IMG/VR virus record: IMGVR_UViG_3300010935_000116
Coordinates: 1-45,084 of that record
Strand: one strand, 5' to 3'
DNA: 45,084 bases
Source of the DNA: a virus
In this document: piece by piece, positions 1 to 45,084 of the stretch
Numbering within the stretch: position 1 is the stretch's first letter
Layout: the number at the start of each line of letters is the position of its first letter
Translations under genes and position numbers: made by a program
Notes under the pieces: model-generated
What the model was told of the DNA's origin: nothing
Database searches by the model: none
Seen by the model: the letters and a program-made list of their open reading frames with translations, nothing else

Positions 1-239
1 AAAAAGGCTTAATATGTCTTCATTTGCCGTTACAAATGAGTTAATATAATTTATTGCATCCTGTGTAAATTCAAGGTCTTTACTTGCGTTAAATATTTGC
101 GCATAAAATGGTCTTGTCTGATTGCTTGTTACAGCACTTGTAACGCTGTCGTTTATGTTTTTTGTAGTCTTGTATTTTGTAGATACATTACCGTCATTAG
201 AACCCACGCCGCTGCCTGCATAAACACCAACCCTGCCGT
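1..239. repeat. Terminal direct duplication, left copy (identical to 44846..45084)
   Basis: Read directly: the string starting aaaaaggcttaatatgtcttcatttgccg and ending ccaaccctgccgt occurs at both window ends. It lies inside an ORF. Confidence 0.95.
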
Positions 240-1098
240 CTGTTAAATATTCAAGCCACAGGTTTACATTGCTATCAATATTTTCATCAAAAAACACAAC
301 TAATTCCTCGCCGTTTAAGTTGGCTAAATCAACTGTTTTTTGAGCAAGTATATTTCCGTCAAAATCGTTTTCCCTTATTCTTACATTTACTTTTGTAATT
401 GGCTCGCTCGGCTTCCAACTTCTTACCCAAATTTTTACAGCATTAAAAGCAGCCTGCTGCCCTATCCCGCAGCCCCAAGCACTAAAAGTACTTGCTTCAT
501 AAAGCCAAGCAGGTATCGTATTTGTTGTATCTATTGGGTCGCCCAGTTTTTTGTTGAAATAAGGGTGTAAAGAAGTAATAAGCTTATCAATTCCGTACTG
601 GTTATTATCAATATCCTTACCCCACACTGTACCGTTATGCTTAATAACATCGCCAGCGTTTACAATTATGTTACCGCTGCCAGCATTAAAAGCACCTGCT
701 TTTGTCGCAATGTAATACTCGCCTTTGCTGCCAGCTGCATCTGTTAAAACTGGTGTCTGCGTGTAAGGGTTAAAACTACCAAGGAAATAGTCGCCTATAT
801 TCGCTTCACGTTTTACCCAAGCCCCGCCAGTATATTGCAAAAAGGTTAAGCTTTTAGTTACTGCGATATTATTGAAGCTGGCATACGTGCCGACTTCATT
901 GGCCATATAAAAAATATCTGATTGAGGTGTAGCCCCTGGGTTTGTTGCTGGCGTTGCAACCCCTTTAAAACTACTTTCGCCAAGCTGCGGCACTAAATTA
1001 TTAACTAATAAATCACGCAGTACTGCGCCTGTAATTTCGTTGTTTTCGTTATCTGTTATGACTGCTTCTATTGCAGTTATTAGGTTTTCCCAAGCCAT
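1..1098 (-). CDS. Tail fibre / receptor-binding protein, 5' part of a wrap-around ORF (codons 1-366 of 1002)
   Basis: My own minus-strand translation from ATG 1098..1096 (MAWENLITAIEAVITDNENNEITGAVLRDLLVNN...) has no stop down to position 1. It is missing from the ORF track because it runs off the edge. It is in frame with ORF 42935..45052 through the duplication (1098-207=891, a multiple of 3). Confidence 0.8.
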   Translation of the reverse strand, partial: MAWENLITAIEAVITDNENNEITGAVLRDLLVNNLVPQLGESSFKGVATPATNPGATPQSDIFYMANEVGTYASFNNIAVTKSLTFLQYTGGAWVKREANIGDYFLGSFNPYTQTPVLTDAAGSKGEYYIATKAGAFNAGSGNIIVNAGDVIKHNGTVWGKDIDNNQYGIDKLITSLHPYFNKKLGDPIDTTNTIPAWLYEASTFSAWGCGIGQQAAFNAVKIWVRSWKPSEPITKVNVRIRENDFDGNILAQKTVDLANLNGEELVVFFDENIDSNVNLWLEYLTDGRVGVYAGSGVGSNDGNVSTKYKTTKNINDSVTSAVTSNQTRPFYAQIFNASKDLEFTQDAINYINSFVTANEDILSLF

Positions 1099-1110
1099 TA
1101 TAAAAAGGTT

Positions 1111-1971
1111 TTAGTTATTAAAATCATTATTAAAATCTGCGTTAAAAGAGCCGCCGCCGCTGGTAGTTACTGCCCCTCGACCTACCTTTTTAATTATTGT
1201 GTCGCATTCAAATTCGACTTCCATTACAGCAAGGTTTCCCTGCTCTTTCCATTTAGGGTCAAAGATAATATTTTCCACGTCATACTTTTTTCCCCTAAAA
1301 TATATTTTAATATAGTCGTGCAAACGCACCGCCCTTAATGCATCGCATAAGTATTCGGGTGCTAAAAATTCAAACTTATATTTCTTTTCGCTTATCTGTG
1401 TTTCGATAAACGTGTAGCCGTCCCGCTTTTGCGCCTTTTCTTCAAAAGGATATTCGGGCTTACCTATTTCGGTTTTTAAATAGCAGTAATTTTTATACGG
1501 TGCTGCATAATCAATATGCCCGCCCGTGTAACCTATATTATCCCTATCCCAGTACTCTATCTTAAGGTAAGGCGTAAGGTCGTTTACTACCGTAAATACT
1601 TCGCTGTACCACGAATCTACACCGTCCCTTATAAATAAGTAATAAGCTGCTTTTTCCATTACCAAATTAGGAAAAATTAAAGCACCGTTATTTATTATAA
1701 GGTCGTAGCCCTCTGCTGCAAATGACTTAATATATAAACCCGCTGCTGCTGCTTCTGTGCTTATTACCTGTACAGCACCCGTATAGTAGTTTATTAAATT
1801 TACTGATACTATCGGATTGGCACGGTGTTCCCTGTTAATTTGAAAAGGCAGCAACTTTGCGCTGGGGCATATTAACGGATATATGTCGCCGTATGCGTAT
1901 GGCTTTTTATGGTTCTGCTCTGCAAGGCTGCTGTAAAATGGCAGCACGTTTAAGTTATTGTTTGGTATCAT
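1111..1971 (-). CDS. Tail/baseplate-associated virion protein, function unknown
   Basis: 286-aa ORF. Its start overlaps the stop of the upstream 844-aa ORF at 1971. It sits between the tape-measure-distal genes and the tail fibre. Confidence 0.6.
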   Translation of the reverse strand: MIPNNNLNVLPFYSSLAEQNHKKPYAYGDIYPLICPSAKLLPFQINREHRANPIVSVNLINYYTGAVQVISTEAAAAGLYIKSFAAEGYDLIINNGALIFPNLVMEKAAYYLFIRDGVDSWYSEVFTVVNDLTPYLKIEYWDRDNIGYTGGHIDYAAPYKNYCYLKTEIGKPEYPFEEKAQKRDGYTFIETQISEKKYKFEFLAPEYLCDALRAVRLHDYIKIYFRGKKYDVENIIFDPKWKEQGNLAVMEVEFECDTIIKKVGRGAVTTSGGGSFNADFNNDFNN

Positions 1972-4505
1972 TAGTCCGTATCGTGTTTAATTGTTGCTTT
2001 TACTATATAGCTTTCCATACTTACGGTAAGCTTATCAATTATGCCGTCCCCAAGCTGTGTTCTAACAAGCTGGTAAGGGTTAATTCCTTGGTTTGCTGGG
2101 TATGTTACTTCCTGCTTTTTTTGGCGTGTATTGTTTTGGTACAAAGTAACATCATCGCCGTTTATATTTACATTATCAGACGGCAAATCGTAAACGTGGA
2201 ATTTAGGGTGCAGGTACGTCCAGCTTAAAAGCCCGTTCTGCATTATTACCTGCTCATTATAGCCCAGTTCCATTTCTACAAAAGGCACACGGTATATCCC
2301 GTCCCTTATAACTGCACTAATAAGGCAAAAGCCGTCTTTGCTTATTTCCTGTGCGTTACCCATTACAAAGTCTATATCCGACGTAATACCATTTACTGCC
2401 AAATCTTCTATCCTACCCAGCTGCACGTAATTACTGCGTATCTGTATAGGGTCGCCCTCAAACGGCGGGCTTACATCATCCATCCATCCAAACTCAAAAC
2501 GTTCGGGCATATTTTCCTTATCAAACGACCATTTGTTTTGACTAAAGCCCCAGTTCTTACCGTTACGGGGTTGCTTTAAAATGGTTAAATCTGCGCCGAC
2601 TATTGGTGCGCCGTATGTACCGCCGTTTTGATACCAGCTTATATGCTCCAAGCGCAGCCTGCCGTTTTCAATATGCCAAAATACACGGTAACAATCACGC
2701 AGCATATTAAGCACCTGCCCCAGCGTAATTTCAGCCTTTTGTGCTGGCTGGTCGTATTCCCCTGCAATTATATTGCTTTTAGGTGTTAAGAAGTGGGTAA
2801 TATTACCAGCGTAATCTGTTGCAATAGTACCGCCGTCAAAGTCTAAAAAGCTAAAGCCGCCCAGCGGGTTGTTAGTACTATATAAAAACTCGCTGTATAG
2901 GGTAGTATTTTCGTGCGTTACGTTGCTGCCTACTGCCTTAAGCAATACCTTGATAACTCCGTGCAGCGTAAAGGCATCACGTAGCTTAAAATCCTGCCCG
3001 TCTATAAATTCAGTATAGCGTATATCTAAGGTATTAAAAAACCAAAGCGATACAGCACGCCAGTTACTTGATGAAACTGGGGACGGCTTACTTAAGCCAG
3101 TTGTTACCGATACAAGAAATTCCTTATAGTATTCCCCGCCGTTTGGTGCATCATCGGGAACACGCCCGAACTTAGTAGGCTTATCCGTAAACTGGTCGTA
3201 TATGTAGAAGCTGTCAATATTGTAACCAATTACACGGCGGTAATTCCTGTTATTAGCAACTATATCCTCATTAGGTACTGCATACGTATCTGTCCCCCTT
3301 ACATTAAGCAGGTCGGTGTAATAGCGCACGTAAATACGGTATTCTGTGAAATAGAATTGCCCAGTTTCCCCGTTTACTCCATTGAACGGCAAAAGGTTTA
3401 CACCGCTTTCCCGCCAGTTAGTAAAACCAGTTTCGTATAAAATAACGTTATCACTAATACGCTGTATCTTGTACCTGTATCGGTTATAACTGCCAAACAA
3501 AGTATCTAATTCCTCTATAAGCCTGTAAAGCCCGTTTGCGTTTTCCCTATTATCATCATATTCGCCAGTAACGTCTGTGCTTAAACCAGCAGCAAAGGCA
3601 GCAGGAATAATACGTATGTTTTTAGGGTTTGCAAATTTATAGGTATTAACAAGCGTACCGTGGTCGAATACTGGCTCGTCCACTATTTCCTGTTCCCAGT
3701 ATGTACCGCCCAGCAAATTAGTTACCACGGTGTCCCCTGGTATGTAAACCTGTATAAGCGGGCGGCGGCGTAATGTAATTGCTTCAAGTTCGGGCGCAAT
3801 CTTTATAAGGTTAAAAGTCTTTTCCAGCCCTGCCATTACTTCCACGTAATTATCTGCTGGCTCTGTTTTTACTTCCAGTATTCTATCGTCTGCATCCCAC
3901 TTGCAGTCTGTTTTATAAAACTGCCCAAGGTACACAGGCAGCACCCCGTTAAGGTCTTCAATATCTATGTAAATTTTAGTATCAAAACCAAGCGCAGCGA
4001 CATAATCATAATCATCACGCACCAGCTTTAAATTACCCTTAAGCTTTTCCCTGTAAAATTGGTAATTGCTTTCTAAATCGTAGCCCCGTTCCATTGATTT
4101 GTAAATAGGATAAACTTGCTTACTGGTAAAATAAGGCTCAAAGTCAGAACCTGCTCCCAAAGTAAACCCTACCACTTCGGGCTGCGTTCCGTTTTCTATA
4201 CTTTGAAAGCTTACTATTACATAGTAGCAACCCGATGGCACGGTAAAAGTGGTCGCATTAGACACACCGCTTACGTAATCCTTATCCAAATTGTAAAAAA
4301 CCACTCTTATAAAGCTGTTCGCATTATTCGGCTGGTGGCATTGGTAAGTCTGTGCTGGGCTTACCCTTGTAAAAGTACTGTGCGCAAAGGTTGCACTTTG
4401 TATCGTTGCACCCGTTGTATGCACGTACTGCCCTTGCGTTACTTCCCTTGGGTTTAACACGTTTGCCCCGTTGCTTTCCCTATGCTTTAAAGTCCATTTA
4501 TACAT
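1971..4505 (-). CDS. Large tail protein directly downstream of the tape measure (distal-tail / tail-tip candidate)
   Basis: 844-aa ORF, start coupled to the tape-measure stop at 4505. The call is positional only. Confidence 0.6.
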   Translation of the reverse strand: MYKWTLKHRESNGANVLNPREVTQGQYVHTTGATIQSATFAHSTFTRVSPAQTYQCHQPNNANSFIRVVFYNLDKDYVSGVSNATTFTVPSGCYYVIVSFQSIENGTQPEVVGFTLGAGSDFEPYFTSKQVYPIYKSMERGYDLESNYQFYREKLKGNLKLVRDDYDYVAALGFDTKIYIDIEDLNGVLPVYLGQFYKTDCKWDADDRILEVKTEPADNYVEVMAGLEKTFNLIKIAPELEAITLRRRPLIQVYIPGDTVVTNLLGGTYWEQEIVDEPVFDHGTLVNTYKFANPKNIRIIPAAFAAGLSTDVTGEYDDNRENANGLYRLIEELDTLFGSYNRYRYKIQRISDNVILYETGFTNWRESGVNLLPFNGVNGETGQFYFTEYRIYVRYYTDLLNVRGTDTYAVPNEDIVANNRNYRRVIGYNIDSFYIYDQFTDKPTKFGRVPDDAPNGGEYYKEFLVSVTTGLSKPSPVSSSNWRAVSLWFFNTLDIRYTEFIDGQDFKLRDAFTLHGVIKVLLKAVGSNVTHENTTLYSEFLYSTNNPLGGFSFLDFDGGTIATDYAGNITHFLTPKSNIIAGEYDQPAQKAEITLGQVLNMLRDCYRVFWHIENGRLRLEHISWYQNGGTYGAPIVGADLTILKQPRNGKNWGFSQNKWSFDKENMPERFEFGWMDDVSPPFEGDPIQIRSNYVQLGRIEDLAVNGITSDIDFVMGNAQEISKDGFCLISAVIRDGIYRVPFVEMELGYNEQVIMQNGLLSWTYLHPKFHVYDLPSDNVNINGDDVTLYQNNTRQKKQEVTYPANQGINPYQLVRTQLGDGIIDKLTVSMESYIVKATIKHDTD

Positions 4506-7500
4506 TAGCTGTAAGTTGTTTTAACGTTCTTATATACTTCTACCATATTACCGTTCCCGTCTGTGTAGCGTTGTCTTTCGCCACGCTTTCGAATATCGGT
4601 TAAATCGTTTTCAATTTGCTTAAGGTCGGGGCTATCGTAACCCACATTAACCAGCGGCGGCATTTGTTCGGCTGGGATAAAGGCATTGGCATACGTTTGC
4701 TCAAATGTCCCAGCGTTTAAGCTTTTGATTATGTTAGGCAGTACGCCCTTGTACTTACGTGTATTACGCTTATTTATAATAGCCATAGCTTCGCCGCCCT
4801 CTGCTGTACGTTGCTTACCGCCGCTGGTTGTACCTATTGGAATATCATTACCGCTGCTGTGGCTGCCACCGTCTAAAAATTCAAGTCCACCGTCCCCGTA
4901 TTTTTCCTTAGCCGCAGACTTGGCTTTTATTTTACTGGCTGCATAACTTGCCCACATTACACCCACGGCAGCAACTGCCAAAGCTGTACCTACAATCGGG
5001 ATAGCAGATAAGGATTTCCAAATATTAACCGATGCCGTAATAAGCCCGCTTATTTGCATAGCTGTATCAATAGCAGCCTGCGCCTTTTGTGCCTTTTCCT
5101 TTTCCTTAAGTGCTGCGGCTTCGTTTTTCTTTTTAAGTTCCAGTTCACGCTGTGCGGTAAGTACATTATTTGCGTACCCGTTATTCCTTGCCGTGATTTC
5201 AGCTTGGTAACGGTTTTCTGCTGCGCTGCTTTCTTCCTGTGCTGCCTGTACTGCTACCTCGGCAGCTTGTACACGTGCTTCCATAAAGGCACGGACGTTA
5301 TCCATTGCAAAGCTTAAGCTTTCGCTTACTGCTGCCTTTTGTTCATCGTCCAGCTTAAGCCCTACCATACTGTAAATATCCTGCTGCCCTTGCCCAGCTG
5401 TGGCAATTTCGCCCTCTATTTTCTTAATGGTGTTTTTAATTGTAGCCACCTGCAAAGCACTAAGCTGCCCCTCTATCTTTTCGTTAAGCTTAAGTACTGC
5501 CAGTAAACGGGCTTTTTCTGCTTCTAAGCGCAGGCGTGTCTTTTCTGCTTCCGTAACCTTAAGCAAATCAATTTCACTATTTGCAAGGTCTTGCTGCTGG
5601 TCGATACCCTGCATACCAGCACTAAAAGCACTTTTGTTTTTCTGCTCGGCATCCCTTTTGTTCTTAGCAATTAGATCATCGGCAGCCTTAGCTTCTGCAA
5701 TAGCTTTATCGCTCCACTTTTTACTTATTTCAAAACGCTTGCGGCTTTCGTATTCATCCAGCAAATTAACGTCCAAACCATATTCAGCCCACAGCTTGCG
5801 CTTTTCCTTAAGTTCCATATCCAGCAAAGCCAAGTCCTTGCTTTCGCTGTCTGCCATTATATCCACGGTAGCCTTTTCCTTTTTACTATTACGGCTTTCC
5901 TTTTCTTTTAGGTTTGCGCCTACTATGCCCAGTATTGCATTTTTCTTATCCTCTAAGGCTTTTATATCGTCCTGTATGCCTTTGGCTTGGCTGCGGCTGT
6001 TTGCGCCCTTAAGCTTAGCCCGTAGGTTGCTTATTTCTTGGTCTATTTGTCCCACAGACTTAAGCCCGCCCTTAATGGTATCATCCAGCTGCTTGTTAAA
6101 TTCATCTTGCGAGCCAGTAAGCGCATCCTTGGTCGCTTTGTCTGCACGTGCTAATTCAGCAGTAAACGCATTACTGAAAGCACTTGCTGCATCCTTACCG
6201 TTTTGTACTATGGTGTCTTTTACGTTTTTAAACGCTGCTTTAATGTTCTTAAAGTTTTCTACTGGGTTAAGTGTAAGCTTAATGTCGCCTATCTGCCTAA
6301 CTGATTTAACAAAGTTACCCACGTAATTAAAGTACTCTTTGAATACAGCTATTACGCCCGTTATTACCGCACCCATTACCTTAATAAAAAATGATGCCCT
6401 ATCTATACTATCAGCAAACTGCCCAGCAAAGAACGCCGATACTGTGGCAATTACGCCCTCGCCATCTTCAATCGTAAGCACCAAGTTATCCCACGCAATA
6501 CCTATACGGCTAAACTGTGCATCTAACTTACCGCTGGCTGCCTTAAATTCCTTATCTAAACTACCCGCTGCGTTATTAACCGTATCAAGTGAGCCAGCAA
6601 GTACATCGTAACCCTTTGTCGCAAGCGATGCAATTACACGCTGGTCTCTAATACCAATAATACCCAAGTTTTCCAGCTGCTCGTTTACGCTGCCACCTGC
6701 TTCGTTTACATTATTTAAACCAGTAACAAAGCCGCCAAATACAGCAGCAGGGTCTTGGTTAAATTGTTCTTTTAATTGCTCTACTGTAAGCCCTGTAAGC
6801 TTAGCTAAGGCATCCACGTTCTTACCTGTACGTATAGCCTTTTCCATTATACCCAAAGTACGCCCGATAGTTGACCCAGTTAATTCTGCTTCAAGTCCTA
6901 CGGCTTTGGTAGCGGTTGCATACGCCAGTACAGTCTTACGCCCGATATTGTACTGCCCTGTATTCTGTGCTATTGCTGTGGCGTTGGTAAGTATTTCGTT
7001 TTCTGTGGCTGCAAAGTTGTTACCAAGGTTTACAATTTCATCCCCGAACTGCTCAATGTTTTCCACACCGCCGTCGGTAAGCGTTAAAAGCCTTGCAATA
7101 TTACTCGCCCCTTGGTCGCCTGCAATATCTGATGCAGTTTCCAACTTGGCTAAACTTTCAGTAAATAGCAGGATATTAGCCCTACCCTTTACGCCCAGCT
7201 GTCCCGCCACCTTGGCATATTCCAAAAGCGCAGGCGTTCCAACTGTTTTAAGCTTACGGGATAAATCCACTATGTCCTGCCCCAAGTCCCTTAATTCCTC
7301 GCCGCTTAGGTTTGCAGTTTTACCCACATCAATAAGCCCGCTGTTAAATTCTATTACGGTGTCTTTATTGGCTGCAATAAGGTAAAACAAAGCACCCACA
7401 GCTGCCAGTATCATACCCACAGGCGTAAGTAAAAAGGCAAGTGTAGCCTTTCCGAAATTCATTACCGCAGTAGTAAGCACCTTAAACGGCTTATCTGATT

Positions 7501-8125
7501 TGCCAAGTGCGCCGATACTTGTACCCATAGCACCCAGCTGCATATTAAGCCTACCCAGTAACGGGTGCAGGTTTTCGGTAGCGATACCGTAGTTACCTAC
7601 TTGCAGCGTATGCTTACCCGTAGCCTTTTGCAAACGGTTCATTTCCTCGTAAATATCACGGGTCTGCTTTTCTAAAGCCTGCCCGCTTTTGGTAGCGTTA
7701 CGCTCGGCAGCACTTAATGCGTTAAGCTTAAGCTTGTTTATACTGTACTGGGCAGATAGGGCATTATAAGAACCTTTTGCAGAGTTGTTTAATTTAGCTT
7801 CAAGCTGCTGCATTTTAATCTGTTCCTGCTTTGCTTTACGCAGGTTACGGATAGTAGTATTGGTATCGTTTAATGCGCTGGCGTACTCCTTTTGCGCTTT
7901 CTTAAGCTTTTCCGCATCGGTCATTGCCTTGCGTGTAGTTTCCTGCCCCTCTTTTTGTGTAGTGTTTACCTGTGCCAGTTTATCAATAAGCTTTTCGGCT
8001 TCCTTAGTAATGGCATCAAGGTTATCGGTGTATGATTTCTTAAGCAGTTCCAGCTGCTTTATAGCTTCATTAATAGCCCCGTCGTCTTGGTATAAATCGG
8101 ATGCTTTTATAGGGTTGTTACTCAT
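4505..8125 (-). CDS. Tail tape measure protein
   Basis: 1206 aa with long A/K/E/Q-rich coiled-coil-like stretches and a hydrophobic block (ATLAFLLTPVGMILAAVGALFYLIA). The core (VGTPALLEYAKVAGQLGVKGRANILLFTESLAKLE) resembles TP901-type TMP cores. It follows the frameshifted chaperone pair. Confidence 0.85.
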   Translation of the reverse strand: MSNNPIKASDLYQDDGAINEAIKQLELLKKSYTDNLDAITKEAEKLIDKLAQVNTTQKEGQETTRKAMTDAEKLKKAQKEYASALNDTNTTIRNLRKAKQEQIKMQQLEAKLNNSAKGSYNALSAQYSINKLKLNALSAAERNATKSGQALEKQTRDIYEEMNRLQKATGKHTLQVGNYGIATENLHPLLGRLNMQLGAMGTSIGALGKSDKPFKVLTTAVMNFGKATLAFLLTPVGMILAAVGALFYLIAANKDTVIEFNSGLIDVGKTANLSGEELRDLGQDIVDLSRKLKTVGTPALLEYAKVAGQLGVKGRANILLFTESLAKLETASDIAGDQGASNIARLLTLTDGGVENIEQFGDEIVNLGNNFAATENEILTNATAIAQNTGQYNIGRKTVLAYATATKAVGLEAELTGSTIGRTLGIMEKAIRTGKNVDALAKLTGLTVEQLKEQFNQDPAAVFGGFVTGLNNVNEAGGSVNEQLENLGIIGIRDQRVIASLATKGYDVLAGSLDTVNNAAGSLDKEFKAASGKLDAQFSRIGIAWDNLVLTIEDGEGVIATVSAFFAGQFADSIDRASFFIKVMGAVITGVIAVFKEYFNYVGNFVKSVRQIGDIKLTLNPVENFKNIKAAFKNVKDTIVQNGKDAASAFSNAFTAELARADKATKDALTGSQDEFNKQLDDTIKGGLKSVGQIDQEISNLRAKLKGANSRSQAKGIQDDIKALEDKKNAILGIVGANLKEKESRNSKKEKATVDIMADSESKDLALLDMELKEKRKLWAEYGLDVNLLDEYESRKRFEISKKWSDKAIAEAKAADDLIAKNKRDAEQKNKSAFSAGMQGIDQQQDLANSEIDLLKVTEAEKTRLRLEAEKARLLAVLKLNEKIEGQLSALQVATIKNTIKKIEGEIATAGQGQQDIYSMVGLKLDDEQKAAVSESLSFAMDNVRAFMEARVQAAEVAVQAAQEESSAAENRYQAEITARNNGYANNVLTAQRELELKKKNEAAALKEKEKAQKAQAAIDTAMQISGLITASVNIWKSLSAIPIVGTALAVAAVGVMWASYAASKIKAKSAAKEKYGDGGLEFLDGGSHSSGNDIPIGTTSGGKQRTAEGGEAMAIINKRNTRKYKGVLPNIIKSLNAGTFEQTYANAFIPAEQMPPLVNVGYDSPDLKQIENDLTDIRKRGERQRYTDGNGNMVEVYKNVKTTYS

Positions 8126-8185
8126 TGCTTTACGTTTTAATGAGCCTACCCTTAAGCTACTAATATTTTAACAAAAATAGATATT

Positions 8186-8952
8186 TTATTTTACCCGCTT
8201 GCCTTTGCGTGGTTTGTTTTCGTTTTTCCAAGCAGTATAAGCTTGGTAATATTCAAGCACCGTCATACGCTTAGCATCCTTGGTACTGTACTTTGTAAGT
8301 GCCATACTCATTTCTTCATATCGCTTTACATAAGTAACCTCTGCGCCTTTTTTACCGCTGTACTCTTTTGGCTTAGCCAGCCCAAACAGGTAATCGTCTA
8401 TTTCGTTTATTTCCTGCTGGTTGTCTTTGTCCTGCACTATGCCACGCAATAAGAAAAGCGTGCGCCTTTTTAGTTCCCCGTATATTTCCTTTTCCTGCGG
8501 GCTTTCAAATATGCTCGGGAAATACGTTTCCAGTTCAGTTTCCAGTTTTTTTTTACTACCTCAATGGCAGTATCGTAATAACTTTTATTTGCGCCCCAGC
8601 TACTAAACTGCGTAACCATAGCCCGTAATGCTTCATCGCTAAAATCGTGCTGCACCTTGCCGTCTATGCTATACACTAAAGCCGCATAACTTAAGTGCTT
8701 AGGGTTGAGGTTTTCCATTACAAAGTAAAAGCTGGTACGCATATTCATAAGCACCTGCTGCGCTTCATCCTTTTTGCCCAGCTGTACGTATTTCATTGCC
8801 TTGGTTATATGCGTATCTATTGCATCCAAGTCCCCACCTATGCCGCTATCCAGTAGCATCATTCTGTTATACGTAAAAAAACGCTCTGTCGGCAGTTCGT
8901 CAATAGCGTTGTAAACCTGCACCGTGTGCTTTCCTATCTTATTTGTAATCAT
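8186..8952 (-). CDS. Tail assembly chaperone, -1 frameshift fusion product (GT-like, about 255 aa)
   Basis: The -1 frame opens right after a TGA at the A9 slippery run. It reads without stops (..KKKLETELETYFPSIFESPQEKEIYGELKRRTLFLLRGIVQDKDN..) into the 87-aa track ORF 8186..8449. The arrangement sits immediately upstream of the tape measure. Confidence 0.65.
8470..8952 (-). CDS. Tail assembly chaperone (G-like, zero-frame product)
   Basis: 160-aa ORF upstream of the TMP. It contains the A AAA AAA AAC slippery run about 25 codons before its stop. Confidence 0.7.
   Translation of the reverse strand: MITNKIGKHTVQVYNAIDELPTERFFTYNRMMLLDSGIGGDLDAIDTHITKAMKYVQLGKKDEAQQVLMNMRTSFYFVMENLNPKHLSYAALVYSIDGKVQHDFSDEALRAMVTQFSSWGANKSYYDTAIEVVKKNWKLNWKRISRAYLKARRKRKYTGN
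8546..8554 (-). promoter_or_regulatory. Slippery sequence for programmed -1 ribosomal frameshift (A9 on the coding strand)
   Basis: The plus strand shows nine T residues. The coding strand reads GTA GTA AAA AAA AAC, which contains the X XXY YYZ heptamers A AAA AAA and A AAA AAC. Confidence 0.65.
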
Positions 8953-8966
8953 ACCGCTCTCGTTTG

Positions 8967-9227
8967 TTAATCTATTATAAACCTGCTTACACTTGCCGCA
9001 GCCAGCGGGCTTAATAGCGTAATCATATCAGCCCCCAAGGTAATGCCAATTATTGCAAATACAAAACTTAACCAAAAGCAGCAGCAAAGCAGGCAATTAA
9101 CCAGCTTATTTATTACGCCGCTGGTGTGTCCTTGTAGATATTGAATAATACGCCACTTAGTAAGCAGCAGGTAAGAAGTGGCAGCAAATGCGCTGTAAAT
9201 TGCTATACTGTAAAAAAGCTGTTCCAT
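8967..9227 (-). CDS. Small multi-pass membrane protein (DUF1360-like CxxCxxFW motif)
   Basis: 86 aa with three hydrophobic segments and the motif NCLLCCCFWLSFV. It is embedded in the tail module. Confidence 0.55.
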   Translation of the reverse strand: MEQLFYSIAIYSAFAATSYLLLTKWRIIQYLQGHTSGVINKLVNCLLCCCFWLSFVFAIIGITLGADMITLLSPLAAASVSRFIID

Positions 9228-9228
9228 A

Positions 9229-9792
9229 TTAACAATATTTTTCTATTCGCATCGAACCGTTAAACCTTAAGCCAGCAAACGGGTGTATTAAATACTGCTT
9301 ATCTACTTCCTTGGTGCTGTACCCTTGGTAAATCTTATTAAAATCTTCCGTTACTGCGGTACACTCTACACGTGCGCCAAGTATGCTAAGCCCTGCAAAG
9401 TAATTAAGCACGTCCTGCTTTATCATTTCAAGGTTACGCCTTTCATCAGCAGCCAGCACCTTGTTTACGTTAAGCCATAGCACCAAACCGAAATCAGCTT
9501 TAATAATTTGCAGCTGCCTGCCCTGGGTTTCAATACCGTAATCTGCCACGTCCCACCAAGTAAAGTTCCCAAAGCGTTCATCGGGTAGCATACTGGCGTA
9601 CTCCTTACCCTTGCCCGTGTATATGGCTGGGTACTTTATTACACGCTTCTTATCATCAAGCCTGCTAAGCTTTTGGGATTTGCCGTATAGGTTATTCAGC
9701 CACGGTAATTTCTCTGCCAGCTTTACATTGGCAGCCATTAGTACAGCATCTACCGCTGTGGGTGTAGCTGGGTTTAAAATAGTTGGTATCAT
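9229..9792 (-). CDS. Head-tail joining / tail completion candidate, function unknown
   Basis: 187-aa ORF between the capsid and chaperone genes, start coupled with the upstream ORF (overlap 9789..9792). The call is positional only. Confidence 0.5.
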   Translation of the reverse strand: MIPTILNPATPTAVDAVLMAANVKLAEKLPWLNNLYGKSQKLSRLDDKKRVIKYPAIYTGKGKEYASMLPDERFGNFTWWDVADYGIETQGRQLQIIKADFGLVLWLNVNKVLAADERRNLEMIKQDVLNYFAGLSILGARVECTAVTEDFNKIYQGYSTKEVDKQYLIHPFAGLRFNGSMRIEKYC

Positions 9793-10028
9793 AATTCACT
9801 TATAGTTTTACGGTCAACTTTTAATCTTGCATCTAAATAAGCTGGTATATCATTATCGGGTACTCCCTGCTCTTTTGCTTCTATTACTAACTGCTGGGCT
9901 ATGCCCTTGGTTAAGTTATTTAAGCTTTCTACTATCATAGAATAAGGCACGCCTTGCGTATCAGCAATATCTGCCTGTAATTTTTCCGAGCCTTGCCCGA
10001 AATTTAATTTTATCACTACTGTTTTCAT
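9789..10028 (-). CDS. Hypothetical virion-module protein
   Basis: 79-aa ORF with 4-nt overlaps to both neighbours. Confidence 0.55.
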   Translation of the reverse strand: MKTVVIKLNFGQGSEKLQADIADTQGVPYSMIVESLNNLTKGIAQQLVIEAKEQGVPDNDIPAYLDARLKVDRKTISEL

Positions 10029-10480
10029 ACTTCGTTAAGTTTTGCCAGCATAGCGGGCTTTATATAAAATTCTCTAATTTCCTGCATATTGTCGGGCTTA
10101 AGCCCCAGTATTTCCTTACCGTACTTACCTGTAAGGAATTCAGCCTTTGCATCGCTGCTCATTATTTCAGCAGCTGTATCGCTTATCCTTTCCATATAGC
10201 CACCACTTGCAAAATCGCCCTCGTCGTGTAGCGTTACCCTATCATAAGGCTGCCCTTTGGCTGCTTTGTACATTTCGGTAGCTGGTGCGTAAGGCTTGTA
10301 ATCCATTATCGGCACGTTAAGCCTGTTTACGCCCTCAAGGTATAACTGCTCGCCAAAGTTCATATCCAGCACTATGTTATCATTATCCATAAGCGCATCC
10401 ACAGCCAGCTTATCAGCTTCCGCTTGGAACGCCTTAAGCCTTTTAAGCTTTTCCTCTATTGCTGCCAATCCTTGTAACAT
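10025..10480 (-). CDS. Hypothetical head-tail connector-region protein
   Basis: 151-aa ORF, the first gene after terminator 10570..10600. Confidence 0.55.
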   Translation of the reverse strand: MLQGLAAIEEKLKRLKAFQAEADKLAVDALMDNDNIVLDMNFGEQLYLEGVNRLNVPIMDYKPYAPATEMYKAAKGQPYDRVTLHDEGDFASGGYMERISDTAAEIMSSDAKAEFLTGKYGKEILGLKPDNMQEIREFYIKPAMLAKLNEV

Positions 10481-10569
10481 TTGCCTTATTTGTAACTGCT
10501 TGCTGGTTAATAATTTAGTTACAAGTCTGTACGGGGTAGAGACTAAAATAACTACACTACAAAGCTAAC

Positions 10570-10600
10570 AAAAAAAGCGCACCCTTTACGAGTGCGCTTT
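10570..10600 (-). terminator. Rho-independent terminator
   Basis: Stem AGCGCAC / GTGCGCT (10576..10582 and 10592..10598) with a 9-nt loop. On the minus-strand transcript it is followed by a run of 7 U. It lies 21 nt after the stop of 10621..11121. Confidence 0.75.
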
Positions 10601-10620
10601 TATTATGCTTTTTTAATAGC

Positions 10621-11121
10621 TTATTCCAGCTGTTCCGCCCTATCGGGTTCGGGCATCTTGGTAAGCCTTACCGCTTTAATAGTTTGGTGCTTTTCCATTA
10701 CTGCCTTACAAACCCTATGCCAGCCGTCTGCAAGTATGCCCTCGTCGTCATATATAATCGGGTAATTTAAATCGGCTTCCTGTATTCGCTTATAGTGGTG
10801 CAGCATACTGTTAAGGTTCATATCATCGCCCCACGGTTTACTTGATAAGTTAATACTTGCCAGCGGTACATCAAAAGCCTGTAAGCCATCTGCTGCCTTA
10901 TGCAGCTTTAATGCGCTCCATACGTTTGTTCCATCGCTGTACTCGTTTTCTGCATAATCAAAGTTACTTAACACTACGCTCGTGTCTGCTTTTGCCATAT
11001 CTACGCTGTTAATGGTTAATACTGTTTCTTCCATACTTTGCCCCGTGTCCGCTTCTGCTGCGTTGCACGTAAAACCGATATCTGCTACCAGTAAAATAAA
11101 AAGGGTGCTTTTTAATTTCAT
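10621..11121 (-). CDS. Signal-peptide-bearing ParB/Srx-like domain protein
   Basis: The N-terminus MKLKSTLFILLVADIGFTCNAAEA looks like a signal peptide. The C-terminal YPIIYDDEGILADGWHRVCKAVMEKHQTIKAVRL resembles the ParB-like nuclease-domain core (DGxHR). Confidence 0.5.
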   Translation of the reverse strand: MKLKSTLFILLVADIGFTCNAAEADTGQSMEETVLTINSVDMAKADTSVVLSNFDYAENEYSDGTNVWSALKLHKAADGLQAFDVPLASINLSSKPWGDDMNLNSMLHHYKRIQEADLNYPIIYDDEGILADGWHRVCKAVMEKHQTIKAVRLTKMPEPDRAEQLE

Positions 11122-11144
11122 ATTTCAAATGTACTATAAATTAA

Positions 11145-11432
11145 TTAATTGCTTTTCTTAGTCTGTCGGCTTTTCTTTTGGAACTCATACGCTGCGCCCT
11201 CAATTATGATATAGTCCCGCATATCTGCTGCAAACTGCCGAGCGTTTGCTTCTGTTCTGTCTAAGCTTATAAACGTGTACAACTTACCCCGATAGTCCCC
11301 GTGATGGTTGCTTACACAAAACTCGTAAGCTTCCTGCTGGTAAGTAGCACGCCAGTAAGTGCTTTTCCTACTGGTGTACTTCTTTTCCATTGTGCAGCCC
11401 TGTATAAATTCCTCACGTGTAGCCAGCCCCAT
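11145..11432 (-). CDS. Hypothetical protein
   Basis: 95-aa ORF in the co-directional array. Confidence 0.55.
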   Translation of the reverse strand: MGLATREEFIQGCTMEKKYTSRKSTYWRATYQQEAYEFCVSNHHGDYRGKLYTFISLDRTEANARQFAADMRDYIIIEGAAYEFQKKSRQTKKSN

Positions 11433-11441
11433 ATCGTAACC

Positions 11442-12722
11442 CTATACAGTTCTGTACCTTACGCCGTTCTTTTTACACGGTAAGCATAGCCTGTTCAACC
11501 CCTCAACGTTTAACTGTATTGCGCTTAAAGCCTGTTCATACTTAAACTTAATGCCTGTATTTCTTCCCCGTGTATCGCCGTCAATTTCGTACAGTAGTTT
11601 ATCTACGCTTATGGTGCTTTCGCTTTGGTTTATTCTACTGTTTGGATTGTATGCTAATTCACGCAGTAAGTTAATAGCAACCTGCTTACGTAATACGCTT
11701 TTGAAAAGGTCTGCCTGTTCTATGAATAGGTCTGTATAATCGCAGTATAGTGTTAGGGCAAAGTTGATGCCTTGGTTACTGGTGTATTCGTAACGGTTAT
11801 CTGTTATGTCCCATAGTTCGGGGTCGTCGGCTTGGGGTACTGTAAAGGGGTGGAATTCTATATACGGGCTGTGTAGCTTCCACGTGTTTACCTCTGTCTT
11901 ACTGGCGCAGCTTTCGCACGGTAGTTCGTTCCACGTTTTGTCTTTGCGTATTGCAAGCCCTGGCGTTTCGTTTTCTACGTAAGTAATGTAATAAGCCCCG
12001 CCGCTATCGTTTAGATCACTTACATAAGGCAGTTCCCAGTTAAGGGCAAACCATTGCACGCTGTTAATTTTGCTATAACTTAAAATAAGCTGTTTTAAGG
12101 GCTGTTCTTGGCTGCTATGGTGTAAGTATATGGTTATATCGCCAATCGCTGTAAATTGTAAGCCTATGCGTTCAATTTTGGGCGTTATGCCTTTGCTTCT
12201 ACTGGTAACTATTTCAAAACCTGCACGGCGTTGTCTTTTGGCAATAGTGTCCTGTATTCTACCGATACCATCGAAAAGCGTTTTGTTTTCCAGTATAGGC
12301 TTGGCGGTCTTTACAAGTTCCTTGCCCTCTAAGAAGTTTATAATACAGTCCTGCATTGCTGCCTGTGTCTTTGTTCTTAGCCAGCTGCTAAACGGTTCAA
12401 ATACTTTCCAGTCTGCTGCGCTGTTTACTGGTTTGCTGCCTGTGGTGGCTCTTAAAGCTTGGTAGTTAATACCGTCGTCTTTTATGATGCTGTCCTTGGC
12501 GTATGCCGTTGCTACGTCCCAAGCTGGGTAATTTACAAGCGCATAGTCGGGCATAATGCTCTGTAAGTTCTGCAAGGTAAGTAACGGGTGTTCGTCTTGG
12601 TAATACATACCGCTGGTGCTTTCCAGTAAGTCGGTATCTATTTGCCCAGCGTTCGGGTCGTGGTTCTGTCGCCAGCCTATTAAGCCGCCCCACGCTGTTA
12701 ATACTTTTTCTACGTTGTACAT
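11442..12722 (-). CDS. Structural-module protein with a CBM5/12-like carbohydrate-binding motif
   Basis: 426 aa, the first gene after the capsid terminator. Residues 64-107 (YPAWDVATAYAKDSIIKDDGINYQALRATTGSKPVNSAADWKV) fit the W..Y..G..V..G..Y.A......P.....W pattern. Confidence 0.55.
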   Translation of the reverse strand: MYNVEKVLTAWGGLIGWRQNHDPNAGQIDTDLLESTSGMYYQDEHPLLTLQNLQSIMPDYALVNYPAWDVATAYAKDSIIKDDGINYQALRATTGSKPVNSAADWKVFEPFSSWLRTKTQAAMQDCIINFLEGKELVKTAKPILENKTLFDGIGRIQDTIAKRQRRAGFEIVTSRSKGITPKIERIGLQFTAIGDITIYLHHSSQEQPLKQLILSYSKINSVQWFALNWELPYVSDLNDSGGAYYITYVENETPGLAIRKDKTWNELPCESCASKTEVNTWKLHSPYIEFHPFTVPQADDPELWDITDNRYEYTSNQGINFALTLYCDYTDLFIEQADLFKSVLRKQVAINLLRELAYNPNSRINQSESTISVDKLLYEIDGDTRGRNTGIKFKYEQALSAIQLNVEGLNRLCLPCKKNGVRYRTV

Positions 12723-12735
12723 ATCTGTATAAATT

Positions 12736-12768
12736 AAAAAAGGGTGCTAAGGTTTCCCCAGCACCCTT
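12736..12768 (-). terminator. Rho-independent terminator after the major capsid gene
   Basis: 9-bp stem AAGGGTGCT / AGCACCCTT (12740..12748 and 12760..12768) followed by UUUUUU on the minus transcript. Confidence 0.8.
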
Positions 12769-12790
12769 ATAGGTTTTGCTTACGCATTTA

Positions 12791-13840
12791 CTAAGCTGCG
12801 CCCTCTGTTTTCACATCAAGCTTAAGGATAGGGCTTGCTAAGTTTGCCGCATCGCTGTTTTCAGCTACAACAAACGCCACATCAACGGCGAAACCGTAAT
12901 GCTCCTTTTTAGCACGTGTAAGGTCTGCCGTAGCTGCCCCACTTATACCGCTAAAGTCCCCTACACTTTCGTAGTAGTAAGTACCTACTGGCATATCCAG
13001 CATCGGTAACGTGTCAATATCCCACTCGTGTCCTGTACGGCTACGGCTTCTTAATAAAGCTTCACGCTCGAAACGTGTAAGCATTCCAACCGTACCCTGC
13101 GGCACAGCGAAAGCAGTAGCGTAACGGTCAACAGCATTCGCCACCTCATTACTCCAATGCCACACCTTATCGGCGTATTGGATTTGCTTGTTTGTTTCGT
13201 TGTAAAGCCCCTTTTCAGCAAGCTTACGCACTAAACTTTCCACGCCCGTATTACCTACCACGTGAAGCGGTGCGTAAACGTCGTTACTTGATTGCATCGG
13301 GTTAATGTCCCCGATAATTTCCTCACGCTTTACGAAGTCCCCAGTAACTACATTACCAGCAAACGTATAAAGCCCTAACGTGTCGTTAAGTACTTGCGTT
13401 TTGTTTGCATCTAATGAAGCCACAGCTGCACCGTCTAACGTTTTCCCAAACTTGTACAGGTACTTATTGAACTTACGCTCGAAATCTGCTTGGATGCTTA
13501 TTTCGTTGTTCATATAAGCCGCAGGCACAATCGTAAAGCCCCAGCTGTACGTTGCGAATACAATAGTAACCAGTCGGCTATTATTCTCGCTGTCGGGAAT
13601 TGTTACGGTACGGGTGTTCCCTATCGTAATTGTACCATCGTAATCTATTACTGGCACTTGCAAAGTACTACCGATAGACTTTTCAGCCTTATCTGTTAGT
13701 TCGGGACTAATTATCCCAGCTGGGTCAGCAGTTTGCTGCATAAATAGGTCTAAAGCACCATAACGTGACGGGCGTAGTTCCCACTTATCAAGATTTGCCT
13801 TTGCTCGCAAATTTTGCATCCGTGTGTTAATCAAACTCAT
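12791..13840 (-). CDS. Major capsid protein (candidate)
   Basis: 349 aa, directly after the scaffold-like gene and followed by a strong terminator. Size and synteny are typical of a major capsid protein. No motif-level proof. Confidence 0.6.
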   Translation of the reverse strand: MSLINTRMQNLRAKANLDKWELRPSRYGALDLFMQQTADPAGIISPELTDKAEKSIGSTLQVPVIDYDGTITIGNTRTVTIPDSENNSRLVTIVFATYSWGFTIVPAAYMNNEISIQADFERKFNKYLYKFGKTLDGAAVASLDANKTQVLNDTLGLYTFAGNVVTGDFVKREEIIGDINPMQSSNDVYAPLHVVGNTGVESLVRKLAEKGLYNETNKQIQYADKVWHWSNEVANAVDRYATAFAVPQGTVGMLTRFEREALLRSRSRTGHEWDIDTLPMLDMPVGTYYYESVGDFSGISGAATADLTRAKKEHYGFAVDVAFVVAENSDAANLASPILKLDVKTEGAA

Positions 13841-13901
13841 AATTGAATTTTTTTAAAGGTTAATATTAATTAAAGTTGAAAGCTAACTGCCCATCGTTTG
13901 C

Positions 13902-14843
13902 TTATCGTAAAGGTAGTTTCTCTACCTCGTTTTCTGTTCTAATTTTTGTAAATTCTTCGTTATACTCTGAACTACCACGTGTCAAGCCTTTGCTCATAAG
14001 GTAATCCGTAGCAAGTTCGTCCGCTTCTACCTGCGTTTTAGCACTTGATAAGCTTAAGGCACTCCCGCCTGCTCCGCCGCCTGCTGGTGCGCCTGTTCCG
14101 CCACCTGGCTGCTGCTTACCTAAATCAAGTACATCGCCAATCTTACTAACAAATAATTCTTCTGCTGTGTAAGGGTTAAGGTTATTTTCAGCGTTACGCT
14201 TAATTTCCCCGTCTGCCCCTCTAAATACTAAACGCTTACCGCCTTGCCCGTCGTCTATCCAGTCGGGTGTGTTTTCAGCAAGTACCGCAGCCTTTGCATT
14301 GCTTACAAAGCTTTCCCTTACGGCTTTGCTTATAATGCTTTCGTCTTTGAATTTCTTACCTACCAGCGCACGGTCAAACTCGTTGCTTAGCGTAATGTCT
14401 GTATTTGCTTTCTGTGCAGCTGCCAGCTTAGTATCGTAATCGGTTTTATCCGCTTCAATTTTAGCCTGCAAATCTGTTTTAAGCTTTTCAAGGTCTTGCA
14501 AACGCTTAGCCGTAGCTTCATCAATTTTGCCGTCCTTAAGCTGGGTTTCCAGCTGTTCCTTTTCCGTCTTAAGTGCATCCAGCTTACCCTGTAATTTTGT
14601 AGCCTGCTGCACCTTTGGCAGTACATCGGCTTTCATCCATTCGTAAGTCTTTACGCCCTCGGGTCTTTTTAAACCAGTTACTGCTTCAATATCACGGTCA
14701 TACTGTCCGTGTATTTCGCCAATGCGCTGCGCAAGTACTGCGTTTTCATCGTTTGTACTTAATTCAGCGATTGCTGCCGTTTGCTCGTCCGTTAAGGCAG
14801 CAAGTGCTGCGCTGCCTTTTAATTTTTCTGCGTTTAATGCCAT
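13902..14843 (-). CDS. Scaffolding protein (candidate)
   Basis: 313 aa, strongly coiled-coil-like (KLQGKLDALKTEKEQLETQLKDGK...), with a Gly-rich linker. It lies between portal and capsid. Confidence 0.5.
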   Translation of the reverse strand: MALNAEKLKGSAALAALTDEQTAAIAELSTNDENAVLAQRIGEIHGQYDRDIEAVTGLKRPEGVKTYEWMKADVLPKVQQATKLQGKLDALKTEKEQLETQLKDGKIDEATAKRLQDLEKLKTDLQAKIEADKTDYDTKLAAAQKANTDITLSNEFDRALVGKKFKDESIISKAVRESFVSNAKAAVLAENTPDWIDDGQGGKRLVFRGADGEIKRNAENNLNPYTAEELFVSKIGDVLDLGKQQPGGGTGAPAGGGAGGSALSLSSAKTQVEADELATDYLMSKGLTRGSSEYNEEFTKIRTENEVEKLPLR

Positions 14844-14857
14844 AGTAATTTCCCTTT

Positions 14858-15397
14858 TTACTTATTGGTTTTAGCTTCTTTTTTGGCTTCCGCTTTTGCC
14901 TTATCAACTCCACACAAAGCGTATTCGCCTGTCGGGTCGTGTAATAAATCTACCGAGTAGCCTAAGCCTACACTATTGCGCTCAAAGTTCGCAAATGCTT
15001 TCGGCGAAAATACTTGCAGCTGTGGCTTACTTTGCCTGTCCCCGCTGTTCTTATCAAAGCTTTTAACCTCGATACGTGCGTGGTAGCTGCTTTCAGTCCC
15101 TGGCTCGGGTACGAAAGTATCTTTTGTATGCTTTAATAAATCCGTTTTGCGGGACTTTTCAAGCTTTGCAGCTTTTTCTGCTGCTGCCTTTTCTTCCGCA
15201 GCTTTTTTATCTGCTGCCGCTTTTTCTTCTGCTGCCTTTGCATCGGCTGCCTTTTTTGCTGCTGCTGCTTCTGCATCAGCTGCTGCTTTTTCGTCAGCTG
15301 CTTTTTTCTTTGCCGCTGCTGCTTCGTCTGCCTTAGCTTTCGCCGCTGCCTGCTCCGCCGTCGGCTGGGGCTGGTTTGGTGTATTCTGTTTTGCCAT
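14858..15397 (-). CDS. Ala/Lys/Glu-rich low-complexity protein with a C-terminal globular domain
   Basis: 179 aa. Residues about 15-80 read AAAKAKADEAAAAKKKAADEKAAADAEAAAAKK... The start lies 65 nt inside the 3' end of the portal ORF. Confidence 0.55.
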   Translation of the reverse strand: MAKQNTPNQPQPTAEQAAAKAKADEAAAAKKKAADEKAAADAEAAAAKKAADAKAAEEKAAADKKAAEEKAAAEKAAKLEKSRKTDLLKHTKDTFVPEPGTESSYHARIEVKSFDKNSGDRQSKPQLQVFSPKAFANFERNSVGLGYSVDLLHDPTGEYALCGVDKAKAEAKKEAKTNK

Positions 15398-17090
15398 AAC
15401 TTCTAAAAGTGTTTAAGATTATACTTATTTTTTGATTAAACGGTAAGGCGTTTCCAAACTCTACGATATCGGTATTCTCACGTTCAAATCTTAGTACAAA
15501 TGTAGAAAAATTTAATTTAACTGCGATTAATTCCGTATCGCCAAAACCTGCTTCAAGCATTTCCAGCACTTCCGTCCTTGTTTGGTGGCGGTAAGGCTCT
15601 AAGTGTTTAAGCACCTGCGCACGCTCTAAAGCGTTGGGATTGTTACGGTTTTCCGTTTCAATGATTTGGTCTTGGATAGTGTCTAACTGGTAATCGGTTG
15701 CACCTGCTTCCTTAGCCGCTTTATATTCTGCGGTCAATTCGTTTGCGCTTTGTAAGTACCAGTCGCTGCCGTAAAATATTGTATTGTTTACATACAGTTC
15801 CCCGTACCTTAATCGGCATATAGTATCTTCCACCCAGCCCTGCACACGTTCAAAGTTTTTCTTTACGCTTAGCAGTACGTTTCTGCGGCTTTCAGTATTT
15901 GCCTGTACTTGGTCTTTATTAAAAGCCTTATTCATACTAATATCGCCGCCAAAACCTACGCAGGCGGTGTATATTTTTTCATAAAGCCTTTCGCATTCTT
16001 CTACATTGTAGTCAAGGCTTGCCTTATCTATTGTAGTGATCTGTACTGGGTTTCTTAAATCTGCGCCCTCATTTTCTCGGCTTGGTAATGGCACTTCGAT
16101 AAAGCTACCTACACCAGCCAAACGCTTATCTGCACAAACTGGGCATTTACTTACTTCCCCTGTGCGGGTTACATAGTAATCGCCGTGTGCGTTCTTTATA
16201 AAACCGCTTTCGCAATAATCGCCGTTTTCCTTATTGTCATACGTACAGTCCTGCTCAAAGCCGCTGTAAATTGGATAAGGTGCGTAAAGGTCGAGGTGCT
16301 TTTTACTGGTTTGGAAAAATAAAAGCCAGTCCAATGCTGCCAGCTGGTTGCTTAAAGGGCTTTTCTTAAGTGCTGGCTGGTTATCCATTAAAGGGTCGCC
16401 CCAAAACATAGTCGCAGGGCAGTAGCCTAAATCGTGCGCTGCCTGCGTTAATGGTTCTGCGCTTATTTCGCCTTTATCATCAAGCTGGTAAATACTGTAA
16501 TGCTCGTCGTCAATAACTGCCAGCTGGTTGTTAGGCTGTGGCAGCATTATCCATTCTATTACGCCGCTTGCGTTTGTCTTAAAGTCCTTTATGCCAGTAA
16601 CAGGCACAAAGTAAAAATACGGTGCTGGTCTTTCGCTGGTTTGCTCTGCTGGCAAATCCACCACCATAACGCCGTTAATGTTTGTTTTAAATTGCTTGAA
16701 AGCTTCGTAACGCCAAAAGTGGTAAGCATTAAGTACGCCGCCACGGTAATCGTTCCAATCTTGTAGATATTCGGGGTTTACAAAGTTGTAAACTTCGTAA
16801 GCATCTTTCCCGTCGTAAACCTTTTCCAAGGCGTTAAAAATTTCCTCGGTAAGTTCGTTCGTACTTACAGGAAACTTAAAAAGCTGCAAAAAGACATTGT
16901 ACTTATCTTTCGGCAGCAACTGCTTAACCCATTGCAGAAAATCATTAACCACAGCACGGGCATCTGCTGCGCTCATATTGGTATCAATATGAAAACGCAG
17001 CCTTTGCTCGTGGTATGCAGCTTTATTAATTATTTGCTTGCTTACTGGGCTTTTCAGTATTTCTCTTATTTGACTTCTTAATAAGCCCAT
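15333..17090 (-). CDS. Portal protein (candidate)
   Basis: 585 aa, the largest head-module ORF, upstream of scaffold and capsid. The call rests on size and synteny only. Confidence 0.55.
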   Translation of the reverse strand: MGLLRSQIREILKSPVSKQIINKAAYHEQRLRFHIDTNMSAADARAVVNDFLQWVKQLLPKDKYNVFLQLFKFPVSTNELTEEIFNALEKVYDGKDAYEVYNFVNPEYLQDWNDYRGGVLNAYHFWRYEAFKQFKTNINGVMVVDLPAEQTSERPAPYFYFVPVTGIKDFKTNASGVIEWIMLPQPNNQLAVIDDEHYSIYQLDDKGEISAEPLTQAAHDLGYCPATMFWGDPLMDNQPALKKSPLSNQLAALDWLLFFQTSKKHLDLYAPYPIYSGFEQDCTYDNKENGDYCESGFIKNAHGDYYVTRTGEVSKCPVCADKRLAGVGSFIEVPLPSRENEGADLRNPVQITTIDKASLDYNVEECERLYEKIYTACVGFGGDISMNKAFNKDQVQANTESRRNVLLSVKKNFERVQGWVEDTICRLRYGELYVNNTIFYGSDWYLQSANELTAEYKAAKEAGATDYQLDTIQDQIIETENRNNPNALERAQVLKHLEPYRHQTRTEVLEMLEAGFGDTELIAVKLNFSTFVLRFERENTDIVEFGNALPFNQKISIILNTFRSYGKTEYTKPAPADGGAGSGES

Positions 17091-17247
17091 CAGCTGTTAA
17101 TTTATAGGGTGAATTTTCGGGCAGTTTCCAGCCCCCGTTCTGCGGCATTTTAAGCAGCCGCTCGGCGTGGCTTATTTCTAACGTTTGGTCGCTTATCCGA
17201 CTGTTAGAATTAGTAAGCTGCACGCCTTTGCTTTTGCTTGCTGCCAT
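17026..17247 (-). CDS. Hypothetical small protein
   Basis: 73-aa ORF, start coupled to the stop of the upstream gene at 17247. It overlaps the annotated portal start by 65 nt. Confidence 0.45.
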   Translation of the reverse strand: MAASKSKGVQLTNSNSRISDQTLEISHAERLLKMPQNGGWKLPENSPYKLTADGLIKKSNKRNTEKPSKQANN

Positions 17248-17888
17248 TAAGGCGTTTTCAAGTCGTTAAGAGCATCGAAATCCGCAGGCGTAATGATAAC
17301 CAAGTTATCAGACCAGTTCGGGTATAAGCCGAATTCTACTGCGTTGCTGTCGATGTCTTCCAAACCGCCAAGCTTTTTATCCCCTATAAATAGCCCGTTA
17401 ATTGGAATAGGATAAACCTTTGTAGCTGGTTCAGCACCATCGCCCACAGCGATAATTCTACCGTATTCGTCCACCAAGTAAACGCCTACTTCCTCAACCA
17501 TATAAGTCTTAAGGGCTTTAATTGTTTTCTGTGCTGTACGCAAAAGCATTGCGCTTACAGCTGTCGACTCTCTACCGATTACGATTTCGATACCGCCCAG
17601 CGTTGCATTACCACCGCCGTACTTACGTGCAGCCCCTGGCTCAAATTCGGGTTGAGCGATGAAAGGCGTTTGTACTACCCTTGTATCATCAGCTGCTGCC
17701 AATAAAGGTGTCCAACTTGCCACAGCTGTCGGGTCTGCCGTTGCTACATCAAAAAAGTTTTTTGTTCCGTCTGCTTTTCTAAGTCTTTGAAAAGCTAATT
17801 TTTGTACCTGTCCTACGCTTTCCACGCAGTTTTCGATTGGTACTGCATTAAGTGCTGCGCCACGGGGGCATCCGCTTAGTAATCCCAT
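17247..17888 (-). CDS. Abundant-virion-protein candidate (possible major tail tube protein)
   Basis: 213 aa, the first gene after a terminator plus a TAGATTTG box. No tube-sized gene sits in the canonical slot before the chaperones. Weak inference. Confidence 0.3.
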   Translation of the reverse strand: MGLLSGCPRGAALNAVPIENCVESVGQVQKLAFQRLRKADGTKNFFDVATADPTAVASWTPLLAAADDTRVVQTPFIAQPEFEPGAARKYGGGNATLGGIEIVIGRESTAVSAMLLRTAQKTIKALKTYMVEEVGVYLVDEYGRIIAVGDGAEPATKVYPIPINGLFIGDKKLGGLEDIDSNAVEFGLYPNWSDNLVIITPADFDALNDLKTP

Positions 17889-17978
17889 TTTTTTAAGATT
17901 TTAAAGATTAATATTAGAGGCTTACCCGTCGACCTGTTAAGTATTTTATATATGCAAATCTACAAATTTTTAATTAAC

Positions 17979-18006
17979 AAAAAACCCCGCTTTAAAAAAA
18001 CGGGGT
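17979..18006 (-). terminator. Rho-independent terminator
   Basis: The minus transcript reads ACCCCG-UUUUUUUAAAG-CGGGGU followed by UUUUUG. Confidence 0.65.
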
Positions 18007-18011
18007 ACTTA

Positions 18012-18236
18012 CTATCGCCAGCCCTCTGCTTTTAGGGCTTCTACTTTGCTGGGGTGTACTTGCTTGGTAGTCTTATCAAGCTTAAGCCATACCCAGCCAG
18101 CTGCTGCCCTTTGGCTTTCAACTGCTAAAGCTTTGGGCATTGCTGCCTTTGCTTTTAATCTTTCCTTTTTGTTTACTGCCGTTCCTACACTATTGTCCTT
18201 GCGCTTTGTAGTAGGTTTTTCCTTGCCGTTTTTCAT
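18012..18236 (-). CDS. Small highly basic protein
   Basis: 74 aa, K/R-rich (KEKPTTKRKDNSVGTAVNKKERLKAKAAMPK). It overlaps the upstream ORF by 47 nt. Confidence 0.45.
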   Translation of the reverse strand: MKNGKEKPTTKRKDNSVGTAVNKKERLKAKAAMPKALAVESQRAAAGWVWLKLDKTTKQVHPSKVEALKAEGWR

Positions 18237-18657
18237 AATTTAAGTCTTTTGCCCAGCTTTCCAGCCTGCCCAAAGTTTTGCGCAGCTGTGCCTTTTGGGC
18301 TTTGTTTTTATTGTTCTTAATAGCTTCCTTAAGCTTATTAATACGGTTTACATTTAGCTGGTTTGATAAATTGCTATTCTTAAGCCGTGTAATTTGTCGC
18401 AGCATTTTACTTTTTGCTGCCTGCTTGGTAAGCCCCAAATACATTTCAAAAATATCGGGGTTTTTAACTTTCATAAGCATAAGCTTGGCAGCGTAGTAAT
18501 CACTTAATGCATCATCAAACTTATCGTAAGCATCGTAATAATCTTGTAATGCCGTTTCGCTTGCTGCGCCCTTTGCTTGCTCTGCACGCATTTCCTTTGT
18601 GCCGTGTAACCTATGTACCTGCGCCTTAAGCCTGCGCACTCTTGTTTCTGTAGCCAT
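18190..18657 (-). CDS. Basic coiled-coil-like hypothetical protein
   Basis: 155-aa ORF starting 13 nt after terminator 18670..18697. Confidence 0.55.
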   Translation of the reverse strand: MATETRVRRLKAQVHRLHGTKEMRAEQAKGAASETALQDYYDAYDKFDDALSDYYAAKLMLMKVKNPDIFEMYLGLTKQAAKSKMLRQITRLKNSNLSNQLNVNRINKLKEAIKNNKNKAQKAQLRKTLGRLESWAKDLNYEKRQGKTYYKAQGQ

Positions 18658-18669
18658 ATAAGCAAATAT

Positions 18670-18697
18670 AAAAAAGCCCCAGCTGTGTGCAGGGGCT
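18670..18697 (-). terminator. Rho-independent terminator
   Basis: The minus transcript reads AGCCCCUGC-ACACA-GCUGGGGCU with one internal mismatch, followed by UUUUU. It lies 12 nt after the ATPase stop. Confidence 0.7.
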
Positions 18698-18708
18698 TAG
18701 TGGTATTT

Positions 18709-20085
18709 TTACGCTTTTACGTTGTATTCCTCAATAATAAGTTCGTCCTGCCCTCGGTGTACTTCCTCGATAAAACCTTGGTAGCCGTTTGCTTTGGCAA
18801 AGCTTACTATCGCATTAAGGCGGGCAGTACCTAAGCTTTCGCCCTGTGCTATCCTAAACACTTTTACAGTCGGGTTTTTAGCTATTATCAATTTAGCAGC
18901 CACTTCCATTTCTTGGCTGGTGCTTACTTCGCCACTTTTAAAAGGCACACCGTTTAAGCTTAAGCCCTCTTCCGTAAAGTCCAGCCCTTTTATTGGCAGT
19001 TCGCTTTCGTCGATAATGGTTTGGCGTTCGTTATGCAGCTTGGTTATATTGGCTTCCATTTTTTCCTTTTCCTTACTGCGCTTTTGCAGCACCGCCTTAT
19101 TTTCATTGTACTGCTTAACCTTAGCCACCTTTTCGTTATGCTCGCCAGCACCTTTAATCTGCTTTTCAATTTCAGCAATATCTGCGGGCTTATTTTCATT
19201 AAGCCAGTTATCAGCATCAGCCTTAAGCGTTTCCATTTCTTTGCGTTCATCAAGTACCGCCTGCTTAATACCAGCCTTTTTATCTTGCAGCAGCTTAAGC
19301 TTATCCTGCTGGCGTTTTATTTCTGCTTCTATTGTTTCAATATCCTGCTGTACCTCATTGCTGCGCTCTGCAATTATTTCAGCTTCATTAAAAGCAGCTA
19401 TTTCCTTGGTACGTTCCTGCTGGCGTTTTTCCACACCGTCCGCCTTTTCTTTTAAGGCAGTAGCATCTGCTTTTTCCTGTGCTAATTTTGTTAAATCCTG
19501 CGCCTTAACGTACTTCTTTATATCATCGGGTACTAAGCCGCTTTTATCAAGAAGATTGCCGTATGCTTTTATATCGGCGTTTACTTCCTTTCGGCTTTCC
19601 TTTATGCGCAGCACTTCGTTATCTATTGCAATAACTCTATCCTGTACCTGCTGCGGTAGCAAGCTTTTTACAATTTCCACCTGCTTACGTCTGCCGTCTG
19701 CCGTTTCGCTCCATTTAACAAACTCGTGCGCATCAAAGTCCTGGTACTTAAATATGCTTTGCAGGGCTGTTAAGCTATTGCTTTTTAAACCTGTGTCTTT
19801 TTTACCTACCGTTATCGTTCCCCTTGGGTTCTTTTCAGTAAAGCGTAATTCCACTTCGTAAGCATTGTCGCCCTCGCCTACGGTCATTTTTGCAAAGCCT
19901 TTTTCTTCGCCTTTTTTTAGTAGGTTATCGGTGCGCTGCCCAGTTAGTAAAGTTCCTATCGCATTAATAAGCGTGCTTTTGCCTATTTCGTTTTCCCCAG
20001 TTACAAGGTAAACGCCGCCCGAAAACTCGCCTTTGTAGTTTTCAATAGTTTTAAAATTCTGTAATTCAATTTCAGTAACGTGCAT
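18709..20085 (-). CDS. Rad50/SbcC-like (SMC-fold) ATPase
   Basis: The N-terminal LQNFKTIE...YLVTGENEIGKSTLINAI carries a Walker A motif, followed by about 250 aa of coiled coil. The C-terminal GEVSTSQEMEVAAKL...VKVFRIAQGESLG looks like degenerate signature and Walker B motifs. I start it at ATG 20085, just after the upstream stop, rather than at 20127. Confidence 0.7.
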   Translation of the reverse strand: MHVTEIELQNFKTIENYKGEFSGGVYLVTGENEIGKSTLINAIGTLLTGQRTDNLLKKGEEKGFAKMTVGEGDNAYEVELRFTEKNPRGTITVGKKDTGLKSNSLTALQSIFKYQDFDAHEFVKWSETADGRRKQVEIVKSLLPQQVQDRVIAIDNEVLRIKESRKEVNADIKAYGNLLDKSGLVPDDIKKYVKAQDLTKLAQEKADATALKEKADGVEKRQQERTKEIAAFNEAEIIAERSNEVQQDIETIEAEIKRQQDKLKLLQDKKAGIKQAVLDERKEMETLKADADNWLNENKPADIAEIEKQIKGAGEHNEKVAKVKQYNENKAVLQKRSKEKEKMEANITKLHNERQTIIDESELPIKGLDFTEEGLSLNGVPFKSGEVSTSQEMEVAAKLIIAKNPTVKVFRIAQGESLGTARLNAIVSFAKANGYQGFIEEVHRGQDELIIEEYNVKA

Positions 20086-20089
20086 AATA

Positions 20090-20464
20090 TTATTTTTTAG
20101 TGGTTTCGCAGCTTTGTGTATCTGCATTAAAATTTAGTCCTTTTTTCGCTCGCTTGTTTACAGCTTCATCTGTCGTACCGTAGTTAAGCATCCACGTGTT
20201 TCTTCCGTCGTGATCTAAAGGCAAATGCTGTATAAGATTTTCAGCAGCTTTTACCCTTGTAAGCCCGCTTTGTATTTCTGCTGCGCTTAGCTTTATTGCA
20301 GTAGCTTTTTCAAGCTGTTCGGTTTTAGCTTTTTCCTGCGTGTACCATTTCCAGTTCTGTGCCGCAGATGCTTCTGCTGCTGCCAGCTTTTCCTTTTTTT
20401 CTGCCAGTTCAATAGTTAAGTTTACTATGGCTTCTTTTAAATATTTCTGTTCTTGCTCTGTCAT
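20090..20464 (-). CDS. Coiled-coil hypothetical protein
   Basis: 124-aa ORF between the DUF932-like gene and the ATPase. Confidence 0.55.
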   Translation of the reverse strand: MTEQEQKYLKEAIVNLTIELAEKKEKLAAAEASAAQNWKWYTQEKAKTEQLEKATAIKLSAAEIQSGLTRVKAAENLIQHLPLDHDGRNTWMLNYGTTDEAVNKRAKKGLNFNADTQSCETTKK

Positions 20465-20475
20465 TTGTAAAGTAT

Positions 20476-20501
20476 AAAAGGGGCAGCTGGTTTGCTGCCC
20501 C
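20476..20501 (-). terminator. Hairpin with a short U-run (weak terminator or attenuator)
   Basis: GGGGCAGC-AAACCA-GCUGCCCC followed by UUUUAU on the minus transcript, 11 nt after the stop at 20512. Confidence 0.5.
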
Positions 20502-20511
20502 GTGGTTAATA

Positions 20512-21597
20512 TTATAAGCTAATTAATTGCCCAGCCAATTCGTTAAGTTCCTGTCTGCGGCGTTCGCCTATTTCATTACTTACGCTGGTAATGGCTTGGC
20601 TTAATTTCCAGCGTGTAGGCTTACCAGTAATGCCCTGCGCTTCATCGCTATTCATAAGGCGTTTTTCTACCTGTTCCACTTCGCTCTTAAGCATTCCCAT
20701 ACGTGGCAGCTTTTTAATTTCAGTATCTAAATCAATAAGTTCGCCGCTGGCTGCTTTAATAGCTGCCGCACTTTCCTTAATGCGCTCAACGCTTAACACG
20801 TTTTTCATAATGTCGCCCACAGCCGAAGCCATAGCGGCAGTATCAAGCCTGTACGTATTATCACTAAAACTTACATTATCGGGCAGCCTTTTACCAAGGT
20901 GTATCTGCTTAAGCTGGCTTTCGCTTACCATACCGTTAAGGCATACGCAATTCATTTGAAACGCTCTTACTTCAAGCGCACCGTCCCCGTAATCGCTGTT
21001 CGCAATACGTGCGCCGAAAACGCTATGCACCAGCCCGTTATTTTCTGTCGGTATTTCAAACACCTGCGGGATGATTGTGCTTATGTAGCTTTTAGTATCT
21101 GTATGCTCGGCTTCGTACAGCTGCGCACCTGCGTTACGGCTTTCCTCTATAAAGCTGGTGTAAATCTTATCGCTGTTAAGCCTGCGGTACTTATCGCTTA
21201 ATACTGCACGGGCTTGGTCGCCTACTGTTCTAATAAGCACACGCTGGCGGGCTATATTGTTTTTGTGGTCGGTAAGCACCTGCTGGGCTAATTTTCTGCC
21301 CCAGTCCGTGCTTGCCAATTCCTTAAGGTAACGCTGCGGCACGCCAAACTTTTCAGCCAGCTGCATAAGTGCGTTATGGTGCAGGCTATACTGCTGGTCG
21401 TTAAAATTCATTTTTATACTGCCATTTGCTTCAAACGTAAGCGGGCTGCTTACATTAAGCGGCAGTACGAAATCGGTAAGCAATCCGTTATCCCTTTCGA
21501 TACGCTCTAAAATTCCAGCGTTTCGTGATTGGCTGCGGTCTAAAAGGTTTGTAACCTTTTCCTGCAAAATTTGCTTTTTACTTGTTTCTGTACTCAT
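20512..21597 (-). CDS. DUF932-like protein
   Basis: 361 aa. ARAVLSDKYRRLNSDKI and ARIANSDYGDGALEVRAFQMNCVCLNGMV resemble the conserved DUF932 blocks (SdrY..., NShDGs...vC.NG). Confidence 0.5.
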   Translation of the reverse strand: MSTETSKKQILQEKVTNLLDRSQSRNAGILERIERDNGLLTDFVLPLNVSSPLTFEANGSIKMNFNDQQYSLHHNALMQLAEKFGVPQRYLKELASTDWGRKLAQQVLTDHKNNIARQRVLIRTVGDQARAVLSDKYRRLNSDKIYTSFIEESRNAGAQLYEAEHTDTKSYISTIIPQVFEIPTENNGLVHSVFGARIANSDYGDGALEVRAFQMNCVCLNGMVSESQLKQIHLGKRLPDNVSFSDNTYRLDTAAMASAVGDIMKNVLSVERIKESAAAIKAASGELIDLDTEIKKLPRMGMLKSEVEQVEKRLMNSDEAQGITGKPTRWKLSQAITSVSNEIGERRRQELNELAGQLISL

Positions 21598-21639
21598 AAC
21601 TGCTCTCGGTATTATGCCCCATCGGGGCGGGTTAAAATT

Positions 21640-21867
21640 CTATTTTATTAATCTTCCATTAAGCGGGAAAAGTTCGGTAGTAACTACCTGCCCCGCTTTT
21701 ATCTTTTTGCCGTTTTTAAATACTACTGCTTCGGTAAGTGCTTCGGTTTTGCGCCCGTGGTAGCCAAATATATCACGGTCTGCGCTTTCCAGCCTTACGC
21801 TGCCTTTGTACTTGCCGTCAACTAAGTAATCAACGGAGTAGCCTACTGTTTTGAATTTCGTAGCCAT
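21640..21867 (-). CDS. Hypothetical small protein
   Basis: 75-aa ORF, start coupled at 21867. Confidence 0.5.
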   Translation of the reverse strand: MATKFKTVGYSVDYLVDGKYKGSVRLESADRDIFGYHGRKTEALTEAVVFKNGKKIKAGQVVTTELFPLNGRLIK

Positions 21868-22109
21868 TACAGTAAAGTATTAAGTATTACCCTTTCCGTA
21901 GCAAACTCGCCAGCACCCTCGTAACCTTGGGTCTGATGATAATTGTTTACGTTAAAAAGCTGGTCGCTGGTTATTACGCAGCCCTCTTTTTTTGCTTGCA
22001 GCTGGCATATATTAATTACTTCATCTGCGCTATCTACTGCACCAATAATATCCCTGCTTTTAAAAGAGTGCTGGTTATCTGTTTTGTAAACTAAAAATAT
22101 CGCTTCCAT
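21867..22109 (-). CDS. Hypothetical small protein
   Basis: 80-aa ORF in a tight array. Confidence 0.5.
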   Translation of the reverse strand: MEAIFLVYKTDNQHSFKSRDIIGAVDSADEVINICQLQAKKEGCVITSDQLFNVNNYHQTQGYEGAGEFATERVILNTLL

Positions 22110-22110
22110 A

Positions 22111-22296
22111 TTAGTAAAGTTCTATATTGTTGTTTTCAAATAATTCCATACAGTCGTTCCATTGCTCGTCGTCCGTAAATATAAATATTGTACTGCCGTC
22201 GTTTTCAAAAGAAAAGCCTGCATCATTTAGTAATTCGTGTGCTGCTTTTGCATCACGTACACTTACTTCTATCGGGTTTAAATTTGTTGCTACCAT
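22111..22296 (-). CDS. Small strongly acidic protein, first gene after promoter repeat A
   Basis: 61 aa, strongly acidic by eye (D/E far outnumber K/R). It is preceded by the conserved CGAGAGC leader. Confidence 0.55.
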   Translation of the reverse strand: MVATNLNPIEVSVRDAKAAHELLNDAGFSFENDGSTIFIFTDDEQWNDCMELFENNNIELY

Positions 22297-22375
22297 TTTG
22301 CTCTCGGTTTTAATTATGGTGCTAAATTAAACTTTTTCTTTAATTGTCAAAACTTTCAAGAGTTAAAATTTTATT
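22297..22375 (-). promoter_or_regulatory. Promoter/operator-like repeat, copy A
   Basis: The minus strand reads TTTTGACAATTAAAGAAAAAGTTTAATTTAGC...AAAACCGAGAGCAAAATG. It has TTG(ACA), 18 nt, then TAATTTAG, plus the inverted repeat AATTAAA-N7-TTTAATT. Copies B and C are near-identical. Confidence 0.6.
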
Positions 22376-23905
22376 TTAATTTGCTCGGCGCACACCTTTC
22401 TTTTTAGGTCTGCCAAAATATTCGCCACAGGCATACCCTAATAAATCCACATATTCATCGTGCGAAGCTACTGGGTAACTTCCTATCTGCCCTATAAAGG
22501 TTTCGTTCCAGCCGCCTTTAATCAAGTACACACGCCCAGCTTCTACCCGTGGGCTTAATTCTGAAAGCCTTGCATCCTTGCCGTCCGTTACCAGCGACCC
22601 CTTTATTAGTATTGCGCTTAAGTCTGTTACTTCCTTAAGCATCTGCTCTAAACTATGCCCCGAAGCTTTTGGCTCAATATGTACACGGCTGCGGGACGTT
22701 GTACCCTGTATATCGCAATACCTTGGCACTTCTTTTAAAAGTTCGGGCATTTCTAAGTAATCGCTTTTTGCGTTCTTTATATACAGCCTATTGCGTTTTC
22801 TATCAAATCCGCAAACCATTAACCCAGTAGGGTCATTAACTGTTTTCTTAGTGTAAGCACCATCTACCCATAAATCCCATACAAGCCCGTCGGGTACATC
22901 GTAGGCATCCACATACTGCCACCATTCGTCTTTCACTTTTCCGCCGCCTTTTGGCGTTGGGTCTTGGTCGTACTGCCCTGCAAAGTCATAAACTCCCAGC
23001 AGCGTAGCCTGTTCCGATAATATCTTTTCGTTTAACCTGTTTGCATCCAGTAAACCATTTACGTAGTGCTTTCGTAGTTCGGGCGGTCTTACGTCCCCTG
23101 TGCTGCGTGCTGGTAGTTTTATATGCCTAATATTATCGGATATGCTTAACATATAGCCCGTCGGGTCTTCCTCGTGCAGCCGCTGCATTATCCCGATGGT
23201 GGGTGTAACTTCCTTATCCTTTTTACGGGTAGGCAGCACCTTACTTACGTGCCTGTTCGCTTTCTTACGTACCTGCTCGCTGTTTGCTTTTTCTACATCA
23301 ATTAAATCATCCCACAGTATAAGGTGGGCGTGCTTTCCAATAATCGCACCGCCTACAGAAGTAAAGAACCTTACGCCCCCGAAGTTATTACGCCAGTCCT
23401 TTTCGTTGTCTTTGGTAAAGGTTAAGTACTTGCCAAATTTTTGATAAATAGCAGGCTGAAAATATTTGTTCCAGCGTTCGCTTTTTATAACGTCCTTACT
23501 TTTCAAAGACTGGTCAACGCTTAAGTCGTTACTGTGCGTACTGGTTATAATTACAAAGTGCGGGGCGTGTACCCAAATCCAGCAGCCAAGCATTTGCGAT
23601 ACTATTGTGGATTTTGAAAGCCCTGGCGGTATATTAATAATAATATCGTTATCCTTTGGCTCTTTACGCATAGCCCTTTCGGCTACTTTTTGCAATTCAT
23701 CGCACAGGTATTTTATATGCCAGTTTAATTCCAGTTCGTTGTCTTGGTTTATTATGTCCCAAAATTCAACAAAGAACTCAAAAAAGCTGGCTTTGCATTC
23801 CGATGCCCTTATAGCGTATAGCTTTTCAAGTTCACGGGCTGCGCTTTCCAGCTGCTGCTTTTTTTTTAATATAAGTTTTTCATCATTCATCCGTGCTGCT
23901 TGCAT
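22376..23905 (-). CDS. terL: Terminase large subunit
   Basis: Walker A-like PPGLSKST, Walker B-like HLILWDDLID and the MQRLHEEDPTGY block, with a C-terminal nuclease-sized domain. It follows the small subunit. An alternative ATG lies at 23890. Confidence 0.85.
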   Translation of the reverse strand: MQAARMNDEKLILKKKQQLESAARELEKLYAIRASECKASFFEFFVEFWDIINQDNELELNWHIKYLCDELQKVAERAMRKEPKDNDIIINIPPGLSKSTIVSQMLGCWIWVHAPHFVIITSTHSNDLSVDQSLKSKDVIKSERWNKYFQPAIYQKFGKYLTFTKDNEKDWRNNFGGVRFFTSVGGAIIGKHAHLILWDDLIDVEKANSEQVRKKANRHVSKVLPTRKKDKEVTPTIGIMQRLHEEDPTGYMLSISDNIRHIKLPARSTGDVRPPELRKHYVNGLLDANRLNEKILSEQATLLGVYDFAGQYDQDPTPKGGGKVKDEWWQYVDAYDVPDGLVWDLWVDGAYTKKTVNDPTGLMVCGFDRKRNRLYIKNAKSDYLEMPELLKEVPRYCDIQGTTSRSRVHIEPKASGHSLEQMLKEVTDLSAILIKGSLVTDGKDARLSELSPRVEAGRVYLIKGGWNETFIGQIGSYPVASHDEYVDLLGYACGEYFGRPKKKGVRRAN

Positions 23906-24482
23906 TATCTACCTTACGCATATTTTTAAGCATACGGGCTTTTTCTTTTTCAATATCTTCCTCTGCCATTGGTGTCATTCCTACACCTACCGAGCCGCTA
24001 AACTCCACTTTTTTAGGTGCAGCGTAGCCCAGCAATTCCTTGCGCTTATCCATACAGGTAAGTATCTTATCCATAAAACGGGTATCGCCAAAAGTATCTT
24101 CAATGCTTCGCTCTTTTATTGTGCCACCACTTACCGCACCGCCTGCTGTGCTTCCGCCGTCGATTTTAGTAGTACGCTTACCGCCTTTGCTTTTTTCCCA
24201 AGCTGCCCACATTTCTGCTTCGATAACGTCCAGCTTTTTAAGTTCCCTATCCACTACAAGGTCGATAATATCCTTGCGTTCGTCTTGCCATTCCCGCAGG
24301 ATAGCCTTAACGTCGTGCGCTATCTGCCCAGTACTTTTAATTTCGTAGTCCTTGCCTGCTTCCTTGTTATGTTCCGCCAGCTTGGTAATCATATCCCTGT
24401 ACGAAATATTTTGCAGTAGCCACTTGGCTATTAAAGTTCTATCCTCTGCAATTTGTTTATCCGTTCGCTTTGTCGCTGCCAT
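23883..24482 (-). CDS. terS: Terminase small subunit (candidate)
   Basis: 199 aa, immediately upstream of and overlapping terL. The N-terminus is HTH-like (IAKWLLQNISYRDMITKL). Positional call. Confidence 0.6.
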   Translation of the reverse strand: MAATKRTDKQIAEDRTLIAKWLLQNISYRDMITKLAEHNKEAGKDYEIKSTGQIAHDVKAILREWQDERKDIIDLVVDRELKKLDVIEAEMWAAWEKSKGGKRTTKIDGGSTAGGAVSGGTIKERSIEDTFGDTRFMDKILTCMDKRKELLGYAAPKKVEFSGSVGVGMTPMAEEDIEKEKARMLKNMRKVDNASSTDE

Positions 24483-24495
24483 AGTTTTGTATTAA

Positions 24496-24753
24496 TTAAA
24501 GCCTGCTGCTTTCGTTATCTATTTGCTCATAAATTGCAGTATCTTTTTTGAGCATTTTTAAGAACATTTTTTGCTTAAACCCGCTGCAACTACTTAACTC
24601 AATATAAGTATATCCTTGGGGTTCAAATTTATGTTCTACCTCGTTAAGAACAGTAAAACCTGCTTGCTTAAGCAGGTTGTCAAATTTCTGTTTTAACTGT
24701 TCTGTGTCGGTGCTTTTAATCCAGCCCGAAAAATTCCAAATCTTCGCTATCAT
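24496..24753 (-). CDS. Truncated S-adenosylmethionine-decarboxylase-like (SpeH/SpeD beta-chain-like) protein
   Basis: 85 aa. LLKQAGFTVLNEVEHKFEPQGYTYIELSS parallels the AdoMetDC proenzyme N-terminal segment (...H.F.PqG.t...l.ES). The HTWPE alpha-chain region is absent. Confidence 0.4.
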   Translation of the reverse strand: MIAKIWNFSGWIKSTDTEQLKQKFDNLLKQAGFTVLNEVEHKFEPQGYTYIELSSCSGFKQKMFLKMLKKDTAIYEQIDNESSRL

Positions 24754-26065
24754 ATTCTAATTCTTTAAAGTTGTTTTGTATTTGCTTAGGGTCGCCCTTG
24801 TAAAATACTAATATATTTTGATGGCACTTGCCTATCTTTCTGTTTTTCATAAGCCTTGCAGCACGCTGCGGCAATGTACCAATAGGCTCAACGTAAATCA
24901 TTTCATTGTAAAGCATAGCACCAAAGCCCGTCCACATTCTGCGCATATCATCAACAAATAAACGGTAAGCACTATCTTTTCCCCTTATGTCGCCGACAAC
25001 TATAACGGCAAACCTGTTTTCCTTAAGCGCATTATACGATTTTTCAAAGGCAGTTTCAAGTATTTGCAAAAATTCTTTATAGCTGGCTTGGTTGCTTGCA
25101 TCCTGTTCCATATCGCTGTAAACCTCTAAATCAAAGTAAGGCGGGCAGCTAAAAAAAAGATCCTGCGAAAGCTGCTTAAAATGCTTATCCACATTTTGCC
25201 CGTCGTCGCAAATATATTCAGCAGGTAAGCCCGCAGCTTTTACACGCATATTATTTAAATCTGCCTGCTGCTGCCTTAACTCGATGCCTTTAAAGTTCAT
25301 ACCGTACCTGCCAGCTACAAAACCAAAAACAGTATCGCCAGCGAAACAATCAAAAGCGTTACCGCCTTTTATCCCATACCATAACGATACCAGTTCTGCC
25401 ATTACTGGGTCTAATATTGAAACACCGCTATTAATCTGCTCCATTATTGTGTCCTTTCCAAGCGTACCCTCACGGCTTTGCCCATCATCTTGAATTAAAG
25501 CTTTCCAGGCTTTTTTCCTTTGCATCCAGTAGCCTTTCCTGCTATCCAAAACACTAAACGGCGGCACTATAAATCTTTCCGTAAGTTTTCGGTGCGCTTC
25601 TGTTTGTTTGTCCTGCTTAAGCTGCATCGCTTTTAATTCAGTTTCAGGAACACCCCATTTATTTAAATCAACATCGCCCCAGTCATTTGAAAGTATTTCG
25701 TGCGACCAGTAACCTGTTAAGGCGTTTGCTGTAATATTGGCTTTTTCACGCTGTACTTCATTCCATCTTACAGCACGGTAATTAAATCGCTGGTTTTTCC
25801 AAATAACGAAACCCAGCTGCACAGTTCCCTGTTCGGTGGGTTTTTTAAATTCTTCCGTTATTTCAATTTCGCAATCTTTTAAGTTTATAATCTTACTGCG
25901 CTGGTTTCCGCTAATTATTTCGCCAGTATTTAGATCGTGAACGATACCACTAATATCGCCCAGTTCCTGCATATTTTTTTCAAGTTCCTTTTTTCTATCC
26001 TCGGTTATATGCCTGGGGTTTTTATGATACTCTTTTACATCAGTTAATTTATTCTTTTTTGCCAT
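24716..26065 (-). CDS. ParB-like N-terminal domain fused to an N6/N4 DNA methyltransferase
   Basis: The N-terminus YHKNPRHITEDRKKELEKNMQELG...ISGNQRSKI is ParB-like. Motif I is FDCFAGDTVFG and motif IV is FFSCPPYFD. I start it at ATG 26065 rather than GTG 26074. Confidence 0.75.
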   Translation of the reverse strand: MAKKNKLTDVKEYHKNPRHITEDRKKELEKNMQELGDISGIVHDLNTGEIISGNQRSKIINLKDCEIEITEEFKKPTEQGTVQLGFVIWKNQRFNYRAVRWNEVQREKANITANALTGYWSHEILSNDWGDVDLNKWGVPETELKAMQLKQDKQTEAHRKLTERFIVPPFSVLDSRKGYWMQRKKAWKALIQDDGQSREGTLGKDTIMEQINSGVSILDPVMAELVSLWYGIKGGNAFDCFAGDTVFGFVAGRYGMNFKGIELRQQQADLNNMRVKAAGLPAEYICDDGQNVDKHFKQLSQDLFFSCPPYFDLEVYSDMEQDASNQASYKEFLQILETAFEKSYNALKENRFAVIVVGDIRGKDSAYRLFVDDMRRMWTGFGAMLYNEMIYVEPIGTLPQRAARLMKNRKIGKCHQNILVFYKGDPKQIQNNFKELEYDSEDLEFFGLD

Positions 26066-26097
26066 TTGTCGCACTTTCTTTTATTGTTAATATATAC

Positions 26098-26679
26098 TTA
26101 TGAAAACAGATTAAAAACCCACTTAAAAGCGTTGAAAAGTAATATCGCAATTCCTATTCCTACGACAAAGATAACAAACAAAACAAAACAGCCTTTTCTT
26201 ACCGCTTCGTTATTATACTTTCCCATCATTTCAGCTTTTACTTCCTGGTTTAAAATTGCGCTACTATTGTAAGGAACGAACTCTAAATTATCCATTACTA
26301 AATTCCATATCCCCAGCTGTCCTTTAACTGGGTATTCTACCAACCTGGTAGGTTCTTTTAAAAACCAACCATAACCAGTAAGCCCGATGCGGTCTTTTGC
26401 TGGTATCTTTGTTAATTCCCATTCCTCTGCTGTTAAATCTTCCAGGGGTTTGGTTTTATATAAGTCAACTATTGCCAGGATGCAGCCGCTTTGCATTTCT
26501 TGTATTTCAGGCTTTTGGCTGCTGCAAATAACTAATTCACCCCTGTAATTTGTGTTCTTACTTCTTACCTCTATTTTCTTTAAGCCCTGGGCAATCCATT
26601 CGGCGTAAGGATTTTTTACAGTTAATGCTTTTTTCATTTCGTGCAAATCGCTGTTATAATCTTCTTTTTTGTGTTGCAT
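26098..26679 (-). CDS. ASCH (PUA-like) domain protein with a C-terminal transmembrane segment
   Basis: ALTVKNPYAEWIAQGLKKIEVRSKNTNYRGELVICSS ... VKGQLGIWNL fits the ASCH pattern. The C-terminal CFVLFVIFVVGIGIAILLF is hydrophobic. Confidence 0.55.
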   Translation of the reverse strand: MQHKKEDYNSDLHEMKKALTVKNPYAEWIAQGLKKIEVRSKNTNYRGELVICSSQKPEIQEMQSGCILAIVDLYKTKPLEDLTAEEWELTKIPAKDRIGLTGYGWFLKEPTRLVEYPVKGQLGIWNLVMDNLEFVPYNSSAILNQEVKAEMMGKYNNEAVRKGCFVLFVIFVVGIGIAILLFNAFKWVFNLFS

Positions 26680-26682
26680 AAT

Positions 26683-26847
26683 TTATTTATTTAAAATAAG
26701 TATTTCTCTGAATTTAGAAAGCAGATAACTCTGTTCTTTAAAAGTATAATTATCTGCTTTCGCTATAACGTAATCAAGGCATTCAGAAACCAGCCCCTTA
26801 TTATTGCCTGCTGCTTCTATCTTAATTACTAATTTATTAAAAGTCAT
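26683..26847 (-). CDS. Small ORF below the track threshold (54 aa)
   Basis: My own translation gives MTFNKLVIKIEAAGNNKGLVSECLDYVIAKADNYTFKEQSYLLSKFREILILNK. It has a TAATG overlap with the ssb stop and ends 3 nt before the next ATG. Confidence 0.45.
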   Translation of the reverse strand: MTFNKLVIKIEAAGNNKGLVSECLDYVIAKADNYTFKEQSYLLSKFREILILNK

Positions 26848-27275
26848 TAAAAAGGCAAATCATCAGGTTCTTCATCATCCCCCGCCTGCGGCTTTGGTGC
26901 TGCCTGCTGTGTCGTTGTTTGCTGCGCCGTGTTTTGTCCCTGGCTTCTATCGTTTTTCAAAAAAGTAAAGTCTTCAATATAAATTTCTGTACTGTACTTT
27001 TCTACACCTGCATTATCAGTCCATTTTCTGTATCTAATTGAACCCTGCACAGCAACCTGGTCGCCTTTTTTTACGTACTTTTCAAAAACTTCCGCCTGTT
27101 TGTTTCTTACGATACAGGTATGCCATTGCGTTTCCTTTACTTTTTCACCTGTTTGCTTATTGGTGTAGCTGCTACTGGTAGCAAGTGGGAAACGACCTAA
27201 ACAGCCGCCGCCCTCAAAATGATGCATTTTTACATCATCGCCAGTATTTCCGATTAATACTACTAAATTTTTCAT
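26847..27275 (-). CDS. ssb: Single-stranded DNA-binding protein
   Basis: OB-fold pattern (LIGNTG.D...... ...F.LA......W H.CIV..K.AE....Y..KGD.V.V.G......W), a Q/P-rich linker and an acidic DDEEPDDLPF tail. Confidence 0.9.
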   Translation of the reverse strand: MKNLVVLIGNTGDDVKMHHFEGGGCLGRFPLATSSSYTNKQTGEKVKETQWHTCIVRNKQAEVFEKYVKKGDQVAVQGSIRYRKWTDNAGVEKYSTEIYIEDFTFLKNDRSQGQNTAQQTTTQQAAPKPQAGDDEEPDDLPF

Positions 27276-27886
27276 TCTTCTATACGTGTTAATTTTATAA
27301 ATTCTAAGGTGCTTTTAATACCTGTGTTATCGGGGTGCGGGTCGTGTGCCATTTTACCGTTCTGATAAATACATACGTGAAAATGCGCTGCATCCCTTGG
27401 GCTGCCACCTATTACCAAATACAGTTCATCATTGCTAAGATGCCCGCTTATGTTTTCAATCATCCAGCCACGTTCCAGCAGCCAGTTTTTTAATACTTCC
27501 GTCCATTGCTTATCATCATCATAAGCATCGTAATGCTCCTGTATCTGTATTACTTCCTCGGGGTTTGTTGCGCCTATTATGCAGGCTATTACCGTGGCGT
27601 AACAGTTACCCGATTGGTCTTTTGTTGTAAGGCGTGTCTGCTTATGCGGTATGTAGTCAATTATAGGCGTTTCGCTGTGTAGGCTTACAGGTTGCAAAGG
27701 CTGGTTAAAAGTAAGCTGCATTAAGTGTATGCGCTTGGTTTCAATTACCTGCTGCACTTCCTCGTCTGTAAGTTCCCAGCAGGTTACAACTTGCCCCTCG
27801 GGGTTTCGCCAAGCTGGCAGCGGCTGGTAATCTTCTTGCCCCTCGCCGTAAGTAATATTCGTGTGTCTTGTTTTAACTGGTTTCAT
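27272..27886 (-). CDS. Hypothetical two-domain protein
   Basis: 204-aa ORF. The C-terminal half has GNCYATVIAC and HFHVCIYQNGKMAHDPHP, a possible Cys/His pair. No firm assignment. Confidence 0.5.
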   Translation of the reverse strand: MKPVKTRHTNITYGEGQEDYQPLPAWRNPEGQVVTCWELTDEEVQQVIETKRIHLMQLTFNQPLQPVSLHSETPIIDYIPHKQTRLTTKDQSGNCYATVIACIIGATNPEEVIQIQEHYDAYDDDKQWTEVLKNWLLERGWMIENISGHLSNDELYLVIGGSPRDAAHFHVCIYQNGKMAHDPHPDNTGIKSTLEFIKLTRIEE

Positions 27887-28127
27887 CTTTCTTGTTTGGT
27901 TTTAAGTAATTTTTGTTAATGTAAATAAGCCCCTTTTTTACGTAGTTTAATGGCATCCAAAAAGGAAACAATAAAATGCTCCATTTTATACAAAAAAAAA
28001 CAAAGTAAAAAAAAGCAGGTACAAGCAGCCAGTAATATATCCAGCCCTGCGAAAATACCGATACGTCATACATAAAGGTTTCCCACAAAAAAGCCAAGTA
28101 GCTTTCAAAAAAATCGTTTAGTTTCAT
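27873..28127 (-). CDS. Small membrane protein
   Basis: 84 aa with two strongly hydrophobic aromatic-rich segments. Confidence 0.5.
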   Translation of the reverse strand: MKLNDFFESYLAFLWETFMYDVSVFSQGWIYYWLLVPAFFYFVFFCIKWSILLFPFWMPLNYVKKGLIYINKNYLKPNKKDETS

Positions 28128-28510
28128 AGTGTTTTTATATCTAAGTTCTTACTGGCGTGGTCTGCTACCTCTAAAGGTGTCATTCCTTTTTTTAGCAACT
28201 TTAAAAGTTCCTGCGCATCCGCTTCTGCGTTGTATTTTGTTTGCATTATTAAATCAACTTTAAGCAGCAGGCAGTCCCAATGAAATGCTGCAATAATTTC
28301 ATCCCCGTAACCTTTGCCTTTACAAAACGCTTTCCAGCTTCCTTTCAGCCTTATAAATTCCTTTTCAGTAATTACGTTCCAGTCCAGTTTTTTTTCTTCA
28401 AAATAGCAAATTGAGTAAAAGGCATTAATATAGCCCTTAAGCTTAATCTGTATCTTTTCTAATTCCTTGCGCTGCGCCCTTGCTTGGCTACTTCTGTTTT
28501 TCTTACCCAT
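28124..28510 (-). CDS. Hypothetical protein
   Basis: 128-aa ORF overlapping both neighbours. Confidence 0.55.
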   Translation of the reverse strand: MGKKNRSSQARAQRKELEKIQIKLKGYINAFYSICYFEEKKLDWNVITEKEFIRLKGSWKAFCKGKGYGDEIIAAFHWDCLLLKVDLIMQTKYNAEADAQELLKLLKKGMTPLEVADHASKNLDIKTL

Positions 28511-29243
28511 TTAATAAAGCTTTAAGTTTGTTTTTTGTATCAAGTGGGAAATCGCTACGTATTACCCAGTCTGCGTATTGCCTGTCGCTGGTAACTGGCT
28601 TATCCTTATGCTTACCAAAAGCCCAGCATACCACATTATCCTTAACGTACATTTTACCAGCGTAATCAAAACGCCCAGCTTCGCCTTGGCAATACTCGTC
28701 AATCTGCGCCGCTGTCATTGGTTCTTTAAATTTAGCCATTTGTGCAAATAACACGTCGGCGGTAGCCCTTACATCATTAAGCGCATCGTGTGCGCCGTCT
28801 AATTCCCTGCCAGTATAACGCTTGTAAGTATCTGTAAGCTTATGGCTGTTTAGTTTGCGCTCCAACTTAAGCACGTCCACAAAATTAATCGGCACGCCCG
28901 CAGCTGGGTACTCAATTTCAGCCCTGTTAAATTCCTCTATAAGCAAAGGCACATCAAAATTATCACTATTGTAGCCACCTATGTCGCACCCATTAAAAAT
29001 ATCGTAAAGGCTTTTAGCAATTTGCTTAAAAGTAGGCGCATCCTTAACCATTTCGTCGGTTATCCCGTGTACGTCTGTGGCGGCTTTTGGTATTGGCTGC
29101 CCTGGGTTTATTAATCGGTTTGCAGTTTCCTGCTCGCCCTGTTCGTTTATTTTTAGGATTGCAATTTGCACTATCCTGTCCGTGCTGGTATTTACGCCTG
29201 TGGTTTCAAGGTCAAAAAATACTATCGGCTTTTCTATTTTCAT
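28503..29243 (-). CDS. DnaQ-like 3'-5' exonuclease (DEDDh)
   Basis: Exo I is VFFDLETTG, Exo II is GYNSDNFDVPLL and Exo III is GAHDALNDVRATADV. Confidence 0.85.
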   Translation of the reverse strand: MKIEKPIVFFDLETTGVNTSTDRIVQIAILKINEQGEQETANRLINPGQPIPKAATDVHGITDEMVKDAPTFKQIAKSLYDIFNGCDIGGYNSDNFDVPLLIEEFNRAEIEYPAAGVPINFVDVLKLERKLNSHKLTDTYKRYTGRELDGAHDALNDVRATADVLFAQMAKFKEPMTAAQIDEYCQGEAGRFDYAGKMYVKDNVVCWAFGKHKDKPVTSDRQYADWVIRSDFPLDTKNKLKALLNG

Positions 29244-29677
29244 CGGTAATCAGTTTTAAGTAATTCAATAATAAAAAGGTTTGTTTTATAAATACGCATA
29301 AGCTGCCGCTTACCCGTTTCCCATTGTTCGTGATGCTTATAGCATAAGATATTTACATTGCGTGGGTCGTGCGCTATTTCGGGGCGTGAGCCACGTGTAA
29401 GAATATGGCTAATAAATACGCTGCTGTAATTGTGCAGGGGCTTGGCGCATTCCTCGCAATAGTTTGCTTTATTGTCCCAGCACCAGTAATAAAATCGCTG
29501 GTTTGCTTTTACCACATCGCCCTTACTTAGCAAACTTTTGCCAAATATTTCACGCTGCAAATCAATCCGCAGCTGTACAGGTAGCTTAAACTTTTTCCAA
29601 TCCTGTAAAGGCTGGTAGTCCCTGCTTACTGCATACCTGTACTCGTCTGCGTTTGATATGATAATTGGTAACTGCAA
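29240..29677 (-). CDS. HNH-like endonuclease (candidate)
   Basis: CEEC ... SHILTRGSRPEIAHDPRNVNILCYKHHEQWE fits a CxxC plus H-N-H beta-beta-alpha-metal layout. Confidence 0.5.
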   Translation of the reverse strand: MQLPIIISNADEYRYAVSRDYQPLQDWKKFKLPVQLRIDLQREIFGKSLLSKGDVVKANQRFYYWCWDNKANYCEECAKPLHNYSSVFISHILTRGSRPEIAHDPRNVNILCYKHHEQWETGKRQLMRIYKTNLFIIELLKTDYR

Positions 29678-30346
29678 TTATTCTTCCTCGTCTTTGGCTG
29701 CATCTGCCGCCGTCATTGCTTCCTCTGCTTGGTCGAGTAAATCCTGCTGCCCGCCTGTGTCGCCAGCTGCTGCCATTTTACCGTCCACGGCATCATCATC
29801 AAAAGCCATTTCCAGCTGTGCCTGCTTGCCGTTCATAACGTACTCAAATACTTCGCCCTCTAAATCGGTCATTAAATCTTCAAGGTCTTCCTCAAAGCCG
29901 TATTTCGTGCCGTTAAATTTAATACGCTGGCTATTAATAGCAGTTTCGTGTCCCGTTTCTGTTTTAAGCTTACCAGTAATGATAATACCACGGTTTTCAT
30001 CCTTGCCGCTTATGCTTACACCAGTAACAGTAATCTTATTCTTAAGCAGGCTAAACTTTTCATTTAAGATAACTGCCTGCGGTGCTGTTGCCCCGAACAC
30101 ATTACTATCACGTAATTCGTTTAAAATGCTGAAATAAAATATTTCTGCCATATAACCACGGCACACGTCCAGCACTTCCTTAAGGTCGGGGTGCGGGCTT
30201 TTATCTGATTTTACATTTTTAACATCGTGGTAAACTTCTACGCCAGTAGTTTCTTCCACTTCAAAATTAACCTCTAAGCCCTGCCCTTTGGTCTTTACTT
30301 TTTGCAGCGTAAACTGCGCTAATTGTGTGTCTTTCATTTTTGACAT
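29678..30346 (-). CDS. Hypothetical protein with a long acidic C-terminal tail
   Basis: 222 aa. The last 50 aa or so are D/E/A-rich and end AADAAKDEEE. Confidence 0.55.
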   Translation of the reverse strand: MSKMKDTQLAQFTLQKVKTKGQGLEVNFEVEETTGVEVYHDVKNVKSDKSPHPDLKEVLDVCRGYMAEIFYFSILNELRDSNVFGATAPQAVILNEKFSLLKNKITVTGVSISGKDENRGIIITGKLKTETGHETAINSQRIKFNGTKYGFEEDLEDLMTDLEGEVFEYVMNGKQAQLEMAFDDDAVDGKMAAAGDTGGQQDLLDQAEEAMTAADAAKDEEE

Positions 30347-30568
30347 TTATTTAGTTTTGTTCTTATCAAACGGCTGATAAAAACCTTGTTGATATAGCTG
30401 AACCGCCCAGCCTTTTGCTTCAAATAATTTCTTTGCTTTTAGTGCTTCCTCGTAAACCATATCTTTCTGCTTTTCGGGCTGCCCTTTTTTGCGTGCCACT
30501 ATTGTAATGGTTACGCCTGCCAGTATTTGCGCCGTAGTAGGCTGCTTACTATTCTTCCTCGCTGCCAC
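30347..30568 (-). CDS. Hypothetical small protein
   Basis: 73-aa ORF that abuts the next start. Confidence 0.5.
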   Translation of the reverse strand: MAARKNSKQPTTAQILAGVTITIVARKKGQPEKQKDMVYEEALKAKKLFEAKGWAVQLYQQGFYQPFDKNKTK

Positions 30569-31445
30569 TTAGTTCTTCATTTACATATTTCTTAAGCGTT
30601 GCACGGTACTGGTCGCCCTCGGTTTCTTCCTGCGCCTGTAATTCTTCGTATGCTTCAAAATCAAATATATCATCTAAAGCATCCGTACAAAGCTTATGCA
30701 GTTTTTCGGGTATTACCGCATCCAGTTCCACCTGCCCCAAGCCGTCCCAGTTTGCGCTTCGGCTATCCCCTGGCTTAATTGGTGCGTGCGGTAAATTCCA
30801 ATCAATTACCTGCTGCTCCATTAATGCAATACGGCGCACTTCTACAGGTATGCCAAAATTTAAAAGGTTTTGTTCTATACTGCGGGGTATGTCTTCGCCA
30901 CTTGGGTCGTAGTCCCCGAAATATAATATAATAGGCTTTTTTCCGTTCCTTGCTGCGTGCTTAAAGCGTTCTGCTGCTTCGTTTAAAAAGGTTAAACTTG
31001 GGTAGCCTTTACAAGCACCAAGTGCCACATCGTAATCGCTGCAAGGTGTAGAAAAAACGCCCTGCAAAGCTTTCTTTTCAATAAATACTTCGGGATAATA
31101 AACTTGATTTTCCCACCTGTTTTTCGAGTAGTATTTCATCCACCTGCCTATCGCACCTTTTGCGTACTCAATTTCATCCACTACATCGGTAACATCATAA
31201 TCAGTTTTACCAATCATTTCCCTGTCATTATCGCTAAAAGTTTCAAAGCTTATAACACCATCCCAGCGGGCTTGTATCATTGCAGAAACTACCCTTTTGT
31301 AGTGCCTTGTAGTATTTGTCATTCCTAAGCCTACAAGCTGGTAATGCAGCCCCCTTATAGTTAAAACGCCGTCGGCGTACCTGCTTACTACTTCTTTGCT
31401 GTTTTCTATTATCCAGCTGCGTGTAAATTGGTCTTGTTTTGCCAT
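30549..31445 (-). CDS. Topoisomerase VI subunit A / Spo11-like protein (Mini-A-type)
   Basis: 298 aa. It has a winged-helix Tyr region (LTIRGLHYQLV), EVFIEKKALQGVF (compare vEK.a.f), ACKGYPSLTFLNEAAERF (compare GyP...tr.fl) and the Toprim motif ILYFGDYDPSGEDI (compare D.DP.G..I). Confidence 0.6.
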   Translation of the reverse strand: MAKQDQFTRSWIIENSKEVVSRYADGVLTIRGLHYQLVGLGMTNTTRHYKRVVSAMIQARWDGVISFETFSDNDREMIGKTDYDVTDVVDEIEYAKGAIGRWMKYYSKNRWENQVYYPEVFIEKKALQGVFSTPCSDYDVALGACKGYPSLTFLNEAAERFKHAARNGKKPIILYFGDYDPSGEDIPRSIEQNLLNFGIPVEVRRIALMEQQVIDWNLPHAPIKPGDSRSANWDGLGQVELDAVIPEKLHKLCTDALDDIFDFEAYEELQAQEETEGDQYRATLKKYVNEELSGSEEE

Positions 31446-31447
31446 AT

Positions 31448-31894
31448 TTAAGATATTATATTACTTGGTTCATCAATGTAAACGCCAAATTCCTGCGCTC
31501 CTAATTCTTTCAAATGCTCTATAAAAAAAACTAACTGCTGGTTATCCAGCTGCTCCACTTTTACCGTTTCGCTTTCCCATTTGCCTGTATCAAAATTGTA
31601 GGTTTCTTTTTGGCATATAGGGCTTAACTGGCAAAGCTTTTCATCTGTCTGCGCTAAAGTGTAACGCTCGCCCATAACATCAAAGTAAGCACGGCAAAAG
31701 TCTGCCACTACTTTCTTTTTATAATACACCAGCAGCGGCACACTAAGCGGCTGCGTTTTATGTATGTTAATTTCAATAGTAAAAAAAGTGTTTTTCCAGT
31801 TCTGAAAGTGCTGCACCATTTCCTGCTTATTAGCAATAAGAAACTGCCCGCTGCTATTCGTTTGTCCGTGTAGTATTAAATCCCTGCGCTTCAT
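31448..31894 (-). CDS. Hypothetical protein
   Basis: 148-aa ORF with an ATGA overlap to the upstream small ORF. Confidence 0.55.
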   Translation of the reverse strand: MKRRDLILHGQTNSSGQFLIANKQEMVQHFQNWKNTFFTIEINIHKTQPLSVPLLVYYKKKVVADFCRAYFDVMGERYTLAQTDEKLCQLSPICQKETYNFDTGKWESETVKVEQLDNQQLVFFIEHLKELGAQEFGVYIDEPSNIIS

Positions 31895-32055
31895 ACTTGG
31901 CTTTTTGGAAAATTACTTGGTTTTTGCATACCCATTTTGCTAAGTATTTTTTCAGCAGATGCATAACAAACATCATAATCTAATACACCAGCTGCGTTAA
32001 TTATATGCGCTATTTCGTTTCGTTTTTTTTGATAATATAAATAAGATTTACTCAT
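31891..32055 (-). CDS. Small ORF below the track threshold (54 aa)
   Basis: My own translation gives MSKSYLYYQKKRNEIAHIINAAGVLDYDVCYASAEKILSKMGMQKPSNFPKSQV. It has ATGA overlaps at both ends (32052..32055 and 31891..31894). Confidence 0.5.
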   Translation of the reverse strand: MSKSYLYYQKKRNEIAHIINAAGVLDYDVCYASAEKILSKMGMQKPSNFPKSQV

Positions 32056-32390
32056 AATTTCTCGCTTATCATTTTAATAATGCCCTGCATTTTTACTGCA
32101 TACCATTCCTCAAAGTCTTGGTCTTTAATTTTTGCAAACCAGTATTCGTATAGCGCACCACGCAGCTGCTTGCTTGGGCTTTTACCGTCCGTGCTTACGC
32201 CTACTTTATTATCCTGCATTACCGCCAGCATTTCCTGCGCCAGCTTATCGGGGTTGAAATAAAGAAACCCCTGCGCCTTATCCATTTGTATAGCTTCCAG
32301 CTGGTTTATTTCGCCGTCCACAGCAAAGGTAATGCGTGTCTGTGTTTTTTGCTTTTCGGTACTTACGTGCCTTGCTTCAAGTGTTATCAT
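32052..32390 (-). CDS. Hypothetical protein, first gene after promoter repeat D
   Basis: 112-aa ORF preceded by AAACGAGAGCAAAATG. Confidence 0.55.
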   Translation of the reverse strand: MITLEARHVSTEKQKTQTRITFAVDGEINQLEAIQMDKAQGFLYFNPDKLAQEMLAVMQDNKVGVSTDGKSPSKQLRGALYEYWFAKIKDQDFEEWYAVKMQGIIKMISEKL

Positions 32391-32442
32391 TTTGCTCTCG
32401 GTTTGATAGGGGCTAAGTTAAACATTTTTTTTAATTGTCCTA
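32391..32442 (-). promoter_or_regulatory. Promoter/operator-like repeat, degenerate copy D
   Basis: The minus strand reads GGACAATTAAAAAAAATGTTTAACTTAGCCCCTATCAAACGAGAGCAAAATG. The layout matches copies A-C but the upstream TTG is missing. Confidence 0.4.
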
Positions 32443-32634
32443 CCCGTTAAAATTCTTTCTTAGTATGCTGCTCGTTTTTAAGGGGCAGCTGGTTATGCCA
32501 GTTTTATGATCTACGGTATCATCTACGTGGCTGCAAATGCTGTCTTTGTAATATTGGCAATTTAAGCCTGCGCACCTGTTAAAGTCTGCCAGTTCCCTGC
32601 GCCTGTTTAATTCGGCATCGTCTTGGCTTTCCAT
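32440..32634 (-). CDS. Small Cys-rich protein
   Basis: 64 aa with five Cys residues (CAGLNCQYYKDSICSH...SCP). Confidence 0.5.
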   Translation of the reverse strand: MESQDDAELNRRRELADFNRCAGLNCQYYKDSICSHVDDTVDHKTGITSCPLKTSSILRKNFNG

Positions 32635-32636
32635 AA

Positions 32637-32834
32637 TTAAAAAAGTGGCGGCTGGTCTATTTCAAGTATCGCCTTATCAAATGCCCGTTCGGCTGCTTTG
32701 CTTTGCTGTAATACTTCCCTGTCCCGTGTTTTAAAATACTTAACCTGTAATCGGCGCATATCTTGCCCCAGCTGCACGATGTTTTTTAACTGGCTGCTTA
32801 CTTTTTCTCTCTCGTTTTCTGCTTGCTGTCCCAT
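32637..32834 (-). CDS. Hypothetical small protein
   Basis: 65-aa ORF. Confidence 0.5.
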   Translation of the reverse strand: MGQQAENEREKVSSQLKNIVQLGQDMRRLQVKYFKTRDREVLQQSKAAERAFDKAILEIDQPPLF

Positions 32835-32846
32835 TGTTTGCTTTAT

Positions 32847-33386
32847 TTAATTTTCATCTTTAAAAAGTTCCTTTTGTGCAGCTGGTGGCAGCTTTTCGAT
32901 TACCCAGTTTATATCCGTATTAAATTTAAGCCTGCCAAAGTGTACCAAGCAAAGCGCATCGCTACTCCATAAAGTTGCTTTTATTTCGGGGTAGTATTTT
33001 GCAGCTGCTGCCTTGTACCTGTTTTTACGGTCTTTCTTTTCTTCGCCTTTTTTACGCAGCTTAAGCCCAGCCTGCCAGCTTATAGGTGCTACCTGTACAA
33101 ATGGTATTTTGCACAGCGTTAATACGGTTTTTATTTGCTCGTAGTTTGCCAGCATTTTATCAATACCGAACTGCTTACCGCCGCTGTCTGCATCCCCTCG
33201 GTACTTGCTTACCTTTTCTAAAAAGCATATCGGTTTTTCGTAAGTGTCTTTCACGTAAGTAAGGTAATCGCTTAAGTCCGTTGCATTTTTTGGCATTTTT
33301 ACAGCAGTAACACCTGCCTTATAATTGTACAGGGCTATGCCGCCGCCTGCCCCTGGGTCTATTCCTATTATCGTTTTTGCTTCCAT
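32847..33386 (-). CDS. RuvC-like Holliday junction resolvase
   Basis: IIGIDPGAGGGIA (catalytic Asp), CFLEKV (Glu) and the C-terminal SSDALCLVHFG follow the RuvC-fold acidic residue order. Confidence 0.7.
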   Translation of the reverse strand: MEAKTIIGIDPGAGGGIALYNYKAGVTAVKMPKNATDLSDYLTYVKDTYEKPICFLEKVSKYRGDADSGGKQFGIDKMLANYEQIKTVLTLCKIPFVQVAPISWQAGLKLRKKGEEKKDRKNRYKAAAAKYYPEIKATLWSSDALCLVHFGRLKFNTDINWVIEKLPPAAQKELFKDEN

Positions 33387-33394
33387 TGCTCTCG

Positions 33395-34309
33395 TTATTT
33401 AATTACTGTTCGTATATCCTTTTTTTGCTCAATTAAATCATCAAATATTTCCCTTATGGTAATATTATTCTGCACGTTTTGCGCACGGTGCAGCAGCATA
33501 TCGCCAAGCTTGCCAGCCCTGCCCCTTTTTTGGCTATCGTGGTACTGTTCTGATATTGCTTTTCGCTCCCGCTTATCATTGCTTTGCTGGGCTATTTTAT
33601 AAGCCTTTTGTACTGCTATGCTTTTGGGTTTTGGCAGTTCATCAATCAAGCCCTGCGCCACAAATTCCTGCGCAAAAATTGAAAGTATAAAATGCGGGTG
33701 CGTGCCGTCTGCCTTGTAGTTTTCAAAAGCCTTGTAAATATCATTAAGAAATGAATTACGGTAGTGCGCTTTTTCTTCTGCCGTTACTACGTGTACAGGT
33801 GCAGGTAATGCCCTGCGAGCCTTAAACCAAACGCCGTTCTTTTTTGATTTGTAAGCGTTAAGTATCTTGGTAACGTATTCAAGGCTAAAAGCTTGGTAGT
33901 GGTTTTTATCGGGCTGCCCGTTTCTGTCTTTTGGTAGCCATTCATCCAGCTGCCCAACCAAAGCAAGTTCAAACGCAATTTTTACTTCCTTAAAAGTTAA
34001 ATCCTTGTAGTAGGTGCGCAGCGTAGTAAAGAACCTTACCGCATCGTACTTCATTATTTCAGCATTATCCCAGCTGCGTATGCCTACGTCCCTGCATATA
34101 AATTTACTGGCTACTGCTACCGTGTTAAGTAATTCCTTTTCGGGTACTGCCCTTATAGGCGTTTCAGATACACCAGCCTGCGCAATCATTAAATCATTTT
34201 CGCTAAGCTTAAGCTGCACAGTTTCATCTTGTAGTATGGTGCGCTTTTCTTCTAAATATTGGTTTTGCCTTACGGCTAAGGCATTGCCTTTTCGTTCTGC
34301 TGGTAACAT
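33395..34309 (-). CDS. Hypothetical replication-module protein
   Basis: 304-aa ORF directly after the initiator-like gene. No NTPase motif seen. Confidence 0.55.
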   Translation of the reverse strand: MLPAERKGNALAVRQNQYLEEKRTILQDETVQLKLSENDLMIAQAGVSETPIRAVPEKELLNTVAVASKFICRDVGIRSWDNAEIMKYDAVRFFTTLRTYYKDLTFKEVKIAFELALVGQLDEWLPKDRNGQPDKNHYQAFSLEYVTKILNAYKSKKNGVWFKARRALPAPVHVVTAEEKAHYRNSFLNDIYKAFENYKADGTHPHFILSIFAQEFVAQGLIDELPKPKSIAVQKAYKIAQQSNDKRERKAISEQYHDSQKRGRAGKLGDMLLHRAQNVQNNITIREIFDDLIEQKKDIRTVIK

Positions 34310-34321
34310 TGTTATCCTGTT

Positions 34322-35095
34322 TTACATTTTTAAATAAGCCTGCATATCTGCATCGCCTTTCATTATTTGCTCGTCTGATTTTTCAAGGCGCAGCTGGTTT
34401 TTATCCTTATCCCGTTCCATCCACGTGCGGGCAGTTGCTACCCAGCCCCGTGCCGTCCTTTTTTTATTGCTCGCTTCGCTCCAGTTGTTTATTTGCCTGT
34501 GGTAATATTCAATATCTACACCCAGCGCAGCGTGTTCTTTTAACTTGGTTTTAAATATACTAATTTCAAAATAAGCGGAATTTTTAAAAAGCGTGCTTTT
34601 GTTTGCGTTTGGTTTTTTACCAAATAAATCATCCTGCTGCTCTTTGGGCGTGGCGGTTTGCGCTTTTGGCGCAGACTGCGAAACGATATTATTAGGTTTA
34701 TTATTATTAGTTTTATTCTTATTTGTTTTAAAATCCTTGGATACTTGTTTTGGAATATTTTTAATACCAGTATTTAAAAAATTTAAAATCTTGTTTTCGA
34801 CGATTTTAAAATGCAGTTTAGCAGGCACTCCTTTAAGTTTTGTTTCTATAAAACCAGCATCAGTAAGTAGCTTAAGAGCCTTTTTTTGTAAGTGATAACT
34901 AAGCCCTGTATTATCTGCAATACTGTCCGCTGTGTTAAAGAAAAAACCGTCGTCGGTAGTTTCCCCTCGGTTATTAAAATACTCTGCTTTGTCTGCTAAG
35001 TCTGCAAGCATTAAAGCAGCTTCTATACTGGTGGCTTTGGCAATATGTTTATTTACTATCCAAAATGCGCCGTTTCCTAATATCTTTCCTATCAT
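34322..35095 (-). CDS. Replication initiator / replisome-organizer-like winged-helix protein (candidate)
   Basis: The N-terminal FFFNTADSIADNTGLSYHLQKKALKLLTDAGFIETKLKGVPAKLHFKI looks like a winged HTH. It is followed by an N/K-rich linker and a C-terminal W-rich segment. Confidence 0.45.
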   Translation of the reverse strand: MIGKILGNGAFWIVNKHIAKATSIEAALMLADLADKAEYFNNRGETTDDGFFFNTADSIADNTGLSYHLQKKALKLLTDAGFIETKLKGVPAKLHFKIVENKILNFLNTGIKNIPKQVSKDFKTNKNKTNNNKPNNIVSQSAPKAQTATPKEQQDDLFGKKPNANKSTLFKNSAYFEISIFKTKLKEHAALGVDIEYYHRQINNWSEASNKKRTARGWVATARTWMERDKDKNQLRLEKSDEQIMKGDADMQAYLKM

Positions 35096-35481
35096 AGTTT
35101 AACGGTTTTTTTATCTATAGCCCAGCCTTTTTCAATCATACCGAAAATATCAATATGGTTTTTTATAGCTATTTCATAAGTACTGTAATCAAGTGAAGAA
35201 AGCCCCAGCGTTTTATTAGCAAGATTGCTAAGTATTATTTGGTCGCCAAGGTCTATACCTAAATTATTCATAGCGTTACCAGTAATATCTTGGTAATCAT
35301 TAAGCGGGTTAAGTATTAGTCTGTAATGTTTTTTTGCATCGTAATTTTCATAATCTCTAAAATTACACATCAAATCATATAAATCCTCTGCGTTAAAAAC
35401 TCCAATTACATTTTCTGCTATTTGATAACTTACGCCTGCCATTACATAAGGCGCAAAGTGTTTTAATTCTAATTCATTCAT
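35092..35481 (-). CDS. Hypothetical protein
   Basis: The track ORF starts at TTG 35487. I prefer ATG 35481 (MNELELK...). Confidence 0.55.
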   Translation of the reverse strand: MNELELKHFAPYVMAGVSYQIAENVIGVFNAEDLYDLMCNFRDYENYDAKKHYRLILNPLNDYQDITGNAMNNLGIDLGDQIILSNLANKTLGLSSLDYSTYEIAIKNHIDIFGMIEKGWAIDKKTVKL

Positions 35482-35485
35482 AATC

Positions 35486-35532
35486 AAAAAAAGCTATCGC
35501 TTTCGGGGGTGCAGCCCCTACTCGCAATAGCT
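35486..35532 (-). terminator. Long two-tier hairpin plus U7 (terminator or attenuator)
   Basis: The minus transcript reads AGCUAUUGC-GAGU-AGGGGCUGCACCCCC-GAAA-GCGAUAGCU followed by UUUUUUU. The U-run ends 4 nt before the next ATG. Confidence 0.65.
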
Positions 35533-35585
35533 ATTAAAATATCTTAGTGTTCGAGTTCTGCACTACTCTTATGCAAATGTATAAA

Positions 35586-36299
35586 TTATTCATTACCAGT
35601 CCCAAGCTGGGGCGTATTACTTGGTACGTGCAGCATAGTACCCTTTACTGCTTCGATGTTTTGCTTGCTTTGGTTTGGTACTAAACTTACAACTGGGTAA
35701 CGGCTTTTAACCCCTGGCTTTTGGCTTTTAGAAAACTTTACGCTTAAGTCAAATATTACACCACGCACAGAACCACGCTGCTGCATCATCATATCAAAAG
35801 TATCACGTATTGCTGGTATCGTGCTGGCTTCGCCTTTGGTGCTAAATTCCCAGTAACCTGCAATATCCTTAACCTTGGGCAAAATAAAGCGCAGCGTTAA
35901 AATTACTTCCCATTCTTTTGCACCTGCCTGCTTTTTGGTGCGCTCCATTATGTCGGGGTACTCCGTGGCTGTGTAGGTTTTGTATTGCTGGCTGCCTGTG
36001 TGCCATATTTCAAATTCTTCGCCGTCGCCACGTGCGTACAGCTTGCCGTCTTTATCCCGTAATTCGTAACGCTCGTTACACATAGTTTCGGGCGTATCTT
36101 CCCAAAAAACTACCTGCACCGTATCGGGTTTATCCCCATACGCCTGCTTAAATAAACCAGCGTACTTTCCTGCTGGTATAAAATAGTCGCAGCTTTGTGG
36201 GTAGCCCCTGTCGTTTTTAAAGCCTGTTTTTATCTGTCCTACCCGTGGCAGCTTAAAGCTTTGTACCTGTTCGGGTCTTTTAATTCTACCTTTTGCCAT
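35586..36299 (-). CDS. Hypothetical protein (possibly phiC31 gp3 / RDF-like family)
   Basis: I start it at ATG 36299, right after the upstream stop at 36301. KLPRVGQIKTGFKNDRGYPQSCDYFIP is reminiscent of gp3-like proteins. This is a weak recollection. Confidence 0.5.
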   Translation of the reverse strand: MAKGRIKRPEQVQSFKLPRVGQIKTGFKNDRGYPQSCDYFIPAGKYAGLFKQAYGDKPDTVQVVFWEDTPETMCNERYELRDKDGKLYARGDGEEFEIWHTGSQQYKTYTATEYPDIMERTKKQAGAKEWEVILTLRFILPKVKDIAGYWEFSTKGEASTIPAIRDTFDMMMQQRGSVRGVIFDLSVKFSKSQKPGVKSRYPVVSLVPNQSKQNIEAVKGTMLHVPSNTPQLGTGNE

Positions 36300-36300
36300 A

Positions 36301-36675
36301 TTAAATATCTTTGCCGCAATCTGCGCAGGTTTTATATACAAAGCCATTGCCTTGATGTAAAATTTCTTCGCCATCGCATTTACATTTTAACTCTTTTAAT
36401 GACGTTATTTCAACGCCTGCCTGTGTTAGCACTTCAATACACATATTTTTTATAAAACCAGCTTCTAAACTATCGTGAAACATTTCTACCAGCTGGCGCA
36501 TTTTAGGCGCAGCAGCTATAAGCTTGGCGTTTGCTTCCTGCTCTTGTACGGTAAGCTTTCCGTTTTGTTGTATTCTTAAAAGCCAGTCGTTACCATTTGC
36601 TATTCCGTAAAAATTTGCTTCGCCGTCCGTGGTATTTATCCAATCGCCTGCGGTGTGTTCGTTTAAAAATGCCAT
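36301..36675 (-). CDS. Hypothetical protein
   Basis: 124-aa ORF with the NAKLIAAAPKM motif common in phage hypothetical proteins and a C-terminal CxC...CxxC. Confidence 0.55.
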   Translation of the reverse strand: MAFLNEHTAGDWINTTDGEANFYGIANGNDWLLRIQQNGKLTVQEQEANAKLIAAAPKMRQLVEMFHDSLEAGFIKNMCIEVLTQAGVEITSLKELKCKCDGEEILHQGNGFVYKTCADCGKDI

Positions 36676-36676
36676 A

Positions 36677-36988
36677 CTATACGCTTTTAGTTAGTTCCCC
36701 GCACTTATCGCAAATAAAATGCGTGTTCGGGTCGTCTTGGTTAATACCGTGCAGGCGTTTTATAGATGCACCAGTAACCTGTACAAATCTATGCCCGTAA
36801 ATCTTACAAGGTTTTTCCCTGCTAAGTAAGTGCTGCGGCTCGGGTACAAATACAGCAGATACGTGTTCGTCGCAGTAAGTTTCATAAACCCAGCCACCAA
36901 GCACACGAATAACACGCAAGCCAGTACATACCTGTTCTGCATCGTGCAGCTTCATATCCATTAATTTATCAATATGCTTTATATCCAT
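36677..36988 (-). CDS. Hypothetical protein
   Basis: 103-aa ORF with a C-terminal CDKCGE. Confidence 0.55.
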   Translation of the reverse strand: MDIKHIDKLMDMKLHDAEQVCTGLRVIRVLGGWVYETYCDEHVSAVFVPEPQHLLSREKPCKIYGHRFVQVTGASIKRLHGINQDDPNTHFICDKCGELTKSV

Positions 36989-37209
36989 TTTTCCACCAGT
37001 TTAAAGTTATTAGTAAATTCCTCTGCCGTAAGCTGGGGGCTGCCTATTACTTCTGCGCCGTTGCTTATTGCTATTGTTTTCGTGCGTAGGGCTGTACGTA
37101 TCGGCATATCTTTTATTTCGCTATAAGATAGCCCGTAATTAACCCAAAGCTTAGCAAAGGGGCTGAAATAAAGCCCCTGCTGCCAAGATTTTAAAATAAG
37201 CCCAGCCAT
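36979..37209 (-). CDS. Hypothetical small protein
   Basis: 76-aa ORF, start coupled at 37209. Confidence 0.5.
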   Translation of the reverse strand: MAGLILKSWQQGLYFSPFAKLWVNYGLSYSEIKDMPIRTALRTKTIAISNGAEVIGSPQLTAEEFTNNFKLVEKWI

Positions 37210-38282
37210 TACTTACGTGGCTTTTGGTTTTCCTTTTTACGCTTTTTAACCAGTTCGCTTAATGTCATTTCGGTAACATTAGCAGCAAGCCCAGCCTTAA
37301 GGTCGATTACACCGTTTACGATTGTTACGGTATTATTTCGTCTATCCCTTTCAACGCCTGCAAGTTCCACCAAGTGCTTAAGCTTATACCTGCTTTTGCT
37401 TTCGGTTTGGTCTTTTAGGTTATACGTCGGGGTCGTGGTGCGCCAGTCTTTCGGCGACCAGTTGTAAACCCTTTCAACTGGCTTATTCGGGAAATGCGCC
37501 TGCCACATTTCGCAATAAGCTTGCAGCTGTATTTCGTGTTCCTCATAAAAGCCCTTACGCCCACTTTTAAAATCTACTATTGCCGTAAAGGTTTGCAGCT
37601 GCTTGGTTTCTTTTGGCTGCCCAGCACGTGCGCCAGTTTTAAAGTGTTCCCCGAAAAAGCCTTTTACTTCTACACTCATTTCGCATACCAAATCAATAGC
37701 ACCAGCATAACCGTCCGTCGGGTGCGCCAGTACAATTTCAATCGCCAGCGGCTTAACATCGCATTCAATCATAAACTGCGCAAACGCCAGCACGTCCTTT
37801 TTAATTTCGTCGGCGTGGTTTATAAAGCTACTCGGCAGGCTTTCCTTTTCGATATAAGCCTTAAGCCTTGCCTTTACTTTTTCAGTATCGTAAGTGCGGT
37901 TAATTAATAATTCTGCGATTTCTGTGTGCATAAAAGTACCATAGTCTGCACGCTCTTGGGCATATACACGGCTTTCATCGTAACCCATATCTGCAATCCA
38001 TTTGATAAGGTGCGGGCTGGTAGGCATAGTCTGCTTTATCATCGTAGTAACCGAGGTAAAGAAATTCGGCTGCCCCTGCTCGTCAAAAGTGTAATAATAG
38101 CGGTGGCTTGAACCTTGTAACCTGTATATGGTTTCGGGTGCTTCCACTAAAGCCTTATCATTAAAAAATACTGCAAGCATTTCCTCGCTTGTAAGCCCTG
38201 GGGCTAATTCATAAACGCCCTCGGGTGCATCTTGCATCATTGCATCAAAGGCTGCGCTGTTCTGTTCGCTCTCGTTTTTCAT
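37209..38282 (-). CDS. PD-(D/E)XK (RecB/Cas4-like) exonuclease
   Basis: GTFMHTEIAE, GYAGAIDLVCE, AIVDFKSG (D-x-K) and EIQLQAYCEM (QxxxY) occur in the canonical order. Confidence 0.7.
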   Translation of the reverse strand: MKNESEQNSAAFDAMMQDAPEGVYELAPGLTSEEMLAVFFNDKALVEAPETIYRLQGSSHRYYYTFDEQGQPNFFTSVTTMIKQTMPTSPHLIKWIADMGYDESRVYAQERADYGTFMHTEIAELLINRTYDTEKVKARLKAYIEKESLPSSFINHADEIKKDVLAFAQFMIECDVKPLAIEIVLAHPTDGYAGAIDLVCEMSVEVKGFFGEHFKTGARAGQPKETKQLQTFTAIVDFKSGRKGFYEEHEIQLQAYCEMWQAHFPNKPVERVYNWSPKDWRTTTPTYNLKDQTESKSRYKLKHLVELAGVERDRRNNTVTIVNGVIDLKAGLAANVTEMTLSELVKKRKKENQKPRK

Positions 38283-38284
38283 TG

Positions 38285-38449
38285 TTAATCTGTTTTAATT
38301 GTAAATAAAAGTATGCTCAATCCGCTGCATACAATAGCGGTATAATAATGCCAGTAAGCACCGTAAAAAAATGCGCCTATAAAAGCAGCTATTCCCAGCA
38401 GCAAAAATATAGCTGCAAAAATTCTATTTCCTATCTGTTCCGCTTTCAT
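38285..38449 (-). CDS. Small membrane protein
   Basis: I start it at ATG 38449 (MKAEQIGNRIFAAIFLLLGIAAFIGAFFYGAYWHYYTAIVCSGLSILLF). It has two TM-like segments. Confidence 0.45.
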   Translation of the reverse strand: MKAEQIGNRIFAAIFLLLGIAAFIGAFFYGAYWHYYTAIVCSGLSILLFTIKTD

Positions 38450-38729
38450 ACTTATCAAGTTTTTTGCTATCCATTGGCTTAATGCCAAATAAAAAGTTTG
38501 CATCTACCCCCGTGGCTTTGCATATTTTGCGCACCCAAGCAGGTGCTACTCTACTGGTCTTTCCAGTAATAAGGTTTGATATGTTTACTACTTGCGTTTT
38601 AGGTTTTGCATCTGCAAAAAGTAATTCGCCTAAGTCCTTTTTTTGTAAGCTTTGGGTGCTTTTCGCCTTGGTGGCTTCGTGGTAGTCCAACGCTTCATCA
38701 ATGCGCAGGGCTGGCTTTTGTTTTTCCAT
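38424..38729 (-). CDS. XRE-like helix-turn-helix regulator (candidate)
   Basis: I start it at internal ATG 38729 (MEKQKPALRIDEAL...). KKDLGELLFADAKPKTQVVNISNLITGKTSRVAPAWVRKICKATGVDANFLFG fits an HTH_XRE layout. Confidence 0.55.
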   Translation of the reverse strand: MEKQKPALRIDEALDYHEATKAKSTQSLQKKDLGELLFADAKPKTQVVNISNLITGKTSRVAPAWVRKICKATGVDANFLFGIKPMDSKKLDKYESGTDRK

Positions 38730-38739
38730 TTTTAAAATA

Positions 38740-38877
38740 TTAGTTATCGTGAATATATCCTTTACGGCAGTTGCTATCACAAAAAGAGCCATTACACGGT
38801 TCGCCGCAGTAATCGCATTCGTTTTCCTTTTCGTCGTCGTAAGGGGTTGCTGTCTTCCAGCTGTCATAATTTGCCAT
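38740..38877 (-). CDS. Small Cys-rich ORF (45 aa), first gene after promoter repeat B
   Basis: My own translation gives MANYDSWKTATPYDDEKENECDYCGEPCNGSFCDSNCRKGYIHDN. The ATG lies 1 nt after the CGAGAGC leader, unlike the track ORF start at 38867. Confidence 0.5.
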   Translation of the reverse strand: MANYDSWKTATPYDDEKENECDYCGEPCNGSFCDSNCRKGYIHDN

Positions 38878-38960
38878 CGCTCTCGGTTTTAATTATACCG
38901 CTAAATTAAACTTTTTCTTTAATTAACAAAACTTTCTTCTGTTAAAGATTTATTTTAAAT
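38878..38960 (-). promoter_or_regulatory. Promoter/operator-like repeat, copy B
   Basis: The minus strand reads AAGTTTTGTTAATTAAAGAAAAAGTTTAATTTAGCGGTATAATTAAAACCGAGAGCGATG. Confidence 0.6.
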
Positions 38961-38990
38961 AACAAAAGCCCCTACAAGTGCAGGGGCTTT
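38961..38990 (-). terminator. Rho-independent terminator
   Basis: The minus transcript reads AGCCCCU-GCACUUGU-AGGGGCU followed by UUUGUUAUUU. Confidence 0.65.
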
Positions 38991-39061
38991 CTATCGCAGA
39001 TATACCGAGAGCGTTCGGAAATATTGGAGTGAGACAAATATAGTATTTAAACTTAATTAAG

Positions 39062-39328
39062 CTACACCTGTGCCGTATCTTTTTTTATCCAACATTCCAC
39101 CTGCATACCATTACTGCCCAAAGTTACAAGGCATAAATCACGCTGCCCGTCGCTCATAAGCACCTTGCCCAGCGTGGCAGTATCTTCCTGCTGGGTTTTA
39201 AAAAACGGGTCTTTGTAAATAGTTACCTGCGTGCCAGTATTAGGCATCGCCACGGTTTGCACTTCGGGAGCAATTAAAAAGTCTTCCCTTGGGTCTAAAG
39301 CTTGTATTTCGTTAAAAGGCATAATCAA
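39062..39328 (-). CDS. Hypothetical protein
   Basis: 88-aa ORF with a 4-nt overlap to the upstream ORF. Confidence 0.55.
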   Translation of the reverse strand: MIMPFNEIQALDPREDFLIAPEVQTVAMPNTGTQVTIYKDPFFKTQQEDTATLGKVLMSDGQRDLCLVTLGSNGMQVECWIKKDTAQV

Positions 39329-39510
39329 TCAATATTATTAAGCACTTCGGTTACTTCCAGCCCGTCCTGCTTGGTTACGTGGCAAAGGTAGCCATTTATT
39401 GCGTTATTGGTAATATACATATCATCAGCTGCACGCTGTGCCATTGCTATCGCTGCTTTTTCAGTAGGCTTGCACGGTAATTCTATTCTTATGGTGGCGT
39501 AAAATTTCAT
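39325..39510 (-). CDS. Hypothetical small protein
   Basis: 61-aa ORF. Confidence 0.5.
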   Translation of the reverse strand: MKFYATIRIELPCKPTEKAAIAMAQRAADDMYITNNAINGYLCHVTKQDGLEVTEVLNNID

Positions 39511-39630
39511 TTATCTTTTAGTTAAGGCGTTATCTATTTTTTCACGTGCATACTGTGCCATTGATAAAGATATTGCGATATAAAGGCTGGTATGCGTTTT
39601 CTTAAACTGTTCCAAATTAAATTCCTGCAT
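39511..39630 (-). CDS. Possible small ORF (39 aa)
   Basis: My own translation gives MQEFNLEQFKKTHTSLYIAISLSMAQYAREKIDNALTKR. Its stop abuts the next ATG (TAAATG), and it fills an otherwise empty 150-nt gap. Confidence 0.35.
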   Translation of the reverse strand: MQEFNLEQFKKTHTSLYIAISLSMAQYAREKIDNALTKR

Positions 39631-39658
39631 TCTTTCCTTGCAGTTTTGTTCCAGTATT

Positions 39659-39973
39659 CTATCTATTGGATTCATCTGTATGGTGCTTTATGCAGCTGCT
39701 TTCGTTTTCGTGTAGCACGCTGCTGTTACTTATTATTAATTTCCTGCCAATCATTAAAGCCATACGGTAAAATAAATTACCTCTTTGCTTAAGGTGGATA
39801 TGCCCAGCGCATTGCCTTTTTTGTTCATCTGCACCGTATGCAGTTTTATGGCATACAAAACTATCGGCTTCAAGTATTTCCTGCATACGTTCCTTTCCAA
39901 GCCAGCCAGCAGGGGCATCTTTACGCATAGGGCAGTTACTGCAAGGCGCAGGCATATATGGCAGCTTTTCCAT
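39659..39973 (-). CDS. Cys-rich putative metal-binding protein (DUF6283-like pattern)
   Basis: PCSNCPMRKDAPAGW ... FVCHKT ... QCAGH. Confidence 0.45.
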   Translation of the reverse strand: MEKLPYMPAPCSNCPMRKDAPAGWLGKERMQEILEADSFVCHKTAYGADEQKRQCAGHIHLKQRGNLFYRMALMIGRKLIISNSSVLHENESSCIKHHTDESNR

Positions 39974-40449
39974 TAGTTTGATTTTTTACAGCTTATAGGC
40001 TGCTGCTGGCTTAACCTGCCTACCTCGGCAAGCTTATCAGCTATTTCGTTAAAAGTGTTCCCGTTATGCCCACGCACCCAAGTAAGGTTCAACGTGCTAC
40101 TGCCTTGCCTGTGCTTTTCCTGCACTTCCAGTAATCGTTCCCATAAGTCTGCATTCATTTTAGTATGCAGCTTACCCTTAGCCAGCCAGCCGTGCAGCCA
40201 TTCGTTTGCGCCTTTTACGCAGTACTGGCTGTCGCTGTAAATATCAATCTTATGCCCTACGTCTATGCTTTCCAAAGCTTTAATAATTGCCTTAAGTTCC
40301 ATACGGTTATTCGTAGTATCAGCATATTTTTTACTGCTGTGCTTTTTCATCACGTTGTTACCTCTATGCTTTGCAGTAATTACATACCCGTAACTGCCCA
40401 GCCCAGTCTTATTATCGCTGCTGCCGTCTGTGTGTACCGTTATGAGCAT
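39973..40449 (-). CDS. rnhA: Ribonuclease HI
   Basis: HTDGSS..., TTNNRMELKAIIKALE, IYSDSQYCVKGANEWLHGW and WVRGHNGNTFNEIADKLA give the D-E-D-(H)-D order. I start it at ATG 40449, not 40524. Confidence 0.85.
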   Translation of the reverse strand: MLITVHTDGSSDNKTGLGSYGYVITAKHRGNNVMKKHSSKKYADTTNNRMELKAIIKALESIDVGHKIDIYSDSQYCVKGANEWLHGWLAKGKLHTKMNADLWERLLEVQEKHRQGSSTLNLTWVRGHNGNTFNEIADKLAEVGRLSQQQPISCKKSN

Positions 40450-40607
40450 ACCAGTAAAGTGTAAATTAAAGCAGCACCCAGTACAGCAATTAAACCAGCG
40501 CAGCAATATCCAAAAATAGCCCATTGCTTTGCTTGCTTGTTTAGTTTTCCAAGCAGCTGGTCGTGGTCGTCTTTACGCATAGCGTTTAACAATTTAATAT
40601 TTTCCAT
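40440..40607 (-). CDS. Small tail-anchored membrane ORF (55 aa)
   Basis: My own translation gives MENIKLLNAMRKDDHDQLLGKLNKQAKQWAIFGYCCAGLIAVLGAALIYTLLVCS. Its stop overlaps the RNase H ATG region. Confidence 0.45.
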   Translation of the reverse strand: MENIKLLNAMRKDDHDQLLGKLNKQAKQWAIFGYCCAGLIAVLGAALIYTLLVCS

Positions 40608-40618
40608 AAAATAAAAGT

Positions 40619-40867
40619 TTAATGAGAGTAAAAAGTAACACGTACACCGCTGCGCAGTTTGCTTGTATGCTTATCTGCTGCACTATTAAAAGCACGTTCG
40701 ATAAATTTATTAGCAAATTCAACGCCTACAAGTTTAATAAGCCCACTTACACCTAAAAGGGTATTTAAGTTCTTTCCGCTTTTGTTTGTGGTGTGTGCTT
40801 TAATCTTAAAATTTTGGTTTACTTCTGCCGTAGTAAAATTTAAGCCTGTGTAAATTGATGTTTCCAT
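40619..40867 (-). CDS. Hypothetical protein, first gene after promoter repeat C
   Basis: 82-aa ORF preceded by AACCGAGAGCGAAAAATG. Confidence 0.55.
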   Translation of the reverse strand: METSIYTGLNFTTAEVNQNFKIKAHTTNKSGKNLNTLLGVSGLIKLVGVEFANKFIERAFNSAADKHTSKLRSGVRVTFYSH

Positions 40868-40960
40868 TTTTCGCTCTCGGTTACATTATTAATATACGGC
40901 TAAATTAAACTTTTTCTTTAATTGTCAAAACTTTTGCGAGTTAAAATTTATCTTTAATTG
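40868..40960 (-). promoter_or_regulatory. Promoter/operator-like repeat, copy C
   Basis: The minus strand reads AAAGTTTTGACAATTAAAGAAAAAGTTTAATTTAGCCGTATATTAATAATGTAACCGAGAGCGAAAAATG. It follows the lysis-module terminator. Confidence 0.6.
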
Positions 40961-41027
40961 TTATTTTTTTACTTTCTGCGATTTAAGGGCATTTCTTTTA
41001 ATTGACTATACTTTTATTATTAAGCAT

Positions 41028-41050
41028 AAAAAAAGCCACCATAGGCAGCT
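41028..41050 (-). terminator. Rho-independent terminator ending the late/lysis operon
   Basis: The minus transcript reads AGCUGCC-UAU-GGUGGCU followed by U7. The stem includes two G-U pairs, so it folds only in this orientation. Confidence 0.65.
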
Positions 41051-41073
41051 TATTTTAATTATTAGGGTATTTG

Positions 41074-41631
41074 TTACCAAATGGCAAAGCTTAATCTGCC
41101 ACCATAGTAAAATTCCTTATCTATTACCCCAGCACTTACGCCAAAACCAAGCTTTCCAGTATAATAGTCTAAACCTACCCCTGGCACGTGCATTTCAAAC
41201 GCTGGTATATAATCATCCTTAAGGCTTATGTATAATTTTGAAAGCCTTGTTTTCTTTTCAGAATACCCAAGCTGTAAATCTGAATAACGCAACACATCAT
41301 TACTTAACTGCACTATGCTGGCATTTTGCTGCTCTATTGTTTTAAGCCCCGCAAGGTTTCTGCTGGTTAATGATTGTATAGTGCTGTCCTGCTTTCGTAT
41401 TGTTTCCAATAGTTCGGCATTAACCTGCCTAAGCCTTTGCTCGTTTTTAATGGTCTTGGCTACGTCAATCGTTTTTTCCTTGCTTAGCGTTACCGTTTGG
41501 CTGGTCGGGTCTGTACTCACTTCCTGCGATAATGCCAGCAGCGGTAAGAAAATCAATATCATAATTAGGGTTAAGGCTTTTGCGCTTGGCTTGGTTGTAC
41601 CAGTAGCGGCTGTCTGCTTTGGCTTTTTCAT
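41074..41631 (-). CDS. Envelope-spanning lysis accessory candidate (signal/TM + coiled coil + C-terminal beta-rich segment)
   Basis: 185 aa with N-terminal LTLIMILIFLPLLALS and no Cys anywhere. The C-terminus GLDYYTGKLGFGVSAGVIDKEFYYGGRLSFAIW ends in an aromatic residue. It overlaps the preceding ORF out of frame by 167 nt. Confidence 0.5.
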   Translation of the reverse strand: MKKPKQTAATGTTKPSAKALTLIMILIFLPLLALSQEVSTDPTSQTVTLSKEKTIDVAKTIKNEQRLRQVNAELLETIRKQDSTIQSLTSRNLAGLKTIEQQNASIVQLSNDVLRYSDLQLGYSEKKTRLSKLYISLKDDYIPAFEMHVPGVGLDYYTGKLGFGVSAGVIDKEFYYGGRLSFAIW

Positions 41632-41839
41632 TGTCTTGTATTAGGTTTTTAATGGTTACGTCCCTATCCTGCGCCACGCTATCCACACGCTTAAGGGATA
41701 ATTCTTTTTCGTCTTGCAGCTTATCCTTTATATCATTTAATAAAGCATTTCGCTGGCTTCTGTCGTAAAAGTGCTTAGCCGTACCCAAGGATATAAGTAC
41801 GGCTACCACTATTAAAAAGGTTTTTAAACTTATCTGCAT
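41465..41839 (-). CDS. i-spanin-like protein (N-terminal TM + coiled coil)
   Basis: 124 aa with the TM segment FLIVVAVLISLGTA and a charged helical remainder. It lies immediately after the endolysin. Confidence 0.5.
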   Translation of the reverse strand: MQISLKTFLIVVAVLISLGTAKHFYDRSQRNALLNDIKDKLQDEKELSLKRVDSVAQDRDVTIKNLIQDNEKAKADSRYWYNQAKRKSLNPNYDIDFLTAAGIIAGSEYRPDQPNGNAKQGKND

Positions 41840-41842
41840 AGC

Positions 41843-42379
41843 TTAAGAAGTTAAAAGTAATTCACGCAGCAGCTGGCTGTATTCTTCCTCGCAGCCGTTA
41901 ATGGCTTGGCAGTCTTTTAGGTTGCTTCCAAAAAATGGCTCTACCAGTAAAGCATCTGCATAGTTATCTATTATCCACGTGCCGCCGTTTTGCTTGCGGG
42001 TTGTTACTGGCACATTAGAACGTCGCCTTATACCGAAAGTATCGTACATCATTTGCGTAAACCTTGCAGCCGCTTCCTTGGTTCTTCTGTTAGTAATATA
42101 ATGCAATGCGCTTGCGCCGTTTGCTTTTGGATCGGGGAAACTATCAAAATGTAATTCCAAAGCCATATCGTACTTAGTAAGGTTTATTTCATTAACCAGC
42201 TTTACAATACGTCCGCCCTCGCTGCCCCAAATGGTGTTCGGTCTGTAATAAATATCTGCAATATCGCTAAGGCTTTCAGCGATAGGGCTATTAAATTCAA
42301 ATTCTGTTTTGCATAGGTGCGGACTGTACGCACCTTGCGCTTTACTTCTATGCCCTACGGCAATGGCAAATCGTTTCAT
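41843..42379 (-). CDS. N-acetylmuramoyl-L-alanine amidase endolysin (Amidase_3-like)
   Basis: AIAVGHRSKAQGA, LELHFDSF, GASALHY and ALLVEPFFGSN fit the zinc amidase_3 pattern. Confidence 0.75.
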   Translation of the reverse strand: MKRFAIAVGHRSKAQGAYSPHLCKTEFEFNSPIAESLSDIADIYYRPNTIWGSEGGRIVKLVNEINLTKYDMALELHFDSFPDPKANGASALHYITNRRTKEAAARFTQMMYDTFGIRRRSNVPVTTRKQNGGTWIIDNYADALLVEPFFGSNLKDCQAINGCEEEYSQLLRELLLTS

Positions 42380-42930
42380 TATTTGTCTTTATTTGTTAAA
42401 TCGTTAATATTTAAGTTTTCTTGAAACTTCCTAATTCTATTCATCCAGCCCACTGGTGGAAATTTTCCGTTTGTTGCTTCGCTTAAATTACCAAAAGCAG
42501 AAAATAACGGGTAAGATACTACCACTAAGGCAATAGTTAATTTTACGTAATCTCCTATTTCTACGTTATTTTCTTTAAACAACGCTTTAAATATTTCAAA
42601 TAATACTAACCCCGCTACTGTCAAAAAAGCTTTACTTAAGAATCCTGTTACCATTTTCTTAAGCGAAAAATCTTTAAACTTTAATGCGTGTACATATATT
42701 CCAATTATTAAATCTAATATAAGAGCCAAAGTTACAAGCTGCAAATATATTGCATTTATTGTAAGCCAAAGCTGTAAAGACGGGAATATAGAAGCAAAGG
42801 GGGTAAGTATTACCCCCATAAAAACGCTTGATTTAATCTTTGCTATTATCGTACCCTTATGGATAATAGATAGATTTAATAAAATTATTTTAGCCAAAAA
42901 AGCTAAGGGCTTGATTATAGTTAATTGCAT
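42379..42930 (-). CDS. Holin (Phage_holin_4_1-like)
   Basis: Multi-TM protein. LALILDLIIGIYVHALKFKDFSLKKMVTGFLSKAFL fits the family core. I start it at ATG 42930, just after the tail-fibre stop. It is start-coupled to the amidase. Confidence 0.65.
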   Translation of the reverse strand: MQLTIIKPLAFLAKIILLNLSIIHKGTIIAKIKSSVFMGVILTPFASIFPSLQLWLTINAIYLQLVTLALILDLIIGIYVHALKFKDFSLKKMVTGFLSKAFLTVAGLVLFEIFKALFKENNVEIGDYVKLTIALVVVSYPLFSAFGNLSEATNGKFPPVGWMNRIRKFQENLNINDLTNKDK

Positions 42931-42934
42931 AGCT

Positions 42935-45084
42935 TTAAAATTCTTTATTAATATTTCTAAATATAGCATCTGCAATCTGCAAATAACCCTCTGTCGCTGG
43001 GTGTACTCCATTTGTACCTGCCTGCTCTGTATCTGTACTATTTCTACTATTTACAGCACGCTGCCCCTTTGGCATATTGTAAAGCGTATCAAATTGCGCC
43101 GAAACATTAACAAATTCCACAAAATCGCTATAAGCTGGCTCATTTGCCCAAGCTTGGTAAGCAAGGTTAAGCCCGAATACTGTACGTGCTAAAGCAAAAT
43201 AATTACCGTAATTACTATTACCGTCGCCGTAATTTTGTGCCAGCCCGCCGTCTATACTTGGCAGCTGTATTCCCATTATTTTAACCTTAGCCGCAGGATA
43301 TTGCTGGTGTAATTTATCTACAAAGGTTTTAGCATCTGCAATAAGCCCAGCGTGGTCTGCTGCCGTTGCTCTATCGCCTGCCATACCATTCCACGTAAGT
43401 AGTACACATACATAATCAATATCCACAAAGCCATTAATCCCCACGTAATTAGTGAAATCAAGCTGCCCCGTACTACTGTTCCAAAACTTATTCACGGCTG
43501 TACCGCTATTATTCTCTACACCTGTGTAGTTAATAGCTGCCGTATGGTTTGCGCCCGATACGTGTGTTAATACGCCCGAAGCTGGTGCGTTTGCTGTGTG
43601 CTGGTATCTACTAAATACCAAAGCTGTGCCACTTGTAACTGCTTCAAGCTTCCACTCGTTACCGTTTGCATCTACCCAAATACTTACCAAGTCCGAACTA
43701 TCTTTATCGTGTGCCGCCACGGTAAAATCTACGTCGGGGCTTGTAGTTTCCTGTATGTACCAGCCCCAAGTTTTACCGCCGTAACCCTCGTACTGGTTTC
43801 CGTTCCCTTGGTCTACCGTACCAATTAAATCAACATTATTTATTCCAATTCCTGCAAGGCTGCCTGTGTTACCAGTAAGCAGCCTGTGTAATTCGCCAGT
43901 CCATATTCCGCCAGCGGTTAAGCTGTCGCCTACGCACAGGATGCGCTTAATACTTGCAGGGCTTACACCTGCTGCGCTTACTTCTACGTTACAACTTTCA
44001 GAAGCTACAAGTAAGCCGTCTTTCGTATAAAGCGATATAGTAAAGGTTTTTGTGCCTGTGCTGGTAGGTGTGAAATCGTAGTATCTTGGGTATTGCCTGC
44101 CGCCTAAATTACCAGTTACTTTAATGTTATAAATGAACGGGTCTATGGCTTCAATCATTCCCCTAAAAAATAGCTGCTGTCTATAACCTACTACGGCATC
44201 AAAATTATCGGGTAAAACAATTCTCGGCACAGAACTTTCTGCGTTTTCTAAAACCGTTATCCTGTTGCTAAGCGGTAGCAATTCAGATAAAGACTTTTTT
44301 ATAACAGGGTTTACCATTAGTAAATGCTCAACTGGCACAGCTGGATTACCTGTAAAGGTAGCCCAAGTCGTGTCTATTATATTAGTAGTGTAATATGATG
44401 CGCCTGCGTGGTTTGGCTGCGCCCCTTTTACTTCGCCACCATAAGCCACTTCCTTATTTTCATTATAAAAAATATAACCTACAAAATAAGTAGCACCTGT
44501 AAAACTGTTATCATCTAAAGTAATAATATTCCCGTTTGCTGGGTCTGTTAAAGGGAAATCAACCTGCGCTAAAGTGTTTAAATTCTTATCTACACGTATA
44601 AAGTCCGATACTGCCACAGGTGTAGCATCTGCCTTATCGTTTTTCACAAATATTTTCATAAAAGACCAGCGATCTGCATCTGCCACAGTACCACGTCGAA
44701 CACTTGTTAATCTAAGCGCATTAAAAGAAACTCCTATTTTATTTAAATCTGAACCCCAACCAGCAAAAGGGCTTGACCTTGTATTACCAGCCGACGGCGT
44801 TGGTGTTATTACTGAACTAATATTATCATAAGAAACCGTATCAATAAAAAGGCTTAATATGTCTTCATTTGCCGTTACAAATGAGTTAATATAATTTATT
44901 GCATCCTGTGTAAATTCAAGGTCTTTACTTGCGTTAAATATTTGCGCATAAAATGGTCTTGTCTGATTGCTTGTTACAGCACTTGTAACGCTGTCGTTTA
45001 TGTTTTTTGTAGTCTTGTATTTTGTAGATACATTACCGTCATTAGAACCCACGCCGCTGCCTGCATAAACACCAACCCTGCCGT
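42935..45084 (-). CDS. Tail fibre with C-terminal SGNH/GDSL hydrolase domain, 3' part of the wrap-around ORF
   Basis: The ORF is open to the window end. The track start at 45052 is an internal GTG. GDSL block I is RILCVGDSLTAGG (GDS at 43922..43930) and block V is GTNGVHPATEGY near the C-terminus. Confidence 0.8.
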   Translation of the reverse strand, partial: GRVGVYAGSGVGSNDGNVSTKYKTTKNINDSVTSAVTSNQTRPFYAQIFNASKDLEFTQDAINYINSFVTANEDILSLFIDTVSYDNISSVITPTPSAGNTRSSPFAGWGSDLNKIGVSFNALRLTSVRRGTVADADRWSFMKIFVKNDKADATPVAVSDFIRVDKNLNTLAQVDFPLTDPANGNIITLDDNSFTGATYFVGYIFYNENKEVAYGGEVKGAQPNHAGASYYTTNIIDTTWATFTGNPAVPVEHLLMVNPVIKKSLSELLPLSNRITVLENAESSVPRIVLPDNFDAVVGYRQQLFFRGMIEAIDPFIYNIKVTGNLGGRQYPRYYDFTPTSTGTKTFTISLYTKDGLLVASESCNVEVSAAGVSPASIKRILCVGDSLTAGGIWTGELHRLLTGNTGSLAGIGINNVDLIGTVDQGNGNQYEGYGGKTWGWYIQETTSPDVDFTVAAHDKDSSDLVSIWVDANGNEWKLEAVTSGTALVFSRYQHTANAPASGVLTHVSGANHTAAINYTGVENNSGTAVNKFWNSSTGQLDFTNYVGINGFVDIDYVCVLLTWNGMAGDRATAADHAGLIADAKTFVDKLHQQYPAAKVKIMGIQLPSIDGGLAQNYGDGNSNYGNYFALARTVFGLNLAYQAWANEPAYSDFVEFVNVSAQFDTLYNMPKGQRAVNSRNSTDTEQAGTNGVHPATEGYLQIADAIFRNINKEF
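44846..45084. repeat. Terminal direct duplication, right copy (identical to 1..239)
   Basis: Direct reading of both ends. Confidence 0.95.

Follow-up and report, generated by a model that had tools for sequence, protein, structure and literature searches.

The island described here resembles the promoter/stem-loop (PeSL) cassettes of T4-like phages (PMC2839356, PMC4122927), in that its homology breaks likewise fall at a promoter/leader repeat. The window, i.e., the whole stretch of 45,084 nucleotides analyzed, is the complete genome (∼44.8 kb) of a marine Flavobacteria phage; it is 91.5% identical to Croceibacter phage P2559S and has genes on the minus strand only. We consider it likely, with a probability of roughly 70%, that the region 3' of the TerL gene represents a hyperplastic accessory-gene island, specific to this lineage, at the joint of two transcription units, with a PeSL-like mosaic cargo.

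The island begins at the TerL stop (22376), ends with a third terminator-like hairpin (18006-17984), and thus spans ∼4.5 kb (22375-17984), with 8 ORFs in 4 subunits and hairpins as dividers (Table 1). The initial annotation had described a 3.7-kb unit here. Its six ORFs, both of its hairpins, and copy A of the repeat were all located correctly on the minus strand, but the unit was drawn too short, since the island goes on through the 155-aa and 74-aa ORFs (18012-18657). Its observations are hence confirmed, and its interpretation is partly supported. The GC content of the island (0.42 to 0.45) is the same as in the remaining genome, so that no compositional trace of a recent foreign origin is apparent.

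Table 1. Island features, flanks, and repeat copies in the window, and gene orders of the island in the five marine relatives
Feature	Position	Strand	Remarks
TerL, large terminase subunit	22376..23905	-	Left flank; last gene of upstream transcription unit
Promoter/leader repeat copy A	22300-22379	-	AT-rich upstream part overlaps TerL stop
61-aa acidic ORF	22111..22296	-	pI 4.05; variable slot directly after promoter
80-aa ORF	21867..22109	-	Variable slot
75-aa basic ORF	21640..21867	-	Conserved frame gene
Degenerate fifth repeat copy	21598..21640	-	Upstream of ATG at 21597
361-aa DUF932-superfamily protein (predicted fold)	20512..21597	-	Variable cargo; phrog_1362, E 1.5e-93
Intrinsic-terminator-like hairpin	20480..20501	-	3' of DUF932-like gene; GGGGCAGC-AAACCA-GCUGCCCC, then UUUUAUAC
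124-aa helical, coiled-coil-like ORF	20090..20464	-	Weak phrog_6163 match the only family match
458-aa SMC/RecF/Rad50-class ABC ATPase	18709..20085	-	∼210-residue coiled-coil insertion
Intrinsic-terminator-like hairpin	18670..18697	-	3' of ATPase gene; AGCCCC...GGGGCU, then UUUUUU
155-aa basic helical ORF	18190..18657	-	pI 10; phrog_6539, E 1.9e-40; conserved frame gene
74-aa basic ORF	18012..18236	-	phrog_29145, E 8.8e-38; 47-nt overlap with 155-aa ORF
Terminator-like hairpin	17984..18006	-	Island's end; 10 bp, then UUUUUUG
Candidate late promoter and conserved 5' leader of virion operon	17889..17962	-	Right flank; predicted from sequence
213-aa virion protein, B40-8 MP2 homologue	17247..17888	-	phrog_8193, E 3.1e-78; opens late operon
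Portal protein, B40-8 MP3 homologue	15333..17090	-	phrog_7376, E 1.2e-227
Repeat copy B	32394..32439	-	In ancestral ATPase slot; from repeat families, alignment, synteny
Repeat copy C	38879..38991	-	Terminator hairpin 38991-38964 precedes repeat
Repeat copy D	40873..41051 (repeat 40878-40957)	-	After terminator hairpin 41051-41033, end of lysis genes
Island order, window			61/80/75/DUF932/124/ATPase/155/74
Island order, P2559S			77/75/DUF932/124/ATPase/154/74
Island order, L018			69/76/DUF932/123/ATPase/141
Island order, L102			83/62/76/289 (phrog 'primase')/123/154/74
Island order, L017			74/29/140/77/ATPase/70/85/72/156/77

TerL and portal had been assumed to be normally adjacent. The order in this family is instead TerL, MP2 (213 aa), a small ORF, and portal. 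The Bacteroidota siphoviruses PDS1, TCUEAP2, B124-14, and P2559Y all follow the course TerL, MP2, portal, with an interval between TerL and MP2 of ∼90 to 125 nt or one small reverse ORF, the latter being found in P2559Y. Among the IMG/VR loci reaching both TerS and MP2 (L050, L074, L077, and L086), these genes are ∼2.6 kb apart versus 6.6 kb in the window. Since TerL in relatives directly precedes the late promoter, the 213-aa gene, and the portal gene, gene order indicates that the island is an insertion at an operon junction, in agreement with the earlier idea of an inserted block. The late operon itself is not split; the island lies exactly between the TerL stop and the family-conserved late promoter/leader.

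Both flanks could be assigned. TerL matches phrog_38 (E = 3.3e-77) and Terminase_6C and is 94% identical to P2559S gp01 and 44% identical to the TerL of P2559Y; tblastn against the TerL proteins of PDS1 and TCUEAP2 gave no match. The portal protein shares 40 to 48% identity with portals in 75 Bacteroidota phage records. On the other side of the island, the putative late −7 box (TAGATTTG, 17962-17955) and the leader preceding MP2 are conserved throughout the five marine relatives (the P2559S clade, comprising the window, P2559S, L018, L102, and L017), and PDS1 and TCUEAP2 have a related GGGCAAAGGG leader directly 3' of TerL. The upstream unit would end with TerS and TerL, and the downstream unit would be the virion operon, starting from this conserved late promoter/leader.

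Copy A of the repeat consists of a −33 box TTTG (22351-22348), an 18-nt spacer, a −7 box TAATTTAG (22329-22322), and the leader AACCGAGAGCAAA, which reaches to the ATG at 22296. We take it to be a putative promoter of the Bacteroidetes type (TTTG / TAnnTTTG). The 80-nt repeat recurs at 38879-38958 (86% identity) and 40878-40957 (76%), and its 31-nt core recurs at 32409-32439 (87%); membership of copy A is based on repeat families D5 and D8 and a four-copy alignment, and the number of chance occurrences expected for a 43-mer of copy A is 0. The element is also present 3' of TerL in P2559S, L018, L017, and L102. In the degenerate fifth copy, GAATTTTAAC is followed by a hairpin, GCCCC-GAT-GGGGC (21628-21616), which replaces the core promoter, and then by the leader ACCGAGAGCA, with an exact match to the leader motif at 21602-21610; this hairpin is weak (dG = −9.4 kcal/mol, z = −1.35) and lacks a U-tract.

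The island would therefore bring its own copy of a repeated host-type promoter and leader. The initial annotation had equated this promoter with that of the early units, and three units of the early/replication half do begin with the repeat. However, our hairpin scan found no strong terminator between copy B (32409) and the TerL stop, so that TerS and TerL seemingly belong to a unit with the same promoter type, which would consequently not be strictly early. Moreover, no dedicated stem-loop precedes copy A, so that transcription probably reads through from the TerL unit, and the island may lack autonomy as a unit.

Half (3/6) of the strong minus-strand intergenic terminator-like hairpins of the genome fall within the island, as read from the scan tables, and would divide it into mini-units. 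The hairpin at 20501-20480 (8 bp, 7 of them GC pairs, then TTTTATAC) has a dG of −18.4 kcal/mol and a z score of −4.88, with 0/200 shuffles folding equally well, and the respective values are −16.2 kcal/mol and −2.93 at 18697-18670 and −13.5 kcal/mol and −3.92 at 18006-17984. The second of these is similar to a hairpin at 38959-38989, ahead of copy C (repeat family D7). A hairpin with a U-tract occurs at the position matching the third in P2559S, L018, L102, and L017. As a predicted terminator, this last hairpin would close the island, stop its transcription before the late operon, and so insulate the latter. Promoter activity, terminator activity, and expression timing are all predictions in this scheme.

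Island content varies among very close relatives (Table 1), as expected for the accessory location that had been proposed. The DUF932-like gene is missing from the L017 island, and the island of L102, a relative with 90% identity in TerL and 93% in the major capsid protein, lacks both this gene and the ATPase gene. Universal conservation in place had been named as an observation that would speak against an inserted module. Such conservation is not seen family-wide, but 5/5 P2559S-clade members examined carry the island in some form, always with the 75-aa and 155-aa frame genes, so that this clade may have a functional need for part of it.

The assignment of the ATPase to the SMC/RecF/Rad50 class, previously made as Rad50/SbcC-like, holds by Pfam (AAA_23 and AAA_29 over the cut-off), by phrog_1499 (E = 1.3e-76), and by Foldseek, which returned SMC, Rad50, RecF, RecN, and JetC heads (E = 1e-11 to 1e-8); in profile searches, the match to the RecF, Rad50, and RecN heads was confined to the N-terminal ∼100 residues. 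Its longest ORF spans 18709-20127, and we set the start at M15, where every homologue starts. The motifs GENEIGKST, STSQEM, and VFRIAQGESLG are present, and Walker B, D-loop, and H-loop are all non-canonical.

In 79 of 80 IMG/VR loci, the ATPase homologue (45 to 53% identity) is flanked by RuvC-like and NinB-like genes, in the order Exo-p304-RuvC-ATPase-NinB-SSB-TerS, although this count overstates the number of independent lineages, since one gut phage group (sample 3300045988) predominates. The closest outgroups, L023 and L024 (51 to 53% identity), are among these 79, and the same position is found in PDS1, AS73P1, and the Flavobacteriia phage TCUEAP2. The one exception among the 80 loci is the P2559S record, where the ATPase comes after TerL. 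In the window, the slot between the RuvC-like (32847-33386) and NinB-like (31448-31894) genes contains no ATPase gene and is occupied by copy B instead. Given this distribution, comparative gene order indicates that the ATPase gene is a relocated one, having moved out of the replication/recombination module into the island. It now follows the 124-aa ORF by 4 nt, without a leader of its own, which means that the relocated gene and the repeat are not immediate neighbors. The protein may work with the PD-(D/E)XK exonuclease and the RuvC-like, NinB-like, and SSB proteins in phage recombination or the processing of concatemers.

One could also imagine a required DNA-processing module beside the packaging genes, in which the ATPase, perhaps together with the 124-aa, 155-aa, and 74-aa proteins, would ready or resolve concatemers for the terminase. 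Consistent with this are the near universality of the ATPase in this phage family (479 tblastn-confirmed stretches in IMG/VR) amid recombination genes, the retention of both frame genes, and the strongly basic 155-aa and 74-aa proteins, whose predicted pI of ∼10 fits nucleic-acid binding. Its new place immediately after TerS and TerL, with no intervening terminator, would moreover couple its expression to packaging. We nevertheless regard such a module as improbable. L102 carries no ATPase in its island and was not traced in any ATPase cluster of at least 54% identity, P2559Y has the virion module in common but no ATPase anywhere, and three ATPase motifs are non-canonical as noted above. The 79 loci, furthermore, show no link to terminase, with the ATPase ∼9 to 10 kb upstream of TerS.

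PADLOC models of PtuA, GajA, LmuB, and JetC matched N-terminal stretches of 50 to 280 residues of the ATPase (E = 1e-9 to 1e-6), and JetC is among the many SMC heads found by Foldseek. These matches would suit a phage-borne defence or superinfection-exclusion system akin to Septu, Gabija, Lamassu, or Wadjet, with the DUF932-like protein as effector. We disfavor this reading as highly improbable, because the matches are limited to the generic P-loop head, PADLOC returned nothing for the neighbors and thus no partner effector (HNH, Toprim, LmuA, or JetABD), and the ATPase family has its home in the replication modules of lytic-looking phages. The ATPase and DUF932-like genes also occur independently of each other (L017, L102, gut relatives, and Alistipes-type phages).

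The 361-aa protein, previously called DUF932-like, scores 15.9 bits against Pfam DUF932 (cut-off, 23). Its AF2 model (pLDDT 92.7, pTM 0.88) matched DUF932/TIGR03299 viral proteins in BFVD (E = 1e-13 to 1e-20, TMq 0.66 to 0.80) and no PDB fold at E < 0.001. It is thus placed in the DUF932 superfamily by predicted fold only, with no solved analogue. DUF932-family homologues of other phages sit in early regions, which, together with the usual location of the ATPase, bears out the earlier view that the cargo comprises early-type genes. Some contigs with a moron-like DUF932 cassette reach up to 192 kb and are prophage-like.

The remaining ORFs include several small ORFans. Family searches gave no match for the 61-aa ORF, and family and PDB searches gave none for the 80-aa and 75-aa ORFs. 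Homologues of the 75-aa ORF occur in all five marine relatives (P2559S, 85%; L018, 81%; L102, 65%; L017, 57%), and those of the 124-aa ORF occur in P2559S (72%), L018 (57%), and L102 (42%) and not in L017. The 155-aa protein has homologues in all five (39 to 95% identity), just 12 relatives in 1.84 billion representatives, and no assignment in Pfam and PDB searches. The 74-aa gene is found in P2559S, L102, and L017, with its overlap preserved.

What this cargo does is the concern of another reading, which overlaps with that of an accessory island. It sees in the DUF932-like protein and the small proteins nearest the promoter an arsenal for anti-defence or host takeover, made early against the host and varying in an arms race. 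Turnover is indeed fastest directly after the promoter: the acidic 61-aa ORF is missing in P2559S, L018, and L017, and the 80-aa ORF is 45% identical to P2559S gp02 versus 85 to 95% for neighboring genes. High turnover and acidity are, however, weak and non-specific indicators. DUF932-family genes lie near the start of the early operon in HTVC112P and Faecalibacterium phage Roos and, in ∼60/80 IMG/VR loci of an unrelated phage family, in a moron-like opposite-strand cassette within the head-gene block; one preprint reports selection on the DUF932 gene of an integrated plasmid following phage exposure (10.1101/2025.06.20.660599). Against this, the DUF932-like gene of the relative L025 is a neighbor of the HTH and exonuclease genes in the replication module, no island protein matched a known anti-defence family in our family searches, and a role can be inferred for DNA-metabolism cargo only (the ATPase here and the phrog 'primase' protein in L102). 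We therefore consider an arsenal possible but unlikely.

The accessory-island reading is further supported by the breakpoints. Nucleotide homology ends at 22298 in P2559S, 22294 in L018, and 22293 in L017, i.e., at the last leader bases, and restarts in P2559S at 21935, within the 80-aa ORF. In these alignments, the breaks fall exactly at the promoter/leader repeat. The promoter is 87% conserved in L017, versus ∼70% identity in coding DNA, and breakpoints at a conserved promoter can also reflect purifying selection on the promoter, with the flanks replaced otherwise. We infer that cassettes may be exchanged by recombination at the repeats, which would serve as both portable expression signals and homology patches, as for the PeSL of T4-like phages. 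With its mosaic cargo of an early or DNA-metabolism kind, the island would represent a clear but unsurprising case of phage genome shuffling.

The two ends of the window overlap perfectly over 239 nt, and the window thus represents a circularly assembled complete genome of ~44.8 kb, with all credible genes on the minus strand. It shares 91.5% nucleotide identity with the Croceibacter phage P2559S (NC_018276), which is a siphovirus infecting the marine flavobacterium Croceibacter atlanticus. The virion genes of the window (those for MP2, the portal, the major capsid protein, etc.) show 35 to 65% amino acid identity to those of a large family of Bacteroidota siphoviruses, which includes Bacteroides phages B40-8 and B124-14, Parabacteroides phage PDS1, Alistipes phage AS73P1, Elizabethkingia phage TCUEAP2, and Croceibacter phage P2559Y. 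A large tail gene, the homologue of P2559S gp25 with an SGNH-hydrolase domain, is cut by the window ends, and only a 705-aa part of it is listed as an ORF. The 179-aa protein encoded 3' of the portal gene contains a long Ala/Lys/Glu-rich tract, derived from imperfect 15/18-nt tandem repeats (families D1, D2, D4, and D6); its PDS1 counterpart is annotated as TolA-like. An Rfam search with the entire window gave no match.

Between the TerL stop codon and the virion operon we observed a block of ~4.5 kb, here called the island, that carries eight ORFs in four sub-units separated by hairpins. We found all genes listed for this region by the initial annotation, namely, TerL (phrog_38, E 3e-77), the 61-, 80-, and 75-aa ORFs, a 361-aa protein with weak similarity to DUF932, a helical 124-aa protein, an ABC-type ATPase, and the portal (phrog_7376, E 1e-227). 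The repeat said to open the block (copy A) indeed belongs to a real family, with two further 80-nt copies and a 31-nt core elsewhere in the genome, and the two hairpins described as punctuating it are both strong and followed by U-tracts. The proposed promoter-to-terminator cassette therefore starts where it had been placed, but it does not end at the second of these hairpins, since the block goes on through 155- and 74-aa ORFs to a third terminator-like hairpin. The genome has, as we read the scan tables, six strong terminator-like hairpins in intergenic positions on the minus strand, and three of them fall within the island. The start of the ATPase gene was corrected to M15, as in every homologue.

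Coordinates of the features discussed (minus-strand features of the window unless indicated)
Feature	Position	Remarks
End overlap	1-239 = 44846-45084	exact
Large tail gene, 705-aa part	42935-45052	P2559S gp25 homologue
Repeat copy D	40878-40957	80 nt
Repeat copy C	38879-38958	80 nt
Repeat copy B	32394-32439	31-nt core 32409-32439
Repeat copy A	22300-22379	80 nt
Leader motif, exact	21602-21610, 22300-22308, 32394-32402, 38879-38887, 40873-40881	- strand
Leader motif, one mismatch	8956-8964, 33388-33396	
RuvC-NinB slot	33386-31448	
Site of absent methyltransferase gene	32835-32846	gp52 at 36449-36946 in P2559S
Toprim gene	30549-31445	298 aa
TerL gene	22376-23905	
Island	22375-17984	
Left homology breaks	22298, 22294, 22293	vs P2559S, L018, L017
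Homology restart with P2559S	21935	within 80-aa ORF
Hairpin 1	20501-20480	dG -18.4 kcal/mol, z -4.9
ATPase gene	18709-20085	from M15
Hairpin 2	18697-18670	dG -16.2 kcal/mol, z -2.9
Overlap of 155-aa and 74-aa ORFs	18190-18236	47 nt
Hairpin 3	18006-17984	dG -13.5 kcal/mol, z -3.9
-7 box before MP2	17962-17955	
-7 box and 5' leader before MP2	17889-17962	
Portal start	17090	
179-aa protein gene	14858-15397	

Most island products gave little indication of function. The six proteins besides the ATPase and the 361-aa protein yielded no informative matches in family libraries or PADLOC, and PDB sequence searches with the 75-, 80-, and 74-aa proteins found no match. The 61-aa protein is very acidic (pI 4.05), and pI values of about 10 mark the 155- and 74-aa proteins as strongly basic. 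The 155- and 74-aa ORFs overlap in different frames, and this overlap is kept in P2559S (44 nt) and in two further marine relatives, L017 (38 nt) and L102 (44 nt); such conservation suggests translational coupling or a programmed frameshift. Weak DUF722 and HTH_63 matches raised the idea that the 155-aa protein activates late transcription as ArpU/RinA-type proteins do, which was not supported. Among 1.84 billion representatives this protein has 12 relatives, with no consistent Pfam family across members and no sequence relative in the PDB.

The position of the island becomes apparent from comparison with the family. In PDS1, TCUEAP2, and B124-14, TerL is followed after 90 to 125 nt by the gene for MP2, a 213-aa virion protein, and then by the portal gene; in P2559Y the gap holds one small reverse ORF. 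The TerS-to-MP2 distance is about 2.6 kb in the IMG/VR loci. Hence, the view that the window departs from an ancestral arrangement at this point was correct as to the insertion, but TerL and portal are not directly adjacent in relatives either, the family order being TerL, MP2, a small ORF, and portal. Within 130 nt 5' of the MP2 gene lies a perfect Bacteroidetes -7 box, TAGATTTG, together with a possibly structured 5' leader (CAGGTCGACGGGTAAGCCT in the window) that is kept in all five marine relatives examined, and a related leader, GGGCAAAGGG..CCC, directly follows TerL in PDS1 and TCUEAP2. A hairpin with a U-tract always precedes the MP2 promoter in the marine relatives. We consider the -7 box and leader before the first virion gene to be a candidate family-wide late promoter and regulatory leader. 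This conserved element implies that the virion operon has its own start, with the island located exactly between the TerL stop and that start. Because no strong terminator is present between copy B (32409) and TerL, TerS and TerL appear to close the preceding unit. The island thus seems to have been inserted between two operons without splitting either, in contrast to the earlier proposal of a module lodged inside the late region.

The terminase gene itself has been swapped within this family of Bacteroidota siphoviruses. TerL of the window gave no tblastn match (E<=1e-3) in PDS1 or TCUEAP2, despite common TerS, MP2, and portal genes, and it is 44% identical to its P2559Y counterpart and 30% to that of L013, an unrelated phage. 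The annotation of PDS1 splits TerL into two ORFs, and that of B124-14 gives it 2.5 kb.

The four repeat copies share a common core of 31 to 80 nt with 76 to 90% identity, and end in the leader ACCGAGAGC followed by ATG. On the coding strand, copy A has AT-rich DNA that includes the stop codon of TerL, then TTTG, a spacer of 18 nt, TAATTTAG, and finally the leader AACCGAGAGCAAA-ATG. It fits the Bacteroidetes -33/-7 promoter consensus (TTTG / TAnnTTTG), with agreement at 7/8 positions of the -7 box, and on this consensus the repeat is predicted to be a promoter of the Bacteroidetes type. A scan for the sigma-70 consensus did not pick up the repeat and gave counts no higher than in shuffled sequence. 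The strict Bacteroidetes pattern TTTG-N16-21-TANNTTTG gave 2 matches versus 3 expected, missing the repeat because the latter carries TAATTTAG. Copy C directly follows a hairpin, and another hairpin ends 75 nt before copy D; copy A has none upstream and three downstream, within the island. A degenerate fifth copy precedes the DUF932-like gene, where the ends GAATTTTAAC ... ACCGAGAGCA-ATG are kept and a small weak hairpin takes the place of the promoter core.

We also observed that a leader motif, A(A/C)CGAGAGC, lies 2 to 4 nt 5' of the ATG of the first gene in several units. With at most one mismatch it occurs 12 times in the window compared to 4.2 expected, a count reached in 0/100 shuffles. 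The same motif is found upstream of the ATPase gene in a gut relative (L029) and in the Elizabethkingia phage, after the GC-rich hairpin CCGGGGGAAACCCCGG. It may serve to initiate translation or to process RNA in phages whose hosts largely do without Shine-Dalgarno sequences.

A post-TerL island is carried by all five members of the marine clade (the window, P2559S, and the compared genomes L018, L102, and L017), with the same promoter/leader at its start and a terminator plus the late promoter at its end.

Island ORFs in the marine clade, in gene order (lengths in aa)
Genome	ORFs	Remarks
Window	61 / 80 / 75 / DUF932 / 124 / ATPase / 155 / 74	
P2559S	77 / 75 / DUF932 / 124 / ATPase / 154 / 74	
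L018	69 / 76 / DUF932 / 123 / ATPase / 141	
L102	83 / 62 / 76 / 289 (phrog 'primase') / 123 / 154 / 74	TerL 90% identical; ENA contig ERZ6863577:c_000003719770 (full length, 42,468 bp)
L017	74 / 29 / 140 / 77 / ATPase / 70 / 85 / 72 / 156 / 77	

The content between these ends is mosaic. The island of L102 contains neither the DUF932-like gene nor the ATPase gene, and that of L017 has neither the DUF932-like nor the 124-aa gene. The constant frame is confined to promoter, 75-aa gene, 155-aa gene (in most cases accompanied by the 74-aa gene), and terminator. In L102, the DUF932 slot is filled by a 289-aa protein that matches phrog_19458 'primase' and is not a diverged DUF932 protein (hhalign probability 0.1). 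In P2559S, gp02 to gp08 form the same island at the same place; the genes are 72 to 95% identical to those of the window and are all annotated as hypothetical. The two phages differ in the promoter-proximal segment, where P2559S has the 77-aa gp02 and the window has the 61- and 80-aa ORFs. Nucleotide homology with P2559S, L018, and L017 breaks on the left in the last bases of the leader, just 5' of the first ATG, and the right breakpoints are away from the repeats. The genes directly after copy A had no homologue in the searched family libraries.

For these fast-turning promoter-proximal ORFs and the DUF932-like gene, the anti-defense or host-takeover role suggested by the initial annotation is conceivable but less likely. 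We found no positive evidence for such a role, and the identifiable cargo of the island is of the DNA-metabolism type.

The best recognizable cargo is the ATPase, which scored above the Pfam thresholds for AAA_23 and AAA_29 and belongs to phrog_1499. Its family profile matches the heads of RecF, Rad50, and RecN over the first ~100 residues only, and Foldseek searches with its AF2 model (pLDDT 75) retrieved the heads of SMC, cohesin, Rad50, RecF, RecN, and JetC (E 1e-11 to 1e-8). Like the RecF/RecN/Rad50(SbcC)/SMC ATPases, the phage protein has an N-terminal Walker A lobe, a long antiparallel coiled coil, and a C-terminal lobe with a signature-like motif; in its 458 aa we recognized a normal Walker A (GENEIGKST), the signature-like STSQEM, and a coiled-coil insertion of ~210 residues, with helices across residues 145 to 360. 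The Walker B region (VFRIAQGESLG) deviates, having AQGE in place of the canonical hhhhDE of Rad50/SbcC, with no Asp before the Glu and with Gly for the D-loop Asp; the AF2 model is of low confidence (below 50) at residues 414 to 417 in this Walker B/D-loop region. The motif F-R-I-A-x-G-E-S-L-G, including S-L-G at the D-loop, is invariant in the family, and no invariant H-loop His is present at residues 388 to 446. Since these deviations of the catalytic core are invariant family-wide, they represent a family trait rather than decay, and the protein may bind ATP and hydrolyze it slowly or never. Unlike Rad50/SbcC, it lacks any cysteine and hence a CxxC zinc hook. No Mre11/SbcD metallophosphatase partner was found in the island or among the scanned replication-module genes, the phage exonuclease being of the PD-(D/E)XK type, and scores against curated NCBIfam equivalogs were all far below the cutoff.

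An SMC-like ATPase could also be the center of a defense system such as Septu, Gabija, Lamassu, or Wadjet. This explanation is disfavored, as the PADLOC matches of the ATPase are partial, N-terminal, and generic, no effector partner was found, and the seven neighboring proteins have no PADLOC match.

Homologues of the ATPase with 46 to 47% identity are encoded in the replication/recombination modules of PDS1, TCUEAP2, and AS73P1, between the genes for a RuvC-like resolvase and a NinB-like protein. A profile scan of IMG/VR yielded 479 confirmed stretches, and in 79 of the best 80 loci, from which gene order was taken, the order was exonuclease - p304 - RuvC - ATPase - NinB - SSB - TerS, the sole exception being the P2559S record. 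One gut group dominates the IMG/VR sample, and the count thus overstates independence. Even so, the nearest outgroups and the Flavobacteriia phage TCUEAP2 fit the pattern: in the former (L023 and L024, with ATPase identities of 51 to 53%), the gene also occupies the RuvC-NinB slot. In the window, this slot contains no ATPase gene and instead holds two small ORFs, copy B, a 112-aa ORF, and a 54-aa ORF. Judged by gene order, we thus conclude that the ATPase gene has moved from the RuvC-NinB slot to the post-TerL island.

The neighbors of the ancestral slot encode a PD-(D/E)XK exonuclease, a Gp3-like protein, an initiator, the RuvC-like resolvase, the NinB-like protein, a Toprim protein, a DnaQ-like exonuclease, and SSB. 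From this neighborhood of recombination genes we infer a role of the ATPase in phage recombination or in replication that depends on recombination. The island might also be viewed as a required DNA-processing module coupled to packaging, but this explanation is weakened by L102 and P2559Y, which carry no ATPase gene in the post-TerL region. Two candidate correspondences around the slot showed no similarity, namely, PDS1 gp24 (382 aa, following the ATPase) with the DUF932-like gene, and the 112-aa gene behind copy B with the 112-aa gene behind the ATPase in TCUEAP2. The same part of the genome differs from P2559S in two other genes: the DNA methyltransferase gene gp52, located in P2559S between the RuvC-like gene and the small ORFs, is absent from the window, and the window has a Toprim gene, 61 to 65% identical to those of PDS1/TCUEAP2, that is absent from P2559S.

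The 361-aa protein reached 15.9 bits against Pfam DUF932 (PF06067), below the gathering threshold (cutoff, 23), and just 3/64 family members matched at E<0.01. Its AF2 model is confident (pLDDT 92.7; pTM 0.88), and Foldseek searches of BFVD with this model returned viral proteins named DUF932/TIGR03299 (E 1e-13 to 1e-20), with TMq values of 0.66 to 0.80 for the three clearest matches. By its predicted structure, the protein shares the fold of the DUF932 family. It is longer than Pfam DUF932 (227 profile positions), with an extra N-terminal helix and a C-terminal helical bundle. In the PDB, a fold search with the model gave nothing at E<0.001 and a sequence-profile search also gave no match, and in the literature on DUF932, TIGR03299, and DUF945 we found no functional study.

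As in the window, the DUF932/TIGR03299 family of integrative and conjugative elements (ICEs), plasmids, and phages is encoded on mobile elements, in units that are early or autonomous. Homologues with 41 to 46% identity occur commonly in an unrelated family of siphoviruses, which has a portal of the SPP1 type and a capsid protein of the Phage_cap_E type; some of its contigs (up to 192 kb) are probably prophages. In about 60/80 IMG/VR loci of this family, the gene lies in an opposite-strand cassette in the gap between the portal/MuF-like and scaffold/capsid genes; it heads this conserved cassette, with an ~80-aa ORF, DUF7659, and small ORFs, in the gut phages of the family (L013 to L016 and ~60 of L103 to L182). 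A 60%-identical homologue is present in a phage-like contig of 76.7 kb (L012; Logan SRR7132271), between Prok_Ub/PRTRC_E and Prok-E2/ThiF genes; this part of L012 (6036-12238) is a PRTRC_E, Prok_Ub, Prok-E2_D, and ThiF-like cluster, a ubiquitin-like conjugation set, beside a DnaB-type helicase. In the relative L025, a 47%-identical copy adjoins HTH and exonuclease genes. Pelagibacter phage HTVC112P and Faecalibacterium phage Roos carry more distant members near the start of their early operons, and Arthrobacter phage Kitkat carries one in its replication region. These varied contexts indicate that the DUF932-like gene is a mobile, self-contained unit found in early regions and notably often in packaging/head blocks. 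A functional pair of DUF932-like protein and ATPase was rejected, as most contexts contain only one of the two genes.

A bolder reading, which we consider improbable, sees the island as a counter-defense and establishment toolbox, the DUF932 protein as a new enzyme acting on host defense or on incoming or replicating DNA, and the repeats as a Bacteroidota-phage equivalent of PeSLs (promoter-early stem-loop cassettes), by which even a core gene like that of the recombination ATPase would be carried from one module to another. It draws on the confident predicted fold of the DUF932 protein, without a solved analogue and with invariant Asp, His, Cys, and Asn residues (D42, D202, C219, N221, H233, and D262), and on the repeated placement of its gene by unrelated phage families as a transcription unit of its own in the packaging/head block.

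In our best reading, the island is a hyperplastic accessory region with portable expression signals, similar to those of T4-like phages. There, PeSLs are repeated early promoters that include an AT-rich 5' part, a stem-loop, and a ribosome site; they flank the ORFans of hyperplastic regions, and breakpoints between close relatives coincide with them (Arbiol et al. 2010, PMC2839356; Comeau et al. 2014, PMC4122927). Likewise, the four copies in the window pair a host-type promoter, as predicted by consensus, and an AT-rich 5' part that holds the previous stop codon with a conserved translation-start leader at the 3' end. PeSLs include stem-loops, and in the window terminator-like hairpins lie upstream of copies C and D and downstream of copy A. 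Both elements stand before ORFans in the most variable region, copy A heading the island of differing content. Replacements end at the repeat, in the window at the left breakpoints, and a terminator would shield the downstream late virion genes in either case. The differences are equally clear. PeSL promoters are of the sigma-70 -35/-10 type and belong to T4-like myoviruses, whereas the repeat is of the Bacteroidetes -33/-7 type and belongs to a Bacteroidota siphovirus; PeSLs number about 50 per genome, compared to only four to five copies here; and PeSL stem-loops are interleaved with the promoter boxes, whereas those of the window are separate, either upstream (copies C and D) or downstream. 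Mini-circles and promoter/terminator activity are documented for PeSLs, whereas the promoter and terminator functions of the window elements are predicted. Unlike PeSL regions, the island has taken in a core recombination gene.

The island also resembles morons, reportedly described by Juhala et al. in 2000 for lambdoid and other temperate phages, in that extra genes lie between genes adjacent in relatives, in or beside the virion block. It has its own predicted promoter (copy A) and factor-independent terminators (the U-tract hairpins). Unlike that of morons, its base composition does not deviate from the surrounding genome, with a GC content of 0.42 to 0.45 over 18 to 22 kb versus 0.35 to 0.46 genome-wide. 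In contrast to the single gene of a moron, the island has four sub-units with a total of eight genes, and these share the strand of the late genes.

As a hyperplastic region of this kind, the island would be transcribed from copy A, perhaps with additional transcripts reading through from the TerL unit. The internal hairpins could grade the expression of the sub-units, and the last hairpin could guard the late operon against premature transcription. The near-identical promoter/leader patches would allow homologous recombination to swap cassettes among relatives during co-infection as well as among sites of a single genome, by the same logic as in the PeSL cassettes of T4-like phages. Our analysis shows the layout of the island, its insertion, the transfer of the ATPase gene, the mosaic content, and the left breakpoints at the repeat; that the promoters and terminators are active, when they act, and that the exchanges arose by recombination at the repeats is inferred.

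The island genes were already in GenBank as hypothetical proteins of P2559S, and accessory islands beside terminase genes are familiar. What is new is that this island holds a relocated core recombination ATPase, that it appears to be bounded by a repeated promoter/leader of the Bacteroidetes type behaving like a PeSL, and that it abuts a putative late promoter conserved family-wide. To our knowledge, PeSLs have so far been described only for T4-like myoviruses. Our observations extend the PeSL idea to Bacteroidota siphoviruses, with a different promoter grammar, and PeSL-like shuffling may be general. They also provide a clean, datable rearrangement in a siphovirus, in which a near-universal recombination gene has moved from the replication module to a site behind the terminase gene. 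This new site is a hotspot, the content of which differs even between ~90% identical genomes, with breakpoints at the repeated promoter/leader. The -7 box and leader would further define the start of the late operon for a large family that includes the gut phages B40-8, B124-14, and PDS1. Finally, P2559S on C. atlanticus HTCC2559 offers a tractable system for the function of the DUF932 superfamily, the proteins of which are widespread on phages, plasmids, and ICEs.

Follow-up and report, generated by a model that had tools for sequence, protein, structure and literature searches.

A repeated ~90-bp predicted promoter module with an operator-like palindrome and a start-associated leader box in a marine Flavobacteriia phage

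The window analyzed here, a stretch of 45,084 nucleotides, holds the circular genome (~44.8 kb) of a relative of Croceibacter phage P2559S. In this marine Flavobacteriia phage, a control module of ~90 bp is used four times, always on the minus (coding) strand. Three full copies span positions 22297-22379 (c22), 38878-38958 (c38), and 40868-40957 (c40), and a degenerate copy occupies 32391-32434 (c32). Read 5' to 3', the module consists of a TTG at -33, a 17-bp palindrome (TTAAA-N7-TTTAA), a -7 box (TAATTTAG), a leader of 18 to 28 nt, a second box (ACCGAGAGC), and, after a gap of 1 to 5 nt, the ATG of an open reading frame (ORF). Its 36-nt core, GCTAAATTAAACTTTTTCTTTAATTGTCAAAACTTT, lies at 22321-22356 and 40899-40934 without mismatches and at 38900-38935 with two, while none of 100 shuffled sequences contained a match. 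A repeat finder returned an 80-nt family at 22300, 38879, and 40878 (76 to 100% identity) as well as a 31-nt family that brings in 32409-32439 at 87%. These searches confirm the four copies, including the degenerate one, that had been described in a first-pass annotation of the sequence. Of the tandem relic that it had also placed at 40978-41008, a left half-site (CAATTAAA) is present, but the N7 palindrome and the -7 box are absent, and the segment was unmatched in a weight-matrix scan.

Each copy is followed by small ORFs, as had been claimed, and the position of the copies behind terminators or at module ends also holds: intrinsic terminators precede c38 (38991-38964) and c40 (41051-41033), and c22 adjoins the terminase stop codon at 22376. 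Two features had been overlooked. Conservation runs on through the leader to ACCGAGAGC at the ATG, and three copies carry a distal palindrome 36 bp upstream of the proximal one.

The anatomy of the module is read directly from the nucleotides, and the transcription start sites (TSSs) given with it are predictions. In c40, the distal palindrome (TTAAA-N7-TTTAA, 40941-40957) is centered at about -54 and is present in all nine c40-type elements of the relatives. It is followed by the -33 TTG (40926-40928, within TTTTG) and the proximal palindrome AATTAAA-N7-TTTAATT (40903-40923), the core of which, TTAAA-N7-TTTAA, covers 40905-40921 or -26 to -10. The -7 box lies at 40900-40907, from which the box-to-TSS geometry of PMC6847099 predicts a start at about 40895 and a 28-nt 5' untranslated region (5'UTR). 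The leader box is found at 40873-40881, with the ATG of ORF 40867-40619 5 nt on. In c38, the distal palindrome (38942-38958) overlaps the T-run of the upstream terminator, and the TTG (38927-38929) and proximal palindrome (38906-38922) precede a -7 box at 38901-38908, with a predicted TSS at about 38896 and a 19-nt 5'UTR. The c38 leader box, ACCGAGAGC(G), at 38879-38887 is separated by 1 nt from the ATG of a 45-amino-acid (aa) Cys-rich ORF (38877-38740). The distal palindrome of c22 (22363-22379) shares bases with the stop codon that ends the gene for the terminase large subunit. Its TTG (22348-22350), proximal palindrome (22327-22343), and -7 box (22322-22329) lead to a predicted TSS at about 22317 and a leader box at 22300-22308, 3 nt from the ATG of ORF 22296-22111. 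The c32 copy has neither a -33 TTG nor a distal palindrome; it retains a single palindrome (32418-32434; AATTAAA-N7-TTTAACT), the -7 box TAACTTAG (32413-32420), and a leader box (32394-32402) 3 nt from the ATG of ORF 32390-32052. For c32, a start at 32408 is conceivable. In P2559S, the -7 box of the c32 counterpart has decayed further, to TAACTTTA.

The module recurs, in synteny, in P2559S and in some ten relatives from metagenomes with terminases 75 to 79% identical; in all relatives the elements occupy the same four positions. The deposited P2559S record carries no feature annotation on the repeated module or on the non-coding unit described below. Beyond P2559S, an exact promoter-core scan of viral contigs returned three single matches (L004 to L006), which we read as unrelated coding sequence. 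A looser pattern combining promoter and box gave 38 loci, mostly chance matches in GC-rich coding DNA, the real ones being P2559S-like contigs only. Both motifs were absent from more distant terminase relatives (L014 to L019). Bacterial metagenome-assembled contigs encoding distant homologues of the phage helix-turn-helix (HTH) protein (L065 to L067) contain canonical TAnnTTTG boxes without the palindrome or the leader box, and the module thus appears to be confined to the P2559S-like group. Since the copies are scattered and each stands at the head of a gene, a reading of the repeats as origin iterons was rejected; one as tRNA or MITE elements was rejected in view of the fixed syntenic positions of the copies.

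The boundaries of homology bear on the possibility that the repeats are mainly mobile terminator/promoter cassettes, similar to the PeSL elements discussed below, whose identity serves as a recombination substrate for swaps of gene cassettes. Between the window and P2559S, homology stops precisely at the ATG behind the c22 box, beyond which lies an unrelated gene, and the genes directly after c22-type copies vary among relatives. Two of the copies are composites of terminator and promoter, and paralogous copies are closer to each other than orthologous ones, as would be expected of such cassettes. However, only this one of about 12 homology breakpoints with P2559S falls at an element, the four positions are fixed in all relatives, and conservation is patterned by position (palindrome arms, -7 box, leader box) rather than uniform. 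We therefore regard mobility as a rather unlikely main explanation, and one that would be compatible with a regulatory role.

A promoter function of the repeats is well supported by their sequence, in line with the Bacteroidota-type promoter first proposed for them. The three full copies share TTG-N18-TAATTTAG, which bears out the TTTTG-N18-box architecture described earlier for all copies except c32, where the TTG is missing; in relatives the spacing is N19 to N20. The -7 consensus is TAnnTTTG, with a T at -6 that is nearly invariant in Flavobacterium johnsoniae (PMC6847099). The phage boxes TAATTTAG and TAACTTAG match five of the six near-invariant F. johnsoniae positions (T-12, A-11, T-8, T-7, T-6, G-5), with an A at -6, and the orthologous copies of the V1127, V10, and L064 lineages read TAAATTTG, a perfect match at all six. 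The predicted 5'UTRs of 18 to 28 nt compare well with the median of 24 nt in F. psychrophilum (PMC9723704). The module thus resembles Bacteroidota sigma-A promoters (PMC6847099, PMC9723704, PMC2483708) in having a -7 box at -12 to -5, a TTG about 19 nt upstream, an AT-rich spacer, a short leader, and no Shine-Dalgarno sequence. It departs from them in the A at -6, the specific palindrome, and the conserved leader box, the latter two not being known in host promoters. A sigma-70-type promoter scan gave hits no more often than in shuffled sequences, and its model is inapplicable to Bacteroidota. A Pfam search of 20 early phage proteins detected no sigma factor, RNA polymerase, or known RNA-binding regulator.

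The inverted repeat AATTAAA-N7-TTTAATT noted in the first-pass annotation is perfect in the three full copies, whereas the right arm in c32 is TTTAACT. That the 17-bp palindrome is an operator, as had been suggested, is plausible from its sequence features and is now better supported by the conservation of its arms, its fixed distance from the -7 box, the distal copy, and its over-representation. TTAAA-N7-TTTAA occurs eight times in the genome against 0.93 expected, seven of these inside the four repeat copies, while other spacings occur zero to three times. Among 31 unique elements the arms are invariant and the 7-nt spacer is variable, and TTAAA at -26 to -22 is conserved like the -7 box. 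The distance from TTG to palindrome varies between 4 and 7 nt. The palindrome is absent from the promoter of the candidate small RNA (sRNA) described below and from other predicted -7 boxes. Copies within one genome are 87% identical and orthologues 73% (89% versus 62% for the spacer alone), and this greater likeness within genomes would fit a genome-specific trans-acting factor.

These data can also be read as plain strong host promoters, in which the palindrome or AT tract is a spacer or UP-like feature favored by sigma-A RNA polymerase with no dedicated regulator, and likeness among copies is maintained by recombination. AT-rich motifs near -18 and -28 are general in F. johnsoniae promoters (PMC6847099), so that the palindrome signal could be partly promoter-intrinsic. 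Part of the 3' arm coincides with the -7 box, which constrains it, the copies are homogenized within each genome as by gene conversion, and the regulator of the palindrome is a candidate only. This explanation nevertheless seems unlikely to us, because the palindrome consists of defined pentamers set exactly 7 nt apart, unlike a general AT-rich tract, TTAAA at -26 to -22 equals the -7 box in conservation, other predicted -7 promoters of these phages have no palindrome, and a second palindrome lies upstream, apart from any -7 box.

If the palindrome is an operator, its most promising binder is a 101-aa candidate XRE-type HTH protein (38424-38729, minus strand), encoded by the second gene after c38 and already named in the first-pass annotation. 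The gene is syntenic in all relatives, and in P2559S the protein is gp41. Its XRE-type identity is only weakly supported: no Pfam match was obtained for the protein, the PHROG match is weak (E about 1e-3), and a structural model (pLDDT 72.5) has as its top Foldseek matches the HTH regulators EspR, C.Csp231I, TP901-1 CI, and SinR, all at E values of at least 0.4. A search of PDB sequences with the HTH alignment gave spurious matches to designer PPR repeats. Two uncharacterized small proteins, the 45-aa Cys-rich protein and the HTH protein, are conserved beside the box.

As an account of the whole repeat, promoter plus operator is supported in part and is incomplete, as it took no account of the start-associated leader box or of the sequence complementary to that box in a candidate sRNA. 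All eight coding-strand GAGAGC sequences of the genome lie in translation-initiation regions. In ten related sequences, the ATG of an ORF lies 0 to 8 nt after 30 of the 34 occurrences of CCGAGAGC, against a background of about 6%; in more AT-rich relatives GAGAGC is also found inside genes. The promoter-palindrome module accompanies half of the eight boxes. One of the others, TACCGAGAGC (21611-21602, minus strand), lies 4 nt from the ATG of ORF 21597 and has no promoter module. It is preceded by a hairpin (GCCCC-GAU-GGGGC, 21628-21616; the pair covers 21602-21628) whose stem shows compensatory changes in relatives. CGAGAGC is also found on the minus strand at 33388-33394, 1 nt from the ATG of ORF 33386 (a Holliday-junction-resolvase homologue according to the P2559S annotation), and at 8956-8962, 3 nt from the ATG of ORF 8952. 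The last copy (38268-38274, minus strand) lies at +9 to +15 within the exonuclease ORF that starts at 38282; this position is kept in nine of ten related genomes examined and was not found in V1127. The box tracks the start codon (1 to 6 nt) and not the promoter, its distance from the -7 box ranging from 11 to over 40 nt, and little pairing is predicted within the leaders. A second start-associated motif, ACTTTAC, was dropped as too weak (four of eight in this genome, one of nine in P2559S).

Shine-Dalgarno-led initiation is not used in Bacteroidota, and Hfq is largely absent from them. The box could be a translation signal that acts in cis and is recognized directly by the host ribosome or by an initiation factor in place of the missing Shine-Dalgarno sequence, with its complement being incidental. 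Its tight placement before the AUG, between a TAAAA element and the A-rich -3 region, and its restriction to start regions in this genome would agree with such a role. We consider it improbable, as only about 8 of about 70 genes have the box, the exonuclease copy lies downstream of the AUG, and in 16S rRNA the only possible partner of GAGAG would be the CUUUC at the very 3' end, in a register for which the distance to the AUG would be too short. Moreover, this explanation would not account for the single conserved complement of the box in a unit with a promoter and a terminator.

That complement, CGCUCUCGGU, occurs nowhere else in the genome than in a conserved non-coding unit at 39042-38960 on the minus strand, with one anti-box per genome. 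The terminator noted before c38 in the first-pass annotation is indeed present, but it belongs to this unit, which had escaped notice. The unit begins with a -7 box, TATATTTG (39042-39035), conserved in all nine lineages aligned, and has a predicted TSS at A39030, a hairpin (CCGA-ACGCUC-UCGG), the anti-box CGCTCTCGGT (39013-39004), and an intrinsic terminator of 12 pairs (38991-38964) followed by a T-run. On the strength of its own perfect -7 box and terminator, the unit is a candidate antisense sRNA of ~65 to 70 nt. No clear -33 element was found at its promoter, and the unit contains no ORF above 21 aa. Its predicted fold has an energy of -25.9 kcal/mol (z = -4.4), and its 5' part is invariant while the terminator stems are lineage specific. 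Of the related sequences scanned, eight extend across this junction, and every one of them has GCTCTCGG once on the coding strand; the two that do not extend across it have none. L057 and L064 likewise have a single copy at the junction. A search of the region against Rfam yielded nothing at gathering thresholds and only noise below them.

Complementarity between CGCUCUCGGU and ACCGAGAGC(G), counted on the sequences, amounts to 10 bp for c40 and c38, 11 bp for gene 21597, 9 bp for c22 and c32, and 7 to 8 bp for the three others. Since most lineages show no variation in either box or anti-box, no covariation of seed and target was seen and the pairing receives no support of this kind; in the variant boxes of L069 (ACCGAGAGa) and L063 (ACaGAGAGC), the seed shows no compensating change. 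RNAalifold run on the sRNA set returned only the invariant 4-bp stem, with no measurable covariation, a result due to misalignment of the lineage-specific terminators by MAFFT. When all start regions were ranked by duplex energy with the sRNA, the box genes came out on top, but they share the motif, so that duplex energy is not independent evidence, and a shuffled-seed control showed the energy threshold to be undiscriminating.

The lack of covariation would also agree with a box that works at the DNA level. In the manner of the stoperators known from Cluster A mycobacteriophages, it would be an asymmetric, orientation-specific target at which a phage protein blocks or modulates transcription close to the start of genes, and the reverse copy at 39013-39004 would be one further target. 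The motif is short and asymmetric, lies in a single orientation at several gene boundaries, and has the 45-aa Cys-rich and HTH proteins conserved nearby. We hold this to be the least probable of the alternatives considered, given that the box follows the start codon and not the promoter, that the exonuclease copy at codons 3 to 5 lies inside the window where pairing can block initiation, and that the reverse copy belongs to a unit equipped with a promoter and a terminator of its own.

Taken together, the repeat is probably a composite expression module of three layers at the head of four transcription units. The first would be a host sigma-A promoter, with a TTG at -33 and, 18 to 20 nt on, TA(A/T)(A/T)TT(A/T)G at -12 to -5, from which transcription would start about 5 nt past the -7 box to give an unstructured leader of 18 to 28 nt. 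The second would be the palindrome at -26 to -10, usually with a second copy 32 to 36 bp upstream, as the operator of a dimeric phage DNA-binding protein. We infer that binding to the proximal palindrome would occlude RNA polymerase; the best candidate for the binder is the conserved 101-aa XRE-like protein, which, with its gene just downstream of c38, would then regulate its own expression. The third layer would be ACCGAGAGC, 1 to 6 nt before the AUG and also at four start regions without the promoter, which may mark mRNAs for post-transcriptional control. The likeliest mechanism would be pairing of the box with its 9- to 10-nt complement CGCUCUCGGU in the first hairpin of a ~70-nt phage RNA (39030-38960), which, if expressed, would block ribosome access. 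It is conceivable, and we propose it only tentatively, that this antisense RNA pairs with the box at about eight genes and so forms a regulon layered on the operator-controlled promoter. Such a regulon, put forward with the same reserve, would include the first gene of every operon headed by the promoter repeat.

What is new here is the box tied to the start codon and its complement in a candidate non-coding unit. The data suggest a two-layer switch, promoter-operator plus sRNA-complementary box, of a kind not yet described for phages of Bacteroidota. Gene regulation in marine Flavobacteriia phages is almost unstudied, and the module offers concrete, testable promoter, operator, and leader elements for the cultivable pair P2559S and Croceibacter atlanticus HTCC2559. 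The box and its single complement hint at how a phage could regulate translation in hosts that offer no Shine-Dalgarno sequence for masking. Promoter and leader together form a compact unit that could also be put to use in expression constructs for Flavobacteriia.

Several known systems share parts of this arrangement. In the operators of restriction-modification C proteins and of phage Cro/CI proteins, a small XRE-type HTH protein is likewise encoded downstream of a two-palindrome promoter, although the structural similarity is weak (Foldseek hits to C.Csp231I and TP901-1 CI at E values of at least 0.4). In the phage module, by contrast, the half-sites are pure A/T, and one operator heads four operons rather than one. 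The PeSL elements of T4-type phages (PMC2839356, PMC4122927) are also repeated units of ~50 to 100 bp that combine a terminator and an early promoter before small variable genes, and there too a homology breakpoint lies at a copy. PeSLs differ in being numerous, in lying in hyperplastic regions, and in consisting of a stem-loop and a sigma-70 promoter, whereas the phage module occurs four times, at fixed syntenic positions, and includes an operator-like palindrome as well as a leader box.

Phage antisense RNAs that repress by acting on ribosome-binding regions include the c4 RNA of P1/P7 and the CI RNA of P4. These are small RNAs located beside the operon they control, with a short loop complementary to repeated start-region sites. 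They serve immunity in temperate phages of enterobacteria and arise by processing of the target transcript, while the sRNA candidate described here would have eight dispersed targets, a separate predicted promoter, and a host without Shine-Dalgarno-led initiation.

The closest analogue is the SAS/ESAS system of Cluster K mycobacteriophages (PMC3203893, PMC11373665, PMC12699233). Like the phage box, SAS is a short asymmetric motif specific to one phage group that lies a few nucleotides before the ATG of a subset of genes in one orientation, and a subset of copies has an upstream extension (~50 bp in ESAS) with a putative promoter and an inverted repeat. Both systems combine many start-associated copies with one reverse copy in non-coding DNA, which in phage Anaya, at 59870-59882 of the record, lies in a 385-bp non-coding gap (PMC3203893, PMC11373665, PMC12699233). 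The two motifs themselves are unrelated, the SAS consensus GGGATAGGAGCCC having the Shine-Dalgarno core AGGAG that ACCGAGAGC lacks. SAS is present in 11 to 19 copies and the phage box in 5 to 8. The inverted repeat has 17-bp arms in ESAS, compared with arms of 5 to 7 bp separated by N7 within the promoter spacer in the phage, and host phylum and promoter type are different. As the function of SAS is still unverified, the likeness is an analogy that supplies no mechanism. Conversely, an antisense RNA partner would be a specific hypothesis for SAS/ESAS, for which genetic tools and RNA-seq data, published for Adephagia and ZoeJ, exist in Cluster K. If the antisense mechanism holds true here, it could likewise account for the SAS motifs, for which an explanation has been lacking since 2011.

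The window begins and ends with exactly the same 239 bp (1-239 = 44846-45084), which marks it as an assembly that is circularly closed (or terminally redundant); the unit is 44,845 bp long and has a G+C content of 41.8%. Patchy identity of ~91% links it to Croceibacter phage P2559S, a siphovirus infecting the marine flavobacterium Croceibacter atlanticus, which carries four copies of the module described here at positions equivalent to those of the window. Because the genes lie on the minus strand throughout, the elements are read on that strand; they are found at 40868-40957 (c40), 38878-38958 (c38), 22297-22379 (c22), and, in degenerate form, 32391-32434 (c32). A 36-nt core occurs three times with 0 to 2 mismatches and was matched in 0 of 100 shuffles, while a repeat search joined 22300, 38879, and 40878 in an 80-nt family and brought in the 32409 copy through a 31-nt family (87% identity), bearing out the repeat reported in the first-pass annotation. 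The three full copies contain the elements quoted there, namely TTTTG, N18, and TAATTTAG, together with the inverted repeat AATTAAA-N7-TTTAATT, which is perfect in each. The degenerate copy noted near 32400 is also present, with a -7 box (TAACTTAG) and no TTG. As had been claimed, copies follow terminators or module ends: those at 38878 and 40868 come after strong intrinsic terminators, and the 22297 copy abuts the terminase stop codon. The proposed tandem relic (40978-41008) retains a single half-site and is not convincing. A periodic 15/18-nt repeat at 15140-15352, inside the ORF at 14858-15397 (-), probably encodes a low-complexity segment in a protein of structural or scaffold-like type.

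Diverged relatives were collected as viral contigs with a terminase 75 to 79% identical and through homologues of the HTH protein encoded beside c38. The two sets yielded 31 unique elements in 11 sequences of related genomes; with the -7 box as anchor, their alignment gives the consensus .....aA...TTt....aaTTAAA.a.AAaGTTTAA.TTaGc...a for positions -45 to +1. On the coding strand of the aligned copies, a distal palindrome (TTAAA-N7-TTTAA) is followed by ~19 nt, TTG, 4 nt, and a proximal palindrome of the same form, whose 3' arm enters the -7 box (TAATTTAG); then come 14 to 19 nt, ACCGAGAGC, 1 to 5 nt, and ATG. The earlier anatomy described the promoter-proximal half correctly and missed the distal palindrome as well as the conserved box in the leader. 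The observation is confirmed, and the element is richer than first described, as a shared promoter-operator-leader module with a candidate antisense RNA, the functional steps all being inferred from sequence.

In the sigma-A -7 element of F. johnsoniae, T-12, A-11, T-8, T-7, T-6, and G-5 are near-invariant; transcription starts ~5 nt away, and the -33 element that goes with it is weak (PMC6847099). The -33 TTTG is required for full activity, yet is not essential (PMC2483708), and the median 5'UTR of F. psychrophilum is 24 nt (PMC9723704). The window copies fit this Bacteroidota geometry, with an A at -6 as the single departure, and the predicted starts (40895, 38896, 32408, and 22317) give leaders of 18 to 28 nt that are largely unstructured by prediction. 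In two relative lineages the -7 box is the exact Bacteroidota consensus (TAAATTTG). Geometry, leader lengths, and consensus boxes all support the earlier promoter reading, and the repeat very probably acts as a promoter. Perfect -7 boxes also lie 4 to 5 nt from start codons on the minus strand at 18663-18670 (TATATTTG-cttat-ATG, directly after a terminator) and 11126-11133 (TACATTTG-aaat-ATG), a spacing at which some structural genes may be expressed from leaderless mRNAs.

TTAAA-N7-TTTAA occurs eight times in the genome versus 0.93 expected (first-order model; maximum of 4 in 300 simulations), while the same arms at the other spacings from N2 to N12 occur 0 to 3 times. Seven of the eight fall within the repeat copies: c40, c38, and c22 each hold two, at an offset of exactly 36 bp, and c32 holds a single one. 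The pair is kept in 9/9 c40-type elements of relatives at 32 to 36 bp, and some relatives have a third site ~125 bp further upstream. Among the 31 elements, TTAAA at -26..-22 equals the -7 box in conservation, with a variable 7-nt spacer between the arms; the distance from palindrome to TTG floats between 4 and 7 nt, while that to the -7 box is constant. The palindrome may only mirror a preference for AT-rich sequence at -18/-28, and such preferences do belong to the host polymerase, but this would leave both the strict N7 spacing and the distal palindromes, which are free of any -7 box constraint, unexplained. Other predicted promoters of these phages lack the palindrome. An operator bound by a protein, as suggested in the first-pass annotation, is therefore plausible, and we somewhat favor it. 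Copies are more alike within a genome than between orthologous positions of different genomes (87% versus 73% overall; 89% versus 62% in the spacer), a pattern compatible with gene conversion as well as with co-adaptation to a genome-specific factor. One relative has an HU/IHF-like gene (PF00216; L060 7920-8183), absent from the window, within its c40-type early operon, and this could bear on the AT-rich promoter architecture.

A putative palindrome binder is the 101-aa HTH protein (38729-38424, -), although we propose this role with considerable reserve. Its synteny is kept in all relatives (64 to 99% identity), where the c38-type copy is followed by a Cys-rich ORF, the HTH gene, a small ORF, and the exonuclease gene. 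A Pfam search gave zero matches, while PHROG matches to "transcriptional repressor/regulator" had E values of about 1e-3. The best structural neighbors of its AlphaFold model (pLDDT 72.5) are XRE-type regulators (EspR, C.Csp231I, the TP901-1 CI N-terminal domain, and SinR), every E value being at least 0.4. The 45-aa Cys-rich ORF (38740-38877, -), which in the relatives invariably opens the gene block behind the c38-type module, has a zinc-ribbon-like CxxC...C...C pattern; its sole match is a PHROG of unknown function, and it is a possible second regulator.

The core of the leader box, GAGAGC, has only eight coding-strand copies, all in translation initiation regions. Seven stand 1 to 5 nt before an ATG (ORFs 40867, 38877, 33386, 32390, 22296, 21597, and 8952), and the eighth is found within the exonuclease gene (start 38282) at +9..+15, a place kept in 9 of 10 related genomes examined (it was not found in V1127) despite available synonymous codons. 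In ten related sequences, an ORF ATG lies 0 to 8 nt downstream of CCGAGAGC in 30/34 cases versus a background of ~6%. Because four boxes lack a promoter module and the distance from the -7 box ranges from 11 to >40 nt, the box tracks the start codon rather than the promoter. Direct rRNA pairing is unlikely: with what we take to be the extreme 3' end of Bacteroidota 16S rRNA, the box could form only a 5-bp wobble helix, in the wrong register. A start-associated post-transcriptional signal is the likely reading. A 5-bp hairpin at 21616-21628 (-), GCCCC-GAU-GGGGC, 6 nt 5' of the box of gene 21597, shows compensatory changes at two stem positions in relatives (GUGCC-AAU-GGCAC, GUGCC-GAU-GGCAC, and GUACC-GAU-GGUAC) and could be a processing or protein-binding site.

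The reverse complement of the box, GCTCTCGG, has one coding-strand copy in each of the eight scanned relatives spanning the c40-c38 junction, likewise one in two further sequences (L057 and L064), and none in two scanned sequences that do not span the junction. It always lies inside one conserved non-coding block (window 39042-38960) composed of TATATTTG, 4 nt, ACTCC, a hairpin (CCGA-(A/C)CGCUC-UCGG), UAUCUGCGA, a strong terminator hairpin, and a U-run. Among these parts, TATATTTG matches the -7 box perfectly and is kept in 9/9 lineages amid varying flanking bases, and the terminator stems differ wholly between lineages, folding in every case. The 69-nt candidate RNA has a predicted fold of -25.9 kcal/mol (z = -4.4); all ORFs in the block are of 21 aa or fewer, and an Rfam search gave zero matches. 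CGCUCUCGGU of the block is complementary to ACCGAGAGC(G), most extensively at gene 21597 (11 bp), then at c40 and c38 (10 bp each) and at c22 and c32 (9 bp each), with 7 to 8 bp at the remaining targets. Given this complementarity and the conserved promoter-terminator block, we propose a small antisense RNA that would pair with the boxes and occlude start regions. A clear -33 element was not found for the unit, box and seed are both invariant and so do not covary, and two variant boxes (in L069 and L063) have no compensating seed change; the pairing model is thus offered as a tentative possibility, and the box may instead be a DNA-level, stoperator-like site or a purely cis translation signal. 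A comparably placed sRNA-like unit of unrelated sequence (TTATATTTG, ~75 nt, and a terminator) precedes a distant HTH-protein relative in a 44.9-kb MAG contig (L067 ~4575-4680).

The window and P2559S lose homology precisely at the ATG that follows the c22 box (window 22111-22548 versus P2559S 1516-1681), which looks like cassette replacement at a module edge; an unrelated small gene of 61 aa, unique to the window, comes first downstream. Since genes immediately after c22-type copies also vary among relatives, the modules may double as recombination joints. P2559S and its host are both cultivable, so these predictions are directly testable.

[quoted passage not shown] SAS is an asymmetric 13-bp motif found in a single orientation 3 to 9 bp before 11 to 19 start codons, and about half of its copies have a ~50-bp upstream unit (ESAS) with a putative promoter and an inverted repeat (PMC3203893, PMC11373665, PMC12699233); its role was "unverified" as late as 2025 (PMC12699233). 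The layout matches that of the box system, whereas sequences, SD content, and host phylum are all unlike those of the window, making SAS/ESAS an analogue and not a fellow member. In phage Anaya, 16 SAS copies are in forward orientation and a single one is reversed (L068 34871-34883; record 59870-59882), the latter lying in a non-coding gap of 385 bp that follows a terminator-like hairpin. This lone reverse copy parallels the single anti-box, which suggests by analogy that SAS may have an antisense RNA partner. A second analogue is provided by the PeSL terminator/promoter cassettes of T4-type phages (PMC4122927).
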